In this document: positions 1-32,000 of the stretch, piece after piece
Layout: each line of letters starts with the position of its first letter
How positions within the stretch are numbered: position 1 is the first letter of the stretch
Translations under genes and position numbers: made by a program
DNA from: Candidatus Saccharimonadota bacterium
GTDB taxonomy: Archaea > Micrarchaeota > Micrarchaeia > Micrarchaeales > Micrarchaeaceae
Length of the DNA stretch: 32,000 nt
NCBI RefSeq assembly: GCF_002214165.1
Contig: NZ_CP019964.1
Span: forward strand, 810,001-842,000
Direction: 5' to 3'
The notes under the pieces: generated by a model
Told to the model about the DNA's origin: nothing
Seen by the model: only the letters and a program-made list of their open reading frames with translations
Databases searched by the model: none

Positions 1-1
1 C

Positions 2-94
2 TACAATGACGAGATTGATATGGTTGATCCTGCAACCATGGAGGATTTTCTGAGGCTTATGGATGCTTCCAATAACCGTCGTAATCCCCGCTAA
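2..94 (+). CDS. 3' end of an unidentified ORF entering from upstream of the window (partial)
   Basis: Frame 2 is open from the window edge to TAA at 92-94 (...DPATMEDFLRLMDASNNRRNPR*). No motif recognised. Confidence 0.25.
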   Translation, partial: YNDEIDMVDPATMEDFLRLMDASNNRRNPR

Positions 95-127
95 ATCGAC
101 GTATTACCCATCACGCAATATTATATT

Positions 128-310
128 GTGGAAAAGGCAGACGTTGACATAACAAAGGTAAAATCAACATTCGCCAGCAAATTCCCAGAGCACCCGTTAA
201 CAAAAATACTGATTTCAGAGCCGGATTACTTAACGGCAGAAGAATTCCTCGCAAAGGTACAGACATGGCTTGCCTTTTTCAACGGAGATGGAGAAGATGG
301 AAAGAACTGA
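128..310 (+). CDS. hypothetical small protein
   Basis: 60-aa ORF with a GTG start, first of a tight same-strand series of ORFs. No motif recognised. Confidence 0.3.
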   Translation: MEKADVDITKVKSTFASKFPEHPLTKILISEPDYLTAEEFLAKVQTWLAFFNGDGEDGKN

Positions 311-635
311 AAGGATTGTTTTGAGAGGAGAGGAAGAGCCTCAGGTAATAAGGTATGTGATGGCAGACCCTCAGAAGAAGGGCACGCTCGAAAGGCTCCA
401 GGAAACCGTTATCGAGAAAACGGTTAACCAGTACGAGCTTGAGGACCGCAGGCAGATAGATTCGGTGATGAGATTCATGGAACGCAATCCGGACATAAGC
501 TATGTTGAATATGAATCGAATCCTGTTTTCCGGATAGATCGGACGATAACAAAGCTCGGTCTCATATTTAGGCGTGAGGAGGCAACAATATCGGCAACGA
601 TAACACCGAACAGAAGATTCAGGGCCCAGAGGTAA
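270..635 (+). CDS. hypothetical protein (start more likely ATG at 288 or 297)
   Basis: 121-aa ORF that overlaps the end of the previous ORF and ends 3 nt before the next one (operon-like packing). No motif recognised. Confidence 0.4.
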   Translation: MPFSTEMEKMERTERIVLRGEEEPQVIRYVMADPQKKGTLERLQETVIEKTVNQYELEDRRQIDSVMRFMERNPDISYVEYESNPVFRIDRTITKLGLIFRREEATISATITPNRRFRAQR

Positions 636-638
636 AGC

Positions 639-1043
639 ATGGACGAAGATACATTAATCCTGACATTTTTGGTATCAGCCCCTGCTTTTTTCATAACGAG
701 TTTGCTATGGCCCGGACTATTTCAGCATCTCATATCCATGGCGACCTCAGGCAACATTTTTTACGAGATTATTGGCATTGCAGGCATCGCTTATGCAGTC
801 ATCGGTGCTGTCATAATCATAATATTCGCATTCACACTGCTGATTTACATACTAGTATTCGGAGTTATCTTTTTCTTCCCTGCTTACCTCATATACACAA
901 TGCTTGGCTTAGAATATTCACTGATCCTAGTTGCAGTTCTATGCACCATCGCAATACTCTATTTCTTGGAGACACACACGGTCAGCGTGGAGCACTATAC
1001 GATTGTTGTAAACCCGCACAGGCGATACATAATTAAAAGGTAG
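639..1043 (+). CDS. small integral membrane protein (about four hydrophobic segments)
   Basis: The translation is dominated by long I/L/V/F/A/G stretches (e.g. IIGIAGIAYAVIGAVIIIIFAFTLLIYILVFGVIFFF). Preferred over the overlapping ORF 707-1036, which is His/Cys/Arg-rich. Confidence 0.55.
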   Translation: MDEDTLILTFLVSAPAFFITSLLWPGLFQHLISMATSGNIFYEIIGIAGIAYAVIGAVIIIIFAFTLLIYILVFGVIFFFPAYLIYTMLGLEYSLILVAVLCTIAILYFLETHTVSVEHYTIVVNPHRRYIIKR

Positions 1044-1084
1044 CCAAATACGATTAAATATCTGGAAAACAAAAGAGCAGGATT

Positions 1085-2482
1085 ATGAAGGAAACTGGCT
1101 TCTCTGACTTTGTAAACGCAAGGAAGATCCTCTCAAAGCCGATAATAGAACTACCAATAAGAAATCAGGAGAGGCTTTTCTATAACCCATTTTCAAGGCT
1201 AAAGAGGTTCGCAGGGCATTCAGCGTTGGCCTATGCCATTGTTCCCGATATGGAAAAGGGAAAGTTCAGGAGGGAGGAATGCTCAGCAAGAGCCATTGAT
1301 TTAAGGGATTACATAGAGCACAAGGGAAACAGGAATGTGTCCATAACAGGTGTATCAGGGCAGGGAAAGAGCTATCTCACGATACATTTACTATCGAAGT
1401 TCAGCGAGAAGCAGAGGATCATATTCTCGTTCAAGCCCGATGACCATGAAGTCCATCTTGGAATACCAGTAATAGATGCAAAGCAGTGCTTACCGAATCC
1501 GTTCAGGGACATAAATGCCTTCTCAGAGGCTTACATGACCGCATTTTTCAGTGAGAAGACAAGCACAGGAATACAGCTACAGCAGACACCAGCTTTTCTG
1601 CAGGAAATAGCCTCCCAGAGCAACGACTGGAAGACATTCATGAAAATGATATCCGAAAAAAGAAAATCAGCCTCGAAGAACCAGATCGAAACGCTCAACG
1701 CAATAGAGCAGAATGTGAAATCGCTCATAATCGATGACATGGGAAGCGTGGAAATAGGCAGTGAAAGCATTGTGTTTGATTTCTCAACATTACCGACGAA
1801 GCAGTCCCAGAACTTCTATGCCGAGCTTATGCTAAGGCAGATCTACAGGGAGATGGAGGAACGCAAAAGAAAGGATGTTTTGATATGCATAGACGAGGCT
1901 CACAGGCTTACGAAATCCTATCATACTATTCTTGATGTAATGAGCCGTGAGATAAGGGACAAGGGAATGCTCTGGATAATAACGCAGAACCTTATCGATA
2001 TCCTACCTGAAATGAGGGCAAAGGAAGGCCTGAATGAATATGACAAAGAGTCTCTAGGGCTATTGTCTGCACTGCTTGTTAGGGACTACAGGAGTGACGC
2101 AAGGATCGGAATAAAGGCCCTGGAAATTCTTGGCAGAAGCAATAAATGGGATGATGACTTGATCAAAACAGCACTGAAACAGGCTTATGTGGAGGTGGAA
2201 GGCGAAACGCTCAAGAACCTTGGAGACCGGGACCTGCTGATACTGGCAGCATTGGTCAAAAATCAGGATACCAACAGGGCGTATTCCGAAGTCTCGGCAT
2301 CCAGTCATTTGTTGCTCAGAGGTGTTAGCAAGTCAACGTTCTTCCAGAGCGTCAACTATTTGCAAAACCTTGGCCTCATCACACTGATCAAGAAGAAGAT
2401 AGGCAGATATTACACAATGGAGTCACAAATATTATTATCGGATGCTTCTATTGTATCTGGAGAGCTTAGGAAGAGACTCTGA
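1085..2482 (+). CDS. chimeric ORF: HerA/FtsK-superfamily (DUF87/AAA_10-like) P-loop ATPase core fused at about nt 1995-2010 to the C-terminal lid and winged-helix part of an Orc1/Cdc6 protein
   Basis: Walker A ITGVSGQGKSYLT, Walker B VLICIDEAHRL, then GMLWIITQN. From ILPEMRAKEGL onward the sequence is collinear with, and roughly 80% identical in protein to, residues EILEMRAEEGL...LILASLI of the Orc1/Cdc6 ORF at 29387-30265. It then continues for about 75 aa of a winged-helix-like tail. Confidence 0.6.
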   Translation: MKETGFSDFVNARKILSKPIIELPIRNQERLFYNPFSRLKRFAGHSALAYAIVPDMEKGKFRREECSARAIDLRDYIEHKGNRNVSITGVSGQGKSYLTIHLLSKFSEKQRIIFSFKPDDHEVHLGIPVIDAKQCLPNPFRDINAFSEAYMTAFFSEKTSTGIQLQQTPAFLQEIASQSNDWKTFMKMISEKRKSASKNQIETLNAIEQNVKSLIIDDMGSVEIGSESIVFDFSTLPTKQSQNFYAELMLRQIYREMEERKRKDVLICIDEAHRLTKSYHTILDVMSREIRDKGMLWIITQNLIDILPEMRAKEGLNEYDKESLGLLSALLVRDYRSDARIGIKALEILGRSNKWDDDLIKTALKQAYVEVEGETLKNLGDRDLLILAALVKNQDTNRAYSEVSASSHLLLRGVSKSTFFQSVNYLQNLGLITLIKKKIGRYYTMESQILLSDASIVSGELRKRL

Positions 2483-2503
2483 GAATGGAAGTGTGGAGAT
2501 CAA

Positions 2504-4366
2504 ATGAGGGATTTTGGAATTTATTGGAAAAACAAGAGAGAGGAAGTGGAAAGAGTTGAGCTTCCATTCCAGAAAATTGAGACGATAAACCTTCCAAGAT
2601 CAAATATTGGAACGCTCGCTCAATTTAAGAAAGATTCTGAGAATGGCGAATGGAAGAATAAACTGATCTGGGGAGACAACAAATACGTTATGGCATCTTT
2701 GCTGTCCGAGTTTCGTGGAAAAATAAAGTTAATTTACGCAGATCCGCCATTTTTCACGGGCACAAACATGAATATAACTTTGGAAGTTGGAGATGAAGGT
2801 GCAGTAAAGGAACCTTCCGCCATAGAGGAGATAGCCTATAGAAACATGTGGAAAGAAGGCCCTAGCTCTTTCTTTCAGTATATGTATGATAGATTCGTCC
2901 TGATGAAAGATTTGCTGGCTGAGGATGGTGCAATCTGGGTAAGATTTGACTATCATTATTCACACTATATAAAGACAATTTTGGACGAGATATTTGGTTA
3001 CGACAATTTTAGAAATGAAATAATAATAAATAGAACGAGGAAAAATGTTATGGCCAGTAGAACTCAAACAGTTTTTCCTACAGCCACGGATTCATTATTT
3101 TTATACGCGAAATCCGAAAACATGCTCCTAACTGAAACAAAAATCAAAACCGAGGAGGAACGAAAAGGCTATTGGAGGCATATGGATGACTCAGCGGGAC
3201 AGGGGTCAGCTAAAACATTCTTTGGTAAGTCTATGGAGCCTCCACCGGGAAAACATTGGAAATTCTCACAAGAAAATATAGATAAGATGATTGAAGAAGG
3301 CAGACTTAGACTAAATCCTAAGACTAGCCGACCAGAATACTGGGTAGAGCCGTCAGACGAATACCTTTTGGATACGAATTGGACGGATATTCCTGGATAT
3401 TCTTTTAGCACTGGCTATCCTACTGAAAATGCTGAACAGTTACTTGAAAGAGTAATCTTATCATCTTCTGTTAGAGAAGATTTGGTTGCTGATTTCTTCT
3501 CCGGCTCCGGGACCACTGCTGCAGTGGCAGAGAAATTGGGCAGAAAATGGATTGCGGCTGATATTGGAAGATTTTCTGTTCACACAATAAGAAAGAGGTC
3601 ACTTGATATTCCTCATTGTAAACCTTTTGAGGTCCTAAACCTTGGAAAATATGAAAGAAAGCACTGGATGGATCAGAACCTCGGCTCTGTTTATAGAAAT
3701 TACATTGATTTTATTTTACAACTTTACAAAGCCAAGCCTGTCTACGACTACAAGTGCATACACGGAATTATATCCGGAAAGGCGGTTCACGTTGGCCCAA
3801 TAGATTACCCTGTTACAAAAAGTGAGGTTGAGGAATGCCTGAAAGAAGCAAAAGACAACGGCTTCGATTCTCTGGATGTCTTGGGATGGGACTTTGAGAT
3901 GGAATTCAACGATAGGATATTAAGGGAGCTCAGGGGATCTTACGATTTTGGAATCTCTCTCAGGATCATACCAAACGAGGTAATGGATAAGAGAGCAGTA
4001 GAAGCTGGAGATGTTGATTTCTATGAGCATGCCTTCCTTGAAGCTAAACTCGCAACTTCAGGAAGGAAGGTAAAGGTTAACCTTGAAAATTTCATCATAC
4101 CGAACCCAGAATCCATACCGGAAGAACTCAGAGATAAGATACTCAAGTGGAGTGATTTTATAGACTATTGGAGCGTGGACTGGAATTACAGGGACGATAC
4201 TTTTCACAACGAGTGGCAGGAATTCAGGACAAAGAAAAAGAAGAGTTTGCAGTTGCAATCAATAGAGCATCATTATGACGCACCCGGGACGTACAAGGTA
4301 ATGGTAAAGGTCATAGATGTGTTCGGAAACGATACTACAACAATGAAAGAGGTAACTGTAGCATGA
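2504..4366 (+). CDS. mod: type III restriction-modification methyltransferase (Mod), beta-class amino-MTase, probably N6-adenine, with a C-terminal PKD-like domain
   Basis: Motif IV IYADPPFF lies upstream of motif I DFFSGSGTTAAVAEKLGRKWIAADI (beta-class order). The stop overlaps the res start (ATGA at 4363-4366). The C-terminus HHYDAPGTYKVMVKVIDVFGNDTTTMKEVTV matches the PKD consensus. Confidence 0.85.
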   Translation: MRDFGIYWKNKREEVERVELPFQKIETINLPRSNIGTLAQFKKDSENGEWKNKLIWGDNKYVMASLLSEFRGKIKLIYADPPFFTGTNMNITLEVGDEGAVKEPSAIEEIAYRNMWKEGPSSFFQYMYDRFVLMKDLLAEDGAIWVRFDYHYSHYIKTILDEIFGYDNFRNEIIINRTRKNVMASRTQTVFPTATDSLFLYAKSENMLLTETKIKTEEERKGYWRHMDDSAGQGSAKTFFGKSMEPPPGKHWKFSQENIDKMIEEGRLRLNPKTSRPEYWVEPSDEYLLDTNWTDIPGYSFSTGYPTENAEQLLERVILSSSVREDLVADFFSGSGTTAAVAEKLGRKWIAADIGRFSVHTIRKRSLDIPHCKPFEVLNLGKYERKHWMDQNLGSVYRNYIDFILQLYKAKPVYDYKCIHGIISGKAVHVGPIDYPVTKSEVEECLKEAKDNGFDSLDVLGWDFEMEFNDRILRELRGSYDFGISLRIIPNEVMDKRAVEAGDVDFYEHAFLEAKLATSGRKVKVNLENFIIPNPESIPEELRDKILKWSDFIDYWSVDWNYRDDTFHNEWQEFRTKKKKSLQLQSIEHHYDAPGTYKVMVKVIDVFGNDTTTMKEVTVA

Positions 4367-6900
4367 ACCCATTCGAAGAGCCAGAAACAAGGGTACAGAC
4401 AACCGCTCCTCTTGTGGAAGCTTTACGAAGCGAGGTTAGAAACTGGAGGAACTCTGGCTATTATGGCACTTCTAAAACTACCAGGCGATTGTTGCAATTC
4501 TGGTTCGACGATGAGCACAAGATAATTGATGAGAAATTCAGGTATTATTTTGCCCAGAAAGAGGCAATAGAAACCCTTATTTACATATATGAAGTGAAAA
4601 AGTTCAGGAAAATGAGCGACCTGATCCTGAATTATGACAGCACCAAGAAAATAGCATACAATCCAAACGAATATTTGTTTCCCAAATACTGCTTTAAAAT
4701 GGCTACAGGTTCCGGGAAAACCTATGTTATGGCACTGGCGATTGTCTGGTCATATTTCAACAACATAATGGAAGATAATGAAGAAATGCCGAGGAATTTT
4801 CTTATAATCGCGCCTAACATAGCAGTTTATGAGAGGCTGAAAGAGGATTTTTCGGATTCTAAGATATTCAATTCTGGAGTAATGATTCCAGACGAATTTC
4901 AACATCTTTGGGAATTCGAATCTGTAACTGAAGATTACATTCCCACCAGAAGCACAAAAGGCAGACTTTACCTGACCAATGTTCAAAGAATCTATGAAAG
5001 AGACAATGCGCCTGTTAATCCCATACAAGAGATCGTAGGCAAGAAACCATCGGACACCATAAGATATTATGACCAAATCATGGGGGAGATCAATGCCCTA
5101 ACCAGCCTGGGCATAATTAATGACGAGGCACACCACGTATGGGACAAGGATATTATCTGGAACCAATTTATCTTGACTTGCAACGATCTGCTTAAGAAGA
5201 AAGGGAAAGAATTGTCATTTCAGCTAGACTTCACAGCAACCCCAAAAAGGCAGGATTCTGGAAGTATTTTTGAATGGGTGATTACCGATTTTCCTCTGGC
5301 AGATGCCATAAGATGTGGAATCGTGAAGTCACCGATTATAGGTGAGGTCGAAAATCCTCATGAAACCCCATCGGACAGAGCTGATGTCATTTATAGGGAT
5401 TATATTGAAGCGGGATGCAGAAGATGGTCTTATTACAACGGTGTCATGGATAAGGTCAAGAAGCATCCGATAATATTTTTCATGGCAACTAAGACTTCCG
5501 AAGCAGAAGACATCAATAACTATCTGCAAACCAAGAACGAATTTAAGGGGAAAACACTGATTATTCACACCAATCTCAAAGGCGAAATTAGCGACAAAGA
5601 ATGGCAAAAGCTTAAGCAGGAGACAAGGGAGATAGATACATCGCACAAGTACAGGGCTATCGTGAGTGTCCTGATGCTGAGAGAAGGATGGGATGTCAAG
5701 AATGTTTGTGTCATAGTCGGTCTAAGGCCATTTACTTCTAAAGCAGAAATTCTGCCGGAACAAGCGCTTGGACGTGGGCTTAGATTGATGTTCGGCCCGG
5801 AATCAGGATACGAAGAGACGGTTGACGTTTTCGGTACAAAGGCCTTTGTTGACTATATAGACGAGGAGATGAGAAAGCAGGGAGTCGACATAAAAAGATA
5901 CAAAGAGAGAAATTTACCTACAGTTACAAACATATTCCCGGATACTCTAAGGAAATCTGAATTTAACTTTCGGATTCCAGTCCTATCTCCAAAATATAAA
6001 AGAGAGAACAGATCATTCAACGAAATTGACATTTCCACGCTTCCACAGGGAAAGTTTGACCTGGATTTAGAAACGTATACTAATATTAAGTCTGCGGTAG
6101 GAAGAGATGCGTTAACAGAGAAAGAGAGATGGCGTGATAGATGGGAACAGCCAATACCGGAAAACTATCCATCGGTCATCTCTTATTTGGCAAATATTAT
6201 TCTAAGGGCTTGCAAAATCCCATCTCGAAATAGTGAGCTTGTAGGAAAGCTAGACTCGTATGTTACTAACAGCATCTTTACAGCGGCTTTGACACAAGAT
6301 GTGAAAGATGATTATAGGTTCCTTCAAGCTATAAGTGAACCAAAAATCGTTGATTTCCTTACAGAGCTCTTCGTGAAGGTGATAAATAAGTTGACAATCC
6401 TTTCCACCGAAGTGCGACTTCAGTCAGAATCAAGAGAGGTAAAGGACATCAGACCCTCCTTGACCAGGAAGAAAACCTACACGCCGAAGAAATGCATTCT
6501 TAATCTTGTACCGGTAGCGAATGATTTTGAGTATGACTTTTGTAAGTTTCTTGATAATGATGCTTCAGATGTCAAAAAATACATAAAGAATGATAACAAC
6601 CTGAATTTCTACCTGGAGTATGTGAACGACAAAAAAGGTTTATCTTATTACCTGCCAGATTTTGTTGTTGTTTGCGATTCAGAAAACTACATCATAGAAA
6701 CCAAAGGAGAAGAGTCTGTGGAAGTGAAAAACAAGGATAAGAGGGCAAGAGAGTGGTGTGAGGATTCGACTAAACTGACTGGCAGTAAATGGACGTACCT
6801 CAAGGTTCCAGAGACTGTATTCAAGAACAATCGTGAAGTCAAGACCGTCAAAAAATTAGAAGAGATCGTCAGATCGTACGAGAGCGTTGAGAAAATTTAA
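4363..6900 (+). CDS. res: type III restriction enzyme Res subunit (SF2 DEAH helicase plus C-terminal PD-(D/E)xK nuclease)
   Basis: Motif I MATGSGKTYVM, motif II INDEAHHV, motif III TATP, then REGWDVKNV and motif VI QALGRGLR. The C-terminal LPDFVVV...IIETKGEE is a nuclease-type motif. Translationally coupled to mod. Confidence 0.85.
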   Translation: MNPFEEPETRVQTTAPLVEALRSEVRNWRNSGYYGTSKTTRRLLQFWFDDEHKIIDEKFRYYFAQKEAIETLIYIYEVKKFRKMSDLILNYDSTKKIAYNPNEYLFPKYCFKMATGSGKTYVMALAIVWSYFNNIMEDNEEMPRNFLIIAPNIAVYERLKEDFSDSKIFNSGVMIPDEFQHLWEFESVTEDYIPTRSTKGRLYLTNVQRIYERDNAPVNPIQEIVGKKPSDTIRYYDQIMGEINALTSLGIINDEAHHVWDKDIIWNQFILTCNDLLKKKGKELSFQLDFTATPKRQDSGSIFEWVITDFPLADAIRCGIVKSPIIGEVENPHETPSDRADVIYRDYIEAGCRRWSYYNGVMDKVKKHPIIFFMATKTSEAEDINNYLQTKNEFKGKTLIIHTNLKGEISDKEWQKLKQETREIDTSHKYRAIVSVLMLREGWDVKNVCVIVGLRPFTSKAEILPEQALGRGLRLMFGPESGYEETVDVFGTKAFVDYIDEEMRKQGVDIKRYKERNLPTVTNIFPDTLRKSEFNFRIPVLSPKYKRENRSFNEIDISTLPQGKFDLDLETYTNIKSAVGRDALTEKERWRDRWEQPIPENYPSVISYLANIILRACKIPSRNSELVGKLDSYVTNSIFTAALTQDVKDDYRFLQAISEPKIVDFLTELFVKVINKLTILSTEVRLQSESREVKDIRPSLTRKKTYTPKKCILNLVPVANDFEYDFCKFLDNDASDVKKYIKNDNNLNFYLEYVNDKKGLSYYLPDFVVVCDSENYIIETKGEESVEVKNKDKRAREWCEDSTKLTGSKWTYLKVPETVFKNNREVKTVKKLEEIVRSYESVEKI

Positions 6901-6949
6901 GAAGAGTGCTTCGAATGACAGTAATTTTAGGGAGAAATGGTTGGTTTTC

Positions 6950-7210
6950 ATGAGCTACACCGTAGAATCAACGGAAGCATTCGAGAAGGAATTCTCTAGG
7001 AACCATAAGGATAAGAAAGAATGGCTGCAACACATGGCAGAGAGACTGGAACAGGAACCTCAGTCTGGTAAGCCATTGAGAGGCAAGCTTCACGGTCTAT
7101 GGCAACTCAGAATTGGCCCTTTTAGGGTCTGGTATGAAATAAACGAAGAGCAAAAGAAAGTGACGCTCAGAGCAATCCTTCACAAAGACGAAGCCAAGAA
7201 GTATTATTAG
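6950..7210 (+). CDS. RelE/ParE-family type II toxin
   Basis: GKPLRGKLHGLWQLRIGPFRVWYEINEEQKKVTLRAILHKDEA follows the RelE/ParE pattern (g.pL.g.l.g.w..R.G.yR..Y.i......v.i..i.h...). ATG at 6950 is chosen over the track start 6887, which overlaps the res 3' end. Confidence 0.7.
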   Translation: MSYTVESTEAFEKEFSRNHKDKKEWLQHMAERLEQEPQSGKPLRGKLHGLWQLRIGPFRVWYEINEEQKKVTLRAILHKDEAKKYY

Positions 7211-7383
7211 AGTTCTTTCAGGAACTCTCTGACATTCCTGACCCTACCTTTCTGTATATCCTGTTCGCTCCTTTCCAGTTGATCCATGACATATTCATTT
7301 TCCAGAGTTTCGACTGTAGCCTCCAGACTATCAAGGTCGGATTTAGGTATGCTTACAAGCCTTGACTGTTTTGCTGTGGTCAT
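7207..7383 (-). CDS. 58-aa antitoxin-like protein (Phd/YefM- or RelB-like C-terminal pattern); not in the ORF track because it is under 60 aa
   Basis: My own translation of the minus strand gives MTTAKQSRLVSIPKSDLDSLEATVETLENEYVMDQLERSEQDIQKGRVRNVREFLKEL*. The LE.T.E.L.......L.RSE.DI..GR......FL.EL pattern is typical of archaeal antitoxins. It converges on the RelE-like gene and shares 4 nt with it (7207-7210). Confidence 0.45.
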   Translation of the reverse strand: MTTAKQSRLVSIPKSDLDSLEATVETLENEYVMDQLERSEQDIQKGRVRNVREFLKEL

Positions 7384-7424
7384 AATACAACTCTATATTC
7401 TTTCAGATTTTAATACCTTTTGGT

Positions 7425-7915
7425 ATGCTTCGGCTCAAATTCACCCCGACTTTCAGCCACCCCTCTTTGAGCCTTCGCCAATTACTATGTGCCCTTCGCT
7501 CGCCTGCACGCCGAGCACAGGATACCATGCTTCGCCTCCAATCAAAATTCACCCCTAACCCCTCTTTTGATTTACGTCTCGCACTCTTCTCCGAAGAGCC
7601 CCTCATTCGCCTTGCTCATTCAGGGTGGTGTCCTGTGCTCGCCGCTCGTGGTGTATGGGTAGTGTTTCACACCTTCGCTACGCTTGGTGTTCACACCACC
7701 CACCGCTAACGCTTACACCACTTGGTCTTGCTACGCAAGACTTCCGGCTCGCTTCGGGCACATTATTCTCTCCTGCGGAGTGCAATTTAAGGGGGGATAA
7801 GGGGAAAGGGGTTCCTCATGCCGTGCTGAACCTCAATTGTTCAAGAGACAATGGTTGCACAGCACTGCAACCATACCTTTTGGAAAAGGCGGGCAAAAAT
7901 CCCGCGCTTTCATTA
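7425..7915 (+). ncRNA. GC-rich, hairpin-dense noncoding element, copy A (candidate structured RNA or iteron/MITE-like DNA element)
   Basis: Sampled 60-nt lines are about 57% G+C, against about 42% in a sampled neighbouring coding line (hand count). Several overlapping 'open' frames give S/R/P/L/C-rich translations. Many perfect hairpins and a 15-bp long-range pairing (7512-7526 with 7627-7641). Homologous to 22703-23270 in the same orientation. Confidence 0.35.
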
Positions 7916-7922
7916 ATTCCCA

Positions 7923-9431
7923 TTAGGGGGATAATCTTGTGGTCAAATCAGAATACACTTGGGGCACACCATTTTGGTAATTTTGGAAAAAGGTTAACGC
8001 GGAAGCCTGATTGAATTTACTTGACATTCCAAATATTCCTTCCAGATTAGGAGACTGGAGGTATACCATATCATCTCCGAGTATACCTTTGAGTTTCTCT
8101 ATGATTGAGGCCGTATTGGAATTGCCTGGGTCCTCATCGACAAGTGCAATCGTGTCTATCTTCAGCGCATTTAGAACCCTCGCAATTGTAGGTATATTTG
8201 GTAGTCCTCCGCAAGACACTACCGAAACGTTATTCTTGTAGAGATCAAAACCTTGTTTTTCAAACATCGCTTTGCATGCAATCTCATCATCAGGACCTTC
8301 AACCAAAACAGCGCTATCTGCAAAAAGTGCTTGATTTACACCCTCATTAAATTTGGTGATGATACGATTCTGCTGACTACCTGTAGACAACAATGTCAAT
8401 CCCGATTCGATCGTTGTCGTAGAGTTTTTCTTTCTTACCACATGTAGGCTTTCGAACTTAGAAACGTCAACAAAATACGGTGAATGCGTACTATATATAA
8501 CCTGAAGCCCGCTTTCAGAAAGCAGTCTCAAACGGTTGTAAAAGTTCCTACATGCCTGGGGATGAAAGTGTAGTTCAGGCTCTTCTATTGCCAATATAAC
8601 ACTTTTCTTAACGATCTCGCTATATGCTCTAGCTATCGAAACTGATAATGCACTTTGTGTCCCGGCACCCATTTCTTCTGGATCATATTTACTAGGATTT
8701 GTTCCCTCTTTAAAATATGGTCTAACGTTCTTTATTGCCTCGACAGGGTCGAGTATAGAGAGCTCCAGCGTCAAATCAAACCCTGTGTGATCCTTTACAG
8801 AATTTTTAAGTTGTTCTTCAAGGTATCTGAGGTCAGAACCTGGGGAAATATTAAATATTTCAGAGTTAAATGCACTTATCACAGCCTTCAAAAACTGCGC
8901 TTTATTATTTTCAGGTATTTTACTCCCTAGGAATTTGAGAATCTTGCCATACAGTGTCCATTGAGTCGCCCTAATTTGTTGCGTGGATTGTCTATCTATG
9001 TCTACAAAAACGAGTGAAACCTCATCTTTCATTTCTTGAGAAACTCTCACAGGAGTACCCTTAGAGTATTTTAAAGGATCCCCAGAAGAATCCAAGGCGA
9101 GAAAGTTTACATCATCATTTTGGCATTCAAACCCAAACCCATACACTTTCATGCCATATCTGCTATCCACAAAGTGCTGATCGAACATGACTTGTATTTT
9201 TATTGGCTTTCTTCGATCTCTATCAAAATAATCGTTATCATCAACGATTTTACTGGAAGGCCAAGACTCCCCTAGAACTATAGACAATGCTTTCATTACA
9301 TTTGATTTTCCAGCGTTGTTCGGTCCTATTAAGGCATTAATTTTGTCAAGTTTTACATCTAAATTCTTCACTGATCTGAAGTTTTCTATATGCATTCTAT
9401 CAACATTTACCACACGATCACCATAATACAT
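7923..9431 (-). CDS. OLD-family nuclease (ABC-type ATPase plus TOPRIM), stand-alone class-1-like architecture
   Basis: N-terminus IENFRSVKNL...LIGPNNAGKSNVMKAL (Walker A), AIEEPELHFHPQ (Walker B), VIYSTHSPYFV (H-loop), then TOPRIM AVLVEGPDDE and ALVDEDPGN. No UvrD-like partner gene is adjacent. Confidence 0.8.
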   Translation of the reverse strand: MYYGDRVVNVDRMHIENFRSVKNLDVKLDKINALIGPNNAGKSNVMKALSIVLGESWPSSKIVDDNDYFDRDRRKPIKIQVMFDQHFVDSRYGMKVYGFGFECQNDDVNFLALDSSGDPLKYSKGTPVRVSQEMKDEVSLVFVDIDRQSTQQIRATQWTLYGKILKFLGSKIPENNKAQFLKAVISAFNSEIFNISPGSDLRYLEEQLKNSVKDHTGFDLTLELSILDPVEAIKNVRPYFKEGTNPSKYDPEEMGAGTQSALSVSIARAYSEIVKKSVILAIEEPELHFHPQACRNFYNRLRLLSESGLQVIYSTHSPYFVDVSKFESLHVVRKKNSTTTIESGLTLLSTGSQQNRIITKFNEGVNQALFADSAVLVEGPDDEIACKAMFEKQGFDLYKNNVSVVSCGGLPNIPTIARVLNALKIDTIALVDEDPGNSNTASIIEKLKGILGDDMVYLQSPNLEGIFGMSSKFNQASALTFFQNYQNGVPQVYSDLTTRLSP

Positions 9432-9478
9432 TATTTCAAATATTATAAATTCTATTTTTAAACCGGCTTCATAGGACC

Positions 9479-9560
9479 GTATTCCCTTAAAACTTTAATC
9501 AAATCCCGACCGGTCCATTTGTCAAACTATATCTCAATAACTTGAATACCAAACTTTTTG
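9479..9560 (+). repeat. direct repeat copy 1 (att-like); partner at 20907-20975
   Basis: 9479-9520 gtattcccttaaaactttaatcaaatcccgaccggtccattt is 40/42 identical to 20907-20948. Gapped similarity continues (aaactat...gaatacc...tttt). Confidence 0.65.
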
Positions 9561-9760
9561 CATTTATTATGCAGTTTTTTTTATCAAAGGGGACTAAAGG
9601 TACATTTCTCGAATATGCATCTTAACCTATTATCCGGTCACTGAAATTCCTGGTTCCCACCATGGATCTCTGTTAGCTGGTTTCTTGTCTTATGAGTGAA
9701 GTTCACACCCATGCAGGAATGAATTCCTCACCGATTGCCGTTCATTCAATCTTCCGATCC

Positions 9761-11200
9761 CTATGTTTTCTTGTAAATCTCGCGTTCTATGTCTGAAAGA
9801 TCCATAAGAATCACATCACTAATTGGCTCTTGCAGTGTCCATTTGAATCCGCTCTTAGAAAACACAGCATAGCTATATTTCTTTCCGGGGTACTGCTTTC
9901 TCAGTGTTTCCGACTTTGTCCTTAAGGCTTCAACTATACTTATGGGAACTGGGCTGTTTGTCCACTTGCATTCAGCGAAAAGCAATTCTCCTCGTGTTTC
10001 GGAATATGCAACGATATCTATCTCCTCAACGTCCCTGCCCTTTTTGTTGGACTCATTCCTGCCCCACCATCTGGAAACCGTATCAAATGATCTGCCCAGT
10101 ATCCCTTCCAATATGAGCTCCTTCATGAGGTTCTCAAACTGCTCACCCGCAAAAGTGGGGAAATCATCCACTATGATCTTAAGAATCTCTTCATTGCGAG
10201 AATTCTCAATCTCGCTCTTGTGTGGCAGTACATACCTGAACCAGAACTTCAGATACGGGTCGGATATCCAGTTTAATCTTCTCTTAAATTTCTCAGAAGC
10301 TCCAAAAGGTTTCTCCGGAATAACTAAGCCCAGTGACATGAGCACGTCCAGATATTTTGATACCATGCTCTTGTCCAGACCGGAATAGGCGCATATCTCC
10401 CCCAATGTATGATTTCCGTATGAAATGGATCTGAGAATCAGCATGTAATTCCTAGGTTCCCTAAATTCAGTTCTGAGAAGAAAATCTGCCTCCTCGTAGA
10501 GGGGCGCTCCTTTTGAAATGATGCTTTTTGAAACGTTTTCCCAGAATCCCGTATCAGGATCAAGTTTCAGGAGGTAATCTGGTATGCCGCCAAATACAAA
10601 GTATGTATTACATAAATCTTCGAACCCATAATTCACGAATTCTGACAAGTATCTGAACTTCAGTGGTCGTAACTGCAATTGGCCTGTTCTTCTGCCGTAA
10701 AGAGGGCTCCTGTAAGAAAGCACCTCATTTTCCATCATGCTGATAGAAGAGCCTGAAAGAATCAGCATTACGTTCTTCTCCCTCAGTACGGTGTCATATA
10801 CCTTCTGGAATACCGACGGTATTGCCCTGTTAGCCTCTATGAGATATGGGAATTCATCTATGACAATTATGATCTTTGATTCACGTGCTTTCGCTTGAAA
10901 TGAACTGCTCGAAGTCAGAACAGTGAAAAGAGAGTGCCAGTCGTCGAAATTAGCCATAAGGATGCTTTCATCACCCAGGAACTTTGACATAATGGCTTTG
11001 AAGCTGTTTATGTTCTCCCTGTCTCCCTCTGCAGTTGCAAGAAAATAAACACCCCTGGTGCCTAGGAACTTGCTGATCAATTCGGTCTTCCCAACCCTTC
11101 TCCTGCCATAAAGGATGAATAGTGAGGGCCCTTTCGCAGACATGGCCCTTTCCAGGATTTTCATTTCTTCGATCCTGTCAACAAACTTTTGTTGAGACAT
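9761..11200 (-). CDS. archaeal AAA-type ATPase (PF01637-like) with a C-terminal DUF234 nuclease-like domain
   Basis: FVDRIEEMKILE...LYGRRRVGKTELI (Walker A), IIVIDEFPYL (Walker B), and the C-terminal EIDIVAYSE...LLFAECKW (D...E.K restriction-endonuclease-like motif). Confidence 0.8.
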   Translation of the reverse strand: MSQQKFVDRIEEMKILERAMSAKGPSLFILYGRRRVGKTELISKFLGTRGVYFLATAEGDRENINSFKAIMSKFLGDESILMANFDDWHSLFTVLTSSSSFQAKARESKIIIVIDEFPYLIEANRAIPSVFQKVYDTVLREKNVMLILSGSSISMMENEVLSYRSPLYGRRTGQLQLRPLKFRYLSEFVNYGFEDLCNTYFVFGGIPDYLLKLDPDTGFWENVSKSIISKGAPLYEEADFLLRTEFREPRNYMLILRSISYGNHTLGEICAYSGLDKSMVSKYLDVLMSLGLVIPEKPFGASEKFKRRLNWISDPYLKFWFRYVLPHKSEIENSRNEEILKIIVDDFPTFAGEQFENLMKELILEGILGRSFDTVSRWWGRNESNKKGRDVEEIDIVAYSETRGELLFAECKWTNSPVPISIVEALRTKSETLRKQYPGKKYSYAVFSKSGFKWTLQEPISDVILMDLSDIEREIYKKT

Positions 11201-11335
11201 AAGTATTATACTTTAGTCACAACGAATATTTATACATATCTCGGCGTGATTTACTGAGCTAAACATCCAAGACATATACCATTATAATATTAAGCAGATC
11301 TCGACCTTTCCTTCAAGTTTTAATTCCTTGAATTT

Positions 11336-11381
11336 TTGATAGAGTAGAGTTCTGGCATTGCCCAGAACTCTACTCTATCAA
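11336..11381. repeat. perfect 20-bp inverted repeat with a 6-nt loop, in an intergenic region
   Basis: ttgatagagtagagttctgg (11336-11355), loop cattgc, ccagaactctactctatcaa (11362-11381). Lies about 90 nt downstream of the DoxX-like stop on the minus strand. Confidence 0.85.
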
Positions 11382-11470
11382 TTACGGAGATGCAGAAGCG
11401 GTCAAATGCACCTCAGTGACATATTACCAAAAATTATGGAGATAGGGTTAAAAAATATGTGTGATTTTTC

Positions 11471-12025
11471 TTATTTTTCGCCAGAATTAATCTCCGCCAG
11501 CTTGGACCAATTCCTGTATTTTTTTTCTATGTAGTAATCAAGACTATATTTGCTTGTTCCAAAGGCGCCGTTTATCAGTATGAGCAGAAGAAATACAAGC
11601 ACATAAATTATGCTTGTGCCTATATCGGTCGCACCGTATATGTAAAAACCGCCGAAACCCTCTGGTACGGACCACATAAAGAAGCTGAAGATTGCCCCAA
11701 GGAAATAGACTATTTTCCTCAATAAACCAAATAGTATTGCTAACGCAAGCAGAGTCTCAAGTAAAGCAATAAGCAATGCAAACAGGTACGGATCATAGGA
11801 CGTTACATTGATCCAAAACTGAAACCACGGCATCATCCAGGACGGCTGCTGAATCATTGAGCTCTGAATCATGGATTCGAACCCACTGAAGAATGCGGGT
11901 TGCCATTTGAGCCATGCATCGGCGAGCCATACCACCCCAAACAGAACGCGCATAATCACTTTATATCCGGCCATATTCCTTACAAACCAGTTTCCATTTG
12001 CCATAGCATTCATTGTTTGATTCAA
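11471..12025 (-). CDS. DoxX/DoxD-like polytopic membrane protein (family assignment tentative)
   Basis: Hydrophobic 184-aa protein with RVLFGVVWLADAWLKWQP near the N-terminus. Its start overlaps the copA stop by 4 nt, so it is co-transcribed with copA. Confidence 0.45.
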   Translation of the reverse strand: MNQTMNAMANGNWFVRNMAGYKVIMRVLFGVVWLADAWLKWQPAFFSGFESMIQSSMIQQPSWMMPWFQFWINVTSYDPYLFALLIALLETLLALAILFGLLRKIVYFLGAIFSFFMWSVPEGFGGFYIYGATDIGTSIIYVLVFLLLILINGAFGTSKYSLDYYIEKKYRNWSKLAEINSGEK

Positions 12026-14097
12026 GTTACCACCACTCCTTTTTCATATTTCTGGATAAGCTTTGATACGTTGCGTCTCAACAGAAGTGAATTAAGAACC
12101 ACGGATGTGGAACTCATCCCCATGGCAAGTGCTGAAAGTATGGGCAGAAATGAATAGATCGACAGGCCAAACAGTGGGACAAGTAACCCTCCGGCTACAG
12201 GGATTAATGCAGTGTTGTAACCAAACGCCCATCCAATGTTCTGCTTGACCTTCCCTATGGTTTTTTTGCCTATGATCTTGGCATATACCACATCATTGAG
12301 ATCGTTTTTGAGGAGTATAATGTCTCCACTCTCCCTTGCGATATCGGTGCCCGAACCCATGGCAATTCCGACATCGGCTGTTTCCAGAGCCACAGTATCG
12401 TTGATTCCATCTCCAGTGAAAATTACATGATCCCCTGCTGCCTGATATTTCTTTATTATTTCTGATTTGTCTGCAGGAAGCACCTCGGCGTGAATATCAT
12501 CGATTCCAAGCTGATTTCCCACTCTTCTTGCTTCTTCCATGGAGTCCCCGGTTATCATTGAAGACCTAATTCCCATGGATCTGAGGCCTTTTATGGCAGA
12601 AACGGCTTCCTTCCTGATGACGTAGGAAAGTGAAATGAACCCCCTTTCCTCGTTATCAACATTCACTGATACGGTCGATCCCCCTTCCTTCTTTGCTCTT
12701 GAGACCCTGATTTCCTTATCATTTACCCTGCCTGTAATCCCTACGCCGGGAATCTCCTTAATTTCCGTCGCTTCGAATAGAGGAATCTTCTTGTTCTCGG
12801 CCAACGCAACTATGGCTCTTGCGATTGGATGGTTTGAGGCTGATTCAACAGAAGCTGCTAGTGCAATGACGTTTTCCTCAGAGTCGGCAGGAGAGACAGA
12901 AATTCCTGTAACCACAGGATCCGGCTCGGTAAGTGTTCCGGTCTTGTCAAAAACGGCCCGTGTTGATTTTGACAATCTATCCAGCGCACTTACATTCTTC
13001 ACTATTATGCCGTTCTCAGAAGATACGTTGGACGAGATGAGTAGAGTAATTGGTCCAGCAAGGCCAATGGCACAGGGGCAGGCGACAACCACGACAGAAA
13101 CAAAAGCAAGGATGCCTATTTCAAGCGCCAGCGGATATCCTACGCTTGAAAGATAGAAGTACCAGAAAAGCGAAGCCACAAGAGCGGATGAAATAACGAT
13201 GGGAACGAATACCGAGGAGAAAACATCGGCAATTCTCTGAACTTTGACCCGGCCGGAACTCGCTCTCTGTATGAGTTCGTATATCTGACTCACCGTGCTG
13301 TCTTTTCCAGTCCTGGTTACGTTTATTCGAATAACACCGTTAAGGTTCTTAGTGCCTGATGCCACAACCTGACCGGCGGACTTCAGAACAGGCTCCTGCT
13401 CTCCAGTGAGCATGGATTCGTCCACCTCGCTCTTGCCTTCATATATTATTCCGTCGACCGAGATCACCTCGCCAGGCTTTACTAATATTTTATCGCCCGG
13501 TCTTATCTCATCGGTCTTCTTGTCAGTGATATCACCAAGGCTGGCGATGTAGTGGACAACGTTAGGTATCATTCCAATTAGCTTGCTGGCTGCTCTGTTT
13601 GCCTTCACCTTTGTGAGGTTTTCAATGAAATTACCTGTTAAAATAAGAGTCACGATGAAAGACGATGCATCAAAATACACCTCGGAAGGTGGAATTGAGC
13701 TTGGTCGAGCGATTGTTACATAGGCGGAGAACACGAATGCAGTAAGAGTTCCCAAGGAAACTAGCAAATCCATGTTTGCCGATCTGCTCTTTAATGCATG
13801 ATATGAACCCTCATAGAATCCGTAGCCGGAATAGAATTGGACAGGCAACGTCAGGATGAGGAGAAGATAATTCAGGTAAAAAATGGAATGTGAAAAACCA
13901 TATGTGATAACTATAACTGGTATAGAAAGTGACCACCCAACAATCAGTCTGCGCTTGAGCTTCCTGGCTTCGGTCTCAGGAGATGAGTACTTCTGCTGGC
14001 AGGTTTTTGAACAAAAATAGTATGTTTGCCCGTCGACTACCGACTTCAGGTCAGTATCCTCCGGTACAAACATTCCACACACTGGATCAGTTGGCAT
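12022..14097 (-). CDS. copA: P1B-type heavy-metal (Cu+) transporting ATPase with an N-terminal TRASH/YHS metal-binding domain
   Basis: DPVCGMFV...YYFCSKTCQQKY (TRASH), TGE, transmembrane CPC (VACPCAIGLAGP), DKTGTLT phosphorylation site, GDGINDTVAL hinge. Confidence 0.92.
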   Translation of the reverse strand: MPTDPVCGMFVPEDTDLKSVVDGQTYYFCSKTCQQKYSSPETEARKLKRRLIVGWSLSIPVIVITYGFSHSIFYLNYLLLILTLPVQFYSGYGFYEGSYHALKSRSANMDLLVSLGTLTAFVFSAYVTIARPSSIPPSEVYFDASSFIVTLILTGNFIENLTKVKANRAASKLIGMIPNVVHYIASLGDITDKKTDEIRPGDKILVKPGEVISVDGIIYEGKSEVDESMLTGEQEPVLKSAGQVVASGTKNLNGVIRINVTRTGKDSTVSQIYELIQRASSGRVKVQRIADVFSSVFVPIVISSALVASLFWYFYLSSVGYPLALEIGILAFVSVVVVACPCAIGLAGPITLLISSNVSSENGIIVKNVSALDRLSKSTRAVFDKTGTLTEPDPVVTGISVSPADSEENVIALAASVESASNHPIARAIVALAENKKIPLFEATEIKEIPGVGITGRVNDKEIRVSRAKKEGGSTVSVNVDNEERGFISLSYVIRKEAVSAIKGLRSMGIRSSMITGDSMEEARRVGNQLGIDDIHAEVLPADKSEIIKKYQAAGDHVIFTGDGINDTVALETADVGIAMGSGTDIARESGDIILLKNDLNDVVYAKIIGKKTIGKVKQNIGWAFGYNTALIPVAGGLLVPLFGLSIYSFLPILSALAMGMSSTSVVLNSLLLRRNVSKLIQKYEKGVVVT

Positions 14098-14108
14098 GTT
14101 TATTCTCC

Positions 14109-14249
14109 TTACCTGCTATATTTCAGGGGATTCTTGTCGAATTCTTCCTTGCAGTGGCTGCTGCAGAAGTAGAACGTTTTTCCCTGAAACTCACTCTTCA
14201 GGTCAGTGTTCTCTTTCACTTTCATTCCGCATATCACATCTGTTGCCAT
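14109..14249 (-). CDS. small TRASH-domain metal chaperone (CopT/CopZ-like)
   Basis: MATDVICGMKVKENTDLKSEFQGKTFYFCSSHCKEEFDKNPLKY is a C-x-x...C-x3-C TRASH pattern. Lies 11 nt upstream of copA on the same strand. ATG at 14249 is preferred over the longer track ORF. Confidence 0.7.
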   Translation of the reverse strand: MATDVICGMKVKENTDLKSEFQGKTFYFCSSHCKEEFDKNPLKYSR

Positions 14250-14324
14250 AGTTATGAATTGTGATGCGATACATATATTATTACCATTCATAATGTTAAA
14301 GTAGTTGAGTAAAATCATTACATT
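14250..14324. promoter_or_regulatory. divergent promoter/operator region between the chaperone-copA operon and the TRASH regulator
   Basis: 75-bp AT-rich spacer between divergent starts at 14249 (-) and 14325 (+), with TATA-like runs (atacatatattatta, ttaaagtag). Inferred by analogy with archaeal copR/copTA loci. Confidence 0.4.
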
Positions 14325-14864
14325 ATGAGAAGAAACATTTCTGAATTGGAACAGAGACTCATATTATTACTCAAGAGAAATTCCAGGATGAGTATAGTTG
14401 ACATAGCAAGGGAACTGGGTACAAGCAGGCTTACAGCCAAGAAGGCTCTGGACTCCATAGTATCAAGCGGAAGGATCAAAAAATTCACAATCTCTCTTGC
14501 CGATGAAGAAATAGATATGGTTCTTGTATACACCGACAATTTAGAGAATATACCAGAAAATATTATCCTGGAACGCTTCTGTTTGATAGATGGATCCTAT
14601 ATGATAATCCTGTACTATGAGGACCTTATAAAGATAAAGAAGGCAAACATAAAAAGAGTTGAAATAGCAACCTCCAGGGAGGTGAATGAAAACATGACCA
14701 GGGCGGAAGGCATCCACTGCGATTACTGCAGAAAGGAGATCAAGGACAATCCGATCTCATTAGAAATAAGGGGAAAGACATATTATGTGTGCTGTCCGAA
14801 CTGTGAGAGAGACCTTAAGAAAAGAGGAGAGGTAATTCTCGAGGAAAATTCCGGACATCAGTAG
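14325..14864 (+). CDS. copR: copper-responsive transcription regulator: Lrp/AsnC-type HTH plus a C-terminal TRASH domain (CopR-like)
   Basis: N-terminus LLLKRNSRMSIVDIARELGTSRLTAKKALD (HTH). C-terminus HCDYCRKEIKDNPISLEIRGKTYYVCCPNCERDLKK (TRASH). Divergent from the cop operon. Confidence 0.75.
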   Translation: MRRNISELEQRLILLLKRNSRMSIVDIARELGTSRLTAKKALDSIVSSGRIKKFTISLADEEIDMVLVYTDNLENIPENIILERFCLIDGSYMIILYYEDLIKIKKANIKRVEIATSREVNENMTRAEGIHCDYCRKEIKDNPISLEIRGKTYYVCCPNCERDLKKRGEVILEENSGHQ

Positions 14865-14995
14865 AAACAAATACAGATGAAAAGGGGCATGAGGTATTTC
14901 CACTCAAACTGTTCTCATAATGTTTAGTACATTGTAGTGTTCTGGACAGTTTGGGCAGTTATATTATAAATAACTGAGAAGAATTATAATTAATT

Positions 14996-15409
14996 ATGAA
15001 TGGGAAAAGAGATTCCCCTACCGGGAGGGGTTCGCTGTTTGACAGGTCTGAAAATGACCAGACGGGCAGAAATTCCAACATTTCAGAATTAATATCTGTT
15101 GGGAAGGGGAATGTTGAATTGGGAAATGGGGTGGTAAAGATTGCAGAAGGAAAATATCTCGTCTTGGAGTTGAGCGAAGAAAAGGGCCCTTGCCCCGATA
15201 ATATGTGCCAATTGAAAGCTGAAATTAATATAAGAATTCTTGGCAGCATCAATGATCCATCCTCATATGAAATAATCAGAACAGATAAATTCACGTTGGC
15301 CATAAGCAAAGCTGTATGGCATGCTATAGATAAAGGCAGGCAGGGTATTTCCATCAGGAAAGGAAGATTTGGTAATCTCAGCGTAAAGGGATTCTCACTA
15401 ACCTACTGA
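14996..15409 (+). CDS. hypothetical protein
   Basis: 137-aa ORF with no motif recognised. It competes with antisense ORF 14959-15354. The plus strand is preferred only for its more ordinary amino-acid composition. Confidence 0.3.
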   Translation: MNGKRDSPTGRGSLFDRSENDQTGRNSNISELISVGKGNVELGNGVVKIAEGKYLVLELSEEKGPCPDNMCQLKAEINIRILGSINDPSSYEIIRTDKFTLAISKAVWHAIDKGRQGISIRKGRFGNLSVKGFSLTY

Positions 15410-15551
15410 CAACTCTCTGCTCTTTTGTACCCCACATAGAAGACGAATGGTCTCACTCTATAAGGTAACTTATCATTGTGTATGCATATACTTACCAAAA
15501 TTTACAGATTGAATAAGGCATTGTTTTATACATTTGCATAATTTCGTAAAT

Positions 15552-15743
15552 ATGTCTTGTGGATGTATGAAGAATGCAGGAAATGATATGGGAAAGCAAC
15601 ACATGCACAGCCACGGTGGTGAGGAAAACCTCCCAGCAGACGATACTAAATCTGCACTGGGCATACTGAATGAGAGGTATGCAAGAGGAGAAATCGCAAA
15701 GGAAGAGTATTTAAGCATGAAGAATGAAATTTTGTCAAGGTGA
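15552..15743 (+). CDS. small SHOCT-domain protein with a Cys/His-rich N-terminus
   Basis: MSCGCMKNAGNDMGKQHMHSHGGEE, followed by ALGILNERYARGEIAKEEYLSMKNEIL (SHOCT pattern RYA.GEI..eEY...K). ATG at 15552 is chosen over the TTG at 15534. Confidence 0.6.
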   Translation: MSCGCMKNAGNDMGKQHMHSHGGEENLPADDTKSALGILNERYARGEIAKEEYLSMKNEILSR

Positions 15744-15747
15744 AATA

Positions 15748-16146
15748 ATGGCAACTGAATACAGAGTCAAATCAAAGCATTCCTTCGATGAGGTGTGTGA
15801 CAAGATAAGAGAGATCGTACCACCAAATGGTTTCTCAATACTATCTGAGATCAGGACAAGCGACATCTTGAGGTCAAAGGGATTTGAATATCCTAATCTC
15901 AGAACGTTTGATATTTGCAATGCCGGTTACGCCAACAGGGCACTTTCTCTTGACACACGGGTTGAAACAATTATTCCATGCCATTTGATAGTAAAGGAAG
16001 CAGAGAATCATACGGAAGTATCTGTTCAGCTGCCCAGAGAAATGTTTGACTCCCTCCACACGGAGGAATCTGAGGAAATGGAGAGTTTCATGAGCGAAGT
16101 TGAAGCAAAACTTAAGGGTATTGTGGATTCATTCGCTGATGAGTGA
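15748..16146 (+). CDS. DUF302-domain protein
   Basis: SFDEVCDKIREIVPPNGFSILSEI...FDICNAGYANRAL...IIPCHLIVKE matches my recollection of the DUF302 pattern. Starts 5 nt after the SHOCT gene stop. Confidence 0.65.
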   Translation: MATEYRVKSKHSFDEVCDKIREIVPPNGFSILSEIRTSDILRSKGFEYPNLRTFDICNAGYANRALSLDTRVETIIPCHLIVKEAENHTEVSVQLPREMFDSLHTEESEEMESFMSEVEAKLKGIVDSFADE

Positions 16147-16964
16147 AGAGTGTATTACTTGACTTTACAAAGTTTATTGAGGTGTCCGGCGTGAATGATA
16201 ACGATTGGATAAGCACAGTTTTATCTTCGCCCTTCATGAAAATAATGGCGGACAGTCTCAACAGGTCTAGCAATGAGATGGATCCAAGGGCAACACCGCT
16301 ATACAAGGCAGTGATCGGACATGTCGGCCCTGAACGCACAGTTATCGACATAGGCGCAGGCGTCGGTAGATTTGCCATCCCTCTTGCACAGGATGGAATA
16401 AAGGTAACCGCAGTTGAACCCAGTGATGAGATGCGCAGACATCTGAAGGAGGCTATAGCAAGCAGTGGTCTATCGTCCGGAATAAATGTAGTCCCGTCTT
16501 CGTGGCCTGTAGATAAGGCCCTGACCGCGGAGGTAGTCTTCGCATCATTTGTCATTCAGTTCTCCAAAAATCCTATGGAATTTATCCATGCCATGGAAAG
16601 GTCTGCAAGGAATCAATGTATACTGTCTGTTCATGTGGACCAGCCACTTGAGTTTTTAAGAAATATCTGGCAAGTTTTCCGTCCTACAGAACCCGTGCCT
16701 GTGATGCTCACTTTTTCTGATCTTTATCCAATGCTCCTGAACATGGGCATCATAGCCAATGTTGCGATTATAGAGGAAAAGCGTATGTCCAGGCCAGTGA
16801 TGGAACCTGCCAAGATCATTACACTGCTTTCCGACCTCCTGAGTATCAGGGATAAGCCTGCAGACATGCAACGACTGAAGGAAATCCTGGAGGGCATGAG
16901 AAGCCGGATTCAAGAGCCACCTTCCATGAGAACTGCCATTGTCTCATGGCAGCCCAGGAGATGA
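16143..16964 (+). CDS. class I SAM-dependent methyltransferase (start uncertain: GTG at 16143 or ATG at 16236)
   Basis: Motif I VIDIGAGVGRFAIPLAQDG, then the acidic post-I VTAVEPS. Overlaps the neighbouring genes at both ends. Confidence 0.7.
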   Translation: MKSVLLDFTKFIEVSGVNDNDWISTVLSSPFMKIMADSLNRSSNEMDPRATPLYKAVIGHVGPERTVIDIGAGVGRFAIPLAQDGIKVTAVEPSDEMRRHLKEAIASSGLSSGINVVPSSWPVDKALTAEVVFASFVIQFSKNPMEFIHAMERSARNQCILSVHVDQPLEFLRNIWQVFRPTEPVPVMLTFSDLYPMLLNMGIIANVAIIEEKRMSRPVMEPAKIITLLSDLLSIRDKPADMQRLKEILEGMRSRIQEPPSMRTAIVSWQPRR

Positions 16965-17698
16965 GAATTATGGAACGAATAGATACGGGAAAGGCGAAAT
17001 CGGACAGGGGTTTTGCATCCGTAACCACCATTGTTTCTGTCATCATTATTGCAGTCCTAGTCTTCGCCGCAATATCAGCGGCTGCGTTTGTAATGTACGG
17101 TTCTGGAATTGGCGGCTTTGGCTCCGGGGGGCCTGGAGGCGGTGCCAATTCTATCTTCATAGTGAACAATACATCATTCAATAGGATGAATTCAGTTCCA
17201 GCAGGTGTTGCCGTCAACAACAGCAGCAATACCATAAACGTGACTTCGAAGAGCGTAACCCTCATCGTTGAGGCTGCACCCACATGGTACCCCGGGCAGG
17301 GGGATTTCTGGTTAATTTATGGACTGGCCAATCCAAATATAGTGATCAGGGAGGGCACCACGGTTCATTTTGTGTTCATAAACATGGACAACATTACTCA
17401 CATGCCTGCTATCACCACCAACAGTCCGCCATATAGCTACATGCCTATGCAGGGCAACATGATGGGATCTGGTACGGATTCAGGCTCCGGAATGATGGGA
17501 TACCAAGGCGGTGGTAACGGTAGCTGGCTTGCAATAGGTCCCATGCTACCTGGAACTTCGGCGAATGCCAATGATCAGGCATACGCTGCCTCAAACCTAA
17601 CGGTGACATTCAGTTCCAGTGGGAACTACTACTACATATGCCTCATTCCGGGGCATGCACAGATGGGTATGTACGGAGAGATTTCCGTTCAAGGATAA
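16946..17698 (+). CDS. membrane-anchored type-1 (blue) copper protein, sulfocyanin-like cupredoxin with Gly-rich and Met-rich inserts
   Basis: N-terminal TM segment VTTIVSVIIIAVLVFAAISAAAFV. Type-1 Cu ligand motif YYYICLIPGHAQMGMYG (C-x2-P-G-H-x2-M). Upstream His in NITHMPA. Met-rich loop YSYMPMQGNMMGSGTDSGSGMMG. Confidence 0.7.
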   Translation: MAAQEMRIMERIDTGKAKSDRGFASVTTIVSVIIIAVLVFAAISAAAFVMYGSGIGGFGSGGPGGGANSIFIVNNTSFNRMNSVPAGVAVNNSSNTINVTSKSVTLIVEAAPTWYPGQGDFWLIYGLANPNIVIREGTTVHFVFINMDNITHMPAITTNSPPYSYMPMQGNMMGSGTDSGSGMMGYQGGGNGSWLAIGPMLPGTSANANDQAYAASNLTVTFSSSGNYYYICLIPGHAQMGMYGEISVQG

Positions 17699-17712
17699 GG
17701 AGAAGAGAGATT

Positions 17713-18291
17713 ATGTCACAGCAACAGGATAGACACTTCAGACCGGGAATAATGCTTTTTCCCATCAGAAAATACATGTCAAGACCCCAACACGATTTTA
17801 TAAATACCAACGTGAAACGTGGTATGACCGCGCTCGATCTTGGAAGCGGCCCCGGATTCTTCACGACCATGCTATCGGAAGCGGTAGGAATAAACGGCAC
17901 TGTTCATGCGGTGGATGGTGATAAAGCCGCTGTGACGCGACTCCAGAACAGGGCTGGTGCACTTGGCATGGTGAACATCAAGGCATACGCTTCTTCTGCA
18001 GCCAGTATTCCATACATACAAAGCAAATCAATAGATGTTCTCTTTTCAAACGGCCTCCTCTGCTGCATGCTTGACCACAGGGGGGCAGTGGATGAGATGA
18101 TGCGCGTTATGAAAACAGGCTCAAGAGGTTTCATCAGCGTAACAAAGTTGTTCAGGAAAGACGGCCTTGGCGTTCCAAAGGATGAGTGGAAGGAAATCAC
18201 GAGATCATTTGATGTGGTAGATTCAGGATCATCAGTTGTGATGGATTGGGTCGTTGTTTCTAAGCCCGGAGATGATAAAAATGAATTATGA
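17713..18291 (+). CDS. class I SAM-dependent methyltransferase
   Basis: Motif I ALDLGSGPGFFTTMLSE and post-I VHAVDGD. ATG at 17713 (MSQQQDRHF) is preferred over the track start 17638, which overlaps the cupredoxin gene. Confidence 0.7.
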   Translation: MSQQQDRHFRPGIMLFPIRKYMSRPQHDFINTNVKRGMTALDLGSGPGFFTTMLSEAVGINGTVHAVDGDKAAVTRLQNRAGALGMVNIKAYASSAASIPYIQSKSIDVLFSNGLLCCMLDHRGAVDEMMRVMKTGSRGFISVTKLFRKDGLGVPKDEWKEITRSFDVVDSGSSVVMDWVVVSKPGDDKNEL

Positions 18292-18760
18292 CGCGACGAG
18301 AAGAAACCGCATGGGCACCCCGTCAAGATTAGGTGTGAACCTGATACTGCTGGAATTCTTTTTGCTGATTATTCAGTTCGTAATCGGAATGTGGATGAAT
18401 CTTTTTGCCGTATTCCCATCCTTTGGTCAATCTTTTTTCATGTATGGAATGATGCAGGTAATGTTTTCCGTACCGGAACTCATGGTTCACATGATGCTAG
18501 GAATTTTTATCGGACTGGTGTCCTTGATGATTTTCTTTGTATTTGCAATGGCGGGTGACTACAGGCTTTCAGCGTTAAGCGCCGTGGCATCCATATCCAT
18601 ACTCACCGCCGGCATCGGAGGCCTTGAATTCATGTTCTCCGGATTTACGAACAACATATTCTCTTTCCTCATGTCCTTAGGATTCATTTTTACCATTGTA
18701 GCCTATGCCTCTATATTATACATGATTTCCAGCAGTGATCGACGAACCGGAACTCCATAA
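18281..18760 (+). CDS. integral membrane protein (about four TM segments)
   Basis: Hydrophobic translation (LILLEFFLLIIQFVIGMWMNLFAVF...). The start overlaps the stop of the preceding methyltransferase gene. Confidence 0.5.
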   Translation: MNYDATRRNRMGTPSRLGVNLILLEFFLLIIQFVIGMWMNLFAVFPSFGQSFFMYGMMQVMFSVPELMVHMMLGIFIGLVSLMIFFVFAMAGDYRLSALSAVASISILTAGIGGLEFMFSGFTNNIFSFLMSLGFIFTIVAYASILYMISSSDRRTGTP

Positions 18761-18762
18761 AC

Positions 18763-19836
18763 ATGCAAAATTTTTTTAAAAGACTTCTGGCATTATTTCT
18801 TGTTTTTGTCTCAAGTTTTGTTCTTTCATATATATATTCAGAAGACCTTTACCTGAAGCTCGGTTCCGGTACGCTGGACGTCTTTTACGCAGAATTTTCT
18901 ATAGGTACTATACCATTAATATTTTACCTATTCATTTGGTGGAGAAAACACAAATACCAAGAGGGGGACAAGTTCATTCATTTTTTAAGAATTTCATTCG
19001 GCTACTTGTGGATTCTTGACGCACTCCTGCAGATGCAACCCGGGATGAACGAATACTTCGCTGCAATGATAATTGCCCCTAACATCAGCGCAGGGGGAAT
19101 AACCGGCTATGTTTCAACCTTTGCCCTTTCTTTGTGGAATATGCATCCTGTTGTGTTTGATGTTGCATCTTCCCTGATCCAGTTATATATAGGTGGAGTT
19201 CTTTTAACACAAAACAGAGGAAAGATATACTCTTTAACACAAATGATAGCCATATTATGGGGATTTTCCATCTGGATTTTTGGAGAAGGATTCGGAGGCA
19301 CTTTCGGTTCGGGAGCTACCATTCTTACCGGGTTTCCGGGCTCTGTATTAATCTATGTCTACGCATCTCTAATACTCCTTCTATCATCGAAAAATCGCGG
19401 CGGAATGATACGTAAATCATCTTATTTTTTCGGAGGCCTGATATTCATACCATCATTAATTGTACAACTTATGCCGTCTAATGGCTATTTGGGGAACATG
19501 TCAGTGATATTTATGCCGATGCCGTCTCCATCGGGAATACTGAATTTTGCAAATGAATTTCAGTATTATTTCACCCAATCGCCAGTATGGCCAGACATTG
19601 TGACTCTTTTTCTTATTCTGGCATCTGCCGCTGGATGGATACTTGGAAAGTCCTATGGCTATGTTTTTTCTGGCATTCTTGCATCCTTTTCGTGGATAGT
19701 TTTCCAGGGTCTTGGTATACTGGGAATCTTGAGTACAGACCCAAATACCGGCCTGCCCATGTTAATAATAAGCATCTTCTTCTATCTCTGGACTAAAGAA
19801 TATTTCACGTCAAGCAATGGGTTGTCAAATGATTAA
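18763..19836 (+). CDS. polytopic membrane protein whose N-terminal part is paralogous to the DoxX-like protein at 11471-12025
   Basis: ISFGYLWILDALLQMQPGMNEYF resembles VLFGVVWLADAWLKWQPAFFSGF in the DoxX-like ORF. Eight or more hydrophobic segments. Confidence 0.55.
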   Translation: MQNFFKRLLALFLVFVSSFVLSYIYSEDLYLKLGSGTLDVFYAEFSIGTIPLIFYLFIWWRKHKYQEGDKFIHFLRISFGYLWILDALLQMQPGMNEYFAAMIIAPNISAGGITGYVSTFALSLWNMHPVVFDVASSLIQLYIGGVLLTQNRGKIYSLTQMIAILWGFSIWIFGEGFGGTFGSGATILTGFPGSVLIYVYASLILLLSSKNRGGMIRKSSYFFGGLIFIPSLIVQLMPSNGYLGNMSVIFMPMPSPSGILNFANEFQYYFTQSPVWPDIVTLFLILASAAGWILGKSYGYVFSGILASFSWIVFQGLGILGILSTDPNTGLPMLIISIFFYLWTKEYFTSSNGLSND

Positions 19837-19869
19837 ATAAATTGCTGTAATATATATGCAAGAGGTAAA

Positions 19870-20721
19870 ATGAGCAGTAACCAGGGTAACACGCCATATA
19901 GGGATCTCCTTACGGCTTCAATATACTGGATAATACTTGGTATATTCCTGTATTCATATTTCCAGACGAGAAATCCCCTATCGCTGTCCGTTGCGACGGA
20001 CAGGGTGGTTGACGCTTTATCCATTTCATTCATTTTCCTAGTGAACAGAATAGCGCGAAAACCTGGTGATGAATATCACTCCTATGGTTTCCACAGAGTT
20101 GAAGTTATACTGAATGCAACAGTCATCCTCCTTTTCGTGGCTATGGCTATTTACTCAGCATTAATGACCACTCAGCTTCTTCTGACAAACGCAATCAGAT
20201 CACCGGCCTCTACGGTTGTATCCTCAATTGTTACCGTTCCATTGCTTTTGCTGGCGGCGTTTACCATGCAGAGAGATAAGAAATCAAACTTCAGGGTTAT
20301 GTTCATACACACCCTCCAGGATCTTGAAATAATATTAGTCACACTGGTGTTCTCTCTTGCTTCAGAATATTTTATCGGGCCATCGTTGAGTTATATTGGA
20401 AGCTATGCAGTTATCCTGATCATACTGTATGGAAACAGGAATATGTTCAGAAGAAATTTCAACATGCTCATGGAAGGTTCGCAGGTAAGTGTAAGGGAAG
20501 TTGAGGACAGGATCAAGAAAGAGTTTCCGAATGCGCACCACCTTCACATATGGGACATCTGCCAACACCAGAGAGTTGCTACTTTACATCTTAGTGTTCT
20601 TCCATGCACGAAGATCGGTGAACTTGATAAAACTAATGCTGCTATTAAGAGTCTGCTTTCAAAGTATGGGGTTAATCATGTCACGATCCAGTTTGAATCA
20701 GCAGACCCCACAAAATCTTGA
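19870..20721 (+). CDS. cation diffusion facilitator (CDF) family divalent-metal efflux transporter
   Basis: TM2 D-x3-D (TDRVVD), HSYGFHRVEVILN signature, TM5 H-x3-D (HTLQD), and a C-terminal cytoplasmic domain with HHLHIWD. Confidence 0.75.
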   Translation: MSSNQGNTPYRDLLTASIYWIILGIFLYSYFQTRNPLSLSVATDRVVDALSISFIFLVNRIARKPGDEYHSYGFHRVEVILNATVILLFVAMAIYSALMTTQLLLTNAIRSPASTVVSSIVTVPLLLLAAFTMQRDKKSNFRVMFIHTLQDLEIILVTLVFSLASEYFIGPSLSYIGSYAVILIILYGNRNMFRRNFNMLMEGSQVSVREVEDRIKKEFPNAHHLHIWDICQHQRVATLHLSVLPCTKIGELDKTNAAIKSLLSKYGVNHVTIQFESADPTKS

Positions 20722-20906
20722 ATACTGCCATTCGATTGAGCCACCTCTGGCTGGGGCAGTTAATAGCTTCTGATGGGAGTGAATGCAATTATTCCTACTG
20801 CAACGGTAAGTATGATCCTCGTCAGGTAGTCTACATATTTTAGATGTATTTTTTCCCAGGGCTTTGGAGGGCCCACTTGAAGAGACATAGTTCATCAGGA
20901 TTCAGA

Positions 20907-20975
20907 GTATTCCCTTAAGACATTAATCAAATCCCGACCGGTCCATTTAAACTATTAATCGAATACCTTTTATGC
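20907..20975 (+). repeat. direct repeat copy 2 (att-like), overlapping the integrase promoter region
   Basis: See 9479-9560. Ends about 20 nt before the integrase ATG at 20995 and contains the TATA-like ccttttatgc. Confidence 0.65.
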
Positions 20976-20994
20976 TACCACTCGTTATGTTCTC

Positions 20995-22284
20995 ATGACC
21001 ATGCAGCCGAAGTATCAGCAACTGCTTCTTGACGATGACGTGCGTAGATGGTTTGAGAACCTCAGGGCAAAGTCAGTATTGACGGCAACGGTAGCCCTGA
21101 GGAATCTGGGGCATTATTGCGAGCTTACAGAAACAACCCCGAAGGAAATCCTGATTAGAGCCAGGACAAATGAAAAGGATTTCCGCTACGAGTTTACGGA
21201 TTTTGTCAGGAAGATGGAGAAAGAAGGCAAGGCAGGATCGTACATTGCAAGGTTCAAGAAGGTCATTCTCTCATGGCTGAAGTTTAACGATATCCGTTTG
21301 CAGTTAACCGTTAACATATCCGGCGAGAATGAAACTCCTACGATAGCGAACGAACGGGTTCCCAGCAAGGAAGAGCTTGCAAGAGTCCTCAGAAAGGCCA
21401 CCTCAAGAGGCAGGGTGGCCATAGCGATCATGGCATTCTCAGGCCTCAGGCCAGAGTCTCTGGGAGACTATGAGGGCTCAGACGGTCTCAGGCTTGGCGA
21501 CTTCAAGGAACTGAAACTGTCCAATGAAATCCAGTTCGATAATATTCCCGCTATGGTAATGGTGAAGAGCAGGCTCAGTAAGACACGGCACCAGTATTTC
21601 AGTTTTATTGGCGAAGAGGGAGTGACCTACATCAGGGAATATCTTGAGGAGAGGAGGAAGCAGGGAGAGGAGTTAACGTATGAATCGCCACTGTTGCAGT
21701 TTGATTCCAGAGGCACGAAAAAGAACGCATTTTTGAGAACAACACTGGTAACGAGGGACATAAGGGAAGCCATAGAACAGGCCGGGTTGAAGATGCGCCC
21801 CTATGTTCTGAGGGCATACTTCTCAACAGCACTGGATATAGCGGAGTCCAAGGGGCTCATATCACATCCCTGGAGGCAGTTCATTATGGGCCACAAAGGT
21901 GATATTGAAGCCAGATATTCCACAAACAAGCGATTGCCACCAGATATTATCGATGAGATGAGGGAATCTTACAGAAAATGCCTTAAATTTCTTGAAACGA
22001 GAATATCCGAGGTATCGGAGGACAACGCCAAGCTATTCTTACAGCAACAGCTATTATCAGCAGTGGGCTACAAACAGGAAGAGATAGACAAGATAGACCT
22101 TGCAAGCGTGAGCAACGAGGACTTTCAGCAATTATTACGGGACAAGGTAGCAGGAGCGATGAGCGACAACGGAGCAAAGCAGAAGGTCATACCTGTAAGC
22201 GATATAGAGCAGTATATCAGCGATGGATACGACTTTGAGGCAGTTCTTCCGAACGGAAAAGCGGTAATGAGGGTAAGGTTTTAA
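20995..22284 (+). CDS. int: tyrosine recombinase / integrase with a tail of about 110 aa after the catalytic Tyr
   Basis: Catalytic pattern: AFSGLRPESL (Arg I), LSKTRHQYFSF (Lys hairpin region), YVLRAYFST (x-x-x-R), FIMGHKGDIEARYS (His, Tyr). Confidence 0.8.
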   Translation: MTMQPKYQQLLLDDDVRRWFENLRAKSVLTATVALRNLGHYCELTETTPKEILIRARTNEKDFRYEFTDFVRKMEKEGKAGSYIARFKKVILSWLKFNDIRLQLTVNISGENETPTIANERVPSKEELARVLRKATSRGRVAIAIMAFSGLRPESLGDYEGSDGLRLGDFKELKLSNEIQFDNIPAMVMVKSRLSKTRHQYFSFIGEEGVTYIREYLEERRKQGEELTYESPLLQFDSRGTKKNAFLRTTLVTRDIREAIEQAGLKMRPYVLRAYFSTALDIAESKGLISHPWRQFIMGHKGDIEARYSTNKRLPPDIIDEMRESYRKCLKFLETRISEVSEDNAKLFLQQQLLSAVGYKQEEIDKIDLASVSNEDFQQLLRDKVAGAMSDNGAKQKVIPVSDIEQYISDGYDFEAVLPNGKAVMRVRF

Positions 22285-22702
22285 GTTCATTTACCCCCCT
22301 TTGAATATTGGCGTAAAGTATCAAGTTATACAAAAACATCAGATACGCTTTTTGAAATGATGTAGTATAATAATACTTTTTTCAGCCACACTGACTTTTT
22401 CATATTATTACTACCGACCCGATGAAAACGAAAACAACAATTAGTATTACTTATGCTATACTAATTGTTCAGGAACAAGAGAGGAGAGAGCGTATTAATT
22501 CACTGGCTTTTCTGTATTACATACAGCTACATCCTAATACGTTGTTAGGATTTTAAGGTAATGAACGGCGGAACAGGGACACCCACTATACACGAGTAAG
22601 ATTATTCCGCCTACACCGGTATCATTTGGATAGGGCATATCTAACATTCTATTAGTTTTCTTTACTACATCTTATCTGTTTTCTTATTATTTGAATCAAT
22701 CA

Positions 22703-23270
22703 AGCCCCTATCCATGCGTAAGCCACCCTAACCTGCAGTCTGTAAGACTGCTCCATTACGGGATAGACCCTTCATTCCGCAGCAGACTTGGCTTACCTTA
22801 GATTGCTTAACCCCCGCCTCGCTACGCACCCACGCAGTTCGTGTTACACACTCAGCGTGTGCGAAGCACAGGACACTCTACGACACGCCGACCTCCTGAA
22901 CGGAGGATTGGCTTTCGCTACGGCAAAAATTCACCCCTCCTTTGTCGCTTCGCTCCAAATTCCCCCCCTCTTTTTGCCTTCGCTCGTTTCGGAGGTCTAA
23001 TCAGGTATAGGCACGTGTCCGCCTTCGGCGTTCACTTATTGCTTCACAACAGCCTATTATCCTGATTTGTCCAGCCCTTCGGTCTGTCCACCGACCCCCC
23101 GTGTCCTGTGCTTCGCACCCCCACGTGTTTCACACGTGTGGGCTACGTGTCCCTTCGGGACACTTCGGGTCTTCACTACGTTCAGACCTGCTACGCTCGG
23201 CGGGGAGGGGGTTCGCAGGAAAGCCCTTAAAATTTCAATTGGTAATAATACGGGCTTTCCTTTGCGATAA
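22703..23270 (+). ncRNA. GC-rich, hairpin-dense noncoding element, copy B (homologous to 7425-7915)
   Basis: 18/18 long-range pairing of 22859-22876 with 23101-23118. Hairpins at 22735-22751, 23122-23138, 23147-23163 and 23218-23226/23252-23260. Repeated box caaa(a)attcacccc at 22924 and 22955. Overlapping S/R/P/L/C-rich ORFs in several frames. Confidence 0.35.
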
Positions 23271-23382
23271 CCTTTCTTTTAGACAGAACAAGATAGCAAA
23301 GAAAGCTTAACCAAAGAAGGTAATTCGATTAATTGGCAGAAAAGGAATGATGTGGTAAATTGCGCAAAACTGAATCCCAGAT

Positions 23383-24018
23383 GTGGTAGGTTCGGAACAC
23401 GCTTGGGCTGTGAGAGCAGAATCAACAGAATGGATGGAAGAGGAAGCCGGAGGGAGAGGGAAGGATATAGACTACAGGGCAGAGGTTCTTCGCATTCTCA
23501 ATGAGAGGATGTCCTATGCAACTGAAATGGGAAAGGAGATATCCGCGAAGTATGGAATAGAAAAGGATCTTGCCAAGCTCAGGATAAAGTCCATCCTTGA
23601 AGAGATGAAGAACAACAACGAGGTTGGAAGGGTCAAGTATCTCAGGGATGGAAAGCCCATAGTGATGTACTATTCCAGGAGCCCAAATCTCTCTAACCTG
23701 CACACAGGAATGCAGTCCCAGGCAGTAGACATCCTCACGGAGCTTGGCGTAGCCGTAAACAGGATATCGACCACAGGCGAAAGAGGAGCCTTTGATATAG
23801 AGACGGATTTCTTCATGGTGGAGATAGAGACAGGCCTGAAACACAACATGGAAGACCTGAAGGACAGGATAAAGAGCACTAACCTGAGAATGATCATTAT
23901 AGTACCGAACAGAGAGCTAATGGAGAAATATACTGGATTAGGAGAGAACGTGGTTGTTGCTACCATTGACTCCTTCAAGGTCCTTCTTGAGGAGCCTCAG
24001 ATGAATAGAGGCTCATAA
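23383..24018 (+). CDS. hypothetical protein: N-terminal winged-HTH-like region plus a C-terminal PD-(D/E)xK-like motif (start uncertain: 23383 GTG, 23434 ATG)
   Basis: RILNERMSYATEMGKEISAKYGI looks HTH-like. GAFDIETDFFMVEIETGLK has the D...E.E..K spacing of restriction-endonuclease-fold proteins. Motif-level inference only. Confidence 0.45.
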   Translation: MVGSEHAWAVRAESTEWMEEEAGGRGKDIDYRAEVLRILNERMSYATEMGKEISAKYGIEKDLAKLRIKSILEEMKNNNEVGRVKYLRDGKPIVMYYSRSPNLSNLHTGMQSQAVDILTELGVAVNRISTTGERGAFDIETDFFMVEIETGLKHNMEDLKDRIKSTNLRMIIIVPNRELMEKYTGLGENVVVATIDSFKVLLEEPQMNRGS

Positions 24019-24163
24019 ATGGGGCAGATGATACGGTTATGGCCAAACCTATAACGAATTCGACTCCTGCCTTCACAAGCCCTTTGAAAATGACGAACAG
24101 AATAATGAATACTATCAATGCTCCTCCAATTGATGTCTCAATTGTGGAACTTGTAACTGCCAT
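23975..24163 (-). CDS. possible small two-TM membrane protein
   Basis: MAVTSSTIETSIGGALIVFIILFVIFKGLVKAGVEFVIGLAITV... Divergent from ORF 24211; its 3' end overlaps the previous gene by 44 nt. Weak support. Confidence 0.25.
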   Translation of the reverse strand: MAVTSSTIETSIGGALIVFIILFVIFKGLVKAGVEFVIGLAITVSSAPFMSLYSSEAPQEGP

Positions 24164-24210
24164 ATGGGTTGCGCACAATATTTAAACCTGAACTTGCATA
24201 AGTACAAACA

Positions 24211-24438
24211 ATGAACTGGAAGCTGACCTCCATTCTTGTGATCATTGTCGTGGCATTCATATTCTTAGTCCCTGTAGTTCCCGCTGTTGGATTATCACCT
24301 GGTGTTGCCCAAATTCAAAACCACCCCGTCTATTTCCACTATTACAAGTCGATAAGTGGCGTATTCACTCCATTCGGGACAAGTTTCTATGGAGGGTACT
24401 ACCTCCATCCGTATCCGTTTTGGGGTTATTATGCTTGA
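24211..24438 (+). CDS. small secreted or membrane protein with a Tyr/Gly/Pro/Phe-rich C-terminus
   Basis: N-terminal hydrophobic segment LTSILVIIVVAFIFLVPVVPAV. No family recognised. Confidence 0.35.
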   Translation: MNWKLTSILVIIVVAFIFLVPVVPAVGLSPGVAQIQNHPVYFHYYKSISGVFTPFGTSFYGGYYLHPYPFWGYYA

Positions 24439-24490
24439 CAGTAATTATTAGCAATAAGCTAATAAGTCCCATAATTCTCAATTTTTGAAG

Positions 24491-24530
24491 ACGTTAACCG
24501 CTAACCGTTACTCCAAGCAGGTTAACCATA
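24491..24530. promoter_or_regulatory. cluster of GTTAACC / AACCGTTA motifs upstream of parA (candidate centromere or operator)
   Basis: acgttaaccgctaaccgttactccaagcaggttaacca contains three copies of the motif within 40 bp, 33 nt upstream of the parA ATG at 24563. Confidence 0.4.
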
Positions 24531-24562
24531 AACTTATAACTCTTTCCCTCCAAGTTCTATCA

Positions 24563-25315
24563 ATGATCATATCCATCGCCAACCAGAAGGGAGGCTGCGG
24601 AAAGACAACCACTGCAGCCAATCTGGGAGCATTGCTGTCGGAAAAGCACAGAGTTCTACTGGTCGATATTGACCCGCAGGGCAATCTGACCACTCATTTT
24701 GGCATAAACAAAGCAGACCAGAAGCATACAATATACGATGTAATGCTCAACGGCAGGATTGAAGATGCAATCATTCGAAAGGATGGAATCGACATCGTGC
24801 CGAGCACCATCGACCTCGCAGGTGCAGAGGTGGAACTTACTGGAAAGATTGGCCGTGAATACATCCTGGATAATGAGCTCAAGAGAATAGCCAGGAAATA
24901 TGACTTTGTGATCATAGATACACCGCCCAGTCTTGGAATCTTCACCATCAACTCGCTTGTTGCATCCGACTACGTACTAATACCCGTGCAGGCCGAGTTC
25001 TTCGCATTGGAGGGGTTGACGCAGCTCATGAGGGTCGTAGAACTCGTGAACTCAAGGCTCTCAAGGAACCTGAAACTGCTTGGAATGGTCATAACGATGT
25101 TTAACGCGAGAACCAGATCATCCAATGAAGTTCTGGAGGATGTGAGGAAGCATTATTCTAAGAATCTGTTCAAAACAGTGATACCAAGGAATGTCACAGT
25201 AACAGATTCTACCATGGCAGGATCACCTGCTGTCAGATACAACAAAAACGCATCCGCTTCTAGAGCTTATGTTAAGCTTGCAAGTGAACTTGAGAAAAAA
25301 CTTAAGGTGAAATAA
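24563..25315 (+). CDS. parA: ParA/Soj-type partition ATPase (deviant Walker A)
   Basis: MIISIANQKGGCGKTTTAANL (KGGxGKT), LLVDIDPQGN, VIIDTPPSLG. ATG at 24563 is preferred over the track start 24485. Confidence 0.88.
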   Translation: MIISIANQKGGCGKTTTAANLGALLSEKHRVLLVDIDPQGNLTTHFGINKADQKHTIYDVMLNGRIEDAIIRKDGIDIVPSTIDLAGAEVELTGKIGREYILDNELKRIARKYDFVIIDTPPSLGIFTINSLVASDYVLIPVQAEFFALEGLTQLMRVVELVNSRLSRNLKLLGMVITMFNARTRSSNEVLEDVRKHYSKNLFKTVIPRNVTVTDSTMAGSPAVRYNKNASASRAYVKLASELEKKLKVK

Positions 25316-25587
25316 TGGCAGATATTAAGAAGAGGGGATTGGACAGTCTAATATCAGGGAACTCGCACTCTGGCCCACAAACAAGTGAGTCGTCAGAGAA
25401 ATACACTAAGACAGTAGGATTCAAGGTAACGGAGAAGCAGTATGAAACCTACAGGAGATACTCAAAGTATTTTGGAATTGATGATCTCATAAAGAAGTGG
25501 CGCGCGGACCTTGACAAAATAGAGCAGGAGAAGGGCAGAGATATGGAAAACGTGGAAACTGAAATCAGGAAACGGTTAAACAAGTAA
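25315..25587 (+). CDS. small partition adaptor / centromere-binding-like protein (ParB-type N-terminal peptide plus a possible RHH)
   Basis: TAATG overlap with parA. N-terminal KKRGLDSLISG resembles the ParB N-terminal RGLG.GLdaLi ParA-interaction motif. TVGFKVTEKQYETYRRY resembles an RHH beta-strand and helix. Confidence 0.5.
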   Translation: MADIKKRGLDSLISGNSHSGPQTSESSEKYTKTVGFKVTEKQYETYRRYSKYFGIDDLIKKWRADLDKIEQEKGRDMENVETEIRKRLNK

Positions 25588-25602
25588 CGGTTAACCGGTA
25601 AC
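25584..25602. promoter_or_regulatory. GTTAACC-type motif containing a 10-bp palindrome, just after the parA-adaptor operon
   Basis: gtaacggttaaccggtaac contains the perfect palindrome cggttaaccg (25588-25597). Another aacggttaaa lies at 25571-25580. Confidence 0.35.
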
Positions 25603-25665
25603 TGAATGCTTATTACTATAATCAAATTAACTTGTAACGCAAGGATATTTTGAAGGGATGAAAAA

Positions 25666-26898
25666 ATGGTAAAATCAAGTACGAAAAAAAGGATAGGTGG
25701 TAATGAAGCATTGCTGGTTGTGTGCCCCAAGTGTGGCCAAGAATTTTCGCTCACAGATACATTGAAACATGAACTGGATGATGAATTAGAAAACAGGCTT
25801 AAAATTGAAACAGAGAGAATAACGAAAGAAACAACAGAAAAGGTACGGGATGAGGAAAGGAAAAAGATTTCAAACGAATTCAAGGAAAATGAAGGGAAAG
25901 TTAAAGATCTTGAATCTAAATTAGAGGCGGCTAATAAGAAAGAAGTGGAAATTCTGAAGAAAAGCCGTGATATTGAACTCAAAGAAAAGGAACTACCTCT
26001 TAAGATTGAGCAGGAGGTTGAAACCAGACGAAAAGAGTGGGAAAAGAATATAGAGGAAATTGCCAAGAAGAGCTACGAGAATGAAATTTCCCAGCTAAAA
26101 CTTACAATCGAACGCCAAAAAAAGGAAGTTCAGGAGATGCAGACAAAGCTAACCCAGGGATCACAGGAAGCTCAGGGCGAGATTCAGGAACTTGTGCTTG
26201 AGGAAACTCTGAGGTTACTGTTTCCACATGATTTAATAGAGCCGGTTCCCCGTGGCATCAAGGGAGCTGATGTAACTCAGACTGTCAGAAACAGTGCCGG
26301 AGAGGCAGTTGGAACAATAGTCTGGGAATCAAAGAAAACAAAGAACTGGTCTGAAAAATGGATTGATAAGCTTATAGGAGACAGGGATTCTGTTAGAGGA
26401 GATATAGGGGTCCTCATGTCAGAAACCTTACCAAAAGACATTAAAAGTTTTGACTTAAGGAAAGGTATTATTATAGCCAATTTTCAACTGATTGATCCAA
26501 TTGCGCATCTTCTCCGTGGTAACCTGCTCAAACTTTTTGAACTGAAGAGAGCCAATATCGACCGAACGGAGAAAGAGGGGATTCTGTATAACTTCGTTTT
26601 GAGCAATGAATTCAGGAGTTTCATGGAAGGAGCGGCTCTTCCTGTGTTTAACACCCTTGGTGATATACAGAGGGAAAAAGCGACAATGGAGCGCATTTGG
26701 AAAAAGAGAGAAACCCAGTTGACCAATAGTTTGCGTAACCTCGTAAAGCTATATGGAAATATTTCGGGTATTGCCAACCTTCCGGAAATACCAGTTTTTT
26801 CTGCGGACAATGACTCACGGAAGGCGATACCTGACGATTTAGGCATGGGTCATGACCCAAAAAAAGTAAAATCTAATGATGATTCACAGGGGGAGTGA
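25666..26898 (+). CDS. DUF2130-like protein: N-terminal zinc ribbon, long coiled coil, C-terminal nuclease-like domain
   Basis: VVCPKCGQEFSL at the N-terminus, about 150 aa of E/K-rich heptad-like sequence, then GIKGADVTQTV...GTIVWESKKTKNWSEKWIDKL...GVLMSETLPKD. This matches my recollection of DUF2130 architecture. Confidence 0.6.
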   Translation: MVKSSTKKRIGGNEALLVVCPKCGQEFSLTDTLKHELDDELENRLKIETERITKETTEKVRDEERKKISNEFKENEGKVKDLESKLEAANKKEVEILKKSRDIELKEKELPLKIEQEVETRRKEWEKNIEEIAKKSYENEISQLKLTIERQKKEVQEMQTKLTQGSQEAQGEIQELVLEETLRLLFPHDLIEPVPRGIKGADVTQTVRNSAGEAVGTIVWESKKTKNWSEKWIDKLIGDRDSVRGDIGVLMSETLPKDIKSFDLRKGIIIANFQLIDPIAHLLRGNLLKLFELKRANIDRTEKEGILYNFVLSNEFRSFMEGAALPVFNTLGDIQREKATMERIWKKRETQLTNSLRNLVKLYGNISGIANLPEIPVFSADNDSRKAIPDDLGMGHDPKKVKSNDDSQGE

Positions 26899-26960
26899 AA
26901 ACAATTGCGGAAAAGATTTCACCGACATAGAAAAGGAAATCAAAAAACAGCTAGACAAAT

Positions 26961-26972
26961 AACCGTTAACCG
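26961..26972. promoter_or_regulatory. GTTAACC-type motif downstream of the DUF2130 gene
   Basis: aaccgttaaccg, the same motif as at 24491-24530 and 25584-25602. Confidence 0.3.
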
Positions 26973-27028
26973 ATAATGTTTGAATATATAATCTGGGATT
27001 GCGTACGGAGAACTAAAGGTGCAACAAG

Positions 27029-27697
27029 TTGAGTCTTAATAATTATCCTAGACAGAACATACGAAATTGCGAAGAGATATTAGATTCCCTCCAGAACAAG
27101 GTCTCAATGGTCAAACAATTATTGGCTGGATTAAGAAATGGTCCAGTTCCGCTGAAAACAACCAACTTTACGAATCTTCTTATCTGGTCCAGAATCCTAA
27201 TAAATGAGACAGAAAATCTAAAATCGTGTGATAGGAAAAAATTTGAAGGATGGTACGCGCAATACAGAAGAGAACTCTTTGGAGACGGCTCACATGGCCC
27301 CGATCCCTTACTGGATTACTTTATTCAAGCTAGAAATCAACTAGAACATCAAGGAATAATAAAAGTTGGTTGGAGTATAAACATTCATCATCTAAATATT
27401 CCAGGTGACCTGTTGAAATATGGGCCTGCCCCACCAGGAGCAAGAGGTTTCTTTCTTGGAGACCAACTTGGTGGGATTGGTTGGCTAGTTGACCTGCCTA
27501 ATGGGAGTCAAGCGAAATATTACGTAAACCTTCCCAAGGAGTTTGTAGAAAGTTCTCTTCTCCCTCATAACCCGCCATCAATCCATTTGATGAACAAGAT
27601 TCAAAACGCCTCAGTTGAAAGCTTAGCCGAATATTATGTCGGGTACATAGAAAGTATGGTATTATCCGCTGTAAAAGAATTTCGAGTAACTAGCTAA
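27029..27697 (+). CDS. hypothetical protein (orphan)
   Basis: 222-aa ORF with a TTG start 8 nt after aggtg. No motif recognised. Confidence 0.45.
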   Translation: MSLNNYPRQNIRNCEEILDSLQNKVSMVKQLLAGLRNGPVPLKTTNFTNLLIWSRILINETENLKSCDRKKFEGWYAQYRRELFGDGSHGPDPLLDYFIQARNQLEHQGIIKVGWSINIHHLNIPGDLLKYGPAPPGARGFFLGDQLGGIGWLVDLPNGSQAKYYVNLPKEFVESSLLPHNPPSIHLMNKIQNASVESLAEYYVGYIESMVLSAVKEFRVTS

Positions 27698-27765
27698 TGT
27701 CACTAAACTTGTAATTTTAGTAACGTCACTAAAGCTTAGACTTTAATAACATATACGCCACTAAA
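27698..27765 (+). promoter_or_regulatory. three direct CACTAAA-containing repeats upstream of the serine recombinase (candidate res/recombination subsites or operator)
   Basis: tgtcactaaa (27698-27707), cgtcactaaa (27724-27733), cgccactaaa (27756-27765). The last ends 13 nt before the ATG at 27779. Confidence 0.45.
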
Positions 27766-27778
27766 TTCTATGACTTAA

Positions 27779-28393
27779 ATGACGCTCGTCTTTGGCTATG
27801 TTCGCGCAAGCACTCTGGAAGAGGTAAAGCAAGGCTCAAACGAGAGGCAGAAGGCTGAAATCCTGAAATATGCAAAGGCAAAGGGCTACGATGTCGAATT
27901 CTTTGAAGACAAGGCAAAATCAGGTAAAAACACGCAGAGACCTGAATTTGAAAGGATGCTTAAATCACTAGGCAAAAGACCGAAAGTCATAATTGTGTCA
28001 AAGATAGACAGGTTTGCTCGCTCCCTTTCAGATCTTTTAAAAACACTTGAATTCCTTGAGCAGAACGGCATAGGATTCGTGAGCGTGAACGATTCAGGCA
28101 TAGATACCACAACGCCAAACGGCAGGCTTTTACTGCAGATCCTAGGAGCATTCGCAGAGTTTGAAAGAAACATGATAAACTATCGAACAAAGGCAGGGAG
28201 GGAACAGGCTATCAGCAAGGGCATAAAGTTCGGAAGGCCATCCTTAAAGACTAAAAACGGATATTTTATAGACAGAAGGAGAGTACTGGAATTGAGAAAC
28301 AGAGGATTATCAGCAAGGGCAATAGCCAAAGCCTTAGGATGCTCCATAACACCTGTATTGAAGATAATAAAGGAAGAATCCGGTTCTTCCTGA
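27779..28393 (+). CDS. small serine recombinase (resolvase/invertase family) with a C-terminal HTH
   Basis: FGYVRASTLEE (catalytic Ser region), VIIVSKIDRFARS, LLLQILGAFAEFERNMINYRTKAG, FGRP, and the C-terminal LSARAIAKALGCSITPVLKII. Confidence 0.88.
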   Translation: MTLVFGYVRASTLEEVKQGSNERQKAEILKYAKAKGYDVEFFEDKAKSGKNTQRPEFERMLKSLGKRPKVIIVSKIDRFARSLSDLLKTLEFLEQNGIGFVSVNDSGIDTTTPNGRLLLQILGAFAEFERNMINYRTKAGREQAISKGIKFGRPSLKTKNGYFIDRRRVLELRNRGLSARAIAKALGCSITPVLKIIKEESGSS

Positions 28394-28613
28394 AAGAGAG
28401 AGTCAGCGAACGCGTCAGGGCTTCTTTATTATATATTATATATCTGATACAATGAACATTACATTCCGAAAAAAATGGAATTTTTCTTAATTTTTGAAGA
28501 GCATCTGATCACCCAAATGTCTACGCGTCTTTTAACTCACTCACTTGCTTGGTTTGAATGTTTTGAATTGTCAAACAATATCTATAAATATCATGTTGAT
28601 ACATATGATAATC

Positions 28614-28832
28614 ATGGAATTAACAGGACGTGAAAAAAACGTTTGCGGAATAATATGTGGTTCTGAAAGAATAAGGTTCACGGATATTAAGAAAAGAAGT
28701 GGCCTCCATCAGGAAATCCTTTCAAGGATATTAAGAAGAATAAAGGATAGCTGTGATATATTGAGACTGGAGGGTGGTTATAAGTGCATAGAGGTTGACC
28801 ATAATGATTTATGTAAATACAAAAAAAGTTAG
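28614..28832 (+). CDS. small winged-HTH-like protein (start uncertain: 28593, 28605 or 28614)
   Basis: MELTGREKNVCGIICGSERIRFTDIKKRSGLHQEILSRILRRIKD looks HTH-like. The TATA-like tataaata at 28583-28590 lies about 25 nt upstream of ATG 28614, which would give a leaderless transcript. Confidence 0.4.
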   Translation: MELTGREKNVCGIICGSERIRFTDIKKRSGLHQEILSRILRRIKDSCDILRLEGGYKCIEVDHNDLCKYKKS

Positions 28833-28872
28833 TCAATTAATATATTAAATGCATAAGGTGATTGGTGATAAA

Positions 28873-29133
28873 ATGAACGAAAAGAAAGTTGAGCAAAAAG
28901 AAGACGGTGTTGAGGTTATGTTGCCAGAAAAAATAGGCATAAATGAGGCGAAGGAAGTTGTTAGCTCATGTGCTTCTGGCACAAGTGCATGCTGCTCCTC
29001 AGACTGCTCTGATTTCCTAAGTGATAAGAAGATTGGGGCATTCGAAAAGAACGGCAAAGCAGTAATAAAAATAACGGGTAACGCTACAAAGGAAGAAGTA
29101 GAGGAAAAGCTAAAAAGCTGTTCATGCCTTTGA
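28873..29133 (+). CDS. small cysteine-rich protein
   Basis: SSCASGTSACCSSDCSD and the C-terminal KSCSCL. ggtga lies 3 nt upstream of ATG 28873. No family recognised. Confidence 0.4.
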   Translation: MNEKKVEQKEDGVEVMLPEKIGINEAKEVVSSCASGTSACCSSDCSDFLSDKKIGAFEKNGKAVIKITGNATKEEVEEKLKSCSCL

Positions 29134-29386
29134 TTTCTAAATTTGAATTTTTAAATATTATTTTTATTTATTAACCTTTATTCCTTAATGATATTTTCTT
29201 TAACTTTAGTGATATCATTGACACCCATAACATAAGAGTAGGGATAGAACTTTGTTTTGACCCCTGCTCTCTCGTTTTTTGACACTCTCTCTCCATAGCT
29301 CATTCTGACTGTTCTGAAAAACCAACCGTTTTACTTGTTCGATACTTTTAATAATCTTTCTTGAGAAGCTGAATTAAGGTGATTCT
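29134..29386. promoter_or_regulatory. AT-rich region with repeated boxes upstream of orc1/cdc6 (candidate replication origin plus promoter)
   Basis: 29134-29215 is almost pure A+T. An 8-bp inverted repeat aatgatat...atatcatt (29188-29220). Tandem boxes ttttgacccctgctctctcg / ttttgacactctctctcc at about 29254-29296. Confidence 0.3.
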
Positions 29387-30265
29387 TTGCCCATAAAAGA
29401 TCCCTATGCATTCCTTGAGAGCAAGGTAAGGCAGAGAGCAAAAGAGACAAGCAACATAAAGAATGCTCTCTTATTTGATATGGACTACAAACCTGATAAG
29501 ATACTGATCAGAAGCGAATTGGATAAAGTGACTAACGATTTAGCTGACTATGTGAACCTCAGTTTACCGAGGCATATAATCATTTACGGTTCGAAAGGCT
29601 CAGGGAAGACACTGAGCGCACTGACAATGGCAAAGGCACTGAAGGACAGCAAATCAATTCCATACTATTATGTCAATGCGAGAGAGAACCCGACATCAAT
29701 AAAGATATACAGAACGATGACAAGAATATCAAGCAGAGGACATGATATCGATGAAGTGAAAAAAAGATTCGATTCACTACTATCTGGAAAATCCCTCGTT
29801 ATTCTTGACGAAGTTGATTTCCTGCAGGATTACGATATTCTTTATCATATAACCAGACACACCAAGGCAAACCTCATTCTTCTAACACAGAAGGTCTACT
29901 GGTACAAGGATATGAACGACGAAAGCGTGAAGAGTTCGCTTCAGCCTGATCATATAGTATTCCACGAATACACCGCAAATGAGATGAGGGAGATACTGGA
30001 GATGAGGGCTGAGGAAGGCCTTTATAATTACAGCAAGGAGGCTATAGGTTTACTATCTGCTATGCTAGTAAGGGATTACAGGAGCGACGCAAGGATCGGC
30101 ATCAAGGCACTCGAAATCCTAGGCAGGAACAATAAATGGAGCGATGAAGATGTCAGGAACGCCTTAAGGCAGGCCTACATAGAAGTTGAAGGCGAAACCC
30201 TTAGAAACCTTGGAGACAGGGATCTGTTGATACTCGCATCGCTGATAAGTTTCCATAGTTTATAA
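29387..30265 (+). pseudogene. Orc1/Cdc6 replication initiator, 3'-truncated (lacks the winged-helix DNA-binding domain)
   Basis: Walker A IIYGSKGSGKTLSAL, Walker B LVILDEVDFL. Collinear with the 3' half of ORF 1085-2482 up to LILASLI, then ends after 5 more residues. The paralogous copy continues for about 75 aa. TTG start 5 nt after aaggtga. Confidence 0.7.
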
Positions 30266-30404
30266 GGCAAAGCTCACCCTGTATATTCTTCCTTACATAG
30301 CAGAACCCGTTGCTTCCATTAGGTATATGGCAGTATCGAGCACATGCAGTACATATGACTCTGCCCCCTTCGCCTTTCTTCCACAATATCGCTTTCTTTG
30401 TCAT
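30201..30404 (-). pseudogene. 5' fragment of a radical-SAM enzyme gene (AmmeMemoRadiSam/PflA-like N-terminus), truncated at the mobile-element junction
   Basis: VICTACARYCHIPNGSNGFCYVRKNIQGELCLINYGNLSA matches the remembered N-terminal pattern C.LCP..C.i..G..G.C.vR.N..G.L....YG. The CxxxCxxC radical-SAM core that should follow is absent. The reading frame runs into the antisense of the cdc6 fragment. Confidence 0.5.
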
Positions 30405-30519
30405 CAGCTTACTGTGGCATTTTCATATATTTATGCTTATTTAAAAAGATAGAGCTAACGCTAGAGAGTATCATTAAATAGAAAGAGTGGCGTATGCACC
30501 GAGTAGAAGATTATAATTA

Positions 30520-32000
30520 ATTAGGCTTTAGTAATGGAATGTTCATAGGTCGCCGAAGCTCCCTACTTACGCACCCATCCTATCAAAGTCGTCTATTGCG
30601 ACCGCCCTAGTGCCTCGTTTCGGGTCTGACTTCGTCCTTAGATGCTTTCAGGACTTATTCATCTGGCGCGTAGCTACCCGGCAATGCAATCACAACCGGT
30701 ACACCAGTGGCGCCGATCTTCCGTTCCTCTCGTACTAGGAAGATCTTACCCTCCGGCACTGACACCATCAGTAGATCTTACCGTACTGTCTCGCGACGTA
30801 CTAAACGCAGCTCATGTGAGTTTTTGATGGGCGTACAGCCCAACCCTTGGCAGCTTGTGTACCACCAGGATAACTCAAGCCCATATCGAGGTATCAAACA
30901 GCCGGGTCGATGTGAACTCTCACCGGCTACAAATCAGTTACCTCTAGAGTAACTTGTCTGACAGCTTGGAGCCCCATTAAAAGAGCTACCAAAGTTCGTT
31001 AAGCCCCTGTTTCCAGTCTGCATACCACGCTTTTCAGTATACAGTCAGCCCTGCATTTGCCTTTGAGCTTACCGATGAGTTTCCAACTCATCTAAGCAGA
31101 GCATTGGCCACTTTCGTTTCCTTATCGAAAGCGACCGTCCAGTCTAACTATCCACCTGCAGATGTCCTATTTCTAGTTAGCTGTATGGCAAGTTATAAGT
31201 GGTGTTACATTGGTGCTCCATTTGGGCCAGAGCCCAAATATCGACGCTCCCACTTACGCTATGTATAACAAGACATGCAACAACTACAGGCTATAGTCAA
31301 GCTTCATAGAGACTTCATTTCCCACTGATGGATCGCGGCATGTTCACCGCGTAGTGAGTTCATTGGATCCCAGGTTGGGACAGTGGAACAATCGTTACGC
31401 CATTCATGCAAGTCACCTATTAAGTGACGAGGTATTACGCTACCTTAAGAGAGTCAGAGTTACTCCCGCTCTTTACTAGCGCTTACTCCCGTTGAAACGG
31501 GTATTCACGTACTAGTGGTGAGCAGGCGTCACCCACTGTACTTAGCCTTTCGGCTTTGCGGTGAGTTGTGTTTTAAATAAACAGTCGTTGTTCCCTTGTA
31601 AATGATATCTGCGCTTACTAGGCGCAGACATGGCTTATCGAAAACTTATGCCACTAACTTGCCGAATTCCCTAACCTGGGTTACATCCAACACGCCTTGG
31701 CTTTTTAAGCTAGCAACACTTGTACTAGTTCTAGGTACGAACTAACAGGGTCGTTGCAGATTTCCTTTTCACTGGATCAAGAACTCAGTCCAACGATTCA
31801 TTTAGCTGCTTCTCCTCATAACGAGACTCTGCAGCCCTTTGCATCTTCTTACGGACATATCCCCAACCGTCAGAAATCTGCCTTGTGTTGCCACACCTAC
31901 CTGTTAGGGGCTGGAATATTAACCAGCTTCCCTTTTGTCTCTCGGTTGTTGGCCTAAGACTTAGGATCGCCTAACTCTCCGCTGACGAGCGTTGCGAAGA
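30520..32000 (-). rRNA. rrl: 23S rRNA gene, 3' portion (continues beyond the window end); the 3' end at about 30520 is approximate
   Basis: Contains reverse complements of universal 23S motifs: cttagatgctttcag (30637-30651) and the sarcin-ricin loop gttcctctcgtact (30723-30736, AGUACGAGAGGAAC). No long ORFs with ordinary composition. No 5S gene between the 3' end and the next protein gene. Confidence 0.92.

Follow-up and report, generated by a model that had tools for sequence, protein, structure and literature searches.

Two noncoding elements of one plasmid-borne family

Two stretches of the 32,000-nt DNA analyzed here (the window) proved to be members of an undescribed family of self-contained, helix-dense noncoding modules, 350 to 560 nt long, carried by acidophilic Thermoplasmatales on Orc1/Cdc6-type plasmids, either free or integrated. 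Their predicted folds contain a long-range helix whose arms covary across the family, and the prototype of the family is the intergenic region IG2 of the Picrophilus oshimae plasmid pPO1. As our main reading, which we hold with somewhat less than even confidence from sequence comparison, the element may act as a structured RNA that belongs to the plasmid's backbone. The window matches the large genomic island of "Candidatus Mancarchaeum acidiphilum" that was acquired from Thermoplasmatales in a transfer between phyla, and the host is probably a micrarchaeon with a Thermoplasmatales-derived island, not a member of the Thermoplasmatales itself (PMC5498576).

The first-pass annotation of this DNA had described two diverged copies of a GC-rich element of about 0.5 kb, noncoding, structurally constrained, carried by mobile DNA and outside any recognized RNA family, and this core description held. 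The G+C content was 53.2% in copy A and 54.6% in copy B, against 42.6% in the whole window, and the minimum free energy (MFE) z-scores against shuffled sequences for the two strands were -6.5 and -5.2 for copy A and -9.65 and -9.07 for copy B. The conserved unit of copy A spans about 7432 to 7889, with its left boundary set by comparison with L181 and L221 and its right boundary by L182 and L181; it is 94 to 97% identical to L176, L177, L179 to L183, and L218, and lacks a hairpin of about 50 nt present in other A-type copies. For copy B, which has L192 to L207 and pPO1 as relatives and was matched at E 6.6e-139 by a B profile built without it, the element assigned to 22703 to 23270 was real, but its limits shifted. 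The conserved unit lies at approximately 22809 to 23318, and 22703 to 22808 (+ strand) is a GC-rich extension with hairpins that occurs only in the window copy and is missing in L193, L195, L201, and L204; a TATA-like TTATTATTT precedes it on the + strand (22684 to 22692). A profile search of the window revealed no copies beyond A and B.

Both elements are noncoding. Variable sites among homologs showed no 3-nt periodicity (11/11/9 and 24/28/26 by position modulo 3), and the indels among A-type homologs (1, 16, 24, and about 50 nt) were not multiples of three. We give next to no credence to a protein-coding or decayed gene: several overlapping + strand frames are indeed open, but the three simultaneous open frames are due to base composition alone, as had been proposed at first pass, and annotators called no gene there. 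A scan of the whole window with Rfam 15 returned archaeal large-subunit rRNA as the sole match at gathering threshold. The best E values for copies A and B, 0.078 and 2.3, were far below gathering with none at E<0.05, and the homologs L180, L186 to L188, L190, L195, L201, and L203 gave no match but one tRNA. The Rfam check suggested by the first-pass annotation thus matched neither copy to a known family.

Subfamilies, block order, and conservation

The description of A and B as two diverged copies of one element was upheld in their common block order, but the two are not alignable end to end. They are rather members of two subfamilies (A-type and B-type) of one superfamily, probably brought in by two related plasmid backbones. 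The profile of each subfamily matched the other window copy at a C-rich-loop hairpin alone (E 3e-5 and 0.008), and both profiles matched the intermediate form carried by pPO1, at 3715 to 4125. The order, found in A, B, pPO1, and every full-length homolog, runs from one or more module hairpins through the 5' arm of the long-range helix, a further module, and the 3' arm to a GTGT-TTC-ACAC hairpin, a G-run, a terminal hairpin with an AT-rich loop, and a T-rich tail hairpin. We found seven A-type homologs in Thermoplasmatales metagenome-assembled genomes, with relatives at 94 to 97% identity in Cuniculiplasma, E-plasma, I-plasma, and further Thermoplasmatales; Cuniculiplasma divulgatum carries a full A-type copy. 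The B-type comprises about 13 copies from acidic metagenomes, and Thermoplasma acidophilum retains a remnant of only about 60 nt beside the same small open reading frame (ORF).

The A-type core was 94 to 97% identical in copies in which the adjoining 58-amino-acid gene was 69 to 88% identical, and conservation above that of the adjoining gene argues for the RNA reading, as does the existence of a family with A-type, B-type, and pPO1 members. Whole helix-closed domains have been gained or lost in an RNA-like modular fashion: L221 to L224 lack the entire arm-to-arm domain, and pPO1 lacks two B-type domains or has replaced versions of them. Stems vary while loops and junctions are kept. The same kind of variation, with gain and loss of single hairpin units such as the 24-nt unit, the 50-nt hairpin, and the loop inserts, with perfect stems, and a setting in mobile DNA, would also be expected of functionless selfish or neutral clusters of GC-rich palindromes, similar to miniature inverted-repeat transposable elements (MITEs) or mitochondrial GC clusters, with stems maintained by template-switch correction of quasi-palindromes. 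We consider such an origin quite improbable, given the conservation of the element relative to its neighbor gene, the conservation of unpaired sequence, and a backbone position and orientation that are constant from pPO1 to Cuniculiplasma. Dispersed window copies, terminal inverted repeats, and target duplications were also not found. A MITE-type element, one of two DNA-level alternatives raised at first pass, is not supported on these grounds, as the inverted repeats are internal and the ends (GGCTCAAA... and ...AAAGG; AACCCCCGCC... and ...AAAGAA) are not inverted repeats.

Predicted architecture of copies A and B

The features of both copies are given on the + strand. Copy A begins with module hairpin H1 (7432 to 7473; stem GGCTCAAA/TTTGAGCC, loop TTCACCCC...CACCCCTC), whose loop insert is variable in homologs. 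A predicted outer long-range helix joins ATGTGCCC (7487 to 7494) to GGGCACAT (7756 to 7763); it was unchanged in all A-type copies and present in the mini variant L221. Within it lies the 15-bp long-range helix, an inverted repeat whose 5' arm (7512 to 7526) covaries with its 3' arm (7627 to 7641) across A, B, and pPO1. Between the arms are module hairpin H2 (7541 to 7571; stem ATCAAAA/TTTTGAT, loop TTCACCCCTAACCCCTC) and hairpin CTCTTC-TCC-GAAGAG (7584 to 7598), with its loop and one pair variable in homologs. Downstream follow a branched hairpin domain (7650 to 7719) with GTGT-TTC-ACAC (7662 to 7672), GGTGT-TC-ACACC (7686 to 7697), and a 24-nt unit whose presence varies among homologs, then hairpin GTCTTGC-TAC-GCAAGAC (7725 to 7741) and hairpin CTCTCC-TGC-GGAGTG (7768 to 7782), which reads CACCCT-TGC-AGGGGG in L179 and L183 and so has two compensated pairs. 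The G-run segment GGGGGGATAAGGGGAAAGGGG (7791 to 7811) is degenerate in copy A and is GGGGAGGGG in other copies. A terminal hairpin with the AT-rich loop TCAATTG and the tail hairpin CCTTTTGGAAAAGG complete the unit (7817 to 7889), with another stem in L181.

In copy B, closing helix 1 would pair AACCCCCGCC (22809 to 22818) with the G-run GGCGGGGAGGGGGTT (23199 to 23213), the best-conserved block of B-type copies and pPO1. Helix 2 is the 18-bp long-range helix (5' arm, 22859 to 22876; 3' arm, 23101 to 23118). Helix 3 is hairpin GCCGACCTCC-TGAAC-GGAGGATTGGC (22887 to 22912), with two pairs compensated in pPO1, and helix 5 is the module hairpin (22922 to 22978; stem GGCAAAAA/TTTTTGCC), whose loop carries TTCACCCC, CAAATTCCCCCCC as a second half-box, and CCCCTC. 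A large branched hairpin domain (helices 6 to 11; 22991 to 23072) is occupied by another hairpin in pPO1. Helices 13 to 15 are three hairpins, CCCACGTGT-TTC-ACACGTGTGGG, GTGTCCC-TTC-GGGACAC, and CGGGTC...GACCTG (23120 to 23190). The terminal hairpin, with an AT-rich loop on stem GGAAAGCCC/GGGCTTTCC, and the conserved tail CTTTGCGATAACCTTTCTT with its own hairpin span 23214 to 23318, where four plus two pairs are compensated in helices 16 and 17.

The individual pairings listed at first pass were all reproduced: the copy A hairpins at 7584 to 7598, 7725 to 7741, 7836 to 7852, 7853 to 7872, 7876 to 7889, and 7889 to 7905, the related hairpins at 7662 to 7672 in copy A and 23122 to 23138 in copy B, an alternative 9-bp pairing of 7623 to 7631 with 7693 to 7701, and the long helices of 15 bp with one T:G pair in copy A and 18 of 18 pairs in copy B.

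Covariation of the predicted helices

The claim that the long helix is held by compensatory change was strengthened by an indel compensated between A and B, by two pairs that are flipped in pPO1, and by changes on both sides of pairs in the predicted structure as a whole. In the pairing test, 97.1% of cells were paired, and 17 pairs over eight helices had changed on both sides, a count in which most double changes come from the single divergent sequence pPO1 and for which the structure put to the test had itself been drawn from these sequences. Shuffled controls gave 3.5 ± 1.5 such pairs, with none of 500 reaching 17, and slid controls gave 2 to 5. The 17 changes, the compensated indel, and the pPO1 flips support the RNA reading, with the source of the double changes and of the structure weighing on the other side.

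A hairpin module with a conserved C-rich loop

The repeated box noted at first pass turned out to be a hairpin in which a C-rich loop of 17 to 40 nt is conserved on unrelated stems. By scripted count of the stems, 29 of the 33 distinct instances had five or more closing pairs, and these stems were of about 10 unrelated sequences. Since the stem sequences differ between copies, complementarity alone is conserved, not a protein-binding sequence. The module hairpin also occurs in contigs of archaeal-type double-stranded DNA (dsDNA) tailed viruses, in which the whole intergenic region folds at z = -5, and this occurrence, together with the unrelated stems, favors the RNA reading. Short patterns of 14 to 15 nt in viral contigs were chance matches only. 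An origin recognition box (ORB) or origin suggested by TTCCAGTGGAA in L208 was dropped, this sequence being absent from the elements and from the other viral loci, and a KOPS-like GGGGAGGG was a resemblance only, with which the module loops are inconsistent.

If the element is an RNA, the nested long-range helices (closing, outer, and 15 to 18 bp) would organize the short hairpins and display unpaired sequence, namely one or two C-rich loops (UUCACCCC...CCCCUC in the + strand reading) and the G-run GGGGAGGGG. The C-rich loops may pair with a G-rich partner. A candidate is the element's own G-run, which would close the fold; alternatively, a Shine-Dalgarno-like GGAGG or GGGGUGA, or a protein, may be engaged in trans. 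UCACCCC and CCCCUC of the element resemble the anti-Shine-Dalgarno end of 16S rRNA. Such an RNA would serve plasmid maintenance or regulation. More specifically, and as a tentative proposal that we consider unlikely in its full form, the family may be a new class of 350- to 560-nt structured RNAs specific to archaeal mobile elements, borne by the Orc1/Cdc6 plasmids and integrated plasmids of Thermoplasmatales, passed with these into a DPANN symbiont, and acting in trans through the virus-shared C-rich-loop hairpin, which might, e.g., base pair with G-rich stretches of the Shine-Dalgarno kind or sequester a host factor.

Strand signals

A wobble argument for + strand RNA, made at first pass from the T:G pair of the long helix, did not survive, as this pair is a private variant of copy A that gives no indication of strand. 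On neither strand did G·U outnumber A·C in the helices: helices common to both strands contained 5 G:T and 7 A:C cells, and variable events were about equal. G·U made up 2.4 to 7.9% of MFE pairs on both strands, against 15% in the 23S rRNA of the same window. Triloops predominated, and 11 of 24 had the + strand form TNC, which is GNA in the - strand, with 2 the other way round; CTWCG tips numbered 10 to 18 per element on the + strand and 1 to 3 on the - strand. Mini-hairpins GCGAAGC and GCGTAGC recur in the elements. The C(GNA)G tip is a classic stable DNA mini-hairpin, and exceptional stability of GCGAAGC-type mini-hairpins as DNA was reportedly described by Hirao and Yoshizawa. Loop type and purine richness point to the - strand, and virus gene orientation, a T-tract, and the fixed G·U pairs of helices 6 and 15 point to the + strand.

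The scarce G·U, the parity of G:T and A:C, and the C(GNA)G-tipped triloops count against an RNA and are those expected of a cis-acting site that works as single-stranded DNA (ssDNA) of the - strand, with a packed array of C-GNA-G-tipped hairpins and long-range foldbacks recognized in complementary-strand priming, plasmid transfer, or some other process that passes through a single-stranded intermediate. Models for such a site are the single-strand initiation signals of phages and plasmids, origins of the phiX174 type, and the telomeres of Streptomyces replicons, which are packed with palindromes. We regard the ssDNA site, the main rival of the RNA reading, as a serious possibility, albeit one we would not expect to prevail. 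It would account for strand-symmetric, almost entirely Watson-Crick stems with G·U depleted on both strands, for G:T and A:C departures of equal frequency, for the triloop and CTWCG biases and the mini-hairpins, and for sharp bounds lacking a conserved promoter. Also in its favor are a gene next to the pPO1 element with weak FtsK/HerA/TraB/CedD-like matches, similar to window gene 1085 to 2482, and an island that crossed phyla (PMC5498576). Against it, pPO1, the sole studied member, yielded no single-stranded plasmid DNA, and theta replication from the other intergenic region was supposed (PMC3177234). The backbone showed no gene for a relaxase, a Rep (HUH) protein, or a primase, the module hairpin recurs in contigs of dsDNA tailed viruses, and loops of 17 to 40 nt with helices spanning 100 to 400 nt require long single-stranded stretches.

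Transcription signals for the RNA reading were weak. TATA-like boxes lie 25 to 30 nt upstream in several contexts (7408 to 7415, 22684 to 22692, and about 3691 to 3705 in pPO1), and a T-rich tract follows the terminal hairpin, but no promoter conserved across contexts was found at the sharp left boundary, and the strand cues conflict. Two candidate signals were discarded: cUUCGg tetraloops favoring + strand RNA, because CTTCGG was re-parsed as symmetric stems with TTC triloops, and the start of Logan contig L213 as a transcription start site (TSS), because it equals the first 31-mer unique to that copy and marks an assembly branch point.

Position in the plasmid backbone

Synteny among L177 to L183, pPO1, and the window placed the family in an Orc1/Cdc6-resolvase-methylase plasmid backbone, with orc1/cdc6-like genes 3 to 6 kb and resolvase or recombinase genes 3 to 5 kb from the element. 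In pPO1, the element sits between restriction-modification genes and an ATPase gene, as in the family backbone. That plasmid has 30.5% G+C (PMC3177234), and a GC-rich element in such AT-rich replicons is consistent with the RNA reading. The mapped TSSs of the flanking pPO1 ORFs (about 3493 on the - strand and about 4528 on the + strand) are beyond the ends of the element and diverge from it (PMC3177234), so the element is not a leader of these ORFs; with neighbor genes also variable, neither a 5' leader nor a riboswitch belonging to a neighbor is indicated. Both the diverging TSSs and the lack of single-stranded plasmid DNA favor the RNA reading.

The second DNA-level alternative of the first-pass annotation, an iteron, was not borne out, as there is no tandem direct-repeat array beside an initiator gene. 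An iteron or ORB origin is likewise not indicated by a GC-rich element 3 to 6 kb from the orc1/cdc6-like genes and lacking ORB-like TTCCAGTGGAA; IG1, on the opposite side, is where pPO1 has its AT-rich repeat region (PMC3177234). A centromere for ParA was rejected because Acidiplasma (L214) and L227 keep the same operon with no element upstream.

Genes on either flank differ among copies, and B-type flanks have been shuffled independently on each side. In the window, A and B bracket a cargo of the OLD nuclease gene, a copper island, and an integrase. Internal orientation is uniform in all of about 25 copies except L203, in which the segment from the 5' arm to the module is inverted, with breakpoints at the 18-bp arm and the module's second C-run. 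Such a rearrangement exactly at the inverted repeat and C-run counts against an RNA and, with the shuffled flanks, the bracketed cargo, and a resolvase/invertase encoded in every backbone, suggests a dsDNA recombination site or hotspot. Its repeats and C-run modules would be substrates of a serine recombinase (Pin/resolvase) or a XerA-like integrase, with DNA inverted, multimers resolved, or cargo exchanged where backbone and cargo meet. We judge both the site and these outcomes improbable. The rearrangement is found in 1 of about 25 copies and is not a clean inversion, the arms are 100 to 224 bp apart and not hix- or res-like, module stem sequences differ between copies, the recombinase genes are 3 to 5 kb off, and about 15 further covarying hairpins and the one-strand loop bias are left unexplained. 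A Hin/Gin/Pin switch in particular would be expected to have 26-bp sites with a 2-bp core; neither hix-like palindromic arms nor an adjacent invertase gene was seen. We also discarded A and B as attL and attR of one island, the copies not being hybrids and a plasmid backbone normally having one element. The 42-nt repeats at 9479 and 20907 are better att candidates.

Significance and comparison with known systems

It is rare to find a large structured noncoding element, and archaeal plasmids have almost no known examples. The family is better conserved than a neighboring protein gene, and its range covers five genera or more, among them Picrophilus and Cuniculiplasma, which are both cultured; it travels on an island moved from Thermoplasmatales into a Micrarchaeota symbiont and shares a hairpin motif with archaeal-type tailed viruses. 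As an RNA, it would be a new archaeal noncoding RNA class; as ssDNA, it would mark an unrecognized step in the replication or transfer of these plasmids. Either provides a concrete, testable role for the unexplained IG2 of pPO1, which by 2011 was one of only two plasmids characterized in its order (the other being pTA1) and is a candidate cloning vector.

The RNAs GOLLD, ROOL, and HEARO/omega RNA are likewise several hundred nucleotides long with many helices, reside on phages, plasmids, or transposons, and have functions that are unknown or were discovered recently. Unlike these, the element is archaeal, has no adjacent tRNA, IscB, or TnpB gene, matches no Rfam family, and has unusually scarce G·U and unusually common triloops. 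C-rich-loop regulatory RNAs of the RsaE/RoxS type and CsrB/RsmZ sponges show repeated short motifs on hairpin loops, and the likeness lies in loop-displayed motifs only, with no homology and no known target or protein. With ssDNA hairpin arrays (d(GCGAAGC), initiation signals, and Streptomyces telomeres), the element shares packed perfect palindromes and C(GNA)G tips on one strand, within a replicon. It differs in residing on circular Orc1/Cdc6-dependent replicons, in module loops and long-range helices that have no counterpart there, and in the negative result for pPO1 (PMC3177234).

Sulfolobus conjugative plasmids carry a recombination motif, TAAACTGGGGAGTTTA, and the analogy lends some support to a recombination site: each is a short AT-rich stem enclosing a G/C run, carried by archaeal plasmids and located where rearrangements have their breakpoints. 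The two differ in sequence, size, and archaeal phylum, and here the motif is inside a structured unit of 0.4 to 0.5 kb. For IG2 of pPO1, Angelov et al. (2011) noted only that its G+C content deviates, that Tn5 insertions are absent, and that it might form "stable secondary DNA structures," and named no family, structure, conservation, or function (PMC3177234). Although shorter than the window elements (about 400 nt), IG2 agrees with them in block order and in backbone position, and it is their true homolog.

The conserved element is noncoding, folded and part of a wider family

Copies A (conserved unit 7432-7889) and B (22809-23318) belong to a noncoding module that is undescribed, strongly conserved, and under structural constraint, and that is carried by a plasmid family of acidophilic archaea. 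The initial observation was borne out and is larger than first reported. The six perfect hairpins claimed in A in the first-pass annotation were all present, as were its 15-bp pairing (7512-7526 with 7627-7641, one T:G included), an alternative 9-bp pairing, the 18/18 helix of B (22859-22876 with 23101-23118), and the GTGT-TTC-ACAC hairpin and repeated box common to both copies. The G+C content was 53.2% in A, 54.6% in B, and 42.6% in the window. Both copies folded at far lower energy than dinucleotide shuffles, with z scores of -6.5 and -5.2 for the two strands of A and of -9.65 and -9.07 for those of B. Because variable sites among homologs lacked skew by position mod 3 (11/11/9 and 24/28/26) and indel lengths were arbitrary, neither copy is coding. 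The element had not been recognised at first as any known RNA family, and an Rfam search of A, B, and their relatives matched none.

A single scan of species-representative genomes with the pattern common to A and B yielded seven true homologs, all A-type (the subfamily named after copy A) and all in Thermoplasmatales MAGs (two I-plasma, one E-plasma, and four others). Cuniculiplasma divulgatum CP133595 carries a complete A-type copy, and Thermoplasma acidophilum contains only a ~60-nt remnant. Querying metagenomes with the G-run block gave about 13 B-type copies, some complete and others truncated, and BLAST against plasmids recovered pPO1 of Picrophilus oshimae. Positions 3715-4125 of pPO1 were matched by both the B-type (E 1.6e-70) and A-type (E 2.4e-10) profiles, but each profile matched the other window copy at the C-rich-loop hairpin only (E 3e-5 and 0.008). 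Thus, A and B are two subfamilies of one superfamily, with pPO1 as the bridge, and do not align as copies; the proposal of two diverged copies is better recast in these terms. Between A-type copies, the core (327-351 nt) retained 94-97% identity versus 69-88% at the DNA level in the 58-aa gene adjacent to it in those copies. Element boundaries were sharp, with flanks that differ among copies and are shuffled independently on each side.

The element in pPO1 occupies intergenic region IG2, which was remarked on only for deviant G+C, zero Tn5 insertions, and possible secondary structure (PMC3177234). For the neighbouring ORFs, start sites published from RACE (PMC3177234) map to ~3493 (- strand) and ~4528 (+ strand). 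Both are directed away from the element, which rules it out as the leader of these ORFs in pPO1.

Compensatory changes preserve the element structure

All forms share one block order: one or two module hairpins, the 5' arm of the long helix, a module, the 3' arm, the GTGT-TTC-ACAC hairpin, further hairpins, a G-run (GGGGAGGGG), GGGGTTC, a terminal hairpin with TTTCAWT in its AT-rich loop, and a T-rich tail hairpin. The long helix reads GAGCACAGGAC in A, GAAGCACAGGAC in B with a compensated 1-bp insertion relative to A, and GAGCAGACGAC in pPO1 with two flipped pairs. In each form the 3' arm matches the changed 5' arm, bearing out the suggestion that compensatory change maintains this helix. When a consensus structure derived from the same sequences was tested on the alignment of B-type copies and pPO1, 97.1% of its cells were paired. 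Seventeen pairs, most of their double changes contributed by pPO1, had changed on both sides, versus 3.5 +/- 1.5 in shuffles (0/500 reached 17) and 2-5 in a slid-partner control, and these changes were distributed across eight helices. Compensated pairs also occurred in an A-type hairpin, CTCTCC-TGC-GGAGTG, which reads CACCCT-TGC-AGGGGG in two other loci (L179 and L183). Helix-closed domains were gained or lost as wholes: four loci (L221-L224) are missing the whole arm-to-arm region, pPO1 lacks two of the hairpins 3' of the 3' arm and has a different hairpin in place of the large B-type hairpin domain, and window copy A lacks a 50-nt hairpin.

The repeated box proved to be a hairpin, the module, with an A/T-ended stem around TTCACCCC(C), an insert that may be absent, and CCCC(C)TC. 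Among 33 distinct instances, 29 were closed by five or more contiguous pairs, on ~10 unrelated stems, and G·U accounted for only 2 of 140 pairs. The conserved loop and covarying stems therefore indicate that the module hairpin forms in single-stranded nucleic acid; its C-rich loops may pair with G-rich partners. Low-GC contigs of tailed viruses (L186-L189 and L208-L210), which encode terminase, portal, and capsid proteins, also have one or two modules in intergenic regions; the L208 terminase most resembles one from a haloarchaeal tailed virus. The viral module region folds significantly (z = -5.0 and -3.9 on the + and - strands, respectively). In L208 (5810-6603) and L187 (4421-5173), the two viral contigs inspected closely, the ~0.8-kb intergenic stretch that precedes the terminase gene contains one or two modules, further same-strand C-runs, and GCTTCGC motifs, and L208 has an ORB-like TTCCAGTGGAA at position 6500. 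L186 (1-700) has a single module with nearby C-runs, 108 nt from the contig end. These regions may be the viral equivalents of the plasmid element.

The element may function as RNA or as single-stranded DNA

The wobble argument for + strand RNA failed, as helices common to both strands contained 5 G:T versus 7 A:C cells and variable events of the two kinds were about equal. G·U contributed 2.4-7.9% of MFE pairs in the elements on either strand. The share was 15% in three 23S rRNA chunks of this window, and coding controls reached 10-16%. Triloops predominated; 11 of 24 read TNC on the + strand (GNA on the - strand), with the reverse in 2, and CTWCG tips numbered 10-18 per element on the + strand versus 1-3 on the - strand. 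The C(GNA)G tip is a classic stable DNA mini-hairpin. No promoter was conserved across copies at the left boundary. These observations favor a cis site acting as single-stranded DNA on the - strand, which we consider a possible but somewhat doubtful explanation. However, a single-stranded-DNA test on pPO1 was negative (PMC3177234), which, like the presence of the module in dsDNA viruses, we counted for RNA. The nested long-range helices, domains modular as wholes, and conserved unpaired sequence better suit a structured RNA, from either strand, which we propose tentatively and with a little under even confidence. Also in keeping with RNA are the GC-rich composition within AT-rich replicons, TATA-like boxes that in several contexts precede the element by 25-30 nt, and a T-tract after the terminal hairpin.

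A recombination site seems unlikely, although one B-type copy (L203 7103-7398 and upstream to 7700) has an inverted 5' arm-to-module segment whose junction lies at the 18-bp arm, and is also rearranged at a module C-run. DNA recombination at these repeats is therefore at least occasional. Upstream in L203 lie a further purine- and hairpin-rich stretch and the 3' end of a second element-like unit (GGGGTTTGGGTGGGGGGAAGC...GGGCTTCC). That the element is a selfish palindrome cluster we regard as quite improbable.

The window matches a genomic island with plasmid-like backbone genes

Side features of the window include 42-nt direct repeats (GTATTCCCTTAAAACTTTAATCAAATCCCGACCGGTCCATTT) at 9479-9520, 20907-20948 (95% identical), and 11274-11315 (67%), which flank an 11.4-kb copper/metal-resistance segment. 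Between the second repeat and the XerA-like integrase gene downstream of it (20995-22284) are 47 nt. The copper island probably has its att-type sites in these repeats, and T. acidophilum carries a similar motif near its element remnant (L215, ~4660-4690). A ParE-like toxin gene (6887-7210, +) and the 58-aa ORF (7207-7383, -) overlap tail to tail by 4 nt and form no operon, a convergent layout also kept in T. acidophilum. Relatives of this ORF are called Phd/YefM antitoxins by JGI; the ORF family comprises 344 clusters, and in the loci inspected the ORF usually adjoins an A-type element. AACGGTTAAC-type palindrome repeats (GGAAACGGTTAACC) at three gene ends of the plasmid-like backbone (399-433, 25552-25600, and 26941-26975), two of them around ParA-associated genes, are possibly protein-binding (partition?) sites. 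A 680-nt gap in L221 (2821-3500), upstream of a homolog of the window 23383-24018 gene, has many GTACTG(G/A)(T/A)TG(T/G)-like direct repeats (tgtactgtactgattgtacc...) and looks like an iteron array unrelated to the element.

The window genes at 1085-2482 and 29387-30265 share a repeat (2004-2248 and 29994-30238; 74%). The 465-aa product of the former looks chimeric, with an N-terminal FtsK/HerA/VirB4-like ATPase part resembling pPO1 ORF1 and a C-terminal part homologous to the C terminus of the 292-aa Orc1/Cdc6-like protein. At related loci, the opposite halves are combined in one gene, which suggests recombination between two plasmid copies.

The window corresponds to the largest genomic island of Ca. 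Mancarchaeum acidiphilum Mia14, and one protein encoded in it shares 100% identity with a protein named from that archaeon. This 36.5-kb island lies next to the 23S rRNA gene, carries a copper ATPase, XerD-type integrase, ParA, and Pin invertase, and was acquired from Cuniculiplasma-like archaea (PMC5498576); the window content agrees with the description. An archaeal 23S rRNA gene is represented by its 3' half (30509-32000, -), separated by ~240 nt from the Orc1/Cdc6-like gene end, in agreement with the published island position. The backbone has a plasmid-like gene set (Orc1/Cdc6, serine resolvase, ParA, an N6/N4 methylase with a ResIII helicase, and an FtsK/HerA/TraB-like ATPase), and the OLD nuclease gene, copper island, and integrase form cargo between A and B. 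We read the window as two related backbones joined, each contributing one element. Gene order in the backbone agrees with that in pPO1 and in the A-type loci, where the element follows the restriction and toxin genes.

What the first reader, a model, noticed from the sequence alone, without database searches (positions are those of the whole stretch)
9479..20975. 40/42-identical direct repeats bracket an 11.4 kb ATPase plus metal-resistance module immediately next to the tyrosine integrase
gtattcccttaaaactttaatcaaatcccgaccggtccattt (9479-9520) and gtattcccttaagacattaatcaaatcccgaccggtccattt (20907-20948) are direct repeats. Hand alignment gives 40/42 identity with a 26-nt identical core, ttaatcaaatcccgaccggtccattt. 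Gapped similarity continues to about 9560 and 20975. Copy 2 sits directly upstream of the integrase start (20995), where an attP-type site and the int promoter are expected. Copy 1 has no gene downstream on the + strand. The 11.4 kb in between (DUF234 ATPase, cop genes, the SHOCT-to-CDF operon) differs in function from both flanks (defence genes on the left, plasmid maintenance on the right). This is the pattern expected if an integrase-less circular cargo module recombined into the att site beside int. It is equally expected if the integrase can excise the metal island as a circle.
Basis: partly seen in the sequence, partly recalled or inferred. Interest (0 to 1): 0.65.

Follow-up and report, generated by a model that had tools for sequence, protein, structure and literature searches.

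The report
Integrase attachment sites flank metal island
The two repeats are copies of the attachment site of an archaeal (Thermoplasmatales) plasmid integrase, a 20-nt arm plus the last 19 nt of a tRNA-Ala gene, and the 11.4-kb metal-resistance block between them has no integrase of its own yet sits essentially unchanged at several such sites in other contigs: a familiar island architecture, apparently not yet described for this group.

Summary
9479-9520 and 20907-20948 are 40/42-identical direct repeats with a 26-nt exact core, and none is expected by chance.

The core, TCAAATCCCGACCGGTCCA, is the 3' end of tRNA-Ala. In related contigs, intact tRNA-Ala(TGC) or tRNA-Ala(CGC) genes end with it and run straight into the same integrase leader or the same left end of the metal module.

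The 20 nt upstream (GTATTCsCTTAAAACwTTAA) are conserved at 96 junctions with otherwise unrelated flanks, all from Thermoplasmata. This arm is the right-end arm of an element family.

The window is chromosomal and ends in 23S rRNA. It holds a tandem array: defence element A (its integrase is frameshifted and lies outside the window), metal module B (no integrase), and plasmid-like element C (intact integrase with the pNOB8-type motif, ParA, resolvase, Orc1/Cdc6).

Module B is 11,428 nt in all three full-length copies, 99.8-100% identical. In every contig that reaches its left end it starts at the same base: behind tRNA-Ala(CGC), behind tRNA-Ala(TGC), or inside this array.

So B is an integrase-less module placed by site-specific accretion and probably moved in trans or in cis, like a bacterial CIME. 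No circle junction or exact empty site was found.

This is a new member of a known kind. Arrays of short toxin-antitoxin modules at the same site hint at a cassette-like system.

The parts
9479..9520 (+). att copy 1, the junction between element A and module B. It has a 20-nt conserved right-end arm (9479-9498), a 19-nt tRNA-Ala 3'-end core (9499-9517) and TTT.
   Evidence: Every other copy of module B starts to align exactly at 9499.
20907..20948 (+). att copy 2, the junction between module B and element C. It has the arm (20907-20926), the core (20927-20945) and TTT, followed by the int-type P' arm TTTAAACTATTAATCGAATAC.
   Evidence: The L005 and L120 alignments start at 20927.
11274..11315 (+). 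Decayed internal att (28/42). It separates sub-module B1 (DUF234 ATPase) from B2 (metal resistance).
   Evidence: It aligns in register with an intact junction in L112 whose upstream DNA is homologous to 11184-11273.
9521..20906 (.). Module B, the integrase-less cargo unit. It measures 11,428 nt core to core.
   Evidence: It is 99.8-100% identical with the same boundaries in L015-L023, L018, L019 and L020. No integrase similarity was found in it.
9527..9650 (-). Frameshifted C-terminal remnant of a PIN/VapC toxin gene (...LHNKCKKFGIQVIEI*). Its stop codon lies 9 nt from the att core.
   Evidence: Intact homologues sit at the same position in L076, L093, L107 and L058. The PIN domain was confirmed by Pfam.
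9761..11200 (-). ATPase_2 + DUF234 + wHTH ATPase (sub-module B1).
11471..14318 (-). DoxX-like protein, CopA-type P-type ATPase with an N-terminal YHS domain (12022-14097), and a small YHS metallochaperone-like gene (14109-14318).
14325..20721 (+). HTH-TRASH metal regulator, 137-aa ORF, SHOCT, DUF302, two SAM methyltransferases, a cupredoxin-like protein, two membrane proteins and a CDF cation-efflux protein (19870-20721).
20995..22284 (+). Intact tyrosine integrase of 429 aa. It shows the R152...Y270xxR273...H300...Y308 motif of the pNOB8 type. It is the only intact integrase in the array.
   Evidence: NCBIfam XerA model, E = 6e-9. Homologues 86% identical pass PF00589. The residues are invariant in 26 homologues. 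There are 1906 homologues, the named ones from Cuniculiplasma, Ferroplasma and Acidiplasma.
20949..30248 (+). Element C, an integrative plasmid-like backbone. It carries int, a 211-aa protein, ParA (24563-25315), DUF2130, a serine resolvase (27779-28393) and the N-terminal four-fifths of an Orc1/Cdc6-like gene (29387-30248). Its last 1.2 kb lies left of the window, before att copy 0.
1..9478 (+). Right 9.5 kb of element A. It carries small ORFs, a chimeric AAA gene (1085-2482), an N6/N4 DNA methylase, a ResIII helicase, ParE, a conserved non-coding element and an OLD-family nuclease (7923-9431, minus strand). Element A starts at att copy 0, 5.4 kb left of the window, with a frameshifted integrase.
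30236..30248 (+). Right copy of the 13-bp direct repeat GCATCGCTGATAA. It marks where the whole A+B+C composite (about 36.9 kb) is inserted in a host radical-SAM gene. The left copy is at window -6640.

Best explanation
The repeats are attachment sites of a pNOB8-type (non-suicidal) tyrosine integrase. This integrase is carried by integrative plasmid-like elements of acidophilic Thermoplasmatales.

The functional site is about 41 nt: a 20-nt arm fixed at the right end of every element (GTATTCsCTTAAAACwTTAA), the last 19 nt of tRNA-Ala (TCAAATCCCGACCGGTCCA) and TT. A circular element recombines through the tRNA-derived core with a tRNA-Ala gene (CGC or TGC isoacceptor) or with an att junction already present. 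The next arrival inserts at the same core, so elements pile up head to tail. Every internal junction then looks like an attP: the arm of the left element, the core, and the left end of the right element.

The window shows such an array: element A (defence cargo, integrase frameshifted), module B (the 11.4-kb metal-resistance block, no integrase) and element C (intact integrase, ParA, resolvase, Orc1/Cdc6). B is itself an older fusion of a DUF234 module and a copper/cation module, with a decayed att between them and a VapC remnant at its left end. It now moves as one piece.

B must depend on an integrase supplied by a neighbour. That could be in trans, or in cis by excising and re-integrating together with the neighbour, as cis-mobilizable elements do in streptococcal ICE tandems.

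Shown here: the identity of the site, its tRNA origin, the tandem architecture, and the presence of unaltered B at three kinds of att context. Inferred: that this particular integrase catalyses the reactions, the position of strand exchange within the 19-22 nt core, and that B can still excise here (copy 1 x copy 2) as an 11,428-bp circle.
For: Site identity and tRNA origin:
- The repeat is real and non-random.
- Intact tRNA-Ala(TGC) in L005, L006 and L009 ends in the core and is followed by the same leader and an integrase homologue.
- L116 is a complete single element: tRNA-Ala 3' half, int, a 581-aa AAA protein, ParA, resolvase, Orc1/Cdc6, cargo, then arm plus core. Its attL and attR share 34 nt.
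- L120, a 94% identical relative of element C, sits directly behind tRNA-Ala(TGC).

Module B as a discrete unit:
- B follows intact tRNA-Ala(CGC) in six contigs, tRNA-Ala(TGC) in L018 and a tRNA 3' half in L019. In L019 its right end abuts a different module.
- All copies are 99.8-100% identical and align from exactly 9499. The two that reach the right end (L019, L020) run to 20948-20949, and all three full-length copies measure 11,428 nt.

Spread of the backbone across hosts:
- The syntenic housekeeping flanks of L005, L009 and L018 are only 65-70% identical to one another, while element A is 98.8-99.9% identical in L005, L009 and this genome.

Family-wide conservation of the site:
- Across 96 junctions with distinct flanks, information content rises from about 0.1 bit to 1.3-2.0 bits exactly at -20 and falls after +2.
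- All 90 collection hits are Thermoplasmata or acid-mine and hot-spring metagenomes.

Integrase:
- It is a tyrosine recombinase with the R..YxxR..Y consensus of pNOB8-type integrases (consensus from PMC8371274).
- Element A's integrase is frameshifted at about residue 265.

Precedents:
- Tandem accretion and integrase-less cis-mobilizable elements are established in bacteria (PMC5704250).
- Tandem integration is reported in archaea (PMC8371274).
Against: - No circular junction of B (B right end + core + B left end) and no exact empty junction (A right end + core + int leader) turned up among the 110 junctions examined. Current activity in this genome is therefore unproven.
- Integrase activity and its specificity for this site are inferred only from linkage. 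The AlphaFold model was poor (pLDDT 52), and the window's own protein does not reach Pfam PF00589.
- All three att copies of this genome are attP-like and no intact tRNA borders the array. This needs the extra assumption that the composite left its tRNA site as a circle. The 13-bp insertion junctions support that assumption.
- The 96-junction set was retrieved with an exact 23-nt pattern, so conservation at positions -4 to +19 is partly by construction. Only -20 to -5 is independent.
Confidence: 0.85

Rival explanations
1. B is only a decayed element that lost its integrase where it sits. It has never moved as an integrase-less unit. Its other occurrences reflect vertical inheritance or transfer of larger segments.
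For: B carries decay scars: a VapC pseudogene at its left end and a degenerate internal att. L079 shows an int leader with the integrase deleted. Integrase loss after integration is described for archaeal elements (PMC8371274).
Against: The same integrase-less B lies behind two different tRNA-Ala genes and inside this array, at 99.8-100% identity. The contigs long enough to show them carry the same scars. The L018 host flank is only 65-70% identical to the syntenic flanks of L005 and L009, so these tRNA-Ala sites belong to quite different genomes. Fifty att-bounded modules elsewhere (100 kb in total) contain no integrase remnant at E <= 1.
Confidence: 0.07
2. The module is shuffled by the host's general homologous recombination acting on the 41-nt repeats (or on 19-22 nt at tRNA genes), not by the integrase.
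For: Boundaries at a shared sequence are equally expected from homologous exchange. The same locus shows recombination between paralogous AAA genes (chimeric gene 1085-2482) and an insertion across 13 bp of identity.
Against: Only 19-22 nt are shared with the tRNA targets. The 20-nt arm, which is not in the tRNA, is conserved at 96 unrelated junctions, which points to protein recognition. Integrase genes are consistently linked to the site.
Confidence: 0.06
3. The repeat is a generic dispersed or regulatory sequence (a promoter module or MITE end), or an assembly artefact, unrelated to recombination.
For: The motif is found at 90 loci. Copy 1 lies 48 nt upstream of the OLD nuclease start and copy 2 lies 47 nt upstream of int, so a promoter role is conceivable.
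Against: The two genes face opposite ways relative to the repeat. The core is the tRNA-Ala 3' end. Copies within a locus always share one orientation and continue from an intact tRNA. The exact repeat (26 nt) is far shorter than the k = 141 suggested by the 'k141_' contig names of the related ENA and TPA assemblies. The look-up also read three contigs carrying this integrase and collapsed them as similar places.
Confidence: 0.02

Closest known systems
Cis-mobilizable elements (CIMEs) and site-specific tandem accretion with ICEs/IMEs (Streptococcus thermophilus ICESt1/ICESt3 and relatives; reviewed in PMC5704250)
   Same: An element flanked by att sites but lacking recombination genes sits in tandem with an integrase-bearing element of the same site specificity. 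The internal junction is a hybrid att. The composite can excise as a whole or in parts.
   Different: The host is an archaeon. The partner is a plasmid-like element (Orc1/Cdc6, ParA, resolvase) rather than a conjugative element. The target is tRNA-Ala. Mobility is shown here only by comparative genomics.
pNOB8-type (type II, lambda-paradigm) archaeal integrases and tRNA-targeting integrative plasmids (She et al., as reviewed in PMC8371274)
   Same: The integrase gene stays intact on integration. The att overlaps the 3' part of a tRNA gene. The catalytic signature is R...YxxR...Y. The carrier is plasmid-like.
   Different: This is a different lineage (Thermoplasmatales; only weak hits to the XerA and PF00589 models). 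The shared att is short (19-34 nt, against the 40-50 nt quoted for Sulfolobales). A separately conserved 20-nt element-side arm is present. A search of the review (PMC8371274) for 'Thermoplasmata' found no occurrence; the only 'Thermoplasma' mentions found there concern the chromosomal resolvase XerA.
Tycheposons of Prochlorococcus (bioRxiv 10.1101/2020.12.28.424599)
   Same: Tyrosine-recombinase elements target a few tRNA genes. Successive integrations push older ones inward. Islands are littered with partial tRNAs. Cargo behaves as 'plug-in' modules for metal or nutrient adaptation.
   Different: The host is bacterial and the integrases are unrelated. Here the integrase-less modules keep complete, conserved att sites, and one of them is demonstrably identical at several sites.
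Integrons (IntI, attI, attC cassettes)
   Same: Arrays of short modules, including many toxin-antitoxin pairs, each end in one conserved recombination site and lie in one orientation next to a fixed anchor. A tyrosine recombinase is encoded elsewhere.
   Different: The site is not a folded palindrome (free energy about 0). The integrase is not IntI. Modules are often multi-gene, in either orientation, with their own promoters. The anchor is a tRNA gene.

Membership tests
tRNA-targeting tyrosine-integrase integrative element (lambda / pNOB8 paradigm) | Encodes a tyrosine recombinase with the catalytic residues | tested here: met
   NCBIfam XerA model, E = 6e-9 over residues 58-280, though far below that model's own cut-off. 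Homologues 86% identical pass PF00589 at 31.5 bits against a cut-off of 27.1. R152, K191, Y270xxR273, H300 and Y308 are invariant in 26 homologues. The structural check failed (pLDDT 52; no PDB hit).
tRNA-targeting tyrosine-integrase integrative element (lambda / pNOB8 paradigm) | The att core is identical to part of a tRNA gene, and an intact tRNA is regenerated at one end of the integrated element | tested here: met
   The 19-nt core equals the 3' end of tRNA-Ala(TGC) and tRNA-Ala(CGC). Intact tRNA followed by element is seen in L005, L006, L009, L015-L018, L021-L023 and (as tRNA 3' parts cut by the contig start) L116 and L120. In this window itself no intact tRNA is present.
tRNA-targeting tyrosine-integrase integrative element (lambda / pNOB8 paradigm) | The integrase gene is intact after integration and adjacent to att (not split, unlike the SSV type) | tested here: met
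   The ORF 20995-22284 is complete and starts 47 nt after the site. The same arrangement is seen in L116 and L120.
tRNA-targeting tyrosine-integrase integrative element (lambda / pNOB8 paradigm) | The integrase catalyses recombination between the att sites | not testable with these tools
   This needs an in vitro or in vivo recombination assay.
Cis-mobilizable element / tandem accretion | Flanked by two att sites in direct orientation | tested here: met
   Copies at 9479-9520 and 20907-20948 are both on the + strand.
Cis-mobilizable element / tandem accretion | Lacks its own integrase or recombination genes | tested here: met
   Pfam scans of 13 ORFs of 130 aa or more in 9521-20906 show no recombinase. 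The precomputed Pfam marks on the two small called genes (YHS, SHOCT) show none either.
Cis-mobilizable element / tandem accretion | Lies in tandem with an integrase-bearing element of the same att specificity | tested here: met
   Element C's integrase starts right after copy 2. Element A, with a frameshifted integrase, lies on the other side.
Cis-mobilizable element / tandem accretion | Demonstrated excision or transfer with, or by means of, the partner element | tested here: inconclusive
   Comparative evidence for movement is strong: identical B in three att contexts. No circle or empty-site junction was found. There is no experiment.
Integron | attC-type recombination site that folds as an imperfect single-stranded hairpin | tested here: not met
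   The 42-nt site folds at 0 to -0.2 kcal/mol on either strand, no better than shuffles.
Integron | IntI-type integrase next to attI with a cassette promoter; promoterless, co-oriented cassettes | tested here: not met
   The only hit is the XerA/integron-integrase NCBIfam model, at 35.8 bits against a cut-off of 220. Modules carry genes in both orientations and whole operons.
SSV-type 'suicidal' archaeal integrase element | The att lies inside the integrase ORF, so the gene is split on integration | tested here: not met
   The att lies upstream of an intact ORF. The signature is YxxR, not KxxR (PMC8371274).

The most novel reading that the evidence does not exclude
Thermoplasmatales may possess an integron-like cassette platform anchored at tRNA-Ala genes. 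Its units would be integrase-less modules of 0.6 to 11 kb: VapBC and ParE toxin-antitoxin pairs, transporters, defence genes and this metal-resistance block. Each would carry one conserved, non-palindromic site of about 41 nt at its right end.

Such modules would be captured, stacked and redistributed between chromosomes and integrative plasmids by a plasmid-borne pNOB8-type integrase acting in trans. That would make them selected mobile units rather than wreckage of decayed elements.

Support so far:
- 50 complete att-bounded modules in 90 loci contain no integrase remnant.
- 18 of them are under 1 kb. In nine of those modules an ORF was sampled, and eight of the nine gave a PIN, VapB or ParE hit.
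- In the VapC cassettes checked, the coding sequence ends within about 10 nt of the core.
- Modules recur in different array neighbourhoods.
Probability: 0.35. Interest if true: 0.7.

Novelty: new member of a known kind. Interest (0 to 1): 0.45.

Why it matters
The result explains how a complete copper and cation resistance package, plus defence islands, can be identical in several acid-mine contigs, behind two different tRNA-Ala genes. The housekeeping flanks of related contigs are only 65-70% identical, which suggests exchange between quite different Thermoplasmatales.

It defines a concrete recombination site of about 41 nt and a candidate integrase. Together these could serve as a genetic tool for a group of archaea that has almost none.

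It gives precise boundaries for annotating 'genomic islands' that earlier surveys of these genomes described only loosely. It also suggests that integrase-less modules, not only whole plasmids, are units of exchange in archaea.

Tried and rejected
- **Integrase remnant after copy 1: rejected.** The conserved 130 nt there are the 3' end of a VapC pseudogene. The similarity to the int leader is at chance level.
- **Structural confirmation of the integrase: failed.** AlphaFold2 gave pLDDT 52, so no fold search was run. Sequence and profile searches of the PDB found only a spurious hit. The window protein does not reach PF00589 even at E = 10.
- **Viral contigs:** the 19-nt core has no match.
- **Circle and empty junctions:** neither a B circle junction nor an A-C empty junction was found among 110 junctions from two collections plus the look-ups. 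The 11,461-nt Logan contig L020 spans exactly copy to copy. Its ends reach only 10 and 4 nt into the flanks and show no terminal overlap, so it is not evidence for a circle.
- **Intact element-C Orc1/Cdc6 gene:** searched for, to find the free plasmid. The best hit is 91% identical and no exact copy exists.
- **Plasmid origin of the window: rejected.** 23S rRNA lies at 30509-32000 and housekeeping genes lie to the left.
- **Conserved non-coding element at 7427-7810:** no Rfam family matches it.
- **Literature:** four searches and five papers found no description of this tRNA-Ala/integrase system in Thermoplasmatales.

Full report
**1. The observation.** The two 42-nt sequences lie at 9479-9520 and 20907-20948 on the + strand and differ at two positions. 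The 26-nt exact core occurs only at these two places in the window. It occurs in none of 100 dinucleotide-preserving shuffles, even with 3 mismatches allowed.

The repeat finder also lists a weak third member at 11274-11315, at 67% identity. The window holds no tRNA gene. The claimed gapped similarity beyond the 42 nt is not better than chance: 20% of shuffles reach the same local alignment score.

**2. Gene content.** Pfam gives the following map.
- Left of copy 1: an AAA protein (1085-2482), an N6/N4 DNA methylase, a ResIII helicase, ParE, and an OLD-family nuclease (7923-9431, minus strand).
- Between the copies: an ATPase_2/DUF234 protein, DoxX, a YHS-type P-type ATPase, an HTH-TRASH regulator, DUF302, two methyltransferases, a cupredoxin-like protein, membrane proteins and a CDF transporter.
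- Right of copy 2: a 429-aa protein, ParA, DUF2130, a serine resolvase and an AAA protein.

The last 1.5 kb of the window (30509-32000, minus strand) is the 3' half of an archaeal 23S rRNA. The locus is therefore chromosomal, not a plasmid.

**3. What the repeat is.** Exact-protein look-ups place the window in contig DAHXFV010000002.1 (197 kb) of assembly GCA_027353625.1 and return related contigs.

In L005, L006 and L009 an intact tRNA-Ala(TGC) ends with ...GGGTTCAAATCCCGACCGGTCCA. It is followed by TTTAAACTATTAATCGAATAC... and by an integrase homologue whose N-terminus matches the window protein. The repeat's 19 nt TCAAATCCCGACCGGTCCA are therefore the T-loop, T-stem, acceptor stem and discriminator of tRNA-Ala. 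This is the classical position of an att core.

The same contig as the window carries a further copy 5.4 kb left of the window start (L004:3953-3994). It too lacks the tRNA 5' part and is followed by an integrase homologue.

**4. The integrase.**
- The window protein hits the NCBIfam XerA model (E = 6e-9, far below that model's own cut-off) and no Pfam model.
- Homologues 86% identical pass PF00589.
- It has 1906 homologues. Those that carry a source name are annotated as integrases of Cuniculiplasma divulgatum, Ferroplasma, Acidiplasma and Thermoplasmatales MAGs.
- R152, K191, Y270-x-x-R273, H300 and Y308 are invariant in 26 homologues. R...YxxR...Y is the consensus given for pNOB8-type archaeal integrases, whose gene stays intact on integration (PMC8371274).
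- An AlphaFold2 model was too poor to use (pLDDT 52). PDB sequence and profile searches were uninformative.

**5. Architecture of the locus.** A blastn comparison with L005 shows three things.
- The DNA from the left copy to window 2022 is 99.9% identical to the L005 element. This is element A.
- The window gene 1085-2482 is a chimera of two paralogous AAA genes of that element. The chimera deletes its ParA-to-resolvase segment.
- The window region 20927-30244 is a 73-80% identical relative of the same backbone. This is element C.

Element A's integrase is frameshifted at about residue 265. The order is therefore: att0, A (14,888 nt), att1, B (11,428 nt), att2, C. All three junctions have the form 'arm + core + next element', as expected for internal junctions of a tandem array.

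**6. Why no tRNA borders the array.** A 13-bp direct repeat, GCATCGCTGATAA, lies at window -6640 and at 30236. Joining across it restores two genes.
- A 351-aa host radical-SAM ORF. Its first 46 codons lie on the minus strand at 30404-30266.
- A 361-aa Orc1/Cdc6-type gene, co-linear with the L005 protein. The restored length is shared by the five best database homologues, which are 85-91% identical, and by others down the list; one hit (83% identical) is annotated Cdc6/Cdc18 family protein of Cuniculiplasma divulgatum.

The whole A+B+C composite (about 36.9 kb) was therefore a circle with three attP-like junctions. It entered the chromosome through 13 bp of identity inside its own replication-initiator gene. 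Element C totals about 10.6 kb and ends at att0.

**7. The metal module as a discrete unit.** Look-ups with the DUF234 and CDF proteins, followed by tRNA and att scans, show module B in four settings.
- Directly behind intact tRNA-Ala(CGC), next to housekeeping genes (DEAD helicase, RFC, RtcB), in six contigs.
- Behind intact tRNA-Ala(TGC) in L018. The neighbouring genes there (AA-kinase, FMN-dehydrogenase, ZPR1) are the same set that flanks tRNA-Ala(TGC) in L005.
- In L019, behind a tRNA 3' half, with its right end (the same arm, AAGACA variant, plus core) abutting a different module.
- In this array.

All copies are 99.8-100% identical and begin to align exactly at 9499. Those that reach the right end stop at 20948. 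The three full-length copies all measure 11,428 nt.

The syntenic host flanks of L005, L009 and L018 are only 65-70% identical to one another. Element A is 98.8-99.9% identical in the first two and in this genome. This points to recent spread among quite different hosts.

L120, a 94% identical relative of element C, sits directly behind tRNA-Ala(TGC) with no metal segment. L116 shows the canonical single element bounded by the tRNA and by arm plus core, with 34 nt of identity between its two ends.

**8. Internal history of B.** The weak copy at 11274-11315 aligns in register with an intact junction in L112, whose upstream DNA is homologous to window 11184-11273. B is thus an old fusion of a DUF234 module and the metal module.

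The 130 nt after att1 are the frameshifted 3' end of a PIN/VapC gene. The gene is intact at the same position in L076, L093, L107 and L058.

**9. The site across the family.** Scanning for TTAATCAAATCCCGACCGGTCCA found 34 metagenome stretches and 56 stretches in species-representative genomes. All the genome records are titled Thermoplasmata, Thermoplasmatales or relatives.

Across 96 junctions with distinct flanks, information content is about 0.1 bit up to -21. It is 1.3-2.0 bits from -20 to +2, and about 0.1 bit beyond. Positions -4 to +19 were fixed by the search pattern; -20 to -5 were not.

Every element carries the arm at its right end, and nothing is conserved at left ends.

Int-bearing elements add TTTAAwsTATTAATyGAATAC after the core, so that GTATTC and GAATAC form an outer inverted repeat. 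The site has no hairpin potential.

**10. Arrays elsewhere.** Within the fetched loci, att cores in one orientation delimit 50 complete modules of 637-5711 nt. Several arrays start at an intact tRNA-Ala(CGC) gene.
- None of the 50 modules contains an integrase remnant; the only hit at E <= 1 is a weak one at E = 0.2.
- Eighteen are shorter than 1 kb. Ten ORFs from nine of these modules were scanned: nine ORFs gave a PIN, VapB, ParE or partner-domain hit, covering eight of the nine modules.
- Some modules recur in different neighbourhoods.

Loci were capped at 8 kb, so long int-bearing elements are under-sampled.

**11. Comparison with known systems.**
- Tandem accretion at att sites and integrase-less cis-mobilizable elements are well described for streptococcal ICEs and IMEs (PMC5704250).
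- Tandem integration and integrase loss are noted for archaeal elements (PMC8371274).
- Prochlorococcus tycheposons build tRNA-anchored islands full of partial tRNAs (bioRxiv 10.1101/2020.12.28.424599).
- Surveys of Cuniculiplasma and other acidophile genomes report islands with integrases and tRNAs, but not this site or system (PMC5155288, PMC12302457).

The finding is therefore a new member of a known kind. The dense arrays of intact-site, integrase-less toxin-antitoxin modules are the part that could turn out to be a distinct, cassette-like variant.

**12. Verdict.** The repeats are att sites. The 11.4-kb block is an integrase-less module inserted by site-specific accretion. The neighbouring integrase is the only intact candidate catalyst in the array.

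Excision of B (att1 x att2), of A (att0 x att1), or of both together is predicted. Element C can no longer leave through the integrase, because the composite is interrupted by the 13-bp insertion junction. Activity in this genome remains to be shown.

Noticed in passing
window 30236-30248 and 30249-30404 (minus strand); partner at L004:2722-2734 (window -6640): A 13-bp direct repeat, GCATCGCTGATAA, flanks the whole 36.9-kb composite. Joining across it restores a 351-aa host radical-SAM gene and a 361-aa Orc1/Cdc6-like plasmid gene. The composite circle therefore integrated through 13 bp of identity inside its own replication-initiator gene. Neither the mechanism (microhomology or the resident serine recombinase) nor an intact copy of the host gene was identified.
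   Followed up: partly
window 7427-7810; also L004:3022-3430, a diverged copy near window 22850-23130, and more than 20 other loci: A non-coding element of about 380 nt, pyrimidine-rich on the + strand, is 80-96% identical across otherwise diverged elements, and most of its columns are invariant. RNAalifold predicts 89 pairs (-104 kcal/mol). Indels are confined to loops or remove a whole hairpin, and four pairs show compensatory changes. No Rfam family matches. In three of the four places where both were seen (L004, L116, L117) it lies directly downstream of the Orc1/Cdc6-like gene; in the window cargo genes intervene. It could be a structured RNA or an origin of replication.
   Followed up: partly
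window 1085-2482: The 465-aa AAA gene is a chimera. Its 5' part is 99.9% identical to the 581-aa gene of the L005 element. Its last 476 nt are 92% identical to the 3' end of that element's Orc1/Cdc6-like gene. Recombination between the two paralogues deleted the ParA-to-resolvase segment of element A.
   Followed up: yes
L004:4041-5311 (window -5321 to -4051): The integrase of element A is split into 265-aa and 152-aa ORFs by a frameshift at about residue 265, just before the YxxR motif. The eight other contigs that cover this region (L005, L006, L009 and near-identical ones) show the same two called ORFs.
   Followed up: yes
window 11336-11381: A perfect 20-bp inverted repeat with a 6-nt spacer (TTGATAGAGTAGAGTTCTGG / CCAGAACTCTACTCTATCAA) lies just right of the decayed att and downstream of the minus-strand cop operon. 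It could be a terminator or a protein-binding site.
   Followed up: no
window 399-433, 24493-24512, 25552-25605, 26941-26975: Copies of an AACGGTTAAC-like motif, direct and inverted, cluster around the parA gene and the 90-aa gene of element C and recur in element A. They are candidate partition (centromere-like) or iteron sites.
   Followed up: no
L048 (five junctions), L042, L065, L096, L076, L093 and others: Arrays of short integrase-less modules (0.6-4 kb), many of them VapBC or ParE toxin-antitoxin pairs, lie in one orientation. Each ends in the conserved 41-nt site. The L042, L065 and L096 arrays start at an intact tRNA-Ala gene; in L048, L076 and L093 no tRNA lies within the fetched stretch.
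   Followed up: partly
window 30405-30508 and 30509-32000: The 3' end of the 23S rRNA gene is followed within about 100 nt by the promoter side of the radical-SAM gene. Rfam detects no 5S rRNA or tRNA there, which fits the unlinked rRNA genes of Thermoplasmatales (this last point is from my own knowledge).
   Followed up: no
L116:22-55 and 14731-14764: In the single-element contig the two ends share 34 nt (the core plus TTTAATGTATTAATC). The first 15 nt of the integrase leader therefore equal the host sequence downstream of tRNA-Ala in that host, and the usable att may be longer than the 19-nt tRNA part.
   Followed up: partly
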